A stretch of 64,000 nt of DNA, taken from NCBI GenBank assembly GCA_965223155.1, contig CBDCVR010000013.1, positions 384,001 through 448,000 on the forward strand, in the 5' to 3' direction. Numbering within the stretch: position 1 is the first letter of the stretch; every line of letters begins with the position of its first letter. Both the position numbers and the translations under genes were made by a program. The notes under the pieces are model-generated. The model was not told the origin of the DNA and did not search any database. It was given only the letters and a program-made list of their open reading frames with translations. Origin of the DNA: Candidatus Multivoradales bacterium (GTDB taxonomy: Bacteria > Acidobacteriota > Thermoanaerobaculia > Multivoradales > JAHEKO01). This document shows, one piece after another, positions 1-64,000 of this stretch.

Positions 1-151
1 GTGCCGGCCGGGTTGTCGAGATAGATCCGGGTGCTCTTTCGGTCGCCGAGCGCGAGGGCCGGAAAGCGTTCCCGGACAGCCTCGATCGGGAATCGTTCCG
101 GAACTTCGACCACGGGCAGCTAGGCTAGCCCAGGCGGGACGCCCGGGGCAA

Positions 152-1147
152 TCACGCTCGGCGCCTGCGGTTCCCCAGCTCAACCACGGCGATCGCGAGT
201 CCCAGAAGGACAATGGCCCCGCCCAGGATCTCTTGCCCGACAATCGCGAAGCCGAAGATCTGAGGCAATGACCAGGCCAGGAGCGACTTGCTCAGTAGGG
301 TCAGCGGCGGGTTGAGGAAGACCGTGAGACCCACCGTCGAGGCCTGCAGGTGTTCGAGGAGCCAGGTCCAGATGGCAAAGCCCAGGACGGTACAGGGCCA
401 GCCCAGATAGACAACGGCCAGCCAGCCACTCCAGTCGAGAGCCGCCAGCTCGCCCGCGACCCGGGGCAGGAGGGGCGTCAGCAGCAGAGTGCCGACCAGC
501 ACCGACGCGTAGCTCCAGACCAGCGGGGACACCCGTTGCGCTACCGTTCGCTCGCCGGCGAGGGCTCGCTTCGAGATGACTGAATAGAGCGACCACGAGA
601 TCGGCGCCAGCATCGCCAGAGCGACGATGGCCGGATAGGGAGTTCCGGTCGTGGGCCGGGACAGAGCGATCACGACGACGCCGGAGAATCCGACCAGAAT
701 GCCCAGCCACTTCCGCCGGGACACCTGTTCCTGGAGGAAGAAGAAGGACAGGAGGGCCACGAAAAGCGGTACCAGCGTCGTGACGATCGAGGCCACCGAG
801 GCGGGCAGCCCCCGGGCCTGAGCGCTGTACAGCGCAAGGTTGTAGCCGGGTACGACCAGGGCGCCACAGAGAACCAGCGAGCCGCCCTGTCGCCGTAAGG
901 CCGAGACGAGCTCGGCCGGCCGAGCGATCAAGAGATGGAGGGCGATGAGAACCGACGCCGAGCCCATGCGCGCAAGGGTCAGCCCCAGCGGGGACAGCCT
1001 GGCCGCGTCCCGTTCGGTGCCGAGGACGTAGCTCATGGCAATGAAGCTGCTGCTCCAGACCAGAAACAGGAGCAGCGTCGAAGTCAAGAGCAAGGACCGG
1101 GATGGTACCGAGCCTGGAGCTTGCTGTCGGGGTGCTGGCGACTCCAT
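152..1147 (-). CDS. DMT/EamA-family inner-membrane transporter
   Basis: About 10 hydrophobic segments in two repeats; EamA-like motifs (LVWSSSF, ASIVTTLVPLFVALLSFFFLQE, YLGWPCTVLGFAIW). Start taken at ATG 1147 (MESPAP); the longer ORF extension looks non-coding. Confidence 0.85.
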   Translation of the reverse strand: MESPAPRQQAPGSVPSRSLLLTSTLLLFLVWSSSFIAMSYVLGTERDAARLSPLGLTLARMGSASVLIALHLLIARPAELVSALRRQGGSLVLCGALVVPGYNLALYSAQARGLPASVASIVTTLVPLFVALLSFFFLQEQVSRRKWLGILVGFSGVVVIALSRPTTGTPYPAIVALAMLAPISWSLYSVISKRALAGERTVAQRVSPLVWSYASVLVGTLLLTPLLPRVAGELAALDWSGWLAVVYLGWPCTVLGFAIWTWLLEHLQASTVGLTVFLNPPLTLLSKSLLAWSLPQIFGFAIVGQEILGGAIVLLGLAIAVVELGNRRRRA

Positions 1148-1291
1148 CGGTTGCCCTGGAGGGAGCGATCGGTGTGCTAGGCGAGCCGCTGGCGAATTGC
1201 AGGGGCGCGGGCACGTTAGCCCAGGCCCCGGAGATCGGCAACAGGTAGAGGTTGGTGAGGCCGAGGGACTCGCTTGGTCGCCAAGATGCAA

Positions 1292-1316
1292 GTCACTGGA
1301 CGTCACTGGACGTCAC
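1292..1316. repeat. Short tandem repeat, 2.5 copies of GTCACTGGAC
   Basis: gtcactggac-gtcactggac-gtcac is read directly in the intergenic gap between the operon end and the DMT gene. Confidence 0.6.
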
Positions 1317-1413
1317 GACTCGAGGGACCGATTTCGCTGTCGGCGATCTTGGCTAATGCGGACGCTCGGAAGGAACGCAGGTCCTGCCAGAGACGAACTT
1401 GCCGTCGTCCGTC

Positions 1414-3225
1414 CTAGTGGCTTCCCAAGATCCCCCGCTTCGCTCTCTCGACGGCAGTCGCGATTGGAGCGGACGCGACCTCGGCTCGCAGGATTGGGCG
1501 TAGGTGCTCCAGATAGTCGTCCAGGATGGAAGCTTCCAACGAGGCTTCGCGGATGAAGGCCGAGCGCAGGTCGGCGTCACTGAAATCGAAATGCGTCAGG
1601 ATGTCGACGAGGGCGAGGGCGAACTGTGAGGCGGCGTCGTCCCGGGTGCCGAGCCGCCAGGTCCAATCGGTCTCGGCGACGAAGTCGCCGATCAGGGTCA
1701 AGAGCGTCCGGCTGCGCCAGTTGGTGGATCGAAAGCTGCTCAAGAGCTGCTGGTAGCCGTTCTCCACGTTCTGGGAAATGTAGAAGAGCGCCACCGCCGC
1801 CACGAGCTCGTTGCGGAGCAGCGACTCGGCGTCGAGATCGCGCCACCTGTAGTAGTCGTAGGTGGTGGTCTGCCGGTTTCCGCTGCTGTCGAGATAGGAG
1901 AACTGCCTGCGGGTCACGCCCTCCCCCGCCGCGTCCCGCGCTTGGGTCCCGGCTTCGGCCATGTAGAGCCAACCGTTCCCGCTCAGATCGTCGATTCTGC
2001 GGCGCCCGACGCTGGGGGCGAAGTGAAAGCCGACGAAGTTGGCAACACCTTCTTTGAAGACCGCGTGGGAGTCGGGAAGGATCTCCCGAAAGTAGTGGGT
2101 GCCGTCGGGTCCGTAGGCGGGGCCGTAGTGCGCGGTGTCCCAACCCGTTCGATCGAGGGTGTGGACGGTCTCGTGAATCAAGGTCGCGTGCCAGTCGGGG
2201 ACGGTCCGTCCTCCCCCGCTCAGATCCTCGGCGTGGAGCTCACCCAGGACCACCTTGCCCAGCGCGCTCGAACCTCGCCCTTCGCGCCAGGCGCACGGCC
2301 ACACCCCCAGCCGTCCCGTGCCCCGCAATTCGGACCGGCAGAGCCGGTAGTGGTTCCCCGTCGCCTGGGTGAGATCCTGGGTGAAGTCGTTCACCAAGTA
2401 GAACCGCAGCCGGGGCAGACCGCCGATAGTCTGCATCAGGCGGGCGACCTCGGTGCCGACGCGTCCGGCGGTGATCTCTTCATAGGTGCGAATCAGCGTT
2501 GGACAGTCCTGGGCGCAAAGCTCGCGCAGCCGCGCGGCGCTGCCGGCCAGCCCGATGCTTCCCCAGACCCCTTCGGCGGCTCCGGAGGGGGTCGGCAGAC
2601 GGGGATCCACCAGCACGACCTCGATGGGTCCCCGCGCGCCACCGCCCGCAGACTGCGGCGAGGCCAAGGAAGCGATTCGGCTCCGCCAGTCGTCTTCGGA
2701 AAAGGCGGCTCCCGAGGCACCCTCGAGGAAGTAGCGCTCGCCCACGGCCACTGCGCTGGTTCTGGAACCCTCGCCCGTCCGGGACGGAACGACCACCGTT
2801 TGCTCCCCGAGACTCCGGACGCTGTCCCCGAGCAAGCGGCGCAGCTCGGCCGAGAGCGGGCGATCATCGACCAGGAAGACATAGTTGACGCCGGCAAGCG
2901 AGACCCGCTCGGATCCGCCGGGACCACAGGCTCCCGCTCCCAAAGCCTCCCGCGCAAGGGCCAGCCCGGTCAGATCCGCCTCGCAGAACGGGGTGGCGGT
3001 CCGGGTCGCGCCCTCGTCGCAGACCTGCCGCCCGGCCGTCAAGTCTTGGCCGCAGACCGCCGGATACCCAGCCGGAAGGTAGTAGACCGTAGTCGCGGCC
3101 TCGATCGGTGGCGCCGCGACCACGAGCGAGACAGTCACCAAGGCCCGGCCGACGAATCGCCTGGCGGCGGTCTCGGTTCCGCGGGACGTCCTCCTGCCTT
3201 CACGCCTTGCCACGAACGCTCGCAT
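1414..3225 (-). CDS. Secreted cargo-type protein 1: shared 4-Cys N-terminal domain plus HEXXH zinc metallopeptidase domain
   Basis: Signal-like N-terminus (..ALVTVSLVVAAPPIEA|ATT); TTVYYLPAGYPAVC..C..FC..C..YVFLVDD domain; TLIHETVH (HETVH at 2175-2161) and downstream EGVANF. The ATG overlaps the upstream stop (TGATG at 3227-3223). Confidence 0.8.
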   Translation of the reverse strand: MRAFVARREGRRTSRGTETAARRFVGRALVTVSLVVAAPPIEAATTVYYLPAGYPAVCGQDLTAGRQVCDEGATRTATPFCEADLTGLALAREALGAGACGPGGSERVSLAGVNYVFLVDDRPLSAELRRLLGDSVRSLGEQTVVVPSRTGEGSRTSAVAVGERYFLEGASGAAFSEDDWRSRIASLASPQSAGGGARGPIEVVLVDPRLPTPSGAAEGVWGSIGLAGSAARLRELCAQDCPTLIRTYEEITAGRVGTEVARLMQTIGGLPRLRFYLVNDFTQDLTQATGNHYRLCRSELRGTGRLGVWPCAWREGRGSSALGKVVLGELHAEDLSGGGRTVPDWHATLIHETVHTLDRTGWDTAHYGPAYGPDGTHYFREILPDSHAVFKEGVANFVGFHFAPSVGRRRIDDLSGNGWLYMAEAGTQARDAAGEGVTRRQFSYLDSSGNRQTTTYDYYRWRDLDAESLLRNELVAAVALFYISQNVENGYQQLLSSFRSTNWRSRTLLTLIGDFVAETDWTWRLGTRDDAASQFALALVDILTHFDFSDADLRSAFIREASLEASILDDYLEHLRPILRAEVASAPIATAVERAKRGILGSH

Positions 3226-4493
3226 CAGAAGGGTCGCTCGCATGAGCAACCGCGGCAGAAGGGCTCGAACTCCCGGCAGTATCGCTCGTTGAGGTCCTGC
3301 CGCAGGCGGGCTCGGTTCTCCGGGATTCGGAGCATGCGGCGTTGTCCGATCGGCATGTCGCGCCAGCGGCTGAGAGCCGCTTCGCACCCGGCGCGATTCC
3401 TCTCCATGAGCTCCGGAGCGCCACAACCTTGCGGGTGTCGCGGTCGGTAGATGGGCAGGAGCTGATCGTTCAGCCTCGCCGGGCCGGTAAGCCATGTCAT
3501 GGTGACTCCGTAGCCCTCGAGATAGGCCATGTGAAGCATGCCTCGCCGCGCGCCTTCTTCGCCGGTCGCCGGCTCCGGCGGGGTCCCCGCGCCCCGTACC
3601 ATGCCCTCGCCGGTATCCTGGATGACCGGCTCCGGATCGGGTCGCTCCGCGGGAGGCACCCGCTCCTCGTCATCGTCGAAATCCACCGTCTCACCCAGGG
3701 TGAAGCCGAGTCGATCGATCCGGTCGTCGCGATCGGGTTGGCGATACAAGACGCCCCGCAGCGGCACCGTGCCCGCGGACGACTCTCCATGAATGCGGCG
3801 AAGGCTGGCCTCGACCCTGTCGATGAGCTCGCGCATCCGGGCCCTTCCGTCGCTCCGGCACAGCATGATCGGGCACAGGGCGTCTTCGACGGTTCGGCGG
3901 AAGGTCGCGTAGTCCGAGTGGTACGGCACGTCCAGCTCCTCGACATCGACCTCCAGATCCAAGAGGCTGGCGATTCGGGTGAGCCAGGCGGTCCGGTTCG
4001 GCGATCGTTCGCGGTAGAAGCGCTCGCCCACGAAGATGCCCTGGACGCGTGCCGAGGGGCCCGTCCTGGACGGCACCACCATCGGACCGGCGCCCAGGTC
4101 GCGCACCGCGTCGCCCAGCCTGCGAGTGAGCGCCGCCGACAGGGTTCGATCGTCCACCAGGAACACGTATTCGATGCCCGGGATCTGGACTCGCTCCGAC
4201 TCGGCCGGGCAGGCCGGGAGGCCCAAGGCCTCGCGTGCCAGGTCGAGGCCGGTAAGTCCCGAGCGGCAGAAGAACCGGGCACGGTTGGTGACGCCCTCTT
4301 GGCACACCGGGACCCCCCGGGAGATGTCGTAACCGCAGACCTCAGGATAGTTCTGAGGCAGGTAGTACACGGTCGTCGCGACCAGGGGACCCGACGCCCC
4401 AAGTACGGCCAGGCACGCGAAACCGAGCGTCGCGCCTAGCCTTACGGCCCCGCGAAGGGTCCGGGCCGGCAACCGTGAATCAAGATTCGGCAT
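3225..4493 (-). CDS. Secreted cargo-type protein 2: shared 4-Cys N-terminal domain plus unknown Cys-containing C-terminal region
   Basis: ATG with GAGGG upstream; signal-like TLGFACLAVLGASGPLVA; TTVYYLPQNYPEVC..YVFLVDD..VVPSRTG..VGERF..WLTRI. Confidence 0.8.
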   Translation of the reverse strand: MPNLDSRLPARTLRGAVRLGATLGFACLAVLGASGPLVATTVYYLPQNYPEVCGYDISRGVPVCQEGVTNRARFFCRSGLTGLDLAREALGLPACPAESERVQIPGIEYVFLVDDRTLSAALTRRLGDAVRDLGAGPMVVPSRTGPSARVQGIFVGERFYRERSPNRTAWLTRIASLLDLEVDVEELDVPYHSDYATFRRTVEDALCPIMLCRSDGRARMRELIDRVEASLRRIHGESSAGTVPLRGVLYRQPDRDDRIDRLGFTLGETVDFDDDEERVPPAERPDPEPVIQDTGEGMVRGAGTPPEPATGEEGARRGMLHMAYLEGYGVTMTWLTGPARLNDQLLPIYRPRHPQGCGAPELMERNRAGCEAALSRWRDMPIGQRRMLRIPENRARLRQDLNERYCREFEPFCRGCSCERPF

Positions 4494-4512
4494 TCTTCCT
4501 CCCTCTCCGTCC

Positions 4513-6111
4513 TTAGTTGAATCCTCGGTCCGCCAGCTTCCAAGCGAGGAGACTCCGGGCCGGTATTCCCGAGATGGCTCGAAAGCGGCGGCGGGCGTCC
4601 TCGTCCTCGGGCTCCGTAAGCACCTGGTGGTTCGGACCCAGCCAGCCGCAGTAGCGGCGGTAGGCTTCCCCGTCCGCGCGCCAGCCGCCTCCCAGAAGCG
4701 GGGACCGGCTGAGCTCGGTGTAGGACGTCACGAAACAGACCCGCTTGCGGACTCCCAAGAGGAATAGGGTGGTCTTGCTCTGCGCGCCCATGTCGCTCAA
4801 GCGGTTGATGCGATCGCCGACGCGCTCGGATTCGCTCGTTGCAAGGGACGCCCGCACCAGGCTGCCCGGAGACTCATCGCGTCGCTCGAACCAGATCTCC
4901 AGGCACCCGCCGGTGCCGTCCTGCATCTGGCAGCTCGCTTCGGCTGCATTCTCAGGCGCGGAGTACTGCGCGTTGATCCAGTCCTCGTAGAGCTCTCGCT
5001 CGAGCTCCAGGGGATGCGGGGCGCGGAAACTCCGGGCCTCTTCGATCTTGGCTCGGATCTCGGTCTCGAATCCCTGGCGCAGGTCCGGCGACAGACGCGC
5101 GTATCGAGTCTGCCACTCGCGAACCAGGTCCTCGCGGCGCAGCAGACCCCGGCGCTGGGCCAGGAACCGGTTGCGCACGTCCTGGATCCACTCCCCCACC
5201 GTGCCCGAGCGGGGACCCGATCCGAAGTGACCGGTAAAGGCTTCGACAACGGGGGCGAACGTCTTGAGGTCCCGGAATTCGATCTTGGGCGCGGTGTAGT
5301 CATCGCCGCTGCCACGCGCCAGGACACTGATCTCGCCCATCGCTGGAAAGCTGCCGATGACCTTGTCCAGCATGAACCGAAACACCGTCTGTCCCAGGAC
5401 CTCCCAGAAGTCCGGGGTGAGCTCGCTCACCGACGCATGCACCATGGTGGACTCGAACTGCTCGAGCGCGCCGTCGTACATCGCCAAGCCGTCGCCCCAG
5501 TTCTGCTCGGTTTGGGAGACATAGCGCTCGATGTACTGGTTGACCTGGGCCGGGATCTCGTCCAGGAGGTGCTGCAGGAATCTGCGCTCGTCGCGAACGA
5601 TACCGACCCGTTCCAGCCACGCCGCCTGGCTGTCCCGGTCGCCGCCGACGCCGAGCTCGAACAGACGCTCGCCCACGGCGATGAAGTCGTAGCGGAACGC
5701 TAGGGCGCCGGCGCGGCCTCGGCTCGGGTAGACGAGCTCCCCCTGGCCCAGGTCCCGCAGGGCATCGCCCATCAGACGGCGCAGCTCCGGCGACGGGGAG
5801 CGGTCATCGACCAGGAAAACGAAGCGCACGCCGGACAGCGAAGCGCTCTGATCGGGCGCGCCGCAACGAGGAAGCCCAAGGGCCTGCTGGGCGAGCTTGA
5901 GACCCGGCACGTCGGCTTCGCAAAACGGCGTCGCCCGGCGGGTGGCCCCATGGATACACCACGGCTCGGAGGCGCTCAAATCCTGCCCACAGACCTCCGG
6001 GAAGCCCTGCGGCAGGTAGTAGATCGTGGTGGCCCGGCCCGGCGTAGCGGCCCCTGCCGCGAGAAGCACCAGCAACCCAGCGGCGATCTTGAATCGGGAG
6101 TTTCGGAGCAT
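4513..6111 (-). CDS. Secreted cargo-type protein 3: shared 4-Cys N-terminal domain plus helical C-terminal region
   Basis: ATG 6111 lies 2 bp after the upstream stop; signal MLRNSRFKIAAGLLVLLAAGAATPGRA; TTIYYLPQGFPEVC..FVFLVDD..VYPSRG..VGERL..WLERV. Confidence 0.8.
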   Translation of the reverse strand: MLRNSRFKIAAGLLVLLAAGAATPGRATTIYYLPQGFPEVCGQDLSASEPWCIHGATRRATPFCEADVPGLKLAQQALGLPRCGAPDQSASLSGVRFVFLVDDRSPSPELRRLMGDALRDLGQGELVYPSRGRAGALAFRYDFIAVGERLFELGVGGDRDSQAAWLERVGIVRDERRFLQHLLDEIPAQVNQYIERYVSQTEQNWGDGLAMYDGALEQFESTMVHASVSELTPDFWEVLGQTVFRFMLDKVIGSFPAMGEISVLARGSGDDYTAPKIEFRDLKTFAPVVEAFTGHFGSGPRSGTVGEWIQDVRNRFLAQRRGLLRREDLVREWQTRYARLSPDLRQGFETEIRAKIEEARSFRAPHPLELERELYEDWINAQYSAPENAAEASCQMQDGTGGCLEIWFERRDESPGSLVRASLATSESERVGDRINRLSDMGAQSKTTLFLLGVRKRVCFVTSYTELSRSPLLGGGWRADGEAYRRYCGWLGPNHQVLTEPEDEDARRRFRAISGIPARSLLAWKLADRGFN

Positions 6112-6113
6112 TT

Positions 6114-7535
6114 CTAGTCGTCCCCGTCCTGGTCCTCGGTGGTCATGGCCTCGGGATTCTCGAGATCGACTTCCCCGAGAAGCTCGAAGTGGTTCCCGCT
6201 CTTGAGCCAGCGCCAGCTCCACCAGGCCATGGCTCCGTCGGTGATCGGTGTCTCGGCGATGAGCTGGCGCATCTCCGCCTCGGTCTTCGCCCGGGCGTCG
6301 CTACACCGCCGGTTCTCGGCACAGGTGACCGGCGCACAGTGATGAGCGCCCGAAATCGGCACGACCGGGAAGTGCGTGTCCTCGCTCCAGCGCCGCACGG
6401 AGTCCGGTGGATACGCGGCAGGCGCGGTGTCGCATCGATCGTAGATCTGAGGCAGGCCGTAGTCGGCATCGATGAAGGCGGCCAAGGGAATCTGCGGGCG
6501 GCCCAGCGAGGTGACTCCAACCGAGAGGTTGCGGGGCTCGGCGAGCTCGCGAGCCGCCGTCATCAGGGCTTCCGATCGAGCCCGGTTGCGGCTGAAGTGG
6601 GCCTCGGGATCCAGAATGATCCCCGTGGCGTCGAGATGGAGCGCGCCTTCCACCAGCTCCTCGACCTGGCGGCGAATGGCGTTGCCATGCTCGGGAGCAC
6701 CGCGCCACGCGAAGATGTCGATCTCGGCCGCATGCAGGGCTTCGAGGTAGGGGCCGAGCGCTTCGATCTGATCCTCGGTCAGCGGCACATAGGTATCGCG
6801 GGGATGGTAGTGCGTGGGCCAGGCGACCCACTGGATTCCGGCCTCCCGGAGACGGGTCACGAAGTCACTCGGACTCCCGAGGAAGGCGAAGGAAGGCTCC
6901 TCACCCGCCTCGACCGCCGCCAGCACCGCCCGTGCCTCGACCCCCGTGATCGTGCGCTGGAAGAAGATCCCCTTGCCCCGGGGAATCCCAAGGCGCCAGA
7001 GATGCGCCCAGTTGGCGGCGTTGCGCACCTCGTCGATCCACGCGGCATCGGAAGGAGCCAGCGCCGCGGCGGCCTCCCCCACGACCAGCGCCCGGACCGC
7101 GTGGCCATCCACCGTGCGGGACGGAGACACAAGACGCCGGCCATCCCGGTCGCGAACGGAATCTCCCAGGAGCTCCAGCAATTCAGGGGTCGGATCCCGG
7201 TCGTCGACCAGAAACACGTAGTCGAAACCCGGCAATTCGTTGCGGCGCTCGACGCCGTCGCAGAGCTCGAGCTCCAGAGCCTCGGCCGCCGCGCGCAGCC
7301 CCGGCACGTCCTGCTCGCAGAAGGGCTCGGCCTCGGCGGTGACTCCGTCAGGGCAGGACGCCCCAGCTCCGGGCAGCTCCTGCGCGCAAGTCGATGGAAA
7401 CTCTTTGGGTACAAAGAAGATGCGAGTCCGGGCGGCCGCGGTGCCGGCCCCTCCCAGGAGGAGGAGTGTCGCCAGGGCGGCGAGGGCCCGCCTACCCGGA
7501 GAGGCTCGTCGTGGGCGAAGACTAGGAGCCTTCAT
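6114..7535 (-). CDS. Secreted cargo-type protein 4: shared 4-Cys N-terminal domain plus TIM-barrel glycoside hydrolase-like domain
   Basis: Signal RRALAALATLLLLGGAGTAAA; IFFVPKEFPSTC..YVFLVDD; C-terminal beta/alpha succession GKGIFF, GIQWVAW, IDIFAW, GIILDPE, VGVTS, LPQIY, VVPI, MAWWSW. Confidence 0.75.
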   Translation of the reverse strand: MKAPSLRPRRASPGRRALAALATLLLLGGAGTAAARTRIFFVPKEFPSTCAQELPGAGASCPDGVTAEAEPFCEQDVPGLRAAAEALELELCDGVERRNELPGFDYVFLVDDRDPTPELLELLGDSVRDRDGRRLVSPSRTVDGHAVRALVVGEAAAALAPSDAAWIDEVRNAANWAHLWRLGIPRGKGIFFQRTITGVEARAVLAAVEAGEEPSFAFLGSPSDFVTRLREAGIQWVAWPTHYHPRDTYVPLTEDQIEALGPYLEALHAAEIDIFAWRGAPEHGNAIRRQVEELVEGALHLDATGIILDPEAHFSRNRARSEALMTAARELAEPRNLSVGVTSLGRPQIPLAAFIDADYGLPQIYDRCDTAPAAYPPDSVRRWSEDTHFPVVPISGAHHCAPVTCAENRRCSDARAKTEAEMRQLIAETPITDGAMAWWSWRWLKSGNHFELLGEVDLENPEAMTTEDQDGDD

Positions 7536-8592
7536 CGTCGTAGATGGCTATCGATTCCACGGAGCCCCCCTCGGTGTTCCGCATGACCGTGACGGGAACG
7601 TAGGTCTCCTCGCCGTTGCCGACGCCGGCGTCCGAGAGCTCGCCGTGGAGTCGCCTCAGGCCGTCGCTCCGACGGGCCGCGGAGTACGCGGCCGAACGCT
7701 CGATGCCGCCGATCTCGCTGGCGAGCGCTCGTCCGACCGCATCGCGCCACCGAACGAAGCTTCGATGAAACGGCACTGGCACCTCGCGTTCCTCGAACGT
7801 GAAGCTGGAAGCCTCGGGGCTCGGTGTCGGGGTCGTCAGGCCCTCGCCGGTCTCGGTCGGTGCCTCCCGTCGCCGGTCTCCGTCACCTCCTCCCCGGCCA
7901 GGGCTAGGCACAGACAACCCACCGGCGCCCTCCGCCGGCCTCTCCGCAGAGCCGCCTCCGGCCGCAGGGGTCGAATCGCCGTCGCCGCGGTTCTCGGGCA
8001 AGGCGCCAGGACCAACGACCCGGCCCAGCTCGCCCCCCTGCGTCAACAGGCCGCGGATCCGTTCTTGCCAGGCCGAAGTCGGAATCGCACCGCCCCCTTG
8101 CCCTCCGACGCGGGACATCTGCTCCCCGACCACGAGAGTGCGCCTGGATCGGCTGAGGGTATCGGTGAAGACCCGAAACGAGGGCTCGATCATGCGCCGG
8201 CCACCCTGGGAAACGAGCGTCGGACCGAGGGCTTCCAGAAGCGCTGAGGAAGGATTCGAGTCGTCCACGAGAAGGACCAACTCGACGGTCGATTCCGCGA
8301 GAGAGACCAGAAACGGATTGGGCATGCTGTTGCCCTGACAGTCTCGAAGTCCCAAGGCACTGCGCGCCGAATCGAGACCGGAGAGGCCGAGACGGCAGAA
8401 CGCCTCGACTTGACCGGTCACCCCATCGGGACATCGCGCCCGATCCTCGGTGAGAGACCAGGCGCAGACGGCTGGAAACCGCCCGGGCACGAAGATCACG
8501 TCCACGCCGGCGACCGCCGGCAGCGGGGCGAAGACGCCCGCCAAGCCCAAGAGGCTCGCGATCACGAGCTTCCGAAGGCCGGTCCTACTCAA
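7522..8592 (-). CDS. Secreted cargo-type protein 5: shared 4-Cys N-terminal domain, Gly/Pro-rich linker, small C-terminal module
   Basis: TTG start overlaps the upstream gene by 8 bp; signal LRKLVIASLLGLAGVFAPLPAVA; VIFVPGRFPAVC..LVLLVDD..IEPS..VVGE..WQERI. Confidence 0.75.
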   Translation of the reverse strand: MSRTGLRKLVIASLLGLAGVFAPLPAVAGVDVIFVPGRFPAVCAWSLTEDRARCPDGVTGQVEAFCRLGLSGLDSARSALGLRDCQGNSMPNPFLVSLAESTVELVLLVDDSNPSSALLEALGPTLVSQGGRRMIEPSFRVFTDTLSRSRRTLVVGEQMSRVGGQGGGAIPTSAWQERIRGLLTQGGELGRVVGPGALPENRGDGDSTPAAGGGSAERPAEGAGGLSVPSPGRGGGDGDRRREAPTETGEGLTTPTPSPEASSFTFEEREVPVPFHRSFVRWRDAVGRALASEIGGIERSAAYSAARRSDGLRRLHGELSDAGVGNGEETYVPVTVMRNTEGGSVESIAIYDDEGS

Positions 8593-18731: not shown

Positions 18732-19835
18732 CTAGTAAAGCTCCCTGGGGTCCAGGCGGGCACCCGCTGGCCCATCCTCGATCCGATCGCGGAAGCGCGT
18801 CACGTCGAGCGATCCCGTCCAGGAGGCGACCCGTTGCCACGGTTCCGATTCAGTTGCGTGATCGTATTCCCGGGTCACCTGGAATTCGTAGCCGTCATCC
18901 AGCTCGACGGCGAACCGAAACCGCACCTCCTCCCGGGAGCCGGTCGGTGGCGCGAACTCGACCGCCTCGATCGGCCGGTCGCCATTGACCGCCACGGCGC
19001 GCACCTGGACCACGACCAGGCGTAGGTCTTGAGGCACGGCTCCAGCGGCAAAGTCATGACAGTAGATTTCCAGAAACGGATAGTCCGCGGGGATGCGGGT
19101 GTCCAGATCCACGATCCGGAAGCACCTGGGACAGTCCGTCGGAGCGATATCGAGCGCCAGGCTGTCTCCGCCGAGAGCCCGTTCCACGAGCTCGGGCTCG
19201 GCGCTGGTGCCGTTGGTAGTCGTACCGGCACCGAGGCTGCCCGGTCGATGCGGTACGACCTCGGCGCTCAGGGTGTAGCTCAAACTCAGAGCGAGACTGC
19301 CATCGTGCAGGGAGTCCCACAGCAAATCCGCGGTCAGCGAGTCCAGGGACACTTCATAGGTTTGCTCCGACCAGCGCTCGGGCTCGTCGTCCCAGGACCC
19401 AGAGGCGATCTCCCCGCCCGTGCCTCGCTCCGAGCCGGCATAGACGAGCGAGCTGCGGATCCCGGAGATCGGGACCGGCTCGAGTCGAACCGCTCGCCGT
19501 GCCCGCGCCTCGAGGTGTGAGCGCAGCGCTTCGACGCCGCCGGGATCGGCTTCCAGCCGCACCGAAAAGCGCAGAACCGAACGGGTCCAGAAGCGTTCGG
19601 CATCGGCCGTCGCCGTGGTCCCCTTGTAGCGAAACCGCTCGAACGCAAAGGCAGGAGCGCCGCCCTCGCGAACCAGCTCCAGCTCGGCCGGCAGGTACCA
19701 CCAGCGCAGCGAATCCTGATGATCCGGAAAGTACCGGAGGCCCTGCCCGAGGCGCACCTCGCTTGCCACTGGCCACGCTCCAGCCGCAGCTACCTGGACC
19801 ATTCCAAGCACGAAGAGCGGCAGGATCCGGATCAC
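18732..19835 (-). CDS. Short secreted scaffold-family paralog F (central region missing)
   Basis: GTGA overlap with the upstream gene; signal MIRILPLFVLGMVQVAAAGA; GLRYFPDHQD..WWYLPAELEL..GGAPAFAF..LRFSVRL matches the family N-terminus. Confidence 0.75.
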   Translation of the reverse strand: MIRILPLFVLGMVQVAAAGAWPVASEVRLGQGLRYFPDHQDSLRWWYLPAELELVREGGAPAFAFERFRYKGTTATADAERFWTRSVLRFSVRLEADPGGVEALRSHLEARARRAVRLEPVPISGIRSSLVYAGSERGTGGEIASGSWDDEPERWSEQTYEVSLDSLTADLLWDSLHDGSLALSLSYTLSAEVVPHRPGSLGAGTTTNGTSAEPELVERALGGDSLALDIAPTDCPRCFRIVDLDTRIPADYPFLEIYCHDFAAGAVPQDLRLVVVQVRAVAVNGDRPIEAVEFAPPTGSREEVRFRFAVELDDGYEFQVTREYDHATESEPWQRVASWTGSLDVTRFRDRIEDGPAGARLDPRELY

Positions 19836-21769
19836 TCGGCGAGCAGTCCCTCGATGGTTCCGGCCTGCAGGAAGACGAGCTCCGGGTTATAGCTGGACGG
19901 CGCAAGCCATTCGCTCGCAACTTCGTCATGGGCGGTATAGACGACCACCCGGTATTCGTAGATCGGTTCCTCGGCGTCGGACGGCGCGAACAAGGTCGCG
20001 ACCTCCCGAACCGACTCGGACCCTCGGCCGAACTCATAGCTCCGTTCGCTCAGGCTCGATCTCTCGGGATCGGGATCGAAGAAGCGCGAGCGTACCCGGA
20101 CGATGACCAGATCCAGCCCGTACTGCTCGAACAAGGCCTCGGTGTCGGCCACGCGGATGCGGACGTTGGTCTCCGGAATTGAGCCAACGCCGCCCCGCAG
20201 CGCGTCGAGAACGCCTTCCATCTCGGCGTCGCTGGGAGCGAGATCATAGTCGTACCAGGCGGCGACGGTTGCTCGGTCCTCGATCTGCGGAGAGATCTCC
20301 CGGTTCGAGATCGGGAGACTCTCTCCTGGAGCCACCACCGCCCCGCCAAGCGCGTAGCCTCGAAGCCGCAAGCGATTGCGCTCGCTCCGCAGGTACAGGA
20401 TGTGATTCAGGCGCACCGAGAAGGGATGCCCATTCTGGAACTCCGTCGTGGTTTCACCGGACCGCATCCAGGCCGCCCGCCCGTAGGCCAGATCATCGGC
20501 GAGGTTGAGGTTCGCGGTCACACCCAGCCTGCCCAAGTCATCGGACTCGTAGTAGACGTCGCCGCCCAGCCCCATGCGCTCGTTGGCAAGCGCCTCGACC
20601 AGGGACTGTCGCTCGGCCGAATCAACGCTCACCGAAAGAACGAACTCGCCTTCCTCATAGCTGAGCTGGGTGATCTCGGGCTCCTCCTCGACCAGGCGCC
20701 AGTTGAAGGCCGGCTCCAGGTCCGCGGTCAGGGGCCGCAGCTTCACGTCGGCAGCCGAGCCGCTGGGATTGCGATCCAGATAGGCCTCGAGCAGCTCGCG
20801 CAGGATCTCGAGGTCCCGCTGGGTCGTGCCGTCGGTCAGGGTCATGTTGACCAGGAAGTTCTTGCCCGACCCGTCGCTCGGCTTGCTGAAGAAATTCAGG
20901 TAGTAGCCTTCCTCATCGGTCCATTTCAGCGACCAGCGCTTGGGCTGGTAGTAGTAGACGCCGGAGTCCAAGTTCTGATCCTGGTAGACAATCGTGCTCA
21001 GATTCAGCAACCCCCGGACGTCCTCGAAGCCGAAGGCTTCGAGCTGGTCCACCAGGGGTTCGCTATAGAGCTGGATCTCGCGGCCGGCGCCCCGAGTGTT
21101 GAGGTCCCGGTTCTTCTCCTCGGACTCCTCCTTGGCTTCTTCGGGCGTCTTGAGCGTCACGGTGGCAACCTGGTGGGTGAACGCCCCCTGACCCACGAGG
21201 TCCGCGATGCCAAAACGGGCAAGGTTGTTCTTCTCCAAGTAGCCCTCGACCCGGTAGCGGCGGTAATCCGGCGGCAGGCTCGAGCGGCCGGTCACGTTCG
21301 GATTCGTGGTCGTGAAGTTGTCCTCGCGGGAGCGACTCCAGAAGCTGGTCAGGGGAAGCCGGTTCGAGCCCGTCTTGGTGGACAGATAGCCCTCGAGGCG
21401 GACGAACTGGTACCCGCTGCGTCCCTGTCCGGGCCGGCCGGCCCACACCGGGTTCGAGGTCGTAAAGTAGTCGCCCCGCGACGGACTCCACCATCGGTAC
21501 AGAGGTCGCGTGTCCTGCGGCTGCGCGGCATCGGGTGAGTGGATGTATCCCTCGACTCGAACGAATCGGTAGCCGTCCTTGGTCGCGCCAGAAGCTCCCT
21601 TCCAGCGCGGATCGCTGGTCGCGAAGTTGTCTCCTCGGGCATCGCTCCACCAGGAGTACACCGGAATCAGTCCTGCCTCCGCCGCGCCGGTGAAACTCAG
21701 CGCCAGGACGAGCAGGCCGGCAAACGTCCGGCTTTGAGTGCGACTTGGGCAGCAGTACATCCTCTTCAT
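19832..21769 (-). CDS. Secreted divergent scaffold-family paralog G with N-terminal triple aromatic repeat (DUF5648/beta-trefoil-like)
   Basis: ATGA overlap and GAGGAAGG RBS; signal ..TFAGLLVLALSFTGAAEA; three repeats P[VL]..[WF]WS..R.D.F.T....Y...R.EGY (about 21670-21230); then IVYQDQN..VYYYQPKRWSL resembling the family YYLP motif. Confidence 0.7.
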   Translation of the reverse strand: MKRMYCCPSRTQSRTFAGLLVLALSFTGAAEAGLIPVYSWWSDARGDNFATSDPRWKGASGATKDGYRFVRVEGYIHSPDAAQPQDTRPLYRWWSPSRGDYFTTSNPVWAGRPGQGRSGYQFVRLEGYLSTKTGSNRLPLTSFWSRSREDNFTTTNPNVTGRSSLPPDYRRYRVEGYLEKNNLARFGIADLVGQGAFTHQVATVTLKTPEEAKEESEEKNRDLNTRGAGREIQLYSEPLVDQLEAFGFEDVRGLLNLSTIVYQDQNLDSGVYYYQPKRWSLKWTDEEGYYLNFFSKPSDGSGKNFLVNMTLTDGTTQRDLEILRELLEAYLDRNPSGSAADVKLRPLTADLEPAFNWRLVEEEPEITQLSYEEGEFVLSVSVDSAERQSLVEALANERMGLGGDVYYESDDLGRLGVTANLNLADDLAYGRAAWMRSGETTTEFQNGHPFSVRLNHILYLRSERNRLRLRGYALGGAVVAPGESLPISNREISPQIEDRATVAAWYDYDLAPSDAEMEGVLDALRGGVGSIPETNVRIRVADTEALFEQYGLDLVIVRVRSRFFDPDPERSSLSERSYEFGRGSESVREVATLFAPSDAEEPIYEYRVVVYTAHDEVASEWLAPSSYNPELVFLQAGTIEGLLAE

Positions 21770-22545
21770 CCTTCCTCTTCTTGCGCCAGGATCCGGAGCA
21801 CGGCTGGTGCGCTCCGCCGGCCCTCCGCGTCCTCCACGATCACGTCCCGCACTCCAGGATTCGGGGCGAAGCCGCGGTCCAACTCGACCTCGACCAGCTC
21901 TTGGTCGATGAAGTACACCGGAAACTCGCGAAGCCCGTAGTCCGGCAACCGCGAAGTCCCGGCATGGAGATTCGCCAGAATCCAAACCTTCGAACTCTCC
22001 GAAAAGCCTTCTCCGAAGACCTCGAGGAGAAGCGCTCGGCCGGCCGGAATCGCAGCCGGCCGGATTTCCCGGATCGCCGGGCCTCCCGCGGCCGCGGTGT
22101 CAGGCTGGGTCTCCTCATCCCAGTTCCCGCCCGAGATCTCTTCCTCAGCCGGCACTGTCTCCTCCGCCCCGTCCCGGACCTCTCCGATGGTCAGAGTAAG
22201 CGCGAGTGAGCGCTCGCCGCTTGCCGCCTCGACCAGGATGGCGCGCTCCCTAGGTACTGGCGGCAGGCCCAACGGAAACTCGACAACCAGCCTCTCCGCG
22301 GAGCGTTCCGCGGGCGTCCGGCGAAGGTACCTGCCAGCCTGGCCGGCCTCGACCAAGATCACGGTGGAGCCGTCGAAGCCCGCACCGTTCAGGACCAGAG
22401 AGAAGGCCGTCCGCGCCGGAACGCTCGCGGGCTCGAGCGAAGCGAGTTCCGGACGAGCGGATTCAGTCTCAGAGCCGGAGCCGGTACCGGCGCCGGACGT
22501 CGCCACAGAAATCAGGACCGCGAGGACAAGAGCCAGTTGGCGCAT
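21766..22545 (-). CDS. Secreted protein with two IPT/TIG-like Ig domains
   Basis: Signal MRQLALVLAVLISVATSGA; repeats PELASLEPASVPA..FSLVLNGAGF and PAIREIRPAAIPA..LLLEVFGEGF separated by an acidic linker. Confidence 0.75.
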   Translation of the reverse strand: MRQLALVLAVLISVATSGAGTGSGSETESARPELASLEPASVPARTAFSLVLNGAGFDGSTVILVEAGQAGRYLRRTPAERSAERLVVEFPLGLPPVPRERAILVEAASGERSLALTLTIGEVRDGAEETVPAEEEISGGNWDEETQPDTAAAGGPAIREIRPAAIPAGRALLLEVFGEGFSESSKVWILANLHAGTSRLPDYGLREFPVYFIDQELVEVELDRGFAPNPGVRDVIVEDAEGRRSAPAVLRILAQEEEG

Positions 22546-22551
22546 CGGTTT

Positions 22552-24195
22552 CTAGCGAACCACCAGGGCCGCGAAGTTGGCATCGGACTTGGCTCCGGAG
22601 CGGTCGTGGCAGACCACCGAAGCGGTGAACCCTGAATAGCTCCAGCCGACCACCTTGCACAACCGGTTACTGCCACCCACGGCGGTAACCTGCACCGTCC
22701 CGCCCTTGCCACCACCCGAACCCAGGCCAGGCAAGCGAACCGAATAGGTACCGGCCCCGCTCCGCCGCACCTCGCCGCCCTGGCCGGTCGAGTTGTAGAG
22801 ATAGCTCGGCGATCGCAGCCGGTCGTACTCCGAAGCGACGTAGCCCAAACGGCCGAAGCCGGCCGGCCGCGAAGCGACGAGAATCTCGAAGCGGCCGTCG
22901 GAGCGGCCTCCAGCGGCGTTGAAACACTGCACACTCGCCTCGAGCCGGCTCGCGCTAGCGGTGCGCCAGCTCTGGAGCGAACAGTCGATCGCCCGGGACT
23001 CGCGCGCGGTTACCTGAACGTGAGTCGCGGCGGTGTGGCGAAAGTTGTCGAAGGTCACCTGATAGATGCCGGTGCTCGAGCGCCGGACGTCGACCGCGGC
23101 ACCGCCGGCCACGGCGGGACGGTACTCAGCCTGGGTAGCTCGATCGGCGTAGGCAAAGGCGGAACCACCCGCGGCGGAGCTGCGAACCAGGGCCGTGAAC
23201 CGGGAATCGGTTGGCACGCCTGTGGGCGCGAAGCAGTACACCATGAGGGAGGTCCCGCCGCTTGCCGGCAAGAATCCACCAGCGTTACACCGTTCCGGAC
23301 CGCTACCGTACGCGGTCACCTGACCGTGGAGGGCGGAACCCGAGAAGCGCTCGAAGGTGACTTGGTACCGTCCTGCGCCGATGCGCCGGACCTGGACGCC
23401 GCCGCGGGGATTGTAGGCGTAGGTCGCGCTCGGCCTGTAGCTCGGCTCGGACGCCTTCTCTGCCCAGACGTAGGCGTAGTTCGCCAGACTCGGAACCTCC
23501 GCCACCACTCCCCCGACCGTGCCAACGGTAGTGGTCGTCGTCGGAGGGCTCGTTGATCCGCCTCCTCCACTTCTCGAGCCCCCTCCCGAAACAGCCCCCG
23601 AAGGCGTGTCGCCGACCGGGATGGGGATCACGACGTCACTCGAGAGCCCGGTTTCGGCGCTCTCCAAGCCATCCTCTCGCGCCGGCTCGTCGTCTCCTTC
23701 GGTCAATGCAGTGCCAGCAGCGCCCCAGGCTCGGTTCTTGGTGAAGAACTTCTTCGCGAAGCTCCGGCCACCCCTCCGAAGCTTGATCTCGAAGCCAGCG
23801 CTGGTGATGGCTCCTTCCCCTTCGAAGGTCACCCGAACCAGAGTCGTGCCCGCGGACGTGGTGAGTGCGACCGCTTCGCTCGAAAACCCGTCCAGAGAGC
23901 GCAGGGACCGATCGATCGGCCGTGCCGTGAGCTGAACCTCGGTGGGGGCCTCGACCTCTTGATACCCGACCCGAAACGTCGCCTGAAAGGCATCGCCTTC
24001 CACTTCCTCGAACGACACGATCTCCTTGCTTCGGCCGAGGGCGTCTTCGAGGATGTCCCGGAGTTGGGCCTCACCCGCGCCGGGCCAGACCAAGGCGAGT
24101 GCCGCGGCAATCGCCGGGGCGAGTCGGGGAAACGACCGAGCGTGGCTCCGCCGCCCCCACCCCCAACAACTCGTGCATCGCATCTGCTTCCCCAT
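22552..24195 (-). CDS. Secreted protein: N-terminal beta domain, Gly/Thr linker, three tandem ~100-aa Cys-containing beta repeats
   Basis: GGAGG 9 nt before ATG 24195; signal ..LAPAIAAALALVWPGAGEA|Q; three repeats with VRR...G.Y.V, QVTA..C, V.C....G...D..F (about 23480-22555). Confidence 0.75.
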   Translation of the reverse strand: MGKQMRCTSCWGWGRRSHARSFPRLAPAIAAALALVWPGAGEAQLRDILEDALGRSKEIVSFEEVEGDAFQATFRVGYQEVEAPTEVQLTARPIDRSLRSLDGFSSEAVALTTSAGTTLVRVTFEGEGAITSAGFEIKLRRGGRSFAKKFFTKNRAWGAAGTALTEGDDEPAREDGLESAETGLSSDVVIPIPVGDTPSGAVSGGGSRSGGGGSTSPPTTTTTVGTVGGVVAEVPSLANYAYVWAEKASEPSYRPSATYAYNPRGGVQVRRIGAGRYQVTFERFSGSALHGQVTAYGSGPERCNAGGFLPASGGTSLMVYCFAPTGVPTDSRFTALVRSSAAGGSAFAYADRATQAEYRPAVAGGAAVDVRRSSTGIYQVTFDNFRHTAATHVQVTARESRAIDCSLQSWRTASASRLEASVQCFNAAGGRSDGRFEILVASRPAGFGRLGYVASEYDRLRSPSYLYNSTGQGGEVRRSGAGTYSVRLPGLGSGGGKGGTVQVTAVGGSNRLCKVVGWSYSGFTASVVCHDRSGAKSDANFAALVVR

Positions 24196-24285
24196 GCCAG
24201 CAGTCCTCCCCGGAATGGCCAATCCGCAGCGCACCACTCCCACGTCGCGTGCCTATGGCGTCAACACTTTGTCTCGACGCCCGAG

Positions 24286-24296
24286 ATCATATACCA
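24286..24296 (-). promoter_or_regulatory. Possible -10 element for the 14-gene operon
   Basis: TGGTATATGAT on the minus strand about 90 bp upstream of the first ATG; no clear -35. Confidence 0.25.
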
Positions 24297-24501
24297 GCCG
24301 CGAACCACGGTTCTCGCGGAACCGGAGCGCCCTTCTCGCCTCGGCACGACACTACGAAGCTGTCACCGGTCGGCGATTCGCTGGCCGCGCGGTCAGGAAA
24401 TCGCGAACCCATGGTCTGACCCCTTGCTGGGCCGCCTCAGCCCGGAGTCGAGCTGAGACTCCGCAGAGAACTCGGCGGCGAAAAAGAACTGAACTCCGAG
24501 G

Positions 24502-25293
24502 CTAGGGATTCACGTCGACATCCGTGCGATCGGGTAGCTCTTTGCGGGTCGAGGTGACCGGCACGACGACGGCTCCCGACTTGCCGATCATTCCCCACCG
24601 TCCGCCGACCACTCGGTAATGCTCGCTTTCAGGGATGGGCTCGGGTTTGCAGCCTTGGCAGACGATCGCCAAGCCGTTCTTGAAAGGGAAGGCAAAATCC
24701 CATGCTGGCGCGATCACGACTTCGAGGTCCCGGTTGACGAAACCAAAGGGTCCGTACCGCTGACCGCGGAGAACCGTACGAGCCAGCCCCTCCTCGAAAT
24801 AGTCGGGGCCATTGTCATAGATGAAGGCCCAGGCGGTTGTCCCGTCCTTCGAGATTCAGGCGACTCTCGTGAACTCGACGTGAATCGCGGCGAGTCCATA
24901 TTCGTCGAATTCAAGCTCGTCATAGAGCCATTCGGCAGGTCTGAGAGAGCCATCGCCCGTGACCCCGCCGCAGTCCTGCCATCGCTGCAACGCGTCGGCG
25001 GCGCCGCCAAGGCCCCAGACCATGCATTCGAGATTCGTCTCGCGCAGGGCCTGGTGCGACGTACAGGAGATCGAAGGCAAGATCCCGAGCACGAGCCCCA
25101 CGAGGGCTGACGGGAGCAGGTTCGCTCCGCGAAGACGTTGCTTGAAGCCCTGGATCGCGACGCGCCCGAATCCGGATCCGGGACTGGCCCCGTCCTGCAA
25201 TCGACGGTCCCCGGCAGGCAGGGTGCCGCGACGACCTTGCGGGCCTGTCGAACAGGTAGAGACTCCTGAGACAACGAACTCGGGTCGCAACAT
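24502..25293 (-). pseudogene. WG-repeat lipoprotein interrupted by an in-frame TGA at 24858-24856
   Basis: ORFs 24856..25302 and 24502..24717 are in the same frame. Manual read-through gives RVA*ISKDGTTAWAFIYDNGPDYFEEGLARTVLRGQRYGPFGFVNRDLEVVIAPAWDFAFPFKNGLAIVCQGC..GRWGMIG, a continuous WG-repeat signature. Lipobox-like LPSISC; start uncertain. Confidence 0.7.
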
Positions 25294-25428
25294 GCCCGCC
25301 ACGCCCCAGACTACCTCGACCGCCGCTTGCCCGGCCTTCGAGGGTGCATGGGCAACGTTCTGACTGAATCTTGCGCCCCGCGCCGGCCGTTCCGAGCGGC
25401 CTTCCCGGCGAGGCCCGGGCCGGAAGGC

Positions 25429-27642
25429 TCAGGCTTCGGCGCGCAAGGCGCCGTCGAGCAGCCGGGCGAGAACCCGCGGCTCGAGCGGGTGCGAGAAGAG
25501 GTAGCCCTGGACGAGATCGCAGCCGTGCTCGACCAGCACGTCCGCCTCGGCTTGCCGTTCGACACCCTCGGCGACCACTCGGACTCCGAGGCTGTGGGCC
25601 ATGGCGATGATGGCCGCGACCATCGACTCCTCGCCCTCCGGCACGTCGCAGTGGCGAACGAAGCTCTGGTCGATCTTCAGCGTATCGATCGGCAGCCGCT
25701 TGAGGTAGCTGAGCTGGGAATGGCCGGTGCCGAAGTCGTCGAGCGCGATGCGGACGCCCGCCTCACTCAGGCGCTCCAAGTTGCGGGTTCCGAGCTCGAG
25801 GTTCCGAATGAGGGCGCTTTCCGTGAGCTCGATCTCGACGTCGCCGGGCTCGAGCCCAACGGCGGCAATCTCTGCGAGAACGAAGTCCGCGAAGGTCTTC
25901 AGTTGCAGGTGTAACGCCGAGATGTTGAGGGCCACCGTGACGTCGCTACGGCCCTGCTCGTGCCAGGAGGCCGCGTGCCGGCAGGCCTGCCGGACGACTT
26001 CCTGCTCCAAGGGCACGATGAGACCCGACTCCTCGGCCAAGGGGATGAACTCGGCCGGCGAAAGGATCTCGCCGGAGCTGCGTATCCGAGCCAACGCCTC
26101 CGCGGCGACGATCTCGTCCCGAGACAGATCGAACTGGGGCTGGAAGTGCACGAGAACGTCGCCGTCTTCAAGAGCTCGGCGCAGGTCGGACTCCAGGACC
26201 ATCCTGCCGACCGCGGCATCGGTCATCTGGGGCTCGAAGAACTGCACCCGGTTCCGGCCCAGCTCCTTGGCACGGTACATGGCGAGATCGGCGTGCTTGG
26301 TGAGCGTGCCGGCATCCTCGCCGTGCTCGGGAAAGATGCAGACCCCGATGCTGGCGCTGATGTAGAGCTCGCGGCCTTGAACGTCGAGCGGCGCGGAAAA
26401 GGACTCGAGGAGCCTCTCGGCCAAGCCCAGCGCCGCCTCGTGCGAAGGCAGGCCGTCCTGGAGAATCACGAACTCATCGCCCCCCAGACGCGCCACGGCG
26501 TCTCCGGCGCGCACCTGCTTCTGGATACGCTGGGCCACCGCTCGCAGCAAGAGGTCGCCGGTGGCGTGTCCCAGCGTGTCGTTGATGGTCTTGAACCGAT
26601 CCAGGTCCACGAACAGAAGGCCCAGCAGGCGCGACTCGTTGCGGGCGCGGGCCAGGGCGGACGCCAAGGTCTGGTTGAACTGGACGCGATTCGGCAGGCC
26701 GGTCAGGTCGTCGAAGTAGGCGTGGTAGCGAATTGCTTCCTCGGCCCGGCGCTGCTCGGTGATGTCCCGGAAACTCCACACCCGGCCGATCGTCCGGCCG
26801 CCGATGCGCTGCGGCTGCGAGAAGCGCTCGAAGACCCGGCCGTCCTTGAACTCCAATGTGTCCGAGCTCGAGGCCTCGGGGCTGGCGTAGAGCTCGCGCA
26901 CCTTGGCGACGAACGCATCGGGATCCACGAGCTGCGACAGCACGCTAGCGATAGCGGCCTCATCGTCTCGCGCCTCCAGGTGCTCGACCGGTACGTTCCA
27001 CATCTCCCGGAAGCGGCTGTTGAACGCCGAGATGCGTCCGGCCTCGTCGACCACCAGCATGCCGTCCGCGGTCGAGTCGAGGGTCGCTTGCAGCAGCGAA
27101 AGCGATTCTTCGAGCTCCCGCTCGGCGTGCCTGCGCTCACTGATGTTGCGAATCACCGCCAGCCGATCGCCGCCGACCAGAGGCACGATCCTGGCCTCGT
27201 ACGAATGCTCGTCCGGATCCCCGAAGGAGTATTCGACTCTCGCCGTGGCCTGGCCGGCCTCCAACTCCTCCAAGGCTTCGCGGAACGCCGCGGCAACTTC
27301 CGGAATCGGAATATCGTGCACCTTCTTGCCGATGAGCTCCGCGCGGCCGGCGTAGAGGTCGACGTCGTCGGATGCCGTGCAGTCGCGAATGGTGCCGGCG
27401 GCGTCGAGATGCAGAAACAGATCGGGGAACGCCTCGACGATACCCCGGAGCTTCGAGTTGGTCTCGAGGAGCTCCCGCGAGCTCAGCTCCAGGGCTCGCT
27501 CGAGCATCCGGCGGTCACTGTCGGCCTCCCGGTAGGCCTCATCGACCGCCTCGACGAGTTTGTTCCAGGGCGCCGGAATCTCGAACCCCTTGCCATAGAG
27601 CCGCCGAAGCTGGCGTGCCAGAAGGCTGTGGAGCTCGGACAT
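25429..27642 (-). CDS. PAS-PAS-GGDEF-EAL diguanylate cyclase/phosphodiesterase
   Basis: DLDRFKTINDTLGH, RLGGDEF, AAEALAR, DDFGTGHS, VVAEGVE, QGYLFS; two PAS-like segments. Confidence 0.95.
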   Translation of the reverse strand: MSELHSLLARQLRRLYGKGFEIPAPWNKLVEAVDEAYREADSDRRMLERALELSSRELLETNSKLRGIVEAFPDLFLHLDAAGTIRDCTASDDVDLYAGRAELIGKKVHDIPIPEVAAAFREALEELEAGQATARVEYSFGDPDEHSYEARIVPLVGGDRLAVIRNISERRHAERELEESLSLLQATLDSTADGMLVVDEAGRISAFNSRFREMWNVPVEHLEARDDEAAIASVLSQLVDPDAFVAKVRELYASPEASSSDTLEFKDGRVFERFSQPQRIGGRTIGRVWSFRDITEQRRAEEAIRYHAYFDDLTGLPNRVQFNQTLASALARARNESRLLGLLFVDLDRFKTINDTLGHATGDLLLRAVAQRIQKQVRAGDAVARLGGDEFVILQDGLPSHEAALGLAERLLESFSAPLDVQGRELYISASIGVCIFPEHGEDAGTLTKHADLAMYRAKELGRNRVQFFEPQMTDAAVGRMVLESDLRRALEDGDVLVHFQPQFDLSRDEIVAAEALARIRSSGEILSPAEFIPLAEESGLIVPLEQEVVRQACRHAASWHEQGRSDVTVALNISALHLQLKTFADFVLAEIAAVGLEPGDVEIELTESALIRNLELGTRNLERLSEAGVRIALDDFGTGHSQLSYLKRLPIDTLKIDQSFVRHCDVPEGEESMVAAIIAMAHSLGVRVVAEGVERQAEADVLVEHGCDLVQGYLFSHPLEPRVLARLLDGALRAEA

Positions 27643-27648
27643 GCCTCG

Positions 27649-28782
27649 TTAGGCCTCGGCCAGAGTGGTGATCGTCATGGTCTGATTGTGCAGCTCACAA
27701 CGCCCGGTGGTGACGGTCGGCGAGATTTCACCGTAGGAATAGAACCCTGTCAGAGCCGCCGTCTCACCCAGGACGTCCCGGACGCCCTCGACCTCCTCTT
27801 CGACCCGCTGGCGCAGCAGGAGCTTGCGCCCGACACAACTGATCAAGAGCCCGAGCTCGGCGGCTACGTCGGGTCCATCCAGCCGGCTGGCGCTCGCCGC
27901 CCCGATGGCGCCATCGATCAAGCGGTCGAAATTCGCCTTCATGAAGCGCGCGTACGAGCCGGTGGGCACGTCGCCGGCGAAGGTCATGGACTGGTCGTCC
28001 TCGTCCACCCCCAGGACCGTGCGCACCAGGGAGGCTTCGTTGCCCTCGGTTCGAATGGAAAGCGGAAACAGGAGGGCGCTCGCCGGCAGATCCTGGGCAT
28101 GCTCGCCAAGATAGAGCTTGTAGAGATCCAGCGCCGAGCGTCCATCCAGCTCGTAGAGAACGTTGCCTTCGGCCCTGGTCACCAGCCGCTCCGGACCGAA
28201 CGGGTCCCAACCCCCCAGGGAACCGTAGCCGATCGCCAGCCGCTCCCCGTAGAAGCCAACTGCCGCGACGGAGCTGGAAGACGTAGAGTCGCCGCAAATG
28301 ACCGAGGTGCGCTCGAAGCGCGAGCCGTCGGCGGAGAGACCGCCCGTTACCGAGACCGACTCCGGCAACCGCGCCTTGAGACCCCGCACGAGCTCGCTAC
28401 CGTTGACCGCGATGCCGTCGCAGAGGACGAAGAGGTGCCGAAGGCCCTCGGGGTCGAACTTCGAGGCTAGGCGCTCCCCGGTGGCTCGGCTCGCGTCGGG
28501 GCCGGAGAGTTGGATGCGCTCGGCCTGGACGCCGGTGGAATCAAAGGCAACGGCGGTAGCCGCCAGCGAGTCGTCCAGCACGTGGACGTCCTGGATCTCG
28601 CCGGCGGTCGAACAGCCAACCAGGAGCGCGCCAGGCACCATCTCCCGGAGCTCGTCGAGCGCCGTGCTGTCGTCGAGTGCCGAACGGCCGGCGAACACCA
28701 GAACCAGGTCCGGCCGCTCCACGCCCACCTCGGGCAACTTCCATCCGCCCGTCCGGGTCCATTGACTCTGTGCGACTCTCAT
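27649..28782 (-). CDS. FIST N/C domain sensory protein
   Basis: GCSTAGEI, NGSELVRGL, VTGGLSAD, LYELDG, LISCVGR, GFYSYGEI, LHNQTMTIT. Confidence 0.92.
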   Translation of the reverse strand: MRVAQSQWTRTGGWKLPEVGVERPDLVLVFAGRSALDDSTALDELREMVPGALLVGCSTAGEIQDVHVLDDSLAATAVAFDSTGVQAERIQLSGPDASRATGERLASKFDPEGLRHLFVLCDGIAVNGSELVRGLKARLPESVSVTGGLSADGSRFERTSVICGDSTSSSSVAAVGFYGERLAIGYGSLGGWDPFGPERLVTRAEGNVLYELDGRSALDLYKLYLGEHAQDLPASALLFPLSIRTEGNEASLVRTVLGVDEDDQSMTFAGDVPTGSYARFMKANFDRLIDGAIGAASASRLDGPDVAAELGLLISCVGRKLLLRQRVEEEVEGVRDVLGETAALTGFYSYGEISPTVTTGRCELHNQTMTITTLAEA

Positions 28783-29172
28783 TTCGGCTCGCCTCCACCG
28801 GCGCGATCGGGCGCGCCTGGTTGAATACCGCGACCGAAGTGCAGAAAAGATGCCCGAAATATCGACAGTTTGCCATATTGGGATGAGCCCTGCGGACATT
28901 GCCTGTTTCGCTCCTTTCGCGGCGAGCTGCCGCCTCCCGGGCCCTTCGAACAGGGAAATCCGCCTGGGACCGACTCCCCGAATCCGCAAGGTCGGCGACC
29001 GCGGCTTGGATCGAGGCGGGCCGAGCCCCGATCATCTCGATCAACAGCCCAATCGGTGATGCAACGCGACCTCAGCTGGGACAATGCGGCAAATATTGGC
29101 GGTGGCCTGCCGCAGGACGTACCTCGCCCGGCCTCACAGAAACCCTGCATTCCGAACCTTGGGACACGAAGA

Positions 29173-29227
29173 TGGTGCCGGAGCCGGGACTCGAACCCGG
29201 ACGCCTTGCGGCGGGGGATCTTACGTC
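29173..29227 (-). mobile_element. Displaced 3' portion of tRNA-Leu (att-site remnant)
   Basis: 29173-29201 is identical over 29 bp to the tRNA-Leu 3' end (29793-29821); similarity continues through the variable arm into the anticodon loop and then stops; no 5' half. Confidence 0.8.
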
Positions 29228-29367
29228 GGTCCTAAGCCAATCAACGCCAACACTCGCAAACGGACAACAACCTTAGAATCAGTGAGATAGGTCCTAGTCG
29301 ACCTCTTGTCTTCTATTGCCGAGAATGGGCGGTTCCTGGCGTCTACTGCACCATGAGAGAACCTCTT

Positions 29368-29700
29368 CTAGGCGTCTGGCGTAGCTTGCAGTTCGTATCC
29401 GCAAGGGCAGAAGACGGTGTCCGGATCGTTGTAGAAACTGCACTCAGGGCACATCCAACTTTCACTGGTCCGTTTGCCTCCACCTCCCCTCCAGAGCAGC
29501 ACCCCCCAGACAACGAAGCACCAGACAACGCCGCTCAGCATCCCGGCGCCGCTGGAGGAAAACGAGACCGCCACAATCCTCCCGAAGAACAAGTAGCCTG
29601 CGACCATCGTGCCTACCCAAGTCCACGGCTGCATGCCGCGTTTCCTCGCTAGGGTCGCCATGCCACCGCCCATGACGCAGAGGAAGAACAGCTCTAGCAT
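29368..29700 (-). CDS. Small membrane protein with C-terminal RanBP2-like zinc ribbon
   Basis: Three hydrophobic segments followed by WMCPECSFYNDPDTVFCPCG; start at ATG 29700 (the longer ORF runs through the tRNA). Confidence 0.7.
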   Translation of the reverse strand: MLELFFLCVMGGGMATLARKRGMQPWTWVGTMVAGYLFFGRIVAVSFSSSGAGMLSGVVWCFVVWGVLLWRGGGGKRTSESWMCPECSFYNDPDTVFCPCGYELQATPDA

Positions 29701-29792
29701 CGGGAATTGCCCTCGTTCCGCTCGTTGGTCAGTGATCGTCCTCGTTGGCGCTGCTCTGTCAGGCGGTTGGCTCCAGCACGAATCCTGGAGAG

Positions 29793-29877
29793 TGGTGCCG
29801 GAGCCGGGACTCGAACCCGGAAGCCCGAAGGCGGGGGATTTTAAGTCCCCTGCGTCTACCAGTTCCGCCACTCCGGC
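29793..29877 (-). tRNA. tRNA-Leu (UAA)
   Basis: GCCGGAGTGGCGGAACTGGTAGACGCAGGGGAC-TTAAAA-TCCCC..GGTTCGAGTCC..GGCACCA; long variable arm; CCA encoded. Confidence 0.97.
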
Positions 29878-30042
29878 AGCCGGAAGTCTAGCAACGGCTC
29901 CGCTTCTCCGGAGGATCGCCGGGCTGAGCCCGGCGTCTCGATAAGATCGCCATATCCTTAGATGCGGACAGGCTCCGTGGCAAACGCTCGGAGCTCGAAC
30001 CGGAGTTCTTGCCCGAGCTCCAAGACAGCCTCCAAACTAGCG

Positions 30043-31797
30043 ATGAGACTTGTCACGGTCTTTCAGGTCCTTCTCCTGACCCTCTTTATCGGGGTCGGCC
30101 TCTTGGGTACCTATGGGGTGGCGAGGGACTGGCTTCGCGGGCTGGACACGTGGTCCTGGGAGGCGTCAACCTGCACCATCGAGTCTTCGGAAGTCCTGCA
30201 CCGCTCCGAATCCGGCGGGTTCGCGTTCCAGGTCTCCTATAGCTACGAGTTCCGCGGAGAGCGGCACTCGGGGAACCAGTACCGCCACGACTACTTCAGC
30301 TCGGACAGGCGGTCGGACGCCCAGGTCTTGTCGGCACGGTTTCAGGTTGGCGACCGCGTGGCCTGCTGGGTGGATCCCGAGGAGCCGGACCGGTCGTATC
30401 TGGTGCGCTCCAATCTCTGGGCCGGGCTCTGGATCTTTGGCCCCCTGCTCTTCGTCGCCATCGGAGGCGGCTCCCTCTGGTTCTTGCTCGGCTCGCACAC
30501 CCGAGCGCGGGAGGAGGCCGGGATCGGATTCGCGGAGGAACTCGAACCGCCCGAGCAGGTATTGCAGACAGGGCAGCCAGGCCAGCCCTTGCGCCCAGAG
30601 CAGGCGAAGGAGGGCCTGTCCGGCGTGATGGTGGGAGCGCTGCTCTTGCTCCCGGGAGCCTTCTTCCTGTTCGGTGCCGGGTTCCTGATCCCGTTCTTTC
30701 TCCGGCCTGCTTTCCAGGTCGTCGAGGCTCGATCCTGGAGCGAAGTCCCATGCCAGATCCTCTCGAGTGACGTGCGTTCCCATCCGGGTGAAGACGGCGC
30801 TACCTACGGAATCGACGTCTTGTTCGAATACGAGATCAACGGACGCCAGTACCGGTCGAACCGCTACCAGTTCCTGGGGGGCACCTCGAGCGGCTACGAG
30901 CGCAAGGCCAGGATTGTCGAAGAGCTGCGGACGGCTGACGCTCATACATGCTTAGTCGATCCGGACGATCTCCACGAGGCCGTCATCGAGCGCCGGCTCA
31001 CCGGCGACTATCTCTTCGGTCTCATCCCCCTTGCCTTCACTCTCATCGGGCTCGCCGGCCTGGTCATCGCGGTCAAGGTGCTGCGCGACGCCAAGCGGGA
31101 CGCCGCTCGCCCCGCCTGGATGGCTCCGACGGCACCCGGTGACACCCCGGTGCTGCCGGGGCTTGCCGGAGGTCGCCAAGAGACCACCGGTCCGCTTACG
31201 CTGGAGCCCGCCTCCAGCCCGCTCGGCAAGCTCGGCTGTGCGGTCATCGTGGCGCTGTTTTGGAACGGACTGGTGTCGATCTTCGTCTGGCAGGTCTTCG
31301 AAAACTGGCAGGCCGGGACCAAGGAATGGTGGGGCATCCTCATTCTGACGCCGTTCGCCCTCATCGGCCTTCTGCTCCTGGTCGGTATCCCCTACTCGAT
31401 TCTGGCCTTGCTCAACCCGCGACCGCGGGTCCAACTCACTCCGGGAACCCTCACCGTCGGCGAGTCGGCCCAGCTCAATTGGTCATTCACCGGGATGGCG
31501 AGCCGTGTCCGCCGCGTGAGGATCTGGCTCGAGGCCATCGAAACCCGGACGACGTACGGCGATTCGAGCGTGCGCGTCTCGACGAACCGCTTGGAGACTC
31601 CGGAGGTCGAGATCTTGGATCGAGGAAGAGAGCTACCGCTCGCCACCGGAGCCGTGACCTTCACCGTCCCACCCAATACGCCGGCCTCGTCCGAGGGCGA
31701 CGTCGCGGTGACCTGGAAGCTCAAGCTCCAGGGCGACATCGTTTACTGGCCGGACATCAACGAGGAGTACGAGGTGGGATTGCTCCCCTCGGCGTGA
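30043..31797 (+). CDS. Membrane protein with two DUF3592-like domains
   Basis: Two repeats W..(S/P)C.I.SS.V...(Y/F).YE..G......Y...C.VDP.., each flanked by transmembrane helices; C-terminal soluble beta domain. Confidence 0.8.
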   Translation: MRLVTVFQVLLLTLFIGVGLLGTYGVARDWLRGLDTWSWEASTCTIESSEVLHRSESGGFAFQVSYSYEFRGERHSGNQYRHDYFSSDRRSDAQVLSARFQVGDRVACWVDPEEPDRSYLVRSNLWAGLWIFGPLLFVAIGGGSLWFLLGSHTRAREEAGIGFAEELEPPEQVLQTGQPGQPLRPEQAKEGLSGVMVGALLLLPGAFFLFGAGFLIPFFLRPAFQVVEARSWSEVPCQILSSDVRSHPGEDGATYGIDVLFEYEINGRQYRSNRYQFLGGTSSGYERKARIVEELRTADAHTCLVDPDDLHEAVIERRLTGDYLFGLIPLAFTLIGLAGLVIAVKVLRDAKRDAARPAWMAPTAPGDTPVLPGLAGGRQETTGPLTLEPASSPLGKLGCAVIVALFWNGLVSIFVWQVFENWQAGTKEWWGILILTPFALIGLLLLVGIPYSILALLNPRPRVQLTPGTLTVGESAQLNWSFTGMASRVRRVRIWLEAIETRTTYGDSSVRVSTNRLETPEVEILDRGRELPLATGAVTFTVPPNTPASSEGDVAVTWKLKLQGDIVYWPDINEEYEVGLLPSA

Positions 31798-32119
31798 CCA
31801 CGGTGACCTTCGGTAGCGGACCGCCAGCTCCCGGGGAACCGGACCGTGGTCCATTGCCCGGTCGCGGTGGAGAACGTGCGTGGAGCTTGATCCCATCGCG
31901 ATTCACCCCGGAGACGGCCGCGAATCCGAACGACCGGCCGGCGCAGCCGGAGTTTTCGAGTGCGCCATGTCTCCAGATTCTCGACCACTGCGTTGGAAGA
32001 CGATCGGTCCATCGGGTGGAAAACGCTTTCCTGGTGAGCAGCTGCTCGCCGGGCGGGATCCTTGCCGACCGTCCTCACCCTTGCCACGGAGCGGATACAA
32101 CATCTTGGGGCGCAACCGT

Positions 32120-32149
32120 TTGACGGCCCCAAGATCTAGGGGGTAGACT
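32120..32149 (+). promoter_or_regulatory. Sigma70-like promoter (TTGACG-18-TAGACT)
   Basis: The -10 ends 7 nt before ATG 32157, consistent with a leaderless mRNA. Confidence 0.45.
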
Positions 32150-32156
32150 TTTCCCG

Positions 32157-32363
32157 ATGCATTGGCCGAGTTTTCTGGTTGGGCTCTTGGTCTTGCCCAC
32201 CTTCGTGGTTGCGGCGGCACTGGCCCGGGCGATCGTGCAGTACCTTCGGCGCAACGGTTATCGGTTCACCGGGGCTCCCCGCCCTATCATCCGCGGCACT
32301 GAGCCCCTGGAGTTCGAACCGAAGGTCATGGGCAACATTCACAGCAGCGGTACCGAGTCCTAG
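32157..32363 (+). CDS. Small single-TM protein
   Basis: 68 aa, N-terminal hydrophobic helix followed by basic residues; upstream promoter match. Confidence 0.55.
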   Translation: MHWPSFLVGLLVLPTFVVAAALARAIVQYLRRNGYRFTGAPRPIIRGTEPLEFEPKVMGNIHSSGTES

Positions 32364-32665
32364 GCCCTGCTTCGGTAGCCGTCCCGGCGGCGCCTTGTGG
32401 TGTCCCGCTCGGCTGCGGCCGGTGCTCCGGCGCCTGGCCGCGCAAGGCATGTCTCTCCGAGAGCGGCGGCTCTGAGCCGTGCGGCTAGAATCCGAGGACA
32501 GTGCCTAGGACTGATCTGAAATTCCGGGCGCCCGTCCGGAATCGCCCGCAGTCGGCTAGTTGCAGGGCCGCCCGTGCCGAGTCGTCGCGCCGTCCGGAAC
32601 TCGTGGTGGGCTGGGGCGGCGCTTCCCCGCGACCAGAGCCAGCGCGGTTCGCTTCACCCCTGTCG

Positions 32666-34687
32666 ATGGTCACCCCGGCCTTTTGCCCATCCCGGAGCAC
32701 CACGTTCTCTTGGTTCGCGAAGCTTGCCGTCTTCCTCCTGGCACTCACCGTCGCCGCTTGTTCCCAGGAGCCGGAGCCCGAGGGCACGGTCGCGGTCAAC
32801 ATGTACGACAACGGGTATTCGCCGCCCCGGGTCCGGATCCCGGTCGGCGGCCGCGTGGTCTTTCGCAACATGGGGCGGAACCAGCACCATGCCGTCGCGC
32901 TCGACGAGTCCTGGTCGACCGAGGCCAGTCACGGAACGCTCATCATGGAGCGAGGGGAGAGCGCCGAGGTCACCTTCGAGTCACCCGGGGTCTACCCCTA
33001 CTACTGCACCTATCACGGCTCGCCCAAGGGCGATCGGGGCATGGTCGGCCTTGTCCTGGTTGGCGACGTCGCCGAGCCAGTGGCGGCTGGAGACGCCGGG
33101 GAGCACGCGGTCACAGCTCAAGCGAGCGCTCGGACGCTTCGCGTTCCCCAGGACTTTTCCAGAATCCAGCAGGCCGTCGACGCGGCGTTGCCCGGTGATC
33201 TGGTCCTCATCGACCGCGGTGTCTATGTCGAATCGGTGCGGGTGACCACCCCATCCGTGGTTCTTCGCGGTGTCGATCGCAACGAGGTCATCCTGGACGG
33301 AGACTTCCAGCTCGGCAACGGGGTTCTGATCCTGGCCGACGGGGTCGCGGTCGAGAATCTCACCGCGCGGCACTACACTCTCAACGGCTTCTACTGGACG
33401 GGCGTCACCGGCTACCGCGGGTCGCACCTCACCGCCTACAACAACGGCGACTACGGTATCTATGCCTTCGACTCGACCGACGGCCTGATCGAAGACTCCT
33501 ATGCCTCGGGTCACCCGGATGCGGGCTTCTACGTCGGCCAGTGCTACCCGTGCCGGGCCGTGCTGCGGCGACTCGTCGCCGAGAACAACGCCCTGGGCTA
33601 CTCCGGGACCAACGCCGGCGGCGAGCTCTACCTGGTCGATTCGATCTGGCGGGACAACCTTGCCGGCATCGTCCCGAATACGCTCGACACCGAACTGCTG
33701 CCACCCGAGCGCGAGACCACGATCGTCGGCAATGTCGTGATCGACAATGACAACCTCGGAGTGCCGGTCAAAGCCCTGGCCTGGCCGGCTCAGGGAACGG
33801 GCATCCTGATCGCCGGCGGGCGCGACAACCTCATCGAGCGCAATCTGATTGCGGGCCACCGCTATGGCGTGCTTCTGCTTCCCAGCAAGGACGATCGATT
33901 CTGGCCCGCGACCGGAAACCTCGTGCGAGACAATCGCTTCTCCGGCTCCAGGCAGGCGGACCTCGCCGAGGCAAGCCCCGGCGTGCGGGACAACTGCTTC
34001 GCCGGGAATCGCTTCGAGTCCTCGGCTCCGGCTCGGATCGAGACCCTCAAGCCCTGCCGGGCCGGAGGCTCGAGCTTCCGCTCGCGCCTGGACGCCAACC
34101 TCGTCCCGACTCTGACCGGCTTGATCCGTCAGCGCCAAGCTGCAGCCGGCCGCTACCGGAGCGGGGACTGGCGGAGGCAGGCCGAGCCACCGCTCCAGCC
34201 GAGCCTCGATGCCAGCGCGGCGGAGGCGGTGGCCGAGCCGGCGGTGGAGGTCTTCGCCCAGATCGATCTCGATTTGGAGGACATCCCGCTGCCCGAGCTC
34301 GAGACAGGGACACCGACCAATACCGGAACAACCTACGGAACCTACCGGCACGCTTCTCCGGGGGCGCGTCTCGGCGCTTTCCTCGAACGCTGGATCGCGC
34401 CCTTCGCGCCGGCGGGCCTGGCCCTTCTTTGGGCGGCTCTGGCCCTCATCCACTTTCGATCCGGGCGCAGGCGGGCGCGGGCGAGCGTTCGAGACCGCTC
34501 GGCACGGCTTCCGCGGGCCTGGTTGCTGGTAGTTCTCATCGTGCCCTGGCTCGGTGCGCTGGTGTTCCTGGCCTGCGGACGGGGCGGGCTCTCCCGTCAA
34601 GCCCGCTGGGGCACCGTCGCGGGAAGTCTCGTACTCCTTGCGCTCTGCCTGGCGATTCCGGTCGTCTCGGCTCTGGGCGGCTCATGA
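32666..34687 (+). CDS. Lipoprotein: cupredoxin (plastocyanin-like) domain, right-handed beta-helix (NosD-like), C-terminal membrane anchor
   Basis: Lipobox LTVAAC; HHAV..YYCTYHG..GMVG type-1 copper ligands; beta-helix repeats (NNGDYGIYAFDS, GYSGTNAGG); C-terminal AWLLVVLIVPWLGALVFL. Start uncertain. Confidence 0.8.
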   Translation: MVTPAFCPSRSTTFSWFAKLAVFLLALTVAACSQEPEPEGTVAVNMYDNGYSPPRVRIPVGGRVVFRNMGRNQHHAVALDESWSTEASHGTLIMERGESAEVTFESPGVYPYYCTYHGSPKGDRGMVGLVLVGDVAEPVAAGDAGEHAVTAQASARTLRVPQDFSRIQQAVDAALPGDLVLIDRGVYVESVRVTTPSVVLRGVDRNEVILDGDFQLGNGVLILADGVAVENLTARHYTLNGFYWTGVTGYRGSHLTAYNNGDYGIYAFDSTDGLIEDSYASGHPDAGFYVGQCYPCRAVLRRLVAENNALGYSGTNAGGELYLVDSIWRDNLAGIVPNTLDTELLPPERETTIVGNVVIDNDNLGVPVKALAWPAQGTGILIAGGRDNLIERNLIAGHRYGVLLLPSKDDRFWPATGNLVRDNRFSGSRQADLAEASPGVRDNCFAGNRFESSAPARIETLKPCRAGGSSFRSRLDANLVPTLTGLIRQRQAAAGRYRSGDWRRQAEPPLQPSLDASAAEAVAEPAVEVFAQIDLDLEDIPLPELETGTPTNTGTTYGTYRHASPGARLGAFLERWIAPFAPAGLALLWAALALIHFRSGRRRARASVRDRSARLPRAWLLVVLIVPWLGALVFLACGRGGLSRQARWGTVAGSLVLLALCLAIPVVSALGGS

Positions 34688-35934
34688 GCGCCACCGGGAC
34701 GCGGCCCGAGGTCACCCTCCAGGACGTCCGTCGGCTTTGGTTCGCGCGGCAGGGGCTTTCCCAGCCGCGAGGCACAACGGCATTCGGAAAGCGGGCCTTC
34801 GTCGATCACCTGGAACGCACCGGCGCGCTCCAGGTCGACTCCGTCAACGTCGTCGATCGCGCCCACTATTTGACCCTCTGGAGCCGCTTCGGGGCCTACG
34901 ACCGCACGAGGGTCGATCGCTGGATCTACCGCGACCGCGCCGCTTATGAATACTGGGGGCACGAGGCCTCGATTCTGCCAATGGCGCACCTGCCGGTGAG
35001 CCGGCGCAGGATGCGACGCTTTCCGCCCGAGTCCTGGCGCAAGAGCGCCTGGTGGGAGCGGTTCGAAACACCCCTTGCCTCCAAGCGCCGCGTGCTGCGC
35101 CGGATTCGGGATGAAGGTCCGCTCGAGAGCATCGACTTCGAGCGCCGGAAGAACGAGCAGCAACCGAACGTGCCGGGCACCTGGGCGGGCGTCTACCCCA
35201 AAGAGGACAAGCGCACGCTCAAGCGACTCTGGCACGACGGCCGTCTGGCCGTCGCCAAGCGCAAGCACTTCCGCTGCGTCTACGACCTGGCCGATCGGGT
35301 CTATCCTGGCGGGGGCGCCCAGCCTGACGATGGCGTGTCCCCATTCGACATCGCCTCGAAAACTCAGTTCGAGGATAGCTGGCTTCTGGCCGCACTCTCG
35401 GGCAACGGCATCGTGAGCGAGAGACATGCCTTCAAGTACTTCACCTCTCCCGAGCTCAAGGCGGCCGAGCGGCGCCGGGTTCTGGCTCGCAATCTCAAGA
35501 AGGGAACCATTGTCGAGGTAGCGATCCGGGACGCGCCCGAGTTGCCCGGCCCCTGGTACGCGCGGCCCGGAGATCTAGAAAGACTCGCTGAACTGCCCGA
35601 GCCGGAGGGCACCAACCTCCTCTGCCCCTTCGACTCGTTCCTCTGGCAGCGCCAGCGCGCGGCCGACCTCCTGGACTTCCACTACCGAATCGAGATCTAC
35701 GTCCCCGCCGCCAAGCGCCAGTACGGCTACTACGTCCTGCCCATCCTCCACGGCGGCCGCCTCGTCGGCCGCCTCGATCCCAAACTTCATCGCGACCGGG
35801 ACGAGCTCGAAATCAAGTCCCTCCACTGGGAGCCCGGTATCAGGCCGGATTCGAAGCTCCGGCAGGGTCTCGTGGGAGCGCTCGAGGATCTGGGAGAGTT
35901 TCTGGGGGCGCGCAAGGTGACGGCGTGCATCTGA
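34684..35934 (+). CDS. YcaQ/AlkZ-family winged-helix DNA crosslink-repair glycosylase
   Basis: LQVDSVNVVDRAHYLTLWSR, EYWGHEAS, LLCPFD, FHYRIEIYVP, YGYYVLPILHG; ATGA overlap with the upstream gene. Confidence 0.88.
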   Translation: MSATGTRPEVTLQDVRRLWFARQGLSQPRGTTAFGKRAFVDHLERTGALQVDSVNVVDRAHYLTLWSRFGAYDRTRVDRWIYRDRAAYEYWGHEASILPMAHLPVSRRRMRRFPPESWRKSAWWERFETPLASKRRVLRRIRDEGPLESIDFERRKNEQQPNVPGTWAGVYPKEDKRTLKRLWHDGRLAVAKRKHFRCVYDLADRVYPGGGAQPDDGVSPFDIASKTQFEDSWLLAALSGNGIVSERHAFKYFTSPELKAAERRRVLARNLKKGTIVEVAIRDAPELPGPWYARPGDLERLAELPEPEGTNLLCPFDSFLWQRQRAADLLDFHYRIEIYVPAAKRQYGYYVLPILHGGRLVGRLDPKLHRDRDELEIKSLHWEPGIRPDSKLRQGLVGALEDLGEFLGARKVTACI

Positions 35935-36206
35935 CCCTCTGGGCGTATGCGGCTACTGGCCTCCTTGGCCTGCTGGACGCGTTTTCCTCGCGGGCCACAG
36001 AGCTGCCCCAGAAGACACGCCTTCTTCTCATCGTCCTCTTCGCCCTCGGATTTCTTCGCTTGATGGTCCCGGCCATCATCGAAACGCACTTCGGCCAGGG
36101 CCAGCGTGTCGCCATGGGGCTCGTCGCAGGGCTTCGATGTCCGCCGTGCTGTTCTGGGCTCGGCGGCCACGAGAGGAGTAGCGATCCATGCGCCAATCGA
36201 TGCTAG
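35925..36206 (+). CDS. Possible small membrane protein
   Basis: Two hydrophobic stretches; no recognisable motif. Confidence 0.3.
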   Translation: MHLTLWAYAATGLLGLLDAFSSRATELPQKTRLLLIVLFALGFLRLMVPAIIETHFGQGQRVAMGLVAGLRCPPCCSGLGGHERSSDPCANRC

Positions 36207-36277
36207 CCAAGGCCTCCCCTGGAGGGCCTTGCAGAATGTGGGAAACCTTGGAAGGCAGTCGCACTAGGGCGAAACGC

Positions 36278-36311
36278 TTGAGAGCGAACTACAAAATAAG
36301 TACAATGTAGT
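36278..36311 (+). promoter_or_regulatory. brnTA promoter (TTGAGA-17-TACAAT) with overlapping inverted repeat ACTACA-N12-TGTAGT
   Basis: Elements read directly; the -10 ends 6 nt before GTG 36313. Confidence 0.6.
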
Positions 36312-36312
36312 C

Positions 36313-36609
36313 GTGACCGGCCTGCGCCTCGAATGGGACGACACCAAGAGCGCATCCAACCTCCGCAAGCACGGCGTCTCCTTCGAGGAAGCTGCGACGG
36401 TCTTCTACGATGAGAGTGCACTCTTCATGGCCGACCCAGATCACTCAGAGACGGAAGAACGCTTCATCCTCCTGGGTATGAGCTTCAGACCGCGAGTTCT
36501 CGTCGTCTGCCACTGCTACCGGGGCAGGGAAGACACCATTCGGATCATTTCCGCGCGAAAGGCAGATCGCTCGGAGCGAGGGCAGTACAGTCGGAGACGA
36601 AGAAAATGA
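36313..36609 (+). CDS. brnT: BrnT-family type II toxin
   Basis: LEWDDTKSASNLRKHGVSFEEA, EERFILLG, IRIISARKA. Confidence 0.93.
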   Translation: MTGLRLEWDDTKSASNLRKHGVSFEEAATVFYDESALFMADPDHSETEERFILLGMSFRPRVLVVCHCYRGREDTIRIISARKADRSERGQYSRRRRK

Positions 36610-36824
36610 GGGCAAGTTACGACTTTTCCAAGGCGCGAAGGAACCCTTACGCCAAGCGGCTCAAGAAGCAGGTGACGATTCGGCTCGATGCGCCGACACT
36701 GGACTACTTCAGGGATCTTTCGGAGGAGATCGGTGTTCCCTACCAGACGCTTATCAACCTGTACCTGCGAGAATGCGTCGTAGAGGGCAAGCGGCCGTCC
36801 TTGGCGTGGACGCCAAACGGCTAG
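36606..36824 (+). CDS. brnA: BrnA/CopG-like antitoxin
   Basis: YDFSKARRNPY, VTIRLD, GVPYQTLINLYL; ATGA overlap with brnT. Confidence 0.9.
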   Translation: MRASYDFSKARRNPYAKRLKKQVTIRLDAPTLDYFRDLSEEIGVPYQTLINLYLRECVVEGKRPSLAWTPNG

Positions 36825-37145
36825 GGGCGCTTCCAGATCTTGCAGCACTCCTCGCTCACCTGTGGCCCCCCCAGGCGATACCCCGTTGTCACCGGACACC
36901 CGCTTGCGCTTAGGATGTCGCTTGTGCAAGAGCTCGAAGGCGACATGGGCGAAGATCAGAGCCCAGGTGATGACCAGCTTCTCGACAAGGCTCTCGACAC
37001 CAAGCCACTCCAGCGGGTAGCTAGTGATTTCGGTGACTGGATCCGATGCCGTTGTAGGACGTACCAGCAAGATCTACCGGTCGAGGGATCGGTTTCCTGT
37101 CACCGAAATCCTGCGACCCGATCGGCCTCTGCCGCGGGAGAGGTG

Positions 37146-37220
37146 TGGAGGCGACGGTCGGAATCGAACCGACGAATGAGGGTTTTGCAGACCCTTGCCT
37201 TACCACTTGGCTACGTCGCC
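37146..37220 (-). tRNA. tRNA-Cys (GCA)
   Basis: GGCGACGTAGCCAAGTGGTAAGGCAAGGGTC-TGCAAA-ACCCT..GGTTCGATTCC..CTCCA. Confidence 0.97.
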
Positions 37221-37375
37221 GTGTCCCGGTCGCTAGCGGCCGCGGGAGGCGGCTTGTCCATTCTATCCGGTCCTCGCCGAGGACGCTGGCGGGTGTCAAG
37301 TTCCCGAATCGATCCGGGCCTTGTCCCGGAATTGGCTTTGAACTTGGTCCGAGTCCGGCCCGGAATTGGATCGAA

Positions 37376-37450
37376 TGGAGCGGGAAACGGGATTCGAACC
37401 CGCGACCCCAACCTTGGCAAGGTTGTGCTCTACCACTGAGCTATTCCCGC
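37376..37450 (-). tRNA. tRNA-Gly (GCC)
   Basis: GCGGGAATAGCTCAGTGGTAGAGCACAACCT-TGCCAA-GGTTG..GGTTCGAATCCCGTTTCCCGCTCCA. Confidence 0.97.
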
Positions 37451-37465
37451 GCCCCAAGGGTGCGA

Positions 37466-37494
37466 AGAATACGAGCGCACCGGGGGGATGTCAA
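37466..37494 (-). promoter_or_regulatory. Sigma70 promoter of tRNA-Gly/Cys (TTGACA-17-TATTCT)
   Basis: Consensus -35 and near-consensus -10, ending 15 nt upstream of tRNA-Gly. Confidence 0.7.
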
Positions 37495-37501
37495 GGTGCG
37501 G

Positions 37502-37921
37502 TCAGGGCAGGGAAAACGCGTCTCGCAAGAGTGTAAAGCGCCAGCCTGTGCCCTGCCGGTCGAGGGCCAGAACGTCGAAGCGGCACGGCCCGTTCCAGGC
37601 GTTGCGGGCGAGAAAGAGACTCGCCGCCGTGGCGATCCGCTCCTGCTTGTCAGGCGTGACCGATCCGATCGCCGGGCCGTAGGCGTCGGAGCGCCGGGCC
37701 TTGATCTCGACGAAGCACAGGACGTCCGGGTCGCTTCGCCCGCCCTCCTCTACCGCGATGACGTCGATCTCGGCAATCCTAGCCTGGAAGTTGGTTGCGA
37801 CGACGCGATAGCCATGCCGTTCGAGCCAGCGAACGGCCTCCGCTTCGGCCAGGCTGCCCTTGGCCCGTGTGTGGCCGGCGCGCTCGAAGGCTCGGCCGCA
37901 CAGAAATTTCCTAGGACCCAC
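37502..37921 (-). CDS. yraN: YraN (UPF0102) family protein
   Basis: G..AE..A..WL...GY, EIDVIA, LCFVEIKAR, CRFDV. Start uncertain. Confidence 0.88.
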   Translation of the reverse strand: MGPRKFLCGRAFERAGHTRAKGSLAEAEAVRWLERHGYRVVATNFQARIAEIDVIAVEEGGRSDPDVLCFVEIKARRSDAYGPAIGSVTPDKQERIATAASLFLARNAWNGPCRFDVLALDRQGTGWRFTLLRDAFSLP

Positions 37922-38023
37922 ATCCGAAAGGACGCGCTCCTGCGTTGCGATCTGACAGTGGAGACTTCGCGGTAGCCGACCCGAGCCTTGGTGTCGGCTG
38001 ATACCCGCCTTCCCCGCTGGCCG

Positions 38024-39508
38024 CTAGCGCCGCTTCCAGCGCGTGCCCTGGGGAGTGTCTTCGAGGACGATGCCGGCGGCGGTCAACTGATCGCGGATCT
38101 CGTCCGAGCGGGCAAAGTCCTTGGCTTTGCGGGCAGCGGTGCGCTCCGCGATCAGGTCCTCGATCTCCTGCTCCGCCAAGCCGTCCGACTCGCTGGTGTC
38201 CGAGTCACCCTGCCAAGATTCCGGATCGAGGACGCCAAGGACGGTGTCGGCTTCGGCCAGGGCGGCAAGGATCCTCTCGCGGTCCCCGGCCCCGAGTCCT
38301 TCCCCATCAATCGTCGTGTTGACGGCGCGGACGAAATCGAAGACCGCGGCGAAGGCCTTGGGGGTGTTGAGGTCCGCGGCCAGAGCGCCGGAGAAGGCGT
38401 CTTCGAAGGTTTCGATGGCGTCCGTAATCGCCTTGCGCTCGGAACTTCCCTCGCCGAGGGCGGTTCCGGCATGCGCCAGACGGAAGCGCATCTCGTCGAT
38501 CCGGCCGAGAGCCGCGGCCGCATCTTCGAGCGAGCGGAAGGTGAAGTTGAGCTTGGTCTTGTAGTGGACCGAGGCGAAGAGGTAGCGCAGAGCTCGTGGC
38601 GCGACATCCCGTTCCAACAGATCGTCCAGCGTGTAGAAGTTGCCGAGGGACTTCGACATCTTCTCGCCGTCCACGATCAAGTGCTCGGCATGGACCCAGT
38701 GCCGGGCGAAGGGCTTGCCGGTCGCGGTCTCGCTCTGGGCGATCTCGTTTTCGTGGTGCGGGAAGATGTTGTCCACGCCGCCGCAGTGAATGTCGAAGCT
38801 CTCGCCCAGGTACTTCATCGCCATCGCCGAGCACTCGAGGTGCCAGCCCGGCCGTCCGGCGCCCCAAGGTGAGTCCCACTGGGGCTCGCCCGGCTTGGCG
38901 CCTTTCCAGAGGACGAAATCGCGAGCGTCTTCCTTGCCGTATTCGTCGGAGGCGACGCGCTCACCCACCCTGACCTCGTCCAGGTCGAAGCCTGAAAGCT
39001 TGCCGTAGTCCTCGTCCTCGCGGATGCGGAAGAAGACCGAATCGTCCTGCCGGTAGGCGGCGCCGGTCTCGAACAACCGCTCGATCAGGGCGATCATCTC
39101 GGGAACGTGCTCGGTGGCCCGCGGGTACTCCTCGGCACGCTCCACGTGGAGGGTATCCAGGGACTCGAAGAAGGCTTCGATGAAAGGAGCGGTGTAGGCG
39201 CCGAGCTCGACTCCTTGTTCGGCGGCCCGGGCGATGGTCTTGTCGTCGACGTCGGTCAGGTTCATGACCTGGACGACCTCGTAGCCCAGATAGCGCAGCG
39301 TCCGCCGCAGGATGTCCTCGAAGAGGAAGGTGCGCAGGTTCCCGATGTGCGGGCGGTCGTAGACCGTGGGTCCGCAGGTGTAGACGCGAACCGCGGGGCG
39401 CCCGCAGGAATCGGAGTCCTTCCCGCGTTCGGAGCCGACCGGGTCGAGGGCTTCCAGCCGCCGCCCGAGGGTGTTGTAGAGCTCGAGCCGCGGCCTCGTG
39501 CGGCTCAG
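38024..39508 (-). CDS. cysS: Cysteinyl-tRNA synthetase (apparent CTG start)
   Basis: The frame reads LYNTL..VYTCGPTVYDRPHIGN upstream of the listed ORF start, then NLTDVDDK, GRPGWHLECS, HHENEIAQ, KMSKS. CTG 39508 overlaps the upstream TGA, with GAGG 7 nt before. Confidence 0.93.
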   Translation of the reverse strand: MSRTRPRLELYNTLGRRLEALDPVGSERGKDSDSCGRPAVRVYTCGPTVYDRPHIGNLRTFLFEDILRRTLRYLGYEVVQVMNLTDVDDKTIARAAEQGVELGAYTAPFIEAFFESLDTLHVERAEEYPRATEHVPEMIALIERLFETGAAYRQDDSVFFRIREDEDYGKLSGFDLDEVRVGERVASDEYGKEDARDFVLWKGAKPGEPQWDSPWGAGRPGWHLECSAMAMKYLGESFDIHCGGVDNIFPHHENEIAQSETATGKPFARHWVHAEHLIVDGEKMSKSLGNFYTLDDLLERDVAPRALRYLFASVHYKTKLNFTFRSLEDAAAALGRIDEMRFRLAHAGTALGEGSSERKAITDAIETFEDAFSGALAADLNTPKAFAAVFDFVRAVNTTIDGEGLGAGDRERILAALAEADTVLGVLDPESWQGDSDTSESDGLAEQEIEDLIAERTAARKAKDFARSDEIRDQLTAAGIVLEDTPQGTRWKRR

Positions 39509-40134
39509 AGCTTGACCTCGACCGAGCCCGCGATCCAGTCGGTCGCTTCGATCACGTTGCCCTCGGAGTCGACCGCGTTGTTGGAGCGGAACCGGAAGGC
39601 ACCGTCGCCCGCCTTGCCACCGTTTCGGAACCGGATCGTGAAGAGCACGCCGGAGCCGTCGACCCCCGCCCTGTTGCCGATGCGCGAGATGCCGATCACC
39701 AGGGTGTCCCCCTGCCGCTTGACCAGGATCTCGGGCTCGACACCTCCGGCCTCCAGAAACGAGCCCACGTCGACGCCGTTTCGACGAAACGTCAACAGGT
39801 CCTCAGGGAACTCCAGATCGAAGCTCACGCCGTAGAGATCCGTAACCTGGCTGGCGCGAACCTCGAGGGTGAAGTCGGAGGTCGTGTCCGCCGTGTCGTT
39901 GCCGTCGAGGTGAATCGTGTCGCTCCCCGGTGCGCCGTTGGGGGTAAAGAGGATCCCTTGAGCCGGCGGCGGAGGTGGCGGCGGGGGGCCGGGCGGCGGC
40001 GGAGCGGTCGGACTGCCGCCACCTCCCCCTCCGCAAGCGGCCACGAGGGCGGCCACCAGCAGCACCAGCAAAGCCACCGCGCGCGTGTTATCTGTTCCGA
40101 AAACTCCGAATCGATCGTGTTGCCGTCGTCTCAC
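39505..40134 (-). CDS. Lipoprotein with Pro-rich linker and cohesin-like Ig domain
   Basis: Lipobox LVAAC-GGGG; poly-Pro; DLYGVSFDLEFPEDLLTF..G.FL..GSGVLFTIRF. Confidence 0.75.
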   Translation of the reverse strand: MRRRQHDRFGVFGTDNTRAVALLVLLVAALVAACGGGGGGSPTAPPPPGPPPPPPPPAQGILFTPNGAPGSDTIHLDGNDTADTTSDFTLEVRASQVTDLYGVSFDLEFPEDLLTFRRNGVDVGSFLEAGGVEPEILVKRQGDTLVIGISRIGNRAGVDGSGVLFTIRFRNGGKAGDGAFRFRSNNAVDSEGNVIEATDWIAGSVEVKL

Positions 40135-40137
40135 CCT

Positions 40138-40662
40138 CTAGGCTCCTGTGGGCACGAGTTGCTCGTCCCGTAGTTTTCGTAAATGTCGCTTGGCCTTCTC
40201 GCGGCGAAGTCCGCGCAGCCGATCCACGAAGAGGATCCCGTCCAGGTGATCCACTTCGTGGCAGATGGCCCGGGCCAGGAAGTCCTCTGCCTCGAATTCC
40301 ATGATCTCGCCCTGTAAGGACTGGGCGCGGACGTGGATCCAGGTCGGACGGTCAACCTTTTCGGTCAGGCCGTTGATCGAGAGGCAGCCTTCCAAATCCT
40401 TCTCCGAGCCGCTGCCGTCCAGGATCTCCGGATTCACCAGTACCAGGAGCGCGTCTTCCTCTTCGCCGACGGTCACGTCCACCACCGCGATGCGGCGAGC
40501 GACGCCCACCTGCGGCCCGGCGAGACCGACTCCCGGCGCCGAGTACATGGTCTCGACCATGTCGGCGGCCAGGCGCGTGAGCCCGTCATCGAAGGCCTCG
40601 ACCCGCCGGCACTCTTCCCGCAGCACCGGATCGGGATACTGCCGGATCTCGAGAACGCTCAC
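40138..40662 (-). CDS. def: Peptide deformylase
   Basis: GVGLAGPQ, EGCLS, HEVDHLDG. Confidence 0.96.
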   Translation of the reverse strand: MSVLEIRQYPDPVLREECRRVEAFDDGLTRLAADMVETMYSAPGVGLAGPQVGVARRIAVVDVTVGEEEDALLVLVNPEILDGSGSEKDLEGCLSINGLTEKVDRPTWIHVRAQSLQGEIMEFEAEDFLARAICHEVDHLDGILFVDRLRGLRREKAKRHLRKLRDEQLVPTGA

Positions 40663-41639
40663 TCGCTCATCTCCTCCGATGCCCCTTCGCCCCCTGCGTC
40701 ACCTGGAGCGTCGCTCGGGGCGCTGATCGCGGGCTCGCCCTGGGATTCAGCCGGATGCGCGGCCTTGATCTTGCCGATCGCGTCCGCGATGTCCGTGTCC
40801 AAGCGTTGGATCTGTAACGTGTCCAAAAAGGCCCGAGGATCCTCTTCGCCCGTAAGCGCCTGCTGCACCCCGCGCCGATCCAGGACCAGGGCCAGGGTCT
40901 TCTCCAAGGCTCGGTAGTTGGCCGGCCAGGGCTCGCGCCGAAAGAGCGCCCGGTCGCCGACCATGTCGCCGCCGTGGAAGATCCGCAGCTCAGTCGTTGC
41001 GCCGGTAGCGAGCTCGACCTCCGCGGCGACCGAACCGGTCACGAGAGTGAACATCTCGACCCGCTTCTCGTCCCTGCGCGCGAGGAGCTCGCCCTTCTTG
41101 AAGCGACGAAAATCCATCGCTGGCATGAGCTTGCCGAGCTGCTCCTCCGAGAGCACTTCCACCAGAGGACCCCGCACGAGATCGGGCCAGTGTTTGCGGA
41201 CTTCGAAAGCCCAAGACTTGCCGATCAGGCTGTCCACCACCATGTCGCGCCGGTGGTCGAGACGCTTGGCACGCTCGATCGACGCCATCTTCCCCAAGAG
41301 GCGCTCCTCGCCGGGCATCATCCGGCTGAGCTTCGAGAGCAAGGCGTGGCCGCGATCGAAGAATCCGTCCCGGGTGTAGCGGTCGGCGATCGAAAGATAT
41401 TCGGCGATTCCCTCCGTAGGCTCCCCGGTCTTCAAGTACACGTCGGCGAGCTGAATGCGAGAGCGGTAGTCATTCGGACGGTGCTTGACTCGCTTCTTGA
41501 GCTTAGTCCGGGCTTCCTCGTAGCGCTCGAGCGTGATCAGGTCATCGATGGTCAGCTCTTCCTCACCTACGGCGCCGCCCTGGCCGCCGCTCTTGGCGGA
41601 CGACGGACGAATCTTCTCGAGAAAATCTTTGAAGGCCAT
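40659..41639 (-). CDS. TPR plus cyclic-nucleotide-binding domain protein
   Basis: TPR-like RIQLADVYLKTGE..; cNMP-fold FKKGELL..MFTLVTGSV..GDMVGDRAL. Confidence 0.7.
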   Translation of the reverse strand: MAFKDFLEKIRPSSAKSGGQGGAVGEEELTIDDLITLERYEEARTKLKKRVKHRPNDYRSRIQLADVYLKTGEPTEGIAEYLSIADRYTRDGFFDRGHALLSKLSRMMPGEERLLGKMASIERAKRLDHRRDMVVDSLIGKSWAFEVRKHWPDLVRGPLVEVLSEEQLGKLMPAMDFRRFKKGELLARRDEKRVEMFTLVTGSVAAEVELATGATTELRIFHGGDMVGDRALFRREPWPANYRALEKTLALVLDRRGVQQALTGEEDPRAFLDTLQIQRLDTDIADAIGKIKAAHPAESQGEPAISAPSDAPGDAGGEGASEEMSE

Positions 41640-41827
41640 GGGCTGCTCCGCATCTGGACCGTCACGCTTTGAGGACGTTCTGTCCCACGGTCCGAGAATG
41701 CCTGCGATTATAGCCGCTGGGCCAAGCCGGAACGAGAGGCGAACGGCCAGCCCGGCGTGGTATGTGCCTTGCAAAATCAGGGGCTGAGGGTCCTCGAGAG
41801 ACCCACCGAACGACCGAGACGAGGACG

Positions 41828-44278
41828 ATGATGAACGCACACCAACTCCCATCCAACAGGTGGCCGACAACGAGCGCCATGTTGCTGGCTCTGCTCGCGA
41901 CCGCCGGGCTTGTGACCGCGGACGCCGCCGGCGCGCAGGATCGGTGGAACGATCCGGGTTCTTCGCAAGCTGGCGCGCATGCCGATGCGGCGATCGATGA
42001 CGACGCCATCGGCTACGGCTTCGTGCGAACCGTCGAGGGTTCGGTGACGCTGTCCGGCCTCGACGCCACCGAACCCGCCGGCTACGGCTCGCGCGCGCAA
42101 GAGGCGGTGGAAGCCGAAGTGAACCACCCCCTGCTCTCCGGAGACGTCTTGACCACGTACTCCTCGGGTCGAGCCGAGGTGGTGCTGCCGGACGGCGGTG
42201 TCATTCGCATCGACCGCTCGTCCCGGCTTACCTTCGAAGCCCTGTTCGGTTCGCCCGACACCCGCGCGGGCCGGGCCACGGAGTTGGTGCTGGACGAGGG
42301 CGAGATTCTGCTGCGCACCGACGACTATGGCTCCGCTGACACGACCCTCGTTGCTCCCAACGCGGTCGTCTATCTCGCGCCCGGTGGCCTCTACCGCGTC
42401 ACCATCTTCGACTACGACTTCACAGAGGTCGTCGTGAGGCGGGGCCTGGCCGAGGCCGAGACCTCCGAAGGCTCCTCAATCGCCCGCGGCGGGGAGCTTC
42501 TGGAAGTGCGTGGCAGCGGCCGGTCGTACGCCACCCTTGCCTCGGCGGGCGGCGCCGACGAGCTGGAGTTCTGGAGCCAGGAGCTCGAAGGCGGAGTTCC
42601 CGCCTCAGCCACTCGTCACGTCGAGCCGAGACTTCGGTACGCGGCCCATTCCCTCCACGGCAACGGCGACTGGGTCCAGTACCAGAGCTCATGGGCCTGG
42701 CGGCCCTACGTCGGCTCGGCCTGGAGGCCCTTCGTGGACGGCCGGTGGGTGTACACGCCGAGCGGCCTGACCTGGGTGGCCTCGGCCCGCTGGGGCTGGC
42801 TCACCAGCCACTACGGGTCCTGGGACCACGTGCCCGGCTACGGCTGGATGTGGTTCCCAGGTGCGGTCTACTCGCCAGCCAGTGTCTACTGGTACTGGGG
42901 CCCGACCTATGTGGGCTGGGTTCCGAGCGGGTACTACAGCCGCTACTACGGCTACTCGGGTTTTCGCCTCGGCGTCTACGGCTGGGCCGGCGGACCCTGG
43001 AGCTACTTCGACTCCTGGACCTTCTGCCCCACCCGCTACTTCGGACGGCGGGGCTACGACAGATACTGGGGCTCGGGGCGGGACATCGGCCGCAGGGCCA
43101 GATTCGCCGTTCCTCGAGGCATCGTAACGACCGACACCCGCGGCATCACGCCCGATCGCTGGGGCAAGCCGGGAGAGATTCTCGGAACGCTCAGCCGGCG
43201 CGGCTCGGCGGTTCGGACCTCGGAGTTGGTTCGTGCGGGCGGCGGCCTGCCGGATGTGAGCCGGTTCGTCGCTCGGCGGGACCGTTCCGATGGCCTCCTC
43301 GCCTCGCGTCTCGACGCTGGGCGCCGCGGCGCGAGCCTCCGGCCCTTGGCCGAGTCCGGGACCCTCGAGCGCTCCGTGGCGGGCCGATCCGCCTTGCGTC
43401 CTTCGGGCTCCGCCGCTCGCAACGACCGCGGTCTCCAGCCGAGCGGTTCCCGCCTGGGCCGCCCCCAAAGCGGCCTCCGGACTGGCTCTTCGGGTACCGA
43501 CCGAGGCGCTGCCGATCGCATCGAATCGCTGCGCTCCCGGGCGAGAAGCGACTCCGGGAGTCTCAGCCGGGCTCCGCAGAGCCCACGGTCGACCGTGGGT
43601 ACCGACCGAGGTCGGTTGGACACCAGCACCCGAGATCGCTCTCGCCTGGCCCCACCCACCAGCCGAACGGGGGCTCGGCCTCCCATCCGTTCCGAAATCC
43701 GGCCCGAAACCCGGCCCCCGCTTCGAACGCCGCCGGGATCCGGGACACTCTCTGATCCGCGCTCAGATGTACGATCGCGCACCCGGCTCGAGAGGCGGCC
43801 GCCAGCTCAGCCCTCTCCGCCGGCCCGGCACGGCGGCATCTCCGGAACCAGAGAGCGAACCCCGCTCACCCCTTCAGGCGCCGACCGCCGGAGCGTGATC
43901 GACCGAATTCAGCGCTACCGGGAAGGCTTGGGCAGCCGCGTTCGTACCAACCCGCCTCCATCTCGGCCTTCGGGTTCTCGGCCCGCGACGACTCCGCCTC
44001 CTTCCCGGCTCCAGTCCCCCTCGTCGCGTCCGGGCGGTTCTCATGCCCGGCCCAGCTCGCAGCCTAGTGGATCGAGCTTGCGACCTTCGCAGCCCTCGCG
44101 AAGCCCGTCGCGGGCACCGCAACGAGTCGCTCCGCCCTCGAGCCGGTCCGGTTCGTCGAGTCTGTCCCGCAACGGCAGCGTGCGCTCACCGCGGAGCTCC
44201 GGCGGATCTTCCCGAGCCAGCGCGAGCCGTGGCTCTAGCCGCAGCTCGGGGCGCAGGCGCGACAACGGCGGCCGCTAG
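41828..44278 (+). CDS. Secreted FecR plus DUF6600-like protein with long Arg/Ser/Pro-rich tail
   Basis: Signal peptide; VNHPLLSGD..GRAEV (FecR); WRPFVDGRWVY..WGWLTSHYGSW..GWMWFPG..PASVYW; low-complexity C-terminus. Confidence 0.85.
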   Translation: MMNAHQLPSNRWPTTSAMLLALLATAGLVTADAAGAQDRWNDPGSSQAGAHADAAIDDDAIGYGFVRTVEGSVTLSGLDATEPAGYGSRAQEAVEAEVNHPLLSGDVLTTYSSGRAEVVLPDGGVIRIDRSSRLTFEALFGSPDTRAGRATELVLDEGEILLRTDDYGSADTTLVAPNAVVYLAPGGLYRVTIFDYDFTEVVVRRGLAEAETSEGSSIARGGELLEVRGSGRSYATLASAGGADELEFWSQELEGGVPASATRHVEPRLRYAAHSLHGNGDWVQYQSSWAWRPYVGSAWRPFVDGRWVYTPSGLTWVASARWGWLTSHYGSWDHVPGYGWMWFPGAVYSPASVYWYWGPTYVGWVPSGYYSRYYGYSGFRLGVYGWAGGPWSYFDSWTFCPTRYFGRRGYDRYWGSGRDIGRRARFAVPRGIVTTDTRGITPDRWGKPGEILGTLSRRGSAVRTSELVRAGGGLPDVSRFVARRDRSDGLLASRLDAGRRGASLRPLAESGTLERSVAGRSALRPSGSAARNDRGLQPSGSRLGRPQSGLRTGSSGTDRGAADRIESLRSRARSDSGSLSRAPQSPRSTVGTDRGRLDTSTRDRSRLAPPTSRTGARPPIRSEIRPETRPPLRTPPGSGTLSDPRSDVRSRTRLERRPPAQPSPPARHGGISGTRERTPLTPSGADRRSVIDRIQRYREGLGSRVRTNPPPSRPSGSRPATTPPPSRLQSPSSRPGGSHARPSSQPSGSSLRPSQPSRSPSRAPQRVAPPSSRSGSSSLSRNGSVRSPRSSGGSSRASASRGSSRSSGRRRDNGGR

Positions 44279-44301
44279 AGCGATCGGGCTAGAATCCCGC
44301 G

Positions 44302-44541
44302 GTGAGCTCGCGGGGCATCTTTCAGGCGCTCTTTATTCTTTACTGCGCCGAGGCCGGGGCTTTCCTGTTGCTCGCGCCGTGGAGCCCGGTCTGGGATCGC
44401 GCCATCGGCAACCTGCTGCCACCCCTGCTCGCAACCGTGTACGCCAGCCCGTACTTCCGGGGTGCTATCTCGGGCCTCGGCGCCGTGCACCTGCTCTGGG
44501 GAGTTCACGATCTCGAAGCCTGGCTCAGCCGGCGCAAATGA
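44302..44541 (+). CDS. Small two-TM membrane protein
   Basis: E.G.FLLLAPWS..W..YFRGAISGLG; ATGA-coupled to the next gene; TAGAAT 6 nt upstream. Confidence 0.7.
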   Translation: MSSRGIFQALFILYCAEAGAFLLLAPWSPVWDRAIGNLLPPLLATVYASPYFRGAISGLGAVHLLWGVHDLEAWLSRRK

Positions 44542-45272
44542 GAAGGTCCTTCCAGCCGCCTCGGGTCGTGGCGATCAGCTCGGGCCGGGCGCGGCCCGGT
44601 TCCGCCTGGCGGGTTCTCGAACCCTGGTTCGAGCATGTCGCAACGCTGCAACCGGACGCGGTTCACCTCCGTGAGAAGGCCTTACCCGACCGAGAGCTCC
44701 TGGAGGTCTGCCGCAGGGGTCGAGCCATACTGCCTGAACCCGTCGCTCTGATCCTCGCCCAACGACCGGACCTCGCGAACGCCGGCGGAGCCAGCGGCGT
44801 TCACCTGCCGGCCTCGGGCTTGCCCGCCGGGCAAGTCCGGAGGGCCTTTCCCGAGCTCTCGCTCGCCGTCTCGACTCACTCGGTGACCGAAGTTTGGCTT
44901 GCCGCCGAGGCCGGAGCCGACTATGTCTACTTCGGACCGGTCTTCGCCACCCCCGAGAAGGTCCGCTATGGACCCGCCCAGGGCCTTGCCGCGCTCGCGG
45001 AGGCGTCTGGCCAAGGCCTGCCGGTCCTGGCGGTCGGCGGTATCGACTCGCGACGGCTCGCGGCCGTACACCGGGCCGGAGCCGCCGGGGTGGCCGCGAT
45101 CCGTTGGTTCTCGTCTCACGAAGTCGATCGAGCCCTGGATCTGGAAACGGATCGGGCCGCGGAACAGAACCTGGATCGAGATTCCGGCCGGGAAGATCCC
45201 AACCGTTTCGGACCGGACGCGGCTGCGGCGATTTCGCGCCTGTGGCCAGTCCGGGAGACAATACCGACATGA
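44538..45272 (+). CDS. Thiamine-phosphate synthase (ThiE/TenI) family protein
   Basis: VHLREK, GVHL, STHS, ADYVYFGPVFATPEK, PVLAVGGI. Confidence 0.85.
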   Translation: MRRSFQPPRVVAISSGRARPGSAWRVLEPWFEHVATLQPDAVHLREKALPDRELLEVCRRGRAILPEPVALILAQRPDLANAGGASGVHLPASGLPAGQVRRAFPELSLAVSTHSVTEVWLAAEAGADYVYFGPVFATPEKVRYGPAQGLAALAEASGQGLPVLAVGGIDSRRLAAVHRAGAAGVAAIRWFSSHEVDRALDLETDRAAEQNLDRDSGREDPNRFGPDAAAAISRLWPVRETIPT

Positions 45273-45805
45273 AGTGGCCGGCCCGCAAGTCCGACTTTCT
45301 CCTGATCTCGGCGGCGATCTTTGTCCTGGACCAGTGGAGCAAGTTCCAGATCGAATCGAGCGTGCCGCTGCACCGCACGATCGAAGTGATTCCGGGATTC
45401 TTCAACTTGATCCACGTCGAGAACACGGGCGTCGCCTTCGGCCTCTTCGCCGCCCGCGGCGACAAGCTAGGCACATGGCTTCTGACGGGACTCGGCCTCG
45501 TCGCCCTCGCCGTGGTGTCGGTCTATTTCGCCAGGCTGGACCGCCGTGAGCGGCTGGCCCTCGGCGGTCTGGCCCTGGTCTTGGGCGGAGCCGTCGGCAA
45601 TCTCGTGGATCGCGTGCTGAGCGGCGGCGTGACCGACTTCCTGGACTTCTACCACGGCTCGTACCACTGGCACACCTTCAATGTCGCCGACAGCGCGATC
45701 ACCCTGGGGGTCTGCGTGATTCTCTTGGATTCCCTGCTTCAGGGCCGCCGGACCGGTCACGAGCCGGCGACAGCTGAGGCACCCGTTCGAACCGGCGGCG
45801 AGTGA
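45269..45805 (+). CDS. lspA: Lipoprotein signal peptidase II
   Basis: LDQWSK, NTGVAFG, GGAVGNLVDR, VTDFLD, FNVADSAI. Confidence 0.96.
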   Translation: MKWPARKSDFLLISAAIFVLDQWSKFQIESSVPLHRTIEVIPGFFNLIHVENTGVAFGLFAARGDKLGTWLLTGLGLVALAVVSVYFARLDRRERLALGGLALVLGGAVGNLVDRVLSGGVTDFLDFYHGSYHWHTFNVADSAITLGVCVILLDSLLQGRRTGHEPATAEAPVRTGGE

Positions 45806-46830
45806 CCGCTCAGTCTCCACCGCCGAATCGCTGGCGTATCTCGAACTCCGCTCGGGGAACGCGGCTCGACGCCTACCTGGCCGAGGCCTACGACGTCTCG
45901 CGAGCCCGGGCGGCCGCTTGGATCCGAGACGGAAGGGTGGCGCTCGGTGATCGGACGGTCAAGCCCGGCCTCAAGCTTCGCGGGGGCGAATGGGTTTCCT
46001 GCGAGCCGGCGCCGCCGGCCGCAGATGACCGCGTCCAGCCCGAGCCCGGGCCGCTTGTCGTGCTGTTCGAAGACCCGGACCTGGTCGTTCTGGACAAGCC
46101 CGCCGGTCTTGTCGTCCATCCCGGCGCGGGACGCCCGGGCGGCACCTTGGTCAACCGCCTGGTGGCCGCCTATCCCGAGATCGCCGCAGTGGGCGGAAGC
46201 GGCAGGCCGGGCATCGTTCACCGCCTGGACGCGGGCACCAGTGGAGTCATGGTGACAGCCCGAAGTGCGACAGCCTTCGAAGCGCTGAGTCGTGCCTTTG
46301 CCGAGCGCCGAGTCTCGAAACGCTACCTGACGATCGTTTTCGGGTGCCCGGATGTCAATGAAGGCTCGATCCAGGCGCCGATCGGCCGGCACCGGTTCCG
46401 ACGCAAGGAGATGGCGGTCACGAGCAGAGGCCGGGAGGCCGAGACCCGCTATCGCGTCCTGGCTTCAGCGGGCGAGCTCTCCCTGGTCGAGGCGGTTCCG
46501 ATCTCCGGTCGCACGCACCAGATCCGAGTGCATCTGCGTCACTTGGGCCACCCCATCCTGGCCGATCCGGTCTACGGCGAGAGCCGTTGGCGCTCGCTGC
46601 CGAAGAAGAAGGCGCTAGCCGCCGAGCGCCTGGACCGGCCGGCGCTCCATGCACAGGAGGTCGCGTTCGAGCACCCGCGCACCGGCACCGCGGTCTCCTT
46701 CACGGCGCCGTTTCCGGCCGCACTGGCCGAGGTATGGCAACGGATGACCGGAACGGACGTCGAAAGGCTAGCCGCCCATCTCGACGTTGCCTTTGAAGAA
46801 GGCTCCATCGGCGATCATGACCCTGGGTGA
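45802..46830 (+). CDS. rluD: RluA-family 23S rRNA pseudouridine synthase (RluD-like)
   Basis: S4 domain RLDAYLA; DKPAGLVVHP, GIVHRLDAGTSG, GRTHQIRVH. Confidence 0.9.
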   Translation: MTAQSPPPNRWRISNSARGTRLDAYLAEAYDVSRARAAAWIRDGRVALGDRTVKPGLKLRGGEWVSCEPAPPAADDRVQPEPGPLVVLFEDPDLVVLDKPAGLVVHPGAGRPGGTLVNRLVAAYPEIAAVGGSGRPGIVHRLDAGTSGVMVTARSATAFEALSRAFAERRVSKRYLTIVFGCPDVNEGSIQAPIGRHRFRRKEMAVTSRGREAETRYRVLASAGELSLVEAVPISGRTHQIRVHLRHLGHPILADPVYGESRWRSLPKKKALAAERLDRPALHAQEVAFEHPRTGTAVSFTAPFPAALAEVWQRMTGTDVERLAAHLDVAFEEGSIGDHDPG

Positions 46831-47187
46831 CTTGACGTCTCCCTTGACGCTTCCCTTCCCCAGGATCTCGATGGTCTCTTCGCCCAGGATGTTGCCCTCG
46901 ACGCGGCCGCCGACGCAGACTTCCTTGGCCTGAATTTCGCCGCGCACGAAGCCGCTGTCCTCGATGATGACCTTACCTTCGAGATTGAGCTTGCCATCCA
47001 CTTCACCCGAGATGCTGAGATTGCTGCTGCCGGTGATCTCGCCGCGAAACTTGAGCCCTTGGGCGATCTGTGTCGTCTGGGTCGGCGGCGCGACCGGACG
47101 GCTCCGTGGCGGTGCGGGCCGGCTGGGCTGAGGCTCGACCATGGACGGGGATTCGGGCGCTTCGTCTTCACGGCGAAAAATCGACAT
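46768..47187 (-). CDS. Bactofilin (polymer-forming cytoskeletal protein)
   Basis: IAQGLKFRGEI..LSISGEVDG..V.G.I..GRVEGNI..IADGAFFKG. Confidence 0.9.
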   Translation of the reverse strand: MSIFRREDEAPESPSMVEPQPSRPAPPRSRPVAPPTQTTQIAQGLKFRGEITGSSNLSISGEVDGKLNLEGKVIIEDSGFVRGEIQAKEVCVGGRVEGNILGEETIEILGKGSVKGDVKSPRVMIADGAFFKGNVEMGG

Positions 47188-47273
47188 CGTGCTCTCTACT
47201 CTCTTTCTCGTTCTCCGGTGGCCCCACATCAGGGGCACTCGGTACTAGGTTCTCGCTTTTCGGGTCTCAGAAC

Positions 47274-47349
47274 TGGAGCGGGCAACGGGACTCGAACCCG
47301 CGACATCAAGCTTGGGAAGCTTGCACTCTACCAACTGAGTTATGCCCGC
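47274..47349 (-). tRNA. tRNA-Gly (CCC)
   Basis: GCGGGCATAACTCAGTTGGTAGAGTGCAAGCT-TCCCAA-GCTTG..GGTTCGAGTCCCGTTGCCCGCTCCA. Confidence 0.97.
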
Positions 47350-47469
47350 ATGGAGGCCGATTTCGGGCTCGTGCCCGGCCGCAGCGCTCGCACTTCCGAG
47401 CGCTGAGTGCTGCCGAACTTAGCCCAGCCACCTGGGGCCGTCAAGGGTGCCTACGCTATACTCTGGAGG

Positions 47470-47733
47470 ATGAACGGCACGACCGGCAAGACCCTCTATT
47501 TCTTCCCAGATCAGGAAGTTACCGAGGATGAACTGGCCGCGATCCTGGCCGGTGACGACCGCGAGCGGAAGTGCTGGGCGATCTCCAACATGCTGCGCTA
47601 CGCCCAGTGGGACGACATCTGGTCCTACGTCAGCCGGGAAGAGGTCCGGGGCCTATTCTGGGACCTGGATCTGCCCGACACGCTGGCAACGGCCTACGCC
47701 CGTATGCTCAAGATCGAAGCGCCTGTCGGCTAG
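47470..47733 (+). CDS. Small hypothetical protein
   Basis: 87 aa with globular composition; TATACT and GGAGG immediately upstream of the ATG. Confidence 0.65.
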   Translation: MNGTTGKTLYFFPDQEVTEDELAAILAGDDRERKCWAISNMLRYAQWDDIWSYVSREEVRGLFWDLDLPDTLATAYARMLKIEAPVG

Positions 47734-47746
47734 CGGCCGGAGGCGG

Positions 47747-48709
47747 CTAGGACTCCGGCTCCAGAACGACTTCGAAGAGAGCCGGCCAGAGCTTGCCGGT
47801 GACCAGGAAGCTGCCGGTCTCGGGCCGGTATGCGATGCCGTTGACGACCCCATTCGGAGGTCGTGAGGAAGGCGGCAGCAGGTGCCCCAGGTCGGCGCGG
47901 GCCGTCACCCGGCCGGTGGCCGGGTCGATCCGGATGATGAAGTCCCGGCCGTAGACGTTGGCCCAGATACCCTCGCGGGTGCACTCCAGCTCGTTGAGGC
48001 CGGTTACCGGACCGCTGCCTGAGCGAACCGTGGTCCGAAGCTCGGGCTCGAAGGTCCCGATGTGGTGGCGCCACAGGGTTGCCGAGCCGTCGGATCGGTA
48101 GAGGGCGCCATCGTGGTTACACAGGCCCCAGCCTTCGCCTTGGTACTCGAAGCTGCCCAGCGCCTCGAAGTCCTCTAGAGCGAAGCGGAATCCCCGCTCG
48201 GAACGCCAGGTCAGCCAGAGCAACTCATTTCCAACGCGGGCCAGCCCCTCGCCGAAGAACTCCTCATCGAGGGACACTTCCCGGTCCACGACGCCCGACT
48301 CCAGGCGAAGGCGGCGAAGCTTCGAATGGCCATGGCGGCCCGTTGTCTCGTAAAGCCAGCCGCCGTGCCACAACAAGCCCTGGGTAAACGACGTTCGGTC
48401 GTGTGGATACCGGGCCACTTCGTTGGCGCGATACACCGCCGGACCCGAGGCTGCCGTCCTCCGCGCCCCCTCCCCGACCGGCTCAGCACCTCCGCCTGCC
48501 GGCGCCGCCTCCGAGGGCACCCCAGCCTGCGGGCTCTCCGGAGCCTCGCCGGCGGTTTCGGGCTCGCTCCCACAGGACGTCGCGGACCAACCACCCAGCA
48601 TCATCAGAAGCGCCAGACCAGCCAAGGCCCGTCCGGCGCCGGAAGCGGGCGCACGGCGCGGCCATCCGCTGCGCCGCCCCGACCCGCCGGTGCGATGGCG
48701 CGCCGTCAC
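47747..48709 (-). CDS. Glutaminyl-peptide cyclotransferase (lipoprotein)
   Basis: YPHD..FTQGL, LYETTG, FGEGL, LTW, EGWGL, SDGS, LNELE, NGIA, VTGKLWP. Confidence 0.92.
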   Translation of the reverse strand: MTARHRTGGSGRRSGWPRRAPASGAGRALAGLALLMMLGGWSATSCGSEPETAGEAPESPQAGVPSEAAPAGGGAEPVGEGARRTAASGPAVYRANEVARYPHDRTSFTQGLLWHGGWLYETTGRHGHSKLRRLRLESGVVDREVSLDEEFFGEGLARVGNELLWLTWRSERGFRFALEDFEALGSFEYQGEGWGLCNHDGALYRSDGSATLWRHHIGTFEPELRTTVRSGSGPVTGLNELECTREGIWANVYGRDFIIRIDPATGRVTARADLGHLLPPSSRPPNGVVNGIAYRPETGSFLVTGKLWPALFEVVLEPES

Positions 48710-48715
48710 GACGCC

Positions 48716-50683
48716 TTACCCGTCCTCGCTGCCCGAGCGGCGTACGATGACCACCCAGAAGAGCGCCGCCAGGGCGACGAAGGCAGCGGTCGCGAACCAA
48801 GGGCCCGCCGCGCCGGCCCATGCATGGCCCAGCCCTTCCGGACTTCGAGCCTGGAGCACGGCAACGCCGGCGATCGCCACGCCCAGAAGCCCTTCGCCTC
48901 CGACCAGCCCGGAGCCGAAGAGAATCCCGCGCTCACGCCGTTCGGCTGCGTCGTCCTCGTCCCGCGCGGAGCGCTCGGCGCAGAGCCGCAGCAGTCCGCC
49001 GAAGAAAAGGGGCACCATGGTGGCCACCGGCAGGTAGACGCCGACCGCGAAGGGCAGGCTCGGGATTCGCAGCACCTCGCATACGAGCGCAATGCCGATT
49101 CCGATCCCGACCAAGCCCCAAGGCAAGGAGTCCTCGAGCACGCCTTCGATGACGAGCTTCATGAGGGTCGCCTGCGGCGCCGGCAGCTCTTCCCCTCCGA
49201 AGCCGAAGGCTCGATCCAGCAAGATCACGGTCAGGCAGACGAAGGCCGCCGAGGACAAGACACCGATGAGCTCGCCCATCTGCTGACGCCGCGGTGTCGC
49301 GCCCAGGAGGAAACCCGTCTTCAAGTCCTGAGAGGTGTCGCCCGCGATCGAGGCGGCGATCGCGACCACGCAACCCACGGTCAGCGCACCCGCCTTGCCG
49401 GCGGCGTCGGTCCAGTCCATGAGCAGAAAGACGCCCGAGGTGGCCAGCAATGTCGCGATGGTCATGCCGCTGGTGGGATTCGACGTGACCCCGACCAGCC
49501 CGACGATTCTCGATGAGACTGTCACGAAGAAGAAAGCGGCGATGATGACCAGTGTGGCGGCGACCGCCCGTGCGGCCGGTCCTGGCAGTGTGGCGAACGC
49601 GGCGGGAGCACCCGCCAGGATCAGGGCCAGCAGCGCCACGCCAGCGCCGATCCAGGGCAGCGGCAGGTCACGGGCGGTGCGAACGACCGTGGAGTCCGCG
49701 TCGCCCAGCCTGGCGCGGAGCTGTTTCGTGCCGACCCGGAAGCTCTCGATCATGGTCGGTAGGCTCCGGATCAGTGTGATCAGGCCCGCCGTCGCCACGG
49801 CCCCGGCGCCGATGTAGCGGATGTAGCGTGTCCAAAGCCGGCTCGGCTCCATGTCCCGGATGAGCTCGATCGTCTCGGGATAGAAGGGCGCCTGGAGAGA
49901 CTCGCCCCAGATCGCGATCGCCGGAATCAAGACCAGCCAGGAAAGCAATCCGCCACCGACCATGACCGCCGCGATACGCGGTCCCAAGATGTAGCCGACC
50001 CCGAGCAAGGCCGCCGAGATCTCGAATCCCAGTTGGCCCTTCTTGAGCAGCGGCACCTTGAAGTGGACATCGTCGGGCACCACCCGCGCCCAACCCACGG
50101 CGGCTTTGAAGGCCGCGCCGATTCCGAGTCCGAAAAAGACATTCCGCGCGCGGCTGCCGCCGGCTTCGCTCGCGACCAGAACCTCGGCGCAGGCCGTGCC
50201 TTCGGGATACGGCAGCCGCCCATGCTCGCGCTCGATCAAGAAGCGGCGTAGCGGCACCATGAAGAGTACGCCCAGAAGGCCGCCGCACATGGCAAGCAGG
50301 GTCATCTGGAGAAGGCGGGGCTCGAGACCCCACAGGAAGAGCGCCGGCAAGGTGAAGATCACCCCGCTGGCGACCGAGCTCGAAGCCGAGCCCACGGTCT
50401 GGGCGGTGTTGGCCTCGAGGATCGAGCTCCGAACGCCGCCGGCCTCCAACAGCTTGAAGGCGGCGACGGTCATCACCGCCACTGGAATCGACGTTGAAAT
50501 GGTCAGTCCGACTCGAAGCCCTAGATAGGCGTTGGCGGCGCCAAAAGCGATCCCGAAGAGGATCCCGGCCAGAATCGCCTTGAAGGTGAACTCCGCCGGG
50601 CTCTCTGTGGCCGGAACGTAGGGCTCGTAGGTCTCGCCCGGACGAATCGGTTGGTACGCCTTGCGGCTCAGGCCGGCCTTCAT
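48716..50683 (-). CDS. OPT-family oligopeptide transporter
   Basis: NAYLGLRVGLTISTSIP, LPYPEGTACAEVL, SNPTSGMTIATL, QDLKTGFLLGATP, APQATLM. Confidence 0.95.
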   Translation of the reverse strand: MKAGLSRKAYQPIRPGETYEPYVPATESPAEFTFKAILAGILFGIAFGAANAYLGLRVGLTISTSIPVAVMTVAAFKLLEAGGVRSSILEANTAQTVGSASSSVASGVIFTLPALFLWGLEPRLLQMTLLAMCGGLLGVLFMVPLRRFLIEREHGRLPYPEGTACAEVLVASEAGGSRARNVFFGLGIGAAFKAAVGWARVVPDDVHFKVPLLKKGQLGFEISAALLGVGYILGPRIAAVMVGGGLLSWLVLIPAIAIWGESLQAPFYPETIELIRDMEPSRLWTRYIRYIGAGAVATAGLITLIRSLPTMIESFRVGTKQLRARLGDADSTVVRTARDLPLPWIGAGVALLALILAGAPAAFATLPGPAARAVAATLVIIAAFFFVTVSSRIVGLVGVTSNPTSGMTIATLLATSGVFLLMDWTDAAGKAGALTVGCVVAIAASIAGDTSQDLKTGFLLGATPRRQQMGELIGVLSSAAFVCLTVILLDRAFGFGGEELPAPQATLMKLVIEGVLEDSLPWGLVGIGIGIALVCEVLRIPSLPFAVGVYLPVATMVPLFFGGLLRLCAERSARDEDDAAERRERGILFGSGLVGGEGLLGVAIAGVAVLQARSPEGLGHAWAGAAGPWFATAAFVALAALFWVVIVRRSGSEDG

Positions 50684-53223
50684 TCCCCTGTCCTCCTCGC
50701 CGAGATACCTTCCTCGAATCCACCCGGCTCGTATCCAATCGCCCCATGGCTACAAAAACCATCCATCTGCCCGGGAAGCCCGATCGGCGATCCGGGGGGA
50801 ATCTCGGGCGCCGCGACCGGTACCAGCTCGTCGGCCAGTTGCCGCTCCTGAAAGCGCCGGATCTGGGCGCGCAGAAACTCGCCATGGACCCCGGCCCGGA
50901 GTCGCAACCGCGCCTTCCGGAGGGCCTCGTCGGCCTGGGCACGGGCCGTACCGTGAGCCTCGCCGTCGGCGGCGAGGCGCATCAAGTGCCCGACCACGAC
51001 CTCTTGCACCTCGGCGCGGATGGCGGCCGATCGAAGAGCGTCCCCTGGCGCGCCAGCCTCGAACGCCGCCTCGACGACGGCTTGCACGACCTCCGCGAAT
51101 CCGAGTTGGGACGGGTCCCGGCGGTGCTGGTCGATCAGGCGGGCCGCGCGCTCGGGCTGCAGCAGGCCGGCGACCACGAGATCGGCCGCGGTCCTGGCCG
51201 CTCCCAGGGCATCAAATCCGGGCGCGGTCCGATGGCTCAGAAGCTCCCGGTTCGAGCCGTAGCCAAAGGGCCGGGGAGCCAAGAGGCCGAGCGCCTCTTC
51301 GGGCACGTCCAGAGCCTCGAGAGTCATGGCGCCGAGAACCGCCGCCAGGGCCGCCCGCTGGACGTCCGAGGCCACCCTCCGTACCTCCCCTCCCGAGTCG
51401 TCGCGCAAGGAATACGAATAGAGCAGCCCGCCCACCGACTTCACCGTCGCTTCGAGCTGATAGCGGTGCTGGAAGTACACGGTGGCAAAGACCTCTTCCA
51501 GTAGCGCTAGAGGCTCGCCGGCGGGCAGGTTGTCCCGGCCGAAACGGGCCAGGGTGCGCCGGCGAACCTCCAGGATCTCCTCCAGGGCCGCCACCGGGTC
51601 GGCGCCGTTGTCCCAGAGATTCGCCAGCGGATGGGCGGCACCTGCCGGCCGCGCGTCCCAATCACTCAAGAACAGGTACCCGCTCTCCCGGCCCTCGGAG
51701 GCCAGCCTCTCGATCGCTGCCGCCGCCGACTCCCCGGATTCCGGCTCACCGTAAGCGAACCGGGTCGCATGCACATCCCATTCGCCGATGCCATCGTCGT
51801 AGGCCTCCGTGACATCCAGGGAACCGTCGGCCGCCGGCCGCACCCAGGGCGCCGGGTAGTCCATCACCGAAGCTCGTCCTTTATAGGTACTGGCCGCGAA
51901 GTTGTGCGAAAAGCCCAACGCATGTCCCACCTCGTGCGCCGAGAGCTGCCGAATCCGGGCGAGAGCCAGCTGGATGGGGTCGTCGGCGTCGCCGGAACCG
52001 GTCTTCTCGGTGCCCAGGAGCCCTTCGAAGATGAGGCGATCCTGACGCACTCGCAAGCTGCCCAGGTTGACGTGCCCCTTGAGCATCTCGCCCGTGCGCG
52101 GGTCGATGACGCCGCCGCCGTAGGACCAACCCCGGGTGGACCGGTGAACCCACTGGATGACGTTGTAGCGAATATCGAGGGGATGGGCGTCTTCAGGCAG
52201 CATCTCGACACGGTAGAGGTCCGGATACCCGGCAGCCGCGAACGCATCGCTCCACCAAGACGCCCCGTCAACAACCGCTCCCCGGATGGGTTCGGGGATG
52301 CCGGGATCCACGTAGAAGACGAGCTCCGAATCCGGTCCGTCGGCGGCGATGCGATGCCGCACGATCCAACGCTTCTCGATGCTTTCGGCAAGGGGAGCCG
52401 CGTAGTCCTGAAAGTAGATGGCGAGAGAGGCGAATCGGGGATCGAATGGGCGCGGTTCGTAGCCCTCATCGGGCAGCCGCACAAGACTCTGGTACTGCAC
52501 AAGGCTGAAGGATGAACCGTTCGGGACCGTAGCCGCCACCAGCGCTCCGGGCTTCCTCCCGGCGTAGGTCAGGACGGACTCGAAGACCAGGTTGTCGGGA
52601 AACGCGTGGCAGTTCGCCAGATCCACGGCGCTCCGCTCCGGATCGAGCGCGTAGCTGCCCTGTCCGGTGTTGTCCAACTGGCGCTCGACGCTATGAGCGT
52701 CGCGCACCAGAAAGGACGTCAGATCCACGAGCAGGCTCCCCGACGGGCCAGTGGTTTCGACCGGTCCGGCCCAGAGAACCGAGGGCGCGAAGGACTCCCG
52801 CGTCGCCCGGGCTTCGCTGTCGCCTGCCGCCAGCGCCCTGAAACCCAGGTTGGGCTCTTCGAAGAGCACCCGATTGCCGACGCGGCGCAAGATCAGGAAC
52901 CTGCTCGCCCCGAGCTGTCCGCGATCCAGCCCAACCGGGTTCGAGCCCAGCCCCGTCGCCAGGCCTTCGACATAGAGGTATTCTCCGATCACGCCGTCCT
53001 CGCCGGGAGCGGGAAGCTCGAGCCACACCTTGCCGCCGTCCGCGTCTTTGTACATCGTCAGCATGCCATCCGCCCGCTCGCTCTTCGCCATCATTGTCGC
53101 GATGGGATCCCGAGCTTCCGCGGCGGCTAAGGGGCCCGTCCCCGAGGTCGCGCAAGACAACAGTACCGGCATGGTGAGGAGCAGCGCGGCGGCAAGATGG
53201 AGAGCGGTCGATCGGCGCATCAT
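50680..53223 (-). CDS. Zinc-dependent metalloprotease lipoprotein (DUF5117/DUF4953 type)
   Basis: Lipobox LLSC; HEVGHALGFSHN followed by Met-turn SVMDYP; AAGGAG RBS before ATG 53223. Confidence 0.9.
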   Translation of the reverse strand: MMRRSTALHLAAALLLTMPVLLSCATSGTGPLAAAEARDPIATMMAKSERADGMLTMYKDADGGKVWLELPAPGEDGVIGEYLYVEGLATGLGSNPVGLDRGQLGASRFLILRRVGNRVLFEEPNLGFRALAAGDSEARATRESFAPSVLWAGPVETTGPSGSLLVDLTSFLVRDAHSVERQLDNTGQGSYALDPERSAVDLANCHAFPDNLVFESVLTYAGRKPGALVAATVPNGSSFSLVQYQSLVRLPDEGYEPRPFDPRFASLAIYFQDYAAPLAESIEKRWIVRHRIAADGPDSELVFYVDPGIPEPIRGAVVDGASWWSDAFAAAGYPDLYRVEMLPEDAHPLDIRYNVIQWVHRSTRGWSYGGGVIDPRTGEMLKGHVNLGSLRVRQDRLIFEGLLGTEKTGSGDADDPIQLALARIRQLSAHEVGHALGFSHNFAASTYKGRASVMDYPAPWVRPAADGSLDVTEAYDDGIGEWDVHATRFAYGEPESGESAAAAIERLASEGRESGYLFLSDWDARPAGAAHPLANLWDNGADPVAALEEILEVRRRTLARFGRDNLPAGEPLALLEEVFATVYFQHRYQLEATVKSVGGLLYSYSLRDDSGGEVRRVASDVQRAALAAVLGAMTLEALDVPEEALGLLAPRPFGYGSNRELLSHRTAPGFDALGAARTAADLVVAGLLQPERAARLIDQHRRDPSQLGFAEVVQAVVEAAFEAGAPGDALRSAAIRAEVQEVVVGHLMRLAADGEAHGTARAQADEALRKARLRLRAGVHGEFLRAQIRRFQERQLADELVPVAAPEIPPGSPIGLPGQMDGFCSHGAIGYEPGGFEEGISARRTGE

Positions 53224-53471
53224 TGAGTCTCCTTCGGGGTCGTCCTGGTCAACTAGCTCGGCGTCCATCGCCTCGGGCGGCTCGGGCGGCGTGGGCGGCG
53301 CGGATTCCTACGGTCCGCCCGATGCTCTTGCCGTACGCGCTCGAGAGGTGAGCGCCCGGATGGTACCTCACCGTTCGGCGGTCGCGGGAGCTAGACCTGA
53401 CCGGCCAAAGAGCGAGGCAGCACGTTCGAGTAGACGCCCACCTGAAGCCGCTCGCACTACAGAGTCCTCGA

Positions 53472-56400
53472 TCACACGAGCGGCAAGCGCAGGGTCATCT
53501 CGAGGCCGCCCTCAGCATGGTTCCTGGCCTCGAGGGTGCCACCATGCTCCTCGGCAATCCGCCGGGCGATGGGAAGTCCCAGCCCGGTCCCCTCGTCGTC
53601 GGTCGAAAAGTACGGCTCGAAGATACGACCCAGCATCTTGGGATCCACCCCGGGGCCGGAGTCCTGGACCCGCACGGCAATCGAATTCCGCTCGGGCTCC
53701 GGCTCGATCTGGACTCGAACCCGGCCACCCGAGCCCGCCGCTCGACGGGCGTTCTCCAAGAGGTTCCGGAGAGCCCGGACGAGCAGGCGCTGATCGAACT
53801 CGGTCACCGTGGGCCCCTCCTCCACCTCGAGCGAGAGTCGAGCCGTGCCCGCGGGCGCCGCCAGATAGCTTTCCACCAGGTGCGCCACCGTGCCGACCAG
53901 ATTGCGGGGCTGCTTCTGAATATTCGGAATCTTGCTGTAGGTCGAGAACTCCCCCGCGATTTCGCGCAACTCGTTCACCTGCTCCAGGATGTTCTCTGTA
54001 CAGCGCTCGAAGACCGTCTCGATCTCGTCGGGACGCTCGTGGTAGACCTCGCGCAAGTGCTCGGTCGAGAGCCGGATCGGGGTCAGCGGATTCTTGATCT
54101 CGTGGGCGATCATCCGGGCCATTTCGGCCCAAGCCTCCAGGCGCTGTCCGCGCAGCACCTCGGTCACGTCCTCGACTACGAGAAGCGCGGAGGGCTCGGT
54201 CTCGCCGGCGATCGGCACCCAGACCAGGGTCCATTCGCGGCTGGCCGAGTCGCCCTCCTCGGCAACCGCATCCGGATCACCCGCCGCCACCGGCAAGCGC
54301 ATAGTCGCGTTCCGCAGGCTGCCGGTCTCGTCGCGCACGAAGCCCGCGATTTCCTCCAGGTCGGGACGCCCCTCGAGCGTTGCCAGCAGCGGCTCCCCGA
54401 TCTCGGCTCCCAGGAGCTCCCGGGCCGAGCGATTCACCAAGAGCACCCGTCCGGAGCTGTCGATCGAGACCACGGCGGCGGTGATGTTGTCGACGATTCG
54501 ATCCACCACTTCCTTTTCGTGCAGCAGACGTTCCCGACCGCGGGCCACCCGTCCGGCCATCCGGTCGATGGCCTCGGCCAGGATGCCGAACTCCCGGTCC
54601 ACGGGACGGTAGTCCAGCCCAGCCGCGCCGGCGGCGATTCGCTCGGTGCCCTCGACCAGCCGGGTCACGGGCTCGGTGAGCGTACGCGCGAAGCGCCGGC
54701 CCAGCGCCACCAGCAGCAGGCCGGTGGCGAGCGCCACCAGCAGCACCCTACGGGCCAGGCGGGCCAGATCCGCCGCAGCCTCCTCTTGCTGGCCGAGCAT
54801 CGGCAGCGACAGCACCAACTGGGTGGCGTCCACCGGGACTCCAGGAATCCGCAGAGGTGAGTAGATCTCGAGATAGGAGGCTCCCTCGACCGCGCGGCCG
54901 CGCGCCGCCAGACCCGAGCCCAACAGACGAAGCTCGGAATAGATCTCCCCCGGAATGCGAGTGGGCAACACTCCGGCGGCGAAGAGCTCACGCTTCGAGG
55001 AGGCGTAGAGCTGACTCCCCCAGTAGAGGTTGACGTCGTTGTGAATAACGTCCGCCAGCCACAGCAGGAGGTCGTCGTCGAGGATGGTCTCGATGCCGAA
55101 ACCCGGCTCGAGAGTCAGGACATAGTCGCCCAGGATGTGCTGGGCGGATTCGAGGGCGGCTTCACCCGCGACCCGCTGTTCCGATTCGATGCGCCCGCTC
55201 ACCATGCGCAGAACAAAGACGCTCACCAGCAAGATCGGAAGAATCACCAGCGCCGTGTAGGACGTGAGGACCCGTCGAGAAAACGATGGCAGCGGCCGGG
55301 CCAGACTCCAGCTCCGGCGGTTCCCCAGCCACATCGCGAGCTGCCCCGCCAGGGCCAAGATCAAGAGGGGCGTGACCGCATGGGTCGCGACCCTCTCCAG
55401 CGGCTCGAAAGGCCGCAGCTCTGGCACCACCAGCGTGTTCCAGCCTGAGGGCGCGGCAACGGCGTAGACCTTCGCCGAACCCACGGGGGACCTGATCCTG
55501 TCGGGCAGGCGCCCACCGGCCACGCTCAGGTCGCCGGCGCCGGTCCATGGCGCCTCCAGCACGCGGCCGTCCGGCCGGTAGCTGCCGACAAGAACTCCCG
55601 CCGGCATTGCCGCTCCCGGCGCTCCAAGACCGGGCCGTAGACGAAGAAGATCCAATGCCACGCGGCCAGCCCGGCGGACCGGCGCCCGGAATCCCGGATG
55701 AGGCACGTACCAGTAGGCCACCGAAGCCGGCTCTCCAGGGAGAGCGCCGCCGAGCGCGATCTCGCCCTGGATGGGCTCGTGATCCCAGCCGGCCAGCTCG
55801 AGCACATGACGGCGGGAGAGCGCCTGGTCGAGCTCTCCGTCCTCGGTCAGAGCCAGCCCGAAAGCAAAGGACGAGAGCACGCCTTCGGCCGTGCGCACCA
55901 CGACGCCAGAAGGACCGTAACGCTCGGCAAGGGGCGAGCCGCTCCAGAGAGCGAACGCGAGATCCTCCGAATCCCGATCGCCGGTCCGATTCGCCAGCAA
56001 GCCGGGTAGCTCGTAGGTGAAATAGGCGGACAGGGTCTGGGTGAGGTCCTCGAGCTCGGCCGCGCTGGGTACCGAGAGCATGGCCGGGGCACCGTCCGCC
56101 ACCTGGCGAAGCCGCGCGTCCTGGAAGGCAACCTCCCAGGCCAGCGCCGCCATCAGCACCGCCAGGCACACCCTCTTGGCGTTCCAGGTTCGAACGGGCG
56201 CCTTGACAAGGCTGCCCAGGGCGCCTCCGATCGCAAGGCAGACCAGCGAGACGACCGTTCGGTCGTGGAGCGCCGCCCCCAGGATCAAGACGCCGAACGC
56301 GGCCATAGTTCCATGCCGTAGCGAAGCCCCGGAGCCCACTCTGGGTCGCGGCAGGAGACCCAGGGCCAGAAGGGCCATGGCCAGGCGCAAGACCAGCTTC

Positions 56401-57446
56401 CGGGGCGAGCCCCCCAAGCTGGAGCCGAGGTCGACTGGACCGAGCCGCCAGTGGAGGTACGCGGCCACCGCCGCCAGGGCCAGCGCCGCGAGGGCGCCTC
56501 CCACGAGCAGCGCCGGCCGGGAGCCTAGCGCCAAGCGCGATCCCACCAGGAGGGCGGCGGCGATCCCGGCCCCGAAGAGGAGAACCGTCGGCGGCTCGCT
56601 CGGGCCGATCGAGGCGTACCCCGCCGTCGCGCCGGCCAGCAGCAGCGCGGCGATCGTGGGTTCTTCGCGCAACCTGGCGAGCCCCAGAACCAGCAGGAGA
56701 CCACCCACCAAGAACCCGGGCCAGGCTCGGGCCAGTTCCCAGCCACGTCCATCCGGGCCCCAGGGCCTCCACGGTCTCCGCCTTTCGCCACCGAAGGGAG
56801 CACTGCTCTCGTCGGCTGCACCACTGGTGGCGCTCCCCGCTTCGAGTCCCTGCCCGTCCGAGAACGGAGCGCCGAGCGAATGGCTGGCTCCCACCAGGAT
56901 TCGCCAGGGCCGTGACGAGGTGTCGAGAGGGCGCAGCGCCACCCAGGTTTCCGAAACGTAGCCCGAGCGCCGAGCCAGGCCGGTTGTCGGCAGCGCGTCG
57001 GGAGCCAGCTCGTGGATCAGGCCCCGCCCCGCCCAGGAGGCCGCGGTGCCGTCCGGATCCAAGAGCATCCAGGTCCAGTCCGGCCGGCCGCTCCTCGCCG
57101 CCCGCGCCTCCAAGGTGTCAAAGGCCGCCCGCAGCTCGGCTCCGGACGCGCCCGGGGGGTCCAGAAGGGAAGCAAGCTCCACGGCTTCGTGCTCGAGCTC
57201 CGCGGCCAGCTCGCGGCCCGGCTCCTGCTTCGGACCGGGATCCCAGTGGAACCAGATGGCGCCACCGAGCGCCAAGGCCAGCACGGTTCCGACCGTGATC
57301 GCCTCGCGGCGGCCAGGACGCAAGAGCGCCCAGGCGGCCGCAAGCGCGGCCAATCCCCAGGGCATCCCGAGTGGCGCCAGCAGTGCGAATCCCGCCGCCG
57401 CCAGGCAGAGTGCCCTGAGCAGGCGAAGCCGATCCCGAGTCAGCAT
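53472..57446 (-). CDS. Large multi-TM sensor histidine kinase (NtrY-like; HAMP-PAS-HisKA-HATPase)
   Basis: AWAEMARMIAHEIKNPLTPI, NLLENA, DSGPG, FEPYFST, GTGLGL; many N-terminal TM segments. Confidence 0.88.
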   Translation of the reverse strand: MLTRDRLRLLRALCLAAAGFALLAPLGMPWGLAALAAAWALLRPGRREAITVGTVLALALGGAIWFHWDPGPKQEPGRELAAELEHEAVELASLLDPPGASGAELRAAFDTLEARAARSGRPDWTWMLLDPDGTAASWAGRGLIHELAPDALPTTGLARRSGYVSETWVALRPLDTSSRPWRILVGASHSLGAPFSDGQGLEAGSATSGAADESSAPFGGERRRPWRPWGPDGRGWELARAWPGFLVGGLLLVLGLARLREEPTIAALLLAGATAGYASIGPSEPPTVLLFGAGIAAALLVGSRLALGSRPALLVGGALAALALAAVAAYLHWRLGPVDLGSSLGGSPRKLVLRLAMALLALGLLPRPRVGSGASLRHGTMAAFGVLILGAALHDRTVVSLVCLAIGGALGSLVKAPVRTWNAKRVCLAVLMAALAWEVAFQDARLRQVADGAPAMLSVPSAAELEDLTQTLSAYFTYELPGLLANRTGDRDSEDLAFALWSGSPLAERYGPSGVVVRTAEGVLSSFAFGLALTEDGELDQALSRRHVLELAGWDHEPIQGEIALGGALPGEPASVAYWYVPHPGFRAPVRRAGRVALDLLRLRPGLGAPGAAMPAGVLVGSYRPDGRVLEAPWTGAGDLSVAGGRLPDRIRSPVGSAKVYAVAAPSGWNTLVVPELRPFEPLERVATHAVTPLLILALAGQLAMWLGNRRSWSLARPLPSFSRRVLTSYTALVILPILLVSVFVLRMVSGRIESEQRVAGEAALESAQHILGDYVLTLEPGFGIETILDDDLLLWLADVIHNDVNLYWGSQLYASSKRELFAAGVLPTRIPGEIYSELRLLGSGLAARGRAVEGASYLEIYSPLRIPGVPVDATQLVLSLPMLGQQEEAAADLARLARRVLLVALATGLLLVALGRRFARTLTEPVTRLVEGTERIAAGAAGLDYRPVDREFGILAEAIDRMAGRVARGRERLLHEKEVVDRIVDNITAAVVSIDSSGRVLLVNRSARELLGAEIGEPLLATLEGRPDLEEIAGFVRDETGSLRNATMRLPVAAGDPDAVAEEGDSASREWTLVWVPIAGETEPSALLVVEDVTEVLRGQRLEAWAEMARMIAHEIKNPLTPIRLSTEHLREVYHERPDEIETVFERCTENILEQVNELREIAGEFSTYSKIPNIQKQPRNLVGTVAHLVESYLAAPAGTARLSLEVEEGPTVTEFDQRLLVRALRNLLENARRAAGSGGRVRVQIEPEPERNSIAVRVQDSGPGVDPKMLGRIFEPYFSTDDEGTGLGLPIARRIAEEHGGTLEARNHAEGGLEMTLRLPLV

Positions 57447-57525
57447 CCTGCGACCTCGGCTGCAACGCTCGTGCCCGGGGGGCATCGCAAAGGCCGGACC
57501 GGTAGGGACAATGCGGCCGGCGAGA

Positions 57526-59190
57526 TCACGCCATGGGGAGATCGACGCCGTGAGTACGGGCCCATTCCCGGGCCTTGTCGTAGCCGGCGTCGGCATGACG
57601 CACGATGCCCATGCCTGGATCACCGGTCAGAACCCGCTCCAGCCGGGCCTCGGCCGCCGGAGTCCCGTCGCACACCACCACCATGCCCGCGTGCAAGGAA
57701 TACCCGATACCGACGCCACCGCCGTGGTGGACGGAAACCCAGGTGGCGCCGTTGACCGCGTTCAGGAGGGCGTTCAGCACCGGCCAGTCGGCGATGGCGT
57801 CGGATCCGTCCTTCATGGCCTCGGTCTCGCGGTTGGGCGAAGCCACCGAGCCGCAGTCCAGGTGATCCCGACCGATCACGATTGGCGCCTTGACCCGGCC
57901 CGTGGCGACCAGATCGTTGAAGGCCTTCCCCGCTCGCGCTCGCTCGCCGTAGCCCAGCCAGCAGATGCGCGACGGCAGGCCTTGAAAGGCCACTCGCTCG
58001 CGGGCCATCGTGATCCAGCGCTCGAGGGCGCGATCTTCGGGAAAGAGCTCCAGAATCACCTCATCGGTCGCGGCTAGATCGGCTTCGTCCCCCGAGAGCA
58101 CGGCCCACCGAAAGGGTCCCTTGCCCTCGCAGAACAGCGGCCGCATGAACAGAGGCACGAAGCCCTGGAAGCCGAAGGCGTTCTCGACACCGGCCTCCAG
58201 TGCCTGCCCACGCAGATTGTTGCCATAGTCGAAGGTGACGGCACCCCGTGCCTGGAGCTCCAGCATCGCCCGCACATGAGCCGCCATCGAAGCCATCGAG
58301 AGCCGGATGTACTCCTCGGGGTCGCCTTCCCGCAAGGCGAGGGCTTGGCCATAGTCGAGACCGTGAGGCACGTACCCGGTCAGAGCGTCGTGAGCCGACG
58401 TCTGATCGGTCACCACCTCGGGCACGATGTTGGCGTCCAGTAGGGCCTTGAGCAGATCCACGGCGTTGGCTTCGACCCCGATCGAGACCGCCTCGCCGGC
58501 CTCCCGAGCCGCCAGCGCCCGAGCAATGGCCGCGTCCAGATCGGTGCCGCTCTCGTCCAGGTAGCGGGTCTCGAGGCGCCGGGCGATGCGGTGGGGATCC
58601 ACTTCGGCCACCAGCGCCACGCCCTCGTTCATGGTTACAGCCAGTGGCTGGGCTCCACCCATGCCGCCCAGGCCCGCGGTCACGGTAAGGGTCCCCTTGA
58701 GAGATCCGCCGAAGTGCTGGCGCGCGCACTCGGCCAGGGTCTCGTAGGTCCCTTGTAGGATGCCCTGGGTGCCGATGTAGATCCAGGAGCCGGCCGTCAT
58801 CTGGCCGAACATCGTCAGTCCCAAGCCTTCCAGCCGCCGGAACTCGTCGGCGGTCGCCCAGTGCGGCACCAAGAGGGAGTTGGCGATCAGGACCCGGGGC
58901 GCGTCCTCATGGGTGCGAAAGATGCCGACGGGCTTGCCCGATTGGACCAGCAGGGTCTCGTCGGCCTCGAGCCGCTTGAGGCTGGCGGTGATGGCCTCAT
59001 AACAGTCCCAGTTCCGGGCAGCTTTGCCCGAGCCGCCGTACACCACCAGCTCCTCGGGAATCTCCGCGACCTCGGGGTCGAGGTTGTTCATCAGCATCCT
59101 GAGCGCGGCCTCTTGGAGCCAGCCCTTGCACTGGAGCTCGGTTCCACGAGGGGCGCGGATGGTATGGGGTTCGGCCGGGGAATCGGTCAT
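57526..59190 (-). CDS. hutU: Urocanate hydratase
   Basis: [51 protein letters not shown]. Confidence 0.98.
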
Positions 59191-59268
59191 AGGTCTCGCG
59201 TTGCCTCCACAAGCGATTCTAGCCTGCCTCCCGGCTGGATCACCGGGCGTTGCTCCGCGGCACCGTGC

Positions 59269-60792
59269 TTACTCGAGCGGTGGCAGAAGCTCGTCAAGAT
59301 CGCGCCGCAGGCACTGACGGGCCTGCTCGATGTCGTTGGCCATCACCCGGTCCTCGCGCCATCTTCCTACCCGTTTCCGGAGCGCGCCGTGAAGCGCTTC
59401 GAGCGGATCGCTCGAGCGCAACGGCCGCACCAGGTCGATGCCTTGTCCGGCGGCCAGGAGCTCGATTGCCAGGACGGTCTCGACGTTGCGGAATACGGGT
59501 TCCAGGCGGAGCGCCGCGCCCATTCCCATCGAGACGTGGTCCTCCTTGCCCGCCGAGGTCGGGATCGAGTCCACCGAGGCCGGATGGCACAAGCTCTTGG
59601 TCTCGCTCACCAGGGCTGCCGCGGTCACGTGGGCGATCATGAATCCGGAGTTGAGGCCGGAATCTTCGACCAGGAACGCCGGCAAGCCGGAGAATCTGGG
59701 ATCGGTCAACTTCTCGATCCGCCGTTCGCTGAGCGAACCTAGCTCGGCCACGGCCACCGCCAGCGCATCGGCCGCGAAGGCCATGGGCTCGCCATGGAAA
59801 TTCCCGCCCGAGAGCACCTCCGCAGTCCCGTCCGAACTCTCGAAGACAAGGGGATTGTCGGTGACCGCGTTCATCTCGATGGCGAGCTTGCGCTCGACGT
59901 CGGCCAGTACGTCCCGCACCGCGCCGTGGACCTGCGGCATGCAGCGGAAGCTGTAGGCGTCCTGGACGCGGTCATCGTCGTGACGGTGGGATTCGCGAAT
60001 CTCGGAACCGCTCAGCAGGCGGCGCAAGTTGGCCGCGCTCGCGATCTGCCCGGGATGTGGACGCAGAGCATGAATGCGCTCGTCGAAGGCCGTGTCGGTG
60101 CCGCGGATGGCATCCGTCGCCAAGGCACCGATGAGATCCGCCAGCCTCACAAGCCGGCGGGCGCCCAAAGCCGCCAGCGCTACCAGGGCGGTCATGGCCT
60201 GGGTGCCGTTGATCAGGGCCAGGCCCTCCTTGGCCTCGAGAGCCAGAGGCTCGAGACCGGCTTCCGCCAGGGCGTCCCCCGCCGGCACGCGCTCGCCTCC
60301 CCGCTCGACCTCGCCCTCCCCGATGAGCGGCAGCGCCAGGTGCGCCAGGGGCGCCAGATCGCCCGAGGCGCCGACCGAGCCCCGCCCGGGCACGACCGGC
60401 AAGAGATCCCGGCTGAGCAATTCCAGGAGGCGATCGACGACCTCGGGCCGCGCCCCGGAGTGCCCACGCGCCAGGGTGTTGGCTCGCAGCAGCAGCATGC
60501 CCCGAACCGCGGGCGCCGGCAGCGGATCGCCGGTGCCGGCGGCGTGGCTTACGAGCAGCCGGCGCTGCAACTCGCCAAGCCGTTCGGGCGCGATCCGGGT
60601 GTCGGCGAGGAGTCCGAAGCCGGTGTTGACGCCGTACACGGCGTCACCCTCGGCCGCCCGCGTTTCGAGCGCGCGCCGCCCGGCCGCCATCGCGGTCCGG
60701 GCCTCCCGGGTCAGCCGAACCCTTCGGCCACCTGCGGCGATCTCCCCGAAGGCGTCGAGCGTGAGCCCGCCGCCCGACAGCTCTAGAGTCAA
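59269..60792 (-). CDS. hutH: Histidine ammonia-lyase
   Basis: YGVNTGFG, GSVGASGDLAPL (MIO), KEGLALING, QDAYSFRC, SGGNFHG, EDHVSMG. Confidence 0.96.
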   Translation of the reverse strand: MTLELSGGGLTLDAFGEIAAGGRRVRLTREARTAMAAGRRALETRAAEGDAVYGVNTGFGLLADTRIAPERLGELQRRLLVSHAAGTGDPLPAPAVRGMLLLRANTLARGHSGARPEVVDRLLELLSRDLLPVVPGRGSVGASGDLAPLAHLALPLIGEGEVERGGERVPAGDALAEAGLEPLALEAKEGLALINGTQAMTALVALAALGARRLVRLADLIGALATDAIRGTDTAFDERIHALRPHPGQIASAANLRRLLSGSEIRESHRHDDDRVQDAYSFRCMPQVHGAVRDVLADVERKLAIEMNAVTDNPLVFESSDGTAEVLSGGNFHGEPMAFAADALAVAVAELGSLSERRIEKLTDPRFSGLPAFLVEDSGLNSGFMIAHVTAAALVSETKSLCHPASVDSIPTSAGKEDHVSMGMGAALRLEPVFRNVETVLAIELLAAGQGIDLVRPLRSSDPLEALHGALRKRVGRWREDRVMANDIEQARQCLRRDLDELLPPLE

Positions 60793-60810
60793 CGTTCCCG
60801 AGCGGCCTCG

Positions 60811-61428
60811 CTAGTCGCCCAAGTCGAAATCCACCTCGGGCGCGGTCTCCGCTCCCGGCTGCGAGGCAAAGTAGGACTTGGCTTCGAACGGCCAGCCCAG
60901 CGTCTTGATGAACCAGCTCGTCGGAACCCGGCGAATCCGGGTATTGAACGCCCGGGCGACCTCGTTGAAGCGATTCCGCTCGACCGAGATGCGGTTCTCG
61001 GTGCCCTCGAGCTGGACCATCAGGTCCTGGAAGGCGGCCACCGCCCGCAGCTCGGGATAGCGCTCGACGACCAGCAGCAGCCGGCTCAAGGCCGAGGACA
61101 GGCCGTCCTGGGCCTGCTGGAACCGGGCGAAGGCTTCCGGGCTGTTCAGGAGATCCGGGTTGGCCTCGAGGCCCACGCGGGTCGCCTGGGATCTCGCCTC
61201 GACCACCTGGGTCAGCGTCTCCTGCTCGAACTCGGCGGCGCCCTCGACGCTCGCAACCAGATTCGGGATCAGATCGGCCCGGCGCTGGTAGGCGGTCTCG
61301 ACCTGCGCCCAAGCCGTCGTCACGGCTTCGTCTTCGGCCACGAGGCGGTTGTACTCGCCGAAAACCCAGAAGGCGACGACGCCCCCGAGCAGCAAGAGAA
61401 CGACGAGGCAGCCAGCGATAAATTTCAT
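60811..61428 (-). CDS. lemA: LemA family protein
   Basis: YNRLV, W..VE..YQRRADLIPNLV, ERYPELRA, LEGTENRISVER. Confidence 0.95.
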   Translation of the reverse strand: MKFIAGCLVVLLLLGGVVAFWVFGEYNRLVAEDEAVTTAWAQVETAYQRRADLIPNLVASVEGAAEFEQETLTQVVEARSQATRVGLEANPDLLNSPEAFARFQQAQDGLSSALSRLLLVVERYPELRAVAAFQDLMVQLEGTENRISVERNRFNEVARAFNTRIRRVPTSWFIKTLGWPFEAKSYFASQPGAETAPEVDFDLGD

Positions 61429-61631
61429 GCTTCGAACCCTCCTTCTCGACCTTCCGAACCGTTGGGCGCCCTCGGCCCATGAAGGCGAGCGCCCGACGCG
61501 ATCTTACCCCGAGCCGGGATGATTTCTTGTCCACCGAGACCCCAGGCCAGGAATCGAGACCGAATCGATGGCGGCCTGAACGCTGCGACCCGTCAGATTT
61601 CGGCCCTCGCTGCCGTCTCTCATCACGAGAG

Positions 61632-63158
61632 ATGTTCGCGCGCGTGACATCGGCAACGCCCTGGGGGATCGAGGCACGAGAGGTGGCGGTCGAGATCGAC
61701 GCTCACAACGGCCTGCCCCAGGTTCAGATCGTGGGCCTGCCCGACGCAGCGGTGCGCGAGAGTCGGGAACGGGTCCGAACCGCGCTCCGCAATTGCGGCT
61801 TCACCCTGCCGCCCCGCTCGATCGTGGTGAACCTGGCTCCGGCCGACATCCGCAAGGCCGGCAACCATCTGGACCTGGCGATCGCGCTCGGCCTGCTCGC
61901 GGCGTTCGAGCAAGTCCCCCGGGAGACCCTCGTCGGCCGGCTCTTCTGCGGGGAGCTCGGCCTAGACGGTACGGTCCGGCCGATACGAGGCGGGCTCGCC
62001 ATCGCCGATCTGGCCCACCGGCTTGGATGCCGCGAGCTCCTCGTTCCAGAGGCTAACGGACCGGAGGCGGCGGCTCTCGGACGGGTTCCAGTCCTCCCGA
62101 TCTCGAGTCTCCGCGGCGCAGTCGAGCACCTCCTTGAAGTCACCCCGGTCAGCCCGGTCGAGCCCTTCGCCACCGGTCTCGAGACCGGACCGAAGGCGGC
62201 GAGCGACCTGGCCGAGGTGCGGGGTCAAGAGACCGCCAAGCGCTGCCTCGAGATCGCGGCCGGCGGCGGCCACAACCTCCTCTTTCTGGGACCGCCGGGG
62301 GCGGGCAAGACCATGCTCGCGCGCTGCCTCCCTGGCTTGCTTCCGGCATTGACTCCGAGCGAAGCCGCCGAGCTCACCAAGGTGGTTTCCCGGGTCGCCG
62401 CCGAGCCTCCGAGCGGCCTGGTATGCGAGCGACCCTTTCGGAGTCCACACACCGGCATCTCCACCGCCGCTCTCATCGGCGGCGGAACCGTTCCGCGCCC
62501 TGGCGAAGTGAGTCTCGCCCACACCGGGGTGCTCTTCCTGGACGAGCTCCCCGAGTTCCGGCGCGACGCTCTCGAATCGCTGCGTCAACCTCTGGAAGAC
62601 GGGCACGTCTGGGTAGTTCGGACCCAAGGGAGATTCCGGTTCCCGGCCCGCTTCGCGCTTCTGGCGGCGATGAATCCGTGCCCGTGCGGTCACCACGGCG
62701 ATCCCAAGCACGAGTGCTCCTGCTCCCCGCTCCAGATCGAGAACTACCGGCGCCGGGTCTCGGGACCGCTCTTGGATCGCATTGATCTCCACGTCGAGGT
62801 CCCAGCTCTCGAGCTCCAGCACCTTCGGGGGCCGGCAGGTGAATCCAGCGCCGTTGTTCGGGACCGGATCCGACACGCGCGCGAGCTTCAGGGCAAGCGC
62901 CTGGGAGAGACTCTCGCGGTCCCGGCCAACGCGGCCATGGGGCCTCGCGAGATCCGGCGCCACTGCCGCCTCTCCGGCGAGGCTCGGACCCTCCTCGACG
63001 ACGCCTTCGAGCGCCTGGGGCTCTCAGCCCGTGCCTACAGCCGCGTCCTCAAGGTCTCCCGCACCATCGCCGACCTGGCCGGCGGCGACACCATCGGACC
63101 CGCCCACGTCGCCGAAGCCATCCAGTACCGCAGCCTGGACCGGCGGCTGGTCTCCTAG
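61632..63158 (+). CDS. comM: ComM/YifB Mg-chelatase-like AAA+ ATPase
   Basis: IVGLPD..VRESRER, NLAPAD, GELGLDG, GPPGAGKT, LFLDELPEF, AMNPCPCG, SGPLLDRID. Confidence 0.95.
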   Translation: MFARVTSATPWGIEAREVAVEIDAHNGLPQVQIVGLPDAAVRESRERVRTALRNCGFTLPPRSIVVNLAPADIRKAGNHLDLAIALGLLAAFEQVPRETLVGRLFCGELGLDGTVRPIRGGLAIADLAHRLGCRELLVPEANGPEAAALGRVPVLPISSLRGAVEHLLEVTPVSPVEPFATGLETGPKAASDLAEVRGQETAKRCLEIAAGGGHNLLFLGPPGAGKTMLARCLPGLLPALTPSEAAELTKVVSRVAAEPPSGLVCERPFRSPHTGISTAALIGGGTVPRPGEVSLAHTGVLFLDELPEFRRDALESLRQPLEDGHVWVVRTQGRFRFPARFALLAAMNPCPCGHHGDPKHECSCSPLQIENYRRRVSGPLLDRIDLHVEVPALELQHLRGPAGESSAVVRDRIRHARELQGKRLGETLAVPANAAMGPREIRRHCRLSGEARTLLDDAFERLGLSARAYSRVLKVSRTIADLAGGDTIGPAHVAEAIQYRSLDRRLVS

Positions 63159-63340
63159 GGTCCTCTTCCGGTCTCCCACGGGGCCAAGACCAGTGCTGAA
63201 TACATCGAGCCACCTGGGTAGGACCTGAAGGGCCTCCGCCGTCGTCTTCGAGACTGCGCTACTTCGCCCGGGTTCTTGAAGCGCAAGAGGGATCGAGGAC
63301 TAGACTTCTTCGCTCTCCGGCAAGTCCCGAGTTCGTCGCA

Positions 63341-64000
63341 CTAGTCTCCAAATCCGAGCCATTCGTGCACGTACTCGGGACCTTCGAATTTTCTCCTGTA
63401 CACCACCTTCTCCAGGCCAGTAGACCAGTCCCTGACTTCAATAATGAAGCCGTCAGCCTTTCCCTTTCGATTCGACGTCATGTTGATGAATCCCGACTTG
63501 CAGCGGTTGAAGCCAGTCTGTGGACATGCCATCCCCGAACAGGGTCTTAGCTCGTCGAAAATCGATGGATACTTTCGGATCTTGCCTTTCGAGTCGCGTC
63601 GAAAGGAGATGGCGAAGGGCTCGACGGTCTGATCCAGGCCGTTGCACACGCGAAGCTTGACGAATATGTCGCTGATGCCGAACTTCGAATTCAGCTCGAC
63701 ATCGTCGAGTTTGACCCTTCCGGGTTCGGTTATCGCCTGCTCGGCCACGCCAACCCTAACCGCAACGAGATCGCTCTCTGAGCCCTGTGAGTTCGCGAGG
63801 AGAGTCTTCGGGTATTGCCTCAACGAAACCGTGGCGCGAACGCGATCGCCAGCTCGAAACTCGATCGGAGCCCCGCGGCACGTAAGGAACGCGAATTTTC
63901 GGCGATTGTGGACAATTCGGCGCCGCTCGCTGGAGCCGTCCGCATGCCGAACCTCGATGGCGGCGATCGCTTTGCCCCGTCTCGCGGACTTGCACTCCGC
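63341..64000 (-). CDS. Hypothetical protein, 5' end beyond the window
   Basis: I translated the frame of ORF 63341..63823 upward and found no stop up to base 64000; visibly lower GC than neighbours; no recognised motif. Confidence 0.55.
   Translation of the reverse strand, partial: AECKSARRGKAIAAIEVRHADGSSERRRIVHNRRKFAFLTCRGAPIEFRAGDRVRATVSLRQYPKTLLANSQGSESDLVAVRVGVAEQAITEPGRVKLDDVELNSKFGISDIFVKLRVCNGLDQTVEPFAISFRRDSKGKIRKYPSIFDELRPCSGMACPQTGFNRCKSGFINMTSNRKGKADGFIIEVRDWSTGLEKVVYRRKFEGPEYVHEWLGFGD

Follow-up and report, generated by a model that had tools for sequence, protein, structure and literature searches.

Several described systems share parts of the organisation of the operon analysed here, which lies in a 64,000-nucleotide stretch of DNA (the window). 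As in cellulosomes, several enzymes with one small module are encoded beside genes for a non-catalytic, exported scaffold rich in beta-sandwiches, and carbohydrate-binding modules lie on the scaffold side. Unlike the cellulosome, the scaffold (S) consists of separate paralogous proteins and not of one protein with repeated modules, the enzymes are of redox or peptidase types, the hosts are diderms and the docking is proposed; cohesin and dockerin had no Pfam match in any of the 14 proteins. The mycobacterial mce operons (Mce/Mla heterohexamers) likewise encode about six paralogous exported proteins with distinct orthologs that are taken as one hetero-oligomer, whereas the operon proteins include neither an MlaD/Mce domain nor a permease or ATPase partner, and the S fold is unrelated according to the PDB search. 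In S-layers with SLH-anchored exoenzymes, exported self-assembling proteins are accompanied by enzymes with a common anchoring module; the window operon differs by its six or seven distinct subunits in place of one or two and by the lack of any match to SLH or other S-layer families (Pfam and NCBIfam, 14/14 proteins). Polymorphic toxins (Rhs, CdiA, MAF) have tandem constant N-terminal and variable C-terminal domains, and the complement MAC and the tripartite and binary toxins have several paralogous secreted subunits encoded together. The operon departs from the former in having no immunity genes, no Rhs/YD, PT-TG, trafficking or known toxin domain, and enzyme relatives that carry tyrosinase or cytochrome-like domains, and from the latter in that S shows neither fold nor sequence similarity to them and no amphipathic insertion element is evident. 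Regarding chaperone-usher and type V pili, no usher, chaperone or pilin family was found and no pilin match reached a meaningful TM-score. The preliminary description had seen no T6SS or eCIS sheath, tube or baseplate, no ATPase and no Rhs/YD repeats, and Pfam and NCBIfam (AAA+ ATPases included) agree for 14/14 proteins; PHROGs gave no sheath, tube, baseplate or other match and PADLOC no anti-phage family in the 10 of 14 proteins scanned (S1-S7, B1, C3 and C4). A full-text literature search, covering main texts without supplementary files, found no paper on this operon. The claim that it is not a named system holds in that it is an undescribed, conserved multi-gene set of exported proteins present in several phyla.

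Fourteen tightly packed ORFs occupy window positions 1414-24195, all on the minus strand. Between adjacent genes there is either an overlap of 4-19 nt or a spacer of 2-51 nt (with starts chosen by hand, that of C5 being the least certain). Each of the 14 proteins has a single N-terminal hydrophobic leader within its first 66 residues, defined heuristically as a hydrophobic 12-residue stretch with a mean Kyte-Doolittle value of 1.97-3.07, and the same hydropathy scan found no later TM-like window in any of them; a conserved lipobox was not found in these leaders. ORFs and hydropathy thus confirm the earlier reading of 14 consecutive genes with small gaps or overlaps and a leader on each. Scanning the two ends of the operon for promoters and terminators gave 0 sites. 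Over all 14 proteins the sole Pfam match was DUF5648 in S1 and the sole NCBIfam match the CoaZ repeat in B2; judged by sequence, the core proteins match no described family.

Seven paralogs of one family had been proposed for the centre of the operon, and profile comparison of S1 and S2 changed this to five full members (S3-S7), one shortened (S2) and one remote (S1). The full-length paralogs share 23-35% identity in an all-versus-all blastp (E 1e-13 to 1e-42, several as two segments). S4 (14843..16744, 633 aa) is the best-conserved subunit, with 45-47% identity to Nitrotoga and gammaproteobacterial orthologs. S3 (16794..18710, 638 aa) and S6 (10845..12986, 713 aa, extended at the N-terminus and carrying an acidic insert) belong to one clade, S3/6, of which S3 is an additional copy peculiar to the window. 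S5 (13038..14846, 602 aa) is the paralog that was modelled, and S7 (8585..10801, 738 aa), of the S5/7 clade, contains a charged low-complexity linker of ~160 aa. S2 (18732..19835, 367 aa) comprises part of the N-domain only; by blastp it matches only S7, weakly (E 7e-5), and hhalign against the S alignment identifies it as homologous to the initial part of the S N-domain (probability 98.6%, E 7e-16). S1 has no blastp match among the 14 proteins, and its C-terminal part aligns with S2 in hhalign (probability 90%, E 1.5e-6). Spacers between the S N- and C-domains, always at that site, are either TPR arrays or low-complexity segments; Pfam on 40 long members of the family returned only TPR (TPR_2 in 4/40) and low-complexity families.

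An S profile searched against PDB sequences gave a best E of 0.28. The AF2 models of S5 are of moderate confidence (pTM 0.53 and 0.66; pLDDT 79.0 over the whole protein, 83.4 over the N-domain) and predict an N-domain at residues 35-305, a disordered linker at 306-337 and two beta-sandwiches at 340-600. Foldseek of the N-domain model against the PDB gave 0 matches at E<=1e-3, ESM Atlas gave no usable match and BFVD a single one at E<=1e-3, an uncharacterised Medusavirus protein (TMq 0.33) that is not informative. On the basis of the PDB and BFVD and of a model of moderate confidence, the predicted fold of the S N-domain has no PDB counterpart.

Apart from the window, the operon was found in 36 loci, 34 by a pattern scan and 2 by genome search, the host records being Nitrotoga, Arenicella, Marinicellaceae, Wenzhouxiangellaceae, Desulfobacterales, Campylobacterales and Acidobacteria; hosts thus include Gammaproteobacteria and Desulfobacterota. 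At E<=1e-3 the S N-domain profile matched 2035 cluster representatives out of 1.84 billion, and at <=1e-10 it matched 1244, so that a family of about two thousand 50%-identity clusters, always organised in one operon with a fixed paralog set and reaching from nitrite oxidisers to sulfate reducers, is without annotation, structure or any paper found. In a tree of 101 N-domains, the S4, S5, S6 and S7 of the window fall into separate clades (support 0.98-1.0), each with one member per proteobacterial locus, and S orthologs across phyla are closer than S paralogs within one genome. All 19 loci with at least 1 kb of flank on both sides contain exactly one S2, one S4-type, one S3/6-type and one or two S5/7-type genes, and gene order is kept within two operon types across phyla. 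This one-each retention argues for a fixed heteromer, and the earlier suggestion that the tandem paralogs form one heteromer fits it, as far as conserved gene content can indicate. No ATPase, membrane or usher-like gene is conserved across the loci, and the operon is self-contained.

The proteins encoded upstream of the full paralogs carry binding-type modules. B1 (22552..24195, 547 aa) consists of a leader, an N-terminal region and three two-Cys repeats of ~95 aa, with no Pfam family above cut-off. Its N-terminal region weakly resembles X2, the first-gene protein of related operons and the only other cluster conserved across loci (21 loci); the B1-X2 alignment (hhalign E 1.6e-3 to 3e-3, probability 10-16%) is a weak lead, as is the B1-X2-c7 relation (probability 4-17%). 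B2 (21766..22545, 259 aa) is an exported protein with two Ig-like repeats of the CoaZ type (NCBIfam NF058597, E 1.8e-10, 40.8 bits against a cut-off of 30) and has homologs at the equivalent position in three other loci (L014, L039 and L055). S1 (19832..21769, 645 aa), whose cluster occurs in the window and in 29 of the 34 pattern-scan loci (L009-L042), has a leader and three DUF5648 repeats (PF18885, E 1.8e-5, 25.4 bits against a cut-off of 25) ahead of its remote S-like part. In the published account, DUF5648 is a three-bladed glycan-recognition propeller and the receptor-binding domain of Bacteroidales pore-forming toxins; a glycan-binding propeller in S1 fits the binding modules of the preliminary description.

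At the other end of the operon, the five C proteins were said to share an N-terminal domain and to have unrelated C-termini, and this is borne out by blastp, where similarity among C1-C5 is confined to an N-terminal region at ~20-190 (33-56% identity, E 4e-13 to 1e-41). The common domain has ~160 residues and four Cys conserved in the alignment of C1-C5, and none of the five C-termini matches a Pfam or NCBIfam family, toxin families included. C1 (7522..8592, 356 aa), which overlaps S7 by 8 nt, ends in a low-complexity C-terminus, C3 (4513..6111, 532 aa) in a domain without family match and C4 (3225..4493, 422 aa) in a Cys-rich region, also without family match. C2 (6114..7535, 473 aa) carries a possible TIM-barrel glycosidase-like domain, a lead given by an Atlas feature score of 0.91 to 'GTA TIM-barrel-like' clusters, and C5 (1414..3243, ~609 aa, start uncertain) a zincin-like domain with an HExxH motif (HETVH, residue 357) that is also present in the protein following S7 in locus L015; the C-terminal parts of C2 and C5 have no Pfam or PDB sequence match. 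A receiver-like fold was considered for C3 from a 'LVDD' strand and 15.5 bits to a response-regulator NCBIfam model with a cut-off of 200, and is unproven. A 'YYLP' strand after the leader, common to C and S, was likewise considered as a sign of homology and is not evidence of it because hhalign finds no relation between the C N-domain and the S, S1 or S2 profiles (probability <=1.1%).

Whether the scaffold family and the 4-Cys domain occur together had been named beforehand in the preliminary description as the point on which it could fall, and the outcome favours it: in 6/6 assessable loci, window included, the gene directly after the S7-clade gene is of the C family, and the common N-domain itself is detectable in 5/6. 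Conversely, S7-clade genes were confined to operons with C-type genes, and in the window genome the C domain occurs only at this locus, plus its C8 duplicate. In relatives from Nitrotoga and Gammaproteobacteria the domain is joined to other enzymes: tyrosinase (PF00264, E 3e-31 and 1e-32, with hemocyanin/tyrosinase PDB matches down to 1e-47) and cytochrome-like proteins with two CxxCH motifs, found in 5 of 10 cluster-3 ORFs (L009-L012 and L015), the Nitrotoga one having a best E of 0.052 against PDB sequences. No C gene was found in 15 TPR-type operons with at least 1 kb of downstream flank, and therefore the core works without cargo; the C domain was also absent from 5/5 genomes with a TPR-fused S gene (four TPR-type operons and L039). 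The C-family sample is small, with 15 clustered ORFs in 6 loci, window included, and the breadth of the family is poorly sampled since word-indexed database searches with the C N-domain returned the window's own protein alone, or 6 proteins of which two were the window's own.

The reading that we prefer, tentatively and at somewhat less than an even chance, is that the operon is horizontally mobile and encodes not a toxin injector but an exported hetero-oligomeric scaffold whose enzymes are tethered to it or serve in its maturation. A Sec-exported, ATP-independent assembly would form from S1, S2, S4, S5/7-type and S3/6-type subunits, one copy each, joined through their homologous N-domains; the tandem C-terminal beta-sandwiches would be held apart by a variable linker, which S5 has in short form, S7 as a long charged spacer and the Desulfobacterota-type operons as a TPR array. 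Modules that differ by lineage, namely the DUF5648 of S1, the B1 repeats and the Ig-like repeats of B2, may fix the assembly to a glycan surface, for which the envelope of the producing cell is the simplest candidate. In S7-containing operons, enzymes would be tethered to the scaffold, or act on it, via the ~160-residue N-domain, presumably disulfide-bonded: in the window a peptidase-like protein with HExxH, possibly a TIM-barrel glycosidase, and three proteins of unassigned type, and in Nitrotoga and Gammaproteobacteria tyrosinase and two-CxxCH cytochrome-like proteins. A complex prediction for the S7 N-domain and the S7 C-domain with the C1 N-domain as partner, run without controls, scored 0.00 (mark 0.32) and counts neither for nor against docking. 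The C enzymes might act on S proteins instead of being displayed by them. By itself, the Sec route takes a protein of a diderm only as far as the periplasm, and the operon has no gene for an outer-membrane component; TPR arrays favour the periplasm and glycan-binding DUF5648 the surface. A bolder form of this reading, which is doubtful, would see here a new class of Sec-exported assembly that needs no energy source: six or seven distinct paralogs, with a fold absent from the PDB, would build a pseudo-symmetric ring or cage that recruits redox and hydrolytic enzymes (tyrosinase, dihaem cytochromes and a zincin) by way of a dedicated targeting domain, acts as an extracytoplasmic enzyme compartment or display platform, has leaderless cytoplasmic cousins and has spread by horizontal transfer over at least five phyla.

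An alternative, improbable as a whole, is a sheath, lattice or matrix that S proteins build by polymerising, either on the outer membrane or beneath it, with the C proteins as maturation factors recruited through the domain that they share, tyrosinase and haem enzymes cross-linking the Tyr/Trp-rich S proteins oxidatively while peptidase and glycosidase process them. The tyrosinase and two-CxxCH domains of C-family members suit such a coat, as do the composition of the S proteins, which are acidic (pI 4.7-5.5) and aromatic-rich (8-11% F+W+Y) with an invariant Y-L/I-P strand, and the absence of an energy source or secretion machinery from the operon. Immediately upstream of the operon in the window genome, and on its strand, are a FIST gene and a PAS-GGDEF-EAL gene, which would also fit such a coat, but no GGDEF-motif ORF was found in 34 loci, so that c-di-GMP genes are not next to the operon elsewhere. 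Moreover, the strict one-each retention is better explained by a defined complex than by a polymer with one or two major subunits, and most operons (25 TPR-type loci) have no C gene at all.

Quite improbable is the view, close to the preliminary description, of a secreted multi-component toxin in which repeats bind a target cell, S proteins form a ring or pore and the common domain loads toxic enzymes. C1-C5 do show what defines polymorphic toxins, a constant N-terminal region and variable C-termini in tandem genes, the window set includes peptidase-like and possible glycosidase domains, multi-part pore formers with tandem paralogs are known, and the role of DUF5648 in Bacteroidales toxins points the same way. 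Against this, delivery of interchangeable toxic cargo is not supported, given the tyrosinase and cytochrome-like domains of the relatives, the majority of operons without any cargo and the lack of room for immunity genes: no ORF of at least 100 aa lies between the C genes on that strand (gaps of 2-19 nt or overlaps), and no cognate immunity gene was found directly after each C gene. Nor is the pore supported: the full S5 model matches only generic Ig/FnIII/MG structures in the PDB (TM<=0.19), no MACPF, aerolysin or other pore-former fold matched the S5 models in Foldseek, Pfam found no MACPF/CDC/aerolysin family in 14/14 proteins, and the conserved S hairpin is predicted to have a charged, variable tip and not to be an amphipathic membrane hairpin.

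Least probable is that there is no complex, S being independent exported adhesins or polymer-binders and C unrelated exoenzymes with a common folding or export pro-domain, which would suit the beta-sandwich-rich S proteins (adhesins are among the S5 Foldseek matches) and a C N-domain that could be a pro-domain, but independent adhesin paralogs normally vary in number, whereas each S type occurs once in 19/19 fully flanked loci with orthologs and gene order kept across phyla, and the C domain was never found away from S7-type operons in the genomes searched.

If the subunits form one assembly, as in the scaffold reading preferred here, it would represent an envelope machine of a new kind, built with neither an ATPase nor secretion genes dedicated to it, and a common enzyme-targeting domain, if true, would be a new docking principle usable for enzyme display. 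Even conservatively read, the operon adds four new domain families (the S N-domain, the S C-domain, the C N-domain and X2), and the model is testable in culturable hosts, namely Nitrotoga enrichments and, for a leaderless form, Pararhizobium qamdonense T808. Pfam found nothing relevant in 7 Pararhizobium proteins; distant relatives without leaders are encoded on a Pararhizobium plasmid, and the assembly is therefore not inherently extracytoplasmic.

The minus strand of window positions 1414-24195 is occupied by 14 ORFs which, with the starts chosen here, comprise two repeat or Ig-like proteins (B1, 22552-24195; B2, 21766-22545), seven members of a putative scaffold family (S1, 19832-21769; S2, 18732-19835; S3, 16794-18710; S4, 14843-16744; S5, 13038-14846; S6, 10845-12986; S7, 8585-10801) and five proteins with a common N-domain and unrelated C-termini (C1, 7522-8592; C2, 6114-7535; C3, 4513-6111; C4, 3225-4493; C5, 1414-3243). 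Adjacent genes overlap by 4-19 nt or are spaced by 2-51 nt, and the G+C content of the block (64-69%) is similar to that of the remainder of the window. A hydrophobicity heuristic found one hydrophobic stretch within the first 66 residues of each product and no membrane-like segment beyond it; 13 of the 14 products are acidic (pI 4.5-5.6), B1 being the exception. The close packing and the single hydrophobic stretches, all N-terminal, confirm the tandem block of genes with N-terminal leaders reported in the preliminary description. Scans of both operon ends for promoter-like and terminator-like sites were negative.

S3 to S7 are paralogs over their full length (23-35% identity by blastp), and profile comparison extends the family to S2, a shortened member (probability 98.6%), and to S1, which is remotely related (90% against S2). 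A search with S5 returned 58 proteins, every one hypothetical or named merely after a fused TPR region, and an exhaustive profile search with the S N-domain reached 2035 cluster representatives at E<=1e-3, of which 1244 pass a cut-off of 1e-10 and 421 one of 1e-30. A pattern scan in which each species was represented by a single genome yielded 34 loci, and classification of all their ORFs separated two operon types. Type A, found in the window, Nitrotoga, Arenicella, Marinicellaceae, Wenzhouxiangellaceae and others, has the order S1-S2-S4-S5-S6-S7 followed by C-type genes. Type B (25 loci, in Desulfobacterota, Campylobacterales and some Gammaproteobacteria) has the order X2-S1-S2-S5::TPR-S4-S6 without C genes, X2 being the first-gene protein. 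Two loci of other Acidobacteria (L039 and L055) show the order X2-B2-S1-S2-S4-S5-S3-S5/7, and the last S gene of L039 bears a TPR array. In a tree of 101 N-domains, S4, S5, S6 and S7 of the window fall into four distinct well-supported clades, each represented by a single gene per proteobacterial locus; moreover, exactly one S2, one S4-type, one S3/6-type and one or two S5/7-type genes are present in all 19 loci with at least 1 kb of flank on either side. A defined hetero-oligomer that would require Sec export alone best accounts for such retention of one paralog each, for the conserved gene order and for the self-contained nature of the operon, in which genes for an ATPase, a membrane protein or an usher are lacking. 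Residues ~305-467 of S7 comprise a long, charged and helix-like segment rich in E/R and then a low-complexity spacer rich in Gly/Ser/Thr/Ala, at the position where other lineages carry 300-600 residues of TPR repeats. This junction of the N- and C-domains is an insertion hot-spot, filled by a short linker, a charged spacer or a TPR array, and the two halves of the S proteins may accordingly form separate layers.

The operon was found in three of 301 sampled genomes of the window's phylum (its own and two additional ones) and is absent from same-genus and same-family genomes of 99-100% completeness. S4 and S6 of the window share 45-49% identity with their Nitrotoga and gammaproteobacterial orthologs, whereas they share 32-37% with those of L039 and L055. 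Together with the patchy distribution by phylum, this closer relationship indicates that the operon was acquired by horizontal transfer.

Comparisons with known families gave little. For all 14 proteins, the sole Pfam-A match was DUF5648 at the S1 N-terminus, barely over the cut-off, and the sole NCBIfam match was a CoaZ repeat in B2; PADLOC and PHROGs gave no match for the ten proteins compared, and the best hit of the S-family profile among PDB sequences had an E-value of 0.28. In the AlphaFold2 model of S5 (pLDDT 79.0, pTM 0.53), a disordered linker joins an alpha/beta N-domain (35-305) to two C-terminal beta-sandwiches, and the full model resembled only generic Ig/FnIII/macroglobulin-type sandwiches among PDB folds (TM <=0.19). 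The N-domain alone, modelled from 39 sequences (pLDDT 83.4), had no PDB match at E<=1e-3 (best 1.6e-2, TMq 0.17) and one uninformative match in BFVD; new fold is used here in the sense of a domain without a match in PDB or BFVD. No description of the S/C system was found in four sequence libraries, the PDB (sequence and fold) or the full-text literature searched, and we regard its parts as categorically new. In its logic the system recalls those that pair a scaffold with docking. Its assembly, docking, location and role are inferred from the genes throughout.

The mutual likeness of C1 to C5 is confined to the first ~150-190 residues (33-56% identity by blastp), and profile comparison detected no kinship of this N-domain with the S family (probability <=1.1%). 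Four cysteines are conserved in the alignment of the window's proteins; proteobacterial relatives retain the second pair only, alongside L-x-D-D, G-E and W positions that are invariant. An HMM detected the domain in seven ORFs of four loci (three in L009, one in L010, two in L011 and one in L012), always immediately after an S7-clade gene. The post-S7 gene of a further locus, L015, has an HExxH domain in common with C5 but no detectable N-domain. With these and the window, a C-cluster gene follows S7 in six of six assessable S7-type loci; none was found in the 15 type-B loci having downstream flank, nor the N-domain anywhere in five genomes with a TPR-fused S gene. Within the window's genome, the domain occurs at this locus and on a short duplicate contig only. 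Being confined to S7-type operons, the C N-domain may serve to target enzymes to the S assembly.

The variable parts of the C family appear from their sequences to be enzymes. In Nitrotoga and Arenicella this part is a tyrosinase domain (PF00264, E 3e-31 and 1e-32), and these relatives match tyrosinase and hemocyanin PDB entries. Five relatives in L009, L010 and L012 carry two haem-binding CxxCH motifs in a domain without a Pfam family over the cut-off or a PDB sequence match. The tyrosinase and two-CxxCH relatives lie at L009:9944-15063, L010:11082-14122, L011:15988-17853 and L012:15911-17659. As a lead only, the variable part of C2 is a possible TIM-barrel glycosidase (Atlas feature score 0.91). 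The C enzymes could be either displayed cargo or maturation factors of the assembly. Toxin delivery through a ring or pore of S paralogs, towards which the preliminary description of a secreted system with interchangeable cargo leaned, is disfavoured by the enzyme-type variable domains of the relatives, by an intergenic spacing that leaves no room for immunity genes among the C genes, by the many operons without cargo and by the lack of a pore-former fold match for the S5 model in the PDB.

The first operon position is taken by B1, X2 (21 loci) or the c7 proteins of Arenicella and Marinicellaceae, which have at most a short motif in common after the leader (hhalign probability 4-17%), and B2-like proteins precede S1 in L014, L039 and L055. 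The S1 N-terminus carries three repeats of DUF5648, which a preprint describes as a three-bladed glycan-recognition propeller that serves two O-antigen-targeting Bacteroidales toxins as their receptor-binding domain and is also present in GH70 enzymes (10.1101/2025.01.06.631476).

Upstream on the same strand lie genes for a FIST protein and a PAS-PAS-GGDEF-EAL protein (25429-28989, minus strand) and, 5.6 kb from the operon, a tRNA gene (29796-29877, minus strand), which could represent a local regulator and an island border; the downstream neighbour is an EamA transporter. The other loci conserve none of these neighbours, and no GGDEF-motif ORF occurs in the 34 loci. A protein at 32501-34687 (plus strand) joins a cupredoxin domain to a NosD-like right-handed beta-helix, and a beta-helix protein is also encoded after the C gene of L012. 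A DUF5117/DUF4953 Met-zincin protein (50680-53268, minus strand) and a 1383-aa HAMP histidine kinase (53472-57623, minus strand) are ordinary neighbours with no tie to the operon. The S7-to-S3 part (window 8269-17836) recurs at 97.1-99.85% DNA identity on a separate 9572-bp contig of the same genome (contig C8); this second copy is either a strain variant binned with the assembly or a genuine recent duplication.

A tblastn search of plasmids returned a single record, p2 of Pararhizobium qamdonense T808 (NZ_CP119567.1, about 821.7-838.8 kb), where at least seven successive genes are annotated as hypothetical protein and four to five of them encode distant S-family members. The N-domain of these relatives begins at residues 2-8, with no leader before it, and the S fold is therefore not limited to exported proteins; in this locus a cultured strain carries a cytoplasmic-looking form of the family.

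Follow-up and report, generated by a model that had tools for sequence, protein, structure and literature searches.

Seven diverged paralogous genes lie in a row on the minus strand of the window (the whole 64,000-nt stretch of DNA that was analysed, from a Candidatus Multivoradales bacterium), and we propose with moderate confidence that they encode non-interchangeable parts of one Sec-exported multi-protein assembly, carried as a mobile, self-contained cassette. The same copies were found in the same order in several phyla, so they are probably different parts of one assembly.

Layout of the gene row

The seven ORFs (G-F-E-D-C-B-A) occupy positions 8585-21769, and two further genes, U1 and U2, were found upstream of them:

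22552-24195, minus strand: U2, exported repeat protein upstream of U1, with a 6-nt gap to U1
21766-22545, minus strand: U1, exported repeat protein directly upstream of G, with a 4-nt overlap with G
19832-21769, minus strand: G, belongs to the "Y" family and opens the conserved cassette
18732-19835, minus strand: F, short member, 367 aa
16794-18719, minus strand: E, full-length member, clade III
14843-16744, minus strand: D, full-length member, clade II
13038-14846, minus strand: C, full-length member, clade I (Ic), the modelled protein
10845-13037, minus strand: B, full-length member, clade III
8585-10801, minus strand: A, full-length member, clade I (Ia)

From G to A the distances at the junctions are -4, 12, 49, -4, 0 and 43 nt, which means that the genes are tightly packed, with 4-nt overlaps at G/F (the start of F lies over the stop of G) and D/C and with C and B abutting. 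In 34 public loci, 95 of the 123 family-gene junctions are overlaps or gaps of no more than 30 nt, and exact 4-nt overlaps make up 24 of the 123. Judged from the gene coordinates, such packing is typical of co-translated partners, and the frequent 4-nt overlaps suggest matched synthesis of the subunits. No terminator-like site was found on the minus strand between 7000 and 25500, and U1 and U2 are possibly the first genes of the operon; neither has a Pfam match, and nothing matched when they were compared by BLAST with the upstream "X" genes of other loci. Among the sequencing runs listed, the DNA was present in four from one study, and no RNA run with it was among them. The seven genes span about 13 kb, and with U1/U2 and the downstream genes H-L of a second family (fam2) the cassette reaches about 23 kb; it contains no known secretion genes. 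A signal-peptide-like N-terminus could be read by eye in all 12 proteins A-L, and from these N-terminal sequences we infer that A-L are exported.

Relationship of the seven proteins

All 10 pairs among A-E aligned by BLASTP with 23-34% identity (E-values from 1e-9 to 4e-43). The alignment was nearly whole-length in six pairs, including B-E (26% over 568 aa, E 4e-43), and was split into two blocks flanking an insert of A in the four pairs involving A, such as A-C (34% and 30%, E 2e-30 and 1e-32). By BLAST the similarity of F was weak (A-F, 4e-4); the family HMM detected it with E 2e-10, and hhalign placed it on the first ~200 columns of the A-E profile with 98.9% probability (E 3e-17). G gave no match with the family HMM, and hhalign joined its family to the F family over ~300 columns (96.5% probability, E 7e-10) and to the A-E profile in the last Ig-like domain only (77.8%, E 2e-5), so by sequence comparison G is a remote family member only. 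The preliminary description had spoken of seven paralogs of one family in a row, and this holds for A-E as full-length members, while F and G are remote members detectable by profile only, G being the remotest.

The motifs listed in that description are true alignment columns. Y63, P65, G137, G173, A175, P176, G180, A184, W475, G480, P500 and P599 (C numbering) were invariant in an alignment of 23 sequences including A-E. In a wider alignment of 67 members there were zero invariant columns, the near-invariant ones were mostly G, P, A and S, and neither enzyme-suggestive invariant polar residues nor a catalytic-type constellation was found across it.

A search with C (E ≤ 1e-3) showed that the family contains at least 782 clusters at 50% identity. 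A-G were left unmatched by Pfam, NCBIfam, PADLOC and PHROGs, with DUF5648 at the N-terminus of G as the sole exception: PADLOC gave 0 matches for 14 proteins, PHROGs nothing better than E ≥ 0.01, and NCBIfam a single match with E 0.2. The family profile had no match below E 0.28 among PDB sequences, and no Pfam enzyme family recurred at E ≤ 1 among the 67 members (the commonest match was in 7 of 67, with a best E of 0.008). The nearest clusters in the ESM Atlas were sets of "hypothetical protein" with 2122, 568 and 98 members, and no named match of use was found there for the N-domain.

Clades and gene order across phyla

A first scan for related loci with C as the lone query returned no relative, and a scan with a closer alignment succeeded. 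The 34 public loci represent at least five phyla and contain five families in fixed orders, namely Y (the family of G), F and clades I, II and III, and the SH-aLRT support of the three clades was 100, 100 and 99. The carriers belong to Pseudomonadota, Thermodesulfobacteriota, Campylobacterota and Acidobacteriota, and one "Deltaproteobacteria" MAG is Myxococcota according to its NCBI placement. The delta-type order is Y-F-I-II-III and the gamma-type order is Y-F-II-I-III-I, which is also the arrangement of G036, a genome from the same taxonomic order as that of the window. In the window the order is Y(G)-F-III(E)-II(D)-I(C)-III(B)-I(A): E stands in addition to an otherwise gamma-type arrangement, and all five families are present and co-directional.

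Complete five-family sets in order were found in 24 of the 34 loci, and in eight of the 10 incomplete loci the contig breaks off within the array or next to it; in L032 and L041 the clade I ORF was uncalled, yet a tblastn match is present there. Wherever a locus extends far enough, Y is followed by an F-like gene (323-417 aa). From Acidobacteriota to Campylobacterota the three clades keep a 1:1:1 (or 1:2:1) ratio and a fixed order. The core has three genes in delta-type loci, four in gamma-type loci and five in the window, and copy numbers from 4 up to 9 or more occur in distant branches of the superfamily.

A, B, C and D each have four position-matched orthologs (two Nitrotoga, Arenicella and Marinicellaceae; host families Gallionellaceae, Arenicellaceae and Marinicellaceae) with SH-aLRT support of 99-100, so they form separate orthologous clades with conserved order. 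In the tree, D joins the genes at position 1 of four gamma-type loci as their sister (support 99) and has 49% identity with its Nitrotoga ortholog, and B is likewise sister to the genes at position 3 (support 100), with 52% identity to Nitrotoga. E is an additional clade III copy with no counterpart at that position in the other loci examined; its grouping with L054_p3 and L052_p3 involves long branches, and it is the best match (39%) of the clade III gene of G036.

Random copy number or order and lineage-specific bursts were not seen, all 34 public loci falling into a few fixed orders, which argues for non-redundant, co-functioning parts. The phylogenetic test was thus positive and shows an array that is old, non-redundant and co-inherited; as far as sequences can tell, such an array is compatible with subunits of one assembly. 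Because the clades predate the split of several phyla, the earlier judgement that the copies are too diverged for recent amplification was correct. Conserved order and co-inheritance are also known for proteins that act serially without contact.

Within the phylum the cassette is rare (2 of 300 other genomes sampled). Its flanking genes differ in 10 of 10 loci scanned, and no functional lead was found among the flanking genes of these 10 loci. Transposase fragments adjoin one locus. One branch of the superfamily has no signal peptides, so export does not extend to all of its members, and these signal-less relatives adjoin large subtilases.

Predicted structure of C

In the AlphaFold2 model of C (pLDDT 89.1, pTM 0.74) a signal peptide is followed by an N-domain at aa ~35-395 and two FN3-like domains at 397-500 and 501-600; clades I, II and III are each built as an N-domain plus two FN3-like domains. 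The N-domain of 360 residues is predicted to be a beta-sandwich core with a large alpha/beta insert (pLDDT 86.4 when modelled alone), and solved structures match the sandwich core only. Among the matches listed, SgrA was the best for the N-domain (Z 7.8-7.9), and adhesin or Ig-array proteins gave the best whole-model rows; FN3 matches of the model had Z 6-7. The three predicted beta-sandwich domains and the lack of an invariant column give the family a structural rather than catalytic look.

The preliminary description had named MACPF/CDC, aerolysin, anthrax PA and gasdermin folds for comparison, and among the matches listed by Foldseek and VIA-align against the PDB, for the whole model and for the N-domain, none of them rose above noise. 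Leukocidin and ClyA likewise had no match in Pfam or among the structure matches listed. No MACPF or thiol-cytolysin Pfam model matched A-G at E ≤ 1 or any of the 67 family members, no gasdermin Pfam match was found in the same two sets, and the gasdermin fold was absent from the matches listed. The bent central sheet of MACPF/CDC with its two flanking helical clusters was also absent from the rows listed, the one related row being domain 4 of pneumolysin, which aligned with the last FN3-like domain (Z 6.2). Iota toxin Ib (9jsg) aligned with Z 5.1 and rmsd 5.5 over 115 residues, which ties with many unrelated beta-sandwich rows, and no long amphipathic hairpin was evident in C by eye. Complex prediction for the N-domains of C (aa 35-395) and D (aa 28-400) with ortholog alignments scored 0.00 in both runs, which were made without controls and count neither way.

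Variable members and inserts

The N-terminal extension of G carries three DUF5648-type repeats at aa ~36-158. The Pfam match (PF18885, aa 36-158, E 1.8e-5) has 25.4 bits against a cut-off of 25 and is borderline, 0.4 bits above it, and three internal repeats are readable in the sequence. The C-terminal ~425 aa of G are a conserved Y body with a YYYQP motif and a terminal Ig-like domain, and by BLASTP aa 220-645 match the genes directly upstream of F-like genes (33%, 1e-54 in L052; 1e-20 in L054) and the counterparts in delta-type loci (1e-8 to 5e-14). Among Y proteins, DUF5648 was found in the G of the window only. According to the cited part of a preprint, DUF5648 is a three-bladed propeller and the C-terminal domain of BSAP-2/-3, antibacterial pore-forming toxins that target O-antigen, for which glycan recognition was inferred (bioRxiv 10.1101/2025.01.06.631476). 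NPCBM matches were found in 7 of 17 sequences scanned (15 upstream X proteins plus U1 and U2).

F consists of the first half of the family N-domain and one C-terminal Ig-like domain, and B has an N-terminal extension of ~90-145 aa. A has a charged, Gly/Ser-rich insert of ~160 aa (aa 308-466) between the N-domain core and its last strands, which is the site of protein-binding TPR repeats in relatives (clade I of delta-type loci, L052); the TPR repeats enter clade I at one fixed position. A search for fused forms among longer proteins (1055-3010 aa) gave 4 matches, all TPR insertions, and no inter-clade fusion, which is weak evidence.

The second family downstream

Five paralogs of fam2 continue the row downstream of A:

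7522-8592, minus strand: H, first fam2 paralog, low-complexity C-terminus
6114-7535, minus strand: I, fam2 paralog, distinct C-terminal domain without a Pfam match
4513-6111, minus strand: J, fam2 paralog, distinct C-terminal domain
3225-4493, minus strand: K, fam2 paralog, Cys-rich C-terminus
1414-3225, minus strand: L, fam2 paralog, 603 aa, HETVH (HExxH-type) motif in the C-terminal part

These proteins share an N-terminal module of ~150 aa with conserved Cys residues; by BLASTP, H matched I, J, K and L with 32-39% identity (4e-13 to 2e-17), and K matched L with 56% (1e-41). The length of L agrees with P0205. A homolog search by region reached 4 proteins, and comparison of L and I with the PDB by sequence gave nothing useful. 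Genes of fam2 follow the array in gamma-type loci only, and a J-like C-terminus also occurs after the array in G036. The C-termini vary: L023 and L025 have tyrosinase, CxxCH modules occur in relatives, and the window has the HExxH protein. Of the 12 cassette proteins, 11 carry the motif [FYWIV][YFW][YF][LIVQ]P; elsewhere in the genome it was found in 20 proteins among ~5,730 other ORFs. Profiles of fam2 and the main family showed no similarity (probabilities 0.7% and 0.5%), so the shared motif may be due to chance or to a common beta-strand.

Discussion

The preliminary description read the row as an ordered hetero-oligomer; the ordered, non-redundant orthologous copies are borne out by the 34 loci and the tree, while its ring, pore or filament is hypothetical and the likeness to complement C6-C9 or chaperonins is an analogy only. 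Paralogy, architecture, clades, order, packing and patchy distribution are as observed above, and physical association, the role of each subunit and the recruitment of fam2 are what we infer. The ancestral set would have been Y, the short member F and full-length clades I, II and III in fixed order; in the gamma-type form clade I would have been duplicated into C and A, and the window would have added a second clade III gene, E. In the periplasm or at the cell surface, the core subunits may form a hetero-oligomer or a short heteropolymer held together by their beta-sandwich domains, with F (half an N-domain plus one Ig-like domain) as a putative adaptor or cap. Y would anchor the assembly to glycan via lineage-specific add-on modules, here the DUF5648 propeller, and in delta-type loci a neighbouring NPCBM-like gene may fill this role. 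The insert-bearing clade I subunit (TPR elsewhere, a disordered insert in A) may recruit fam2 via the shared N-terminal module, which would bring variable enzyme domains to the structure.

A rather unlikely alternative is that the genes are co-regulated and encode physically independent paralogs, i.e., separate exported binders or adhesins, each with its own ligand, that serve one process. Tandem beta-sandwich architecture is common in adhesins, and the best whole-model rows (adhesin/Ig-array) and the best N-domain match (SgrA) among the matches listed agree with this, as do the copy number, which varies by cassette type and is higher in distant branches, and the absence of inter-clade fusions from the search. 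However, independent binders usually show lineage-specific gain and loss, whereas here three clades are kept in constant ratio and fixed order from Acidobacteriota to Campylobacterota, all five families are present in every locus complete enough to judge, and the frequent 4-nt overlaps suggest matched synthesis. Still less probable is a set of enzymes of one extracytoplasmic pathway, which would act with fam2 oxidases and proteases on a glycan or phenolic polymer, the paralogs catalysing steps that are successive or alternative. Enzyme domains (tyrosinase) in the fam2 neighbours of relatives, the recurrence of glycan-binding modules within the cassette and the N-domain's alpha/beta insert of unassigned role are in its favour, but the 67 members have no invariant column, conserved catalytic-type constellation or recurrent Pfam enzyme match, and the structure matches are limited to beta-sandwich cores; we consider it very unlikely.

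A subtilase-adjacent layout is known from protease-activated pore formers, and the signal-less relatives lie next to large subtilases. The cassette might be a multi-component secreted toxin, which corresponds to the pore named in the preliminary description and in which G binds a target-cell glycan via DUF5648, the core paralogs form an ordered membrane-active oligomer and fam2 proteins are delivered or co-acting effectors. Rare and patchy distribution, variable flanks and the transposase fragments at one locus are usual in weapon cassettes, fam2 has a constant N-terminus and variable C-terminus, and DUF5648, which is present in G, is given in the cited part of the preprint as the C-terminal domain of the antibacterial pore formers BSAP-2/-3 (bioRxiv 10.1101/2025.01.06.631476). 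Nevertheless we regard a toxin as improbable: Pfam gave no MACPF/CDC, aerolysin, PA, leukocidin, ClyA or gasdermin match, the best toxin row among the matches listed (iota Ib, Z 5.1, rmsd 5.5) is at noise level, and no long hairpin was evident by eye in C. The fam2 C-termini found elsewhere (tyrosinase, CxxCH) are atypical of toxins, immunity-like small genes were not noticed, and DUF5648 is limited to the Y protein of the window.

An exported assembly of distinct subunits, the reading that we prefer, can be compared with several known systems. In complement C6-C9 and in bi- or tripartite bacterial toxins, paralogs act in set order. Paralog-built pore formers and BSAP proteins share such set-order paralogs with the cassette, and BSAP-2/-3, as described in the part cited above, have a C-terminal DUF5648 like that of G, but there is no sequence match or listed structure match to MACPF, leukocidin, ClyA-type or aerolysin-type folds. 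Cohesin-dockerin scaffolds (cellulosomes) place a constant module on differing enzymes, which are encoded beside multi-domain beta-sandwich proteins. The fam2 part of the cassette follows a similar logic, with a constant module on different enzymes next to beta-sandwich proteins; in contrast to cellulosomes, no Pfam cohesin or dockerin match was found, and the fam2 constant module is N-terminal and contains Cys, its binding being putative.

Type V pili of Bacteroidota (FimA-E, Mfa1-5) have a fixed place for each subunit as shaft, anchor/terminator or accessory tip, according to the cited part of the source (PMC8512630). Like these pili, and more loosely like chaperone-usher pili, the cassette has several diverged beta-sandwich paralogs side by side in conserved order, with long, short and add-on-bearing members. 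Unlike type V pilins, A-G have no lipobox (by eye, they have Ala-rich cleavage-type sites and no Cys after the signal sequence, and H-L likewise have no Cys), and no FimA/Mfa-type pilin domain was found by Pfam in the cassette family. Neither usher nor chaperone Pfam matches were found in the 14 genes of the row or in the flanking genes. Compared with pilins, the cassette subunits are 600-740 aa and have a 360-aa N-domain without a solved counterpart, and their polymerisation is putative.

The TIE adhesins (thioester, isopeptide, ester domain) on the surface of Gram-positive bacteria combine an alpha/beta-decorated domain with Ig-like domains after it, as given in the cited part of the source (PMC6194298), and C resembles them in this. 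The best whole-model VIA-align row was a TIE protein of Bacillus anthracis (6fwv, Z 7.4, 249 residues), although its rmsd of 12.6 Å is in the noise range. The thioester/TIE identity was rejected because no Cys or Gln is near-invariant in the 67-sequence alignment; moreover, the hosts of the cassette are diderm, and a sortase signal was not seen.

Tentatively, the cassette might represent a previously undescribed exported multi-subunit machine of diderms, made of ancient paralogs with a new N-domain fold, swappable glycan-docking modules and displayed or delivered changeable enzymes whose common N-terminal docking module begins with the YYLP-type strand that the subunits also have, with the signal-less, subtilase-linked relatives as its cytoplasmic version. 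We found no published description of such a cassette, which is weak evidence as only generic wording was searchable. This family of at least 782 clusters is nameless and has no domain model, its main domain has no solved structure, and its gene arrangement is of the kind that normally marks a multi-subunit apparatus. The cassette is compact and has no secretion genes of its own, so it suits heterologous expression. Its changing enzyme partners, namely tyrosinase, haem-motif proteins and a zincin-like protein, hint at ecologically interesting surface or matrix chemistry. If the parts assemble, a new exported apparatus would be added to the short list known in diderms, and the cassette would be a natural system for how duplicated subunits gain fixed places.

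Organization of the gene row

From position 24195 down to 1414 of the window (GC content about 66%), 14 co-directional minus-strand genes formed an unbroken row, and none of them could be given a firm database name. The seven neighboring genes A to G, the upstream genes U1 and U2, and the downstream second family H to L (fam2) were located as follows.

21766–24195, minus strand, U1 and U2, exported repeat proteins according to the N-terminus, coupled to the start of G
19832–21769, minus strand, ORF G
18732–19835, minus strand, ORF F
16794–18719, minus strand, ORF E
14843–16744, minus strand, ORF D
13038–14846, minus strand, ORF C
10845–13037, minus strand, ORF B
8585–10801, minus strand, ORF A
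7522–8592, minus strand, H, downstream of A
6114–7535, minus strand, I, downstream of A
4513–6111, minus strand, J, downstream of A
3225–4493, minus strand, K, downstream of A
1414–3225, minus strand, L, downstream of A

The junctions from G to A were, in order, −4, 12, 49, −4, 0, and 43 nt, and a weak consensus scan of 7000–25500 found no terminator-like site on the minus strand. When the translations were judged by eye, each of the seven proteins (A to G) began with a sequence resembling a signal peptide, and none had a lipobox Cys. No database match was obtained for U1 or U2; by eye, U1 has two IPT-like repeats and U2 has four repeats of about 100 aa. About 1.2 kb upstream of U2, on the same strand (25429–29031), lie genes for a PAS-GGDEF-EAL protein and a FIST-domain protein, which could be c-di-GMP regulators of the gene row. 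A 9572-bp contig of the same genome (C8; L002, L004, L006, and L007) carried a 99% identical partial second row, with the end of H followed by A, B, C, and D, and this copy probably reflects strain variation or duplication in the assembly, not a second locus.

Paralogy and family searches

The preliminary description had taken A to G as seven diverged paralogs, which held for A to E by BLASTP and for F by profile, while G proved to be a remote member only. All 10 pairs among A to E showed 23–34% identity (E 1e-9 to 4e-43); the alignments were near whole-length in 6 of the 10 pairs, and pairs with A consisted of two blocks flanking the insert of A. F was seen by BLAST through its N-terminus only (A–F, 4e-4), was found by the family HMM with E 2e-10, and its family alignment matched the 67-member family alignment in hhalign (98.9%, E 3e-17). 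G was not detected by the family HMM; the G family matched the F family over about 300 columns (96.5%, E 7e-10), among them those of the N-terminal aromatic motif and of the C-terminal domain, and it matched the A–E profile in the last Ig-like domain only (77.8%, E 2e-5). The motifs first listed from the sequence turned out to be invariant alignment columns. The insert of A (window 9400–9880, aa ~308–466) is charged and Glu/Arg-rich, then Gly/Ser/Thr-rich; it occupies the site of TPR repeats in clade I relatives, and an interaction module may have degenerated or been replaced there.

A to F had no match in Pfam, NCBIfam, PADLOC, or PHROGs, a Pfam scan of the 67 aligned members gave no meaningful recurrent family, and the family alignment contained no conserved catalytic residues. 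The sole domain match in A to G was DUF5648 at the N-terminus of G (25.4 bits; cut-off, 25). A preprint describes DUF5648 as a propeller with three blades, located at the C-terminus of the O-antigen-targeting toxins BSAP-2/-3 and also found in GH70 enzymes, with glycan recognition inferred by the authors (bioRxiv 10.1101/2025.01.06.631476). At E ≤ 1e-3 the family comprised 782 representative clusters, at E ≤ 1e-30 it comprised 230, and the nearest Atlas clusters were unnamed, with up to 2122 members. A literature search by generic terms found no published description of the cassette.

Signal peptides are missing from one branch of the superfamily (L057, Pararhizobium qamdonense plasmid p2, 1694–14466; G026 contig C11, L018–L019; G037, L021–L022). 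Its members, 700–1000 aa each, stand in rows of 4 to 9 or more, which in G026 and G037 adjoin subtilase (Peptidase_S8) genes of about 1000 aa; in the cultured Pararhizobium strain, all members are annotated as "hypothetical protein."

Conservation and order in other genomes

Named species genomes were scanned with an alignment of C orthologs, and this gave 34 loci from Nitrotoga, Arenicella, Marinicellaceae, Wenzhouxiangellaceae, many Desulfobacterales, Desulfatiglans, Campylobacterales, and an Acidobacteria MAG. Genes were classified by local HMM scans and BLAST, with ORF starts as first-start calls. The same five families occurred in every locus, namely Y (~500 aa), then an F-like gene (320–420 aa), then full-length genes, and residues 220–645 of G were homologous to the Y genes. 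All five families were called in 24 of the 34 loci; 8 of the remaining 10 end at contig borders, and in the other 2 there was no called ORF, yet tblastn detected the gene. Junctions were tight in 95 of 123 cases in the public loci.

When 65 full-length members were placed in a tree with IQ-TREE ("quick" mode, with long-branch warnings that include A, C, and E of the window), three clades were resolved with SH-aLRT of 100, 100, and 99: clade I with A and C, clade II with D, and clade III with B and E. The order was Y-F-I(with TPR insert)-II-III in delta-type loci, Y-F-II-I-III-I in gamma-type loci, and Y-F-II-I-III in L029. G036, a genome of the same order as the window genome, also had the gamma order, as did the Acidobacteria locus, whose last gene bears TPR. 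A, B, C, and D each grouped with four orthologs of identical array position (support 99–100). Position-matched orthologous clades in a few fixed orders are the pattern named at the outset as support for an ordered hetero-oligomer, and the opposite of the random copy number and order that would have spoken against it. E fell among clade III genes from other lineages, nearest to those of G036, Wenzhouxiangellaceae, and Acidobacteria, and no gene in the loci examined matched it in position. A to D were closest to the Nitrotoga/Arenicella set; the window array may combine parts of two cassette lineages.

No copy of the cassette was found in the 4 genomes from the same genus or the 24 from the same family, and 3 of another 16 from the order had it. 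With the clade II profile, 2 carriers were detected among 300 other genomes sampled across the phylum. Flanking genes were different in each of the 10 loci scanned, and transposase fragments adjoin one locus. The cassette has the character of a rare, self-contained, mobile island.

Predicted structure of C

C was modeled by AlphaFold2 from a 67-row alignment (pLDDT 89.1, pTM 0.74). Residues 397–500 and 501–600 were predicted as FN3/Ig-like sandwiches (VIA-align Z 6–7), and Foldseek matches of the model were Ig-domain arrays with TM about 0.1. The N-terminal domain (aa 35–395) modeled alone (pLDDT 86.4) had no Foldseek PDB match at E ≤ 1e-3. Its best VIA-align rows were a 116-residue SgrA sandwich (Z 7.8–7.9) with about 106 residues aligned; these were spread over model positions 28–355, so only a split beta-sandwich core was recognized, and the alpha/beta insert of about 200 residues had no counterpart among the structure matches listed. 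The pore-forming folds suggested for comparison (MACPF/CDC, aerolysin-type, PA, and gasdermin) did not rise above noise among these matches; iota Ib, at Z 5.1, shared its score with many unrelated rows. The single significant structural match anywhere was that of the N-terminal domain with an uncharacterized Medusavirus stheno protein (A0A7S7YF07 in BFVD; E 1.4e-6, 268 columns, TM 0.31).

Accessory genes and the aromatic motif

H to L have a common N-terminal module of about 150 aa (32–56% identity, E 4e-13 to 1e-41) with conserved Cys residues and a VFLVDD strand, followed by mutually unrelated C-termini; L contains HETVH. Gamma-type loci carry one to three fam2 genes after the array, with C-terminal tyrosinase domains (L023 and L025) or CxxCH motifs seen in the alignment. 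There was no profile similarity between fam2 and the main family, and 4 of the 5 fam2 proteins had the main-family aromatic motif directly after the predicted signal sequence (e.g., TTVYYLP). Of the 12 cassette proteins, 11 contain the pattern [FYWIV][YFW][YF][LIVQ]P, and the remaining ~5,730 ORFs of the genome include 20 proteins with it; 10 of the 11 exact YYLP occurrences in the genome were in the cassette or the duplicate contig. Since paralogs hold the motif by descent, these represent two independent occurrences only, and the motif is a suggestive link between the families, not proof. The gene directly before Y (X) often has an NPCBM-like C-terminus in delta-type loci. Of 17 sequences scanned (U1, U2, and 15 X proteins), 7 had an NPCBM match, and the best of these, at E 3e-5, lay below or close to the cut-off.

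Interpretation

The analysis shows that the paralogs are old, non-redundant, co-inherited, and tightly co-encoded, and they are apparently exported. Apparently exported beta-sandwich paralogs of this kind, with no conserved catalytic residues, with protein-binding TPR inserts and with glycan-binding add-ons, point to parts of one assembly, and we give about an even chance to the reading that the seven genes encode one putative extracytoplasmic assembly. We consider independent binders possible and rather unlikely for genes inherited together in a few fixed orders. Pathway enzymes are the least probable explanation for a family without conserved catalytic residues. A multi-component toxin, to which the DUF5648 match of G might be related, is improbable, with no MACPF or other toxin signature in A to G, and it would be one variety of the assembly reading.

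The nearest systems in logic are heteropolymeric pili of paralogous beta-sandwich subunits and multi-component pore formers. Type V pili are described as heteropolymers built of such subunits (PMC8512630). The cassette showed no lipobox, no pilin, usher, or chaperone domains, and no MACPF or other toxin signature. A noise-level structural match to a TIE adhesin was obtained, but the family has no conserved thioester residues. In the putative assembly, clades I, II, and III would form the body, Y would provide the targeting, F would be an adaptor or cap, and fam2 proteins would be exchangeable enzymatic passengers.
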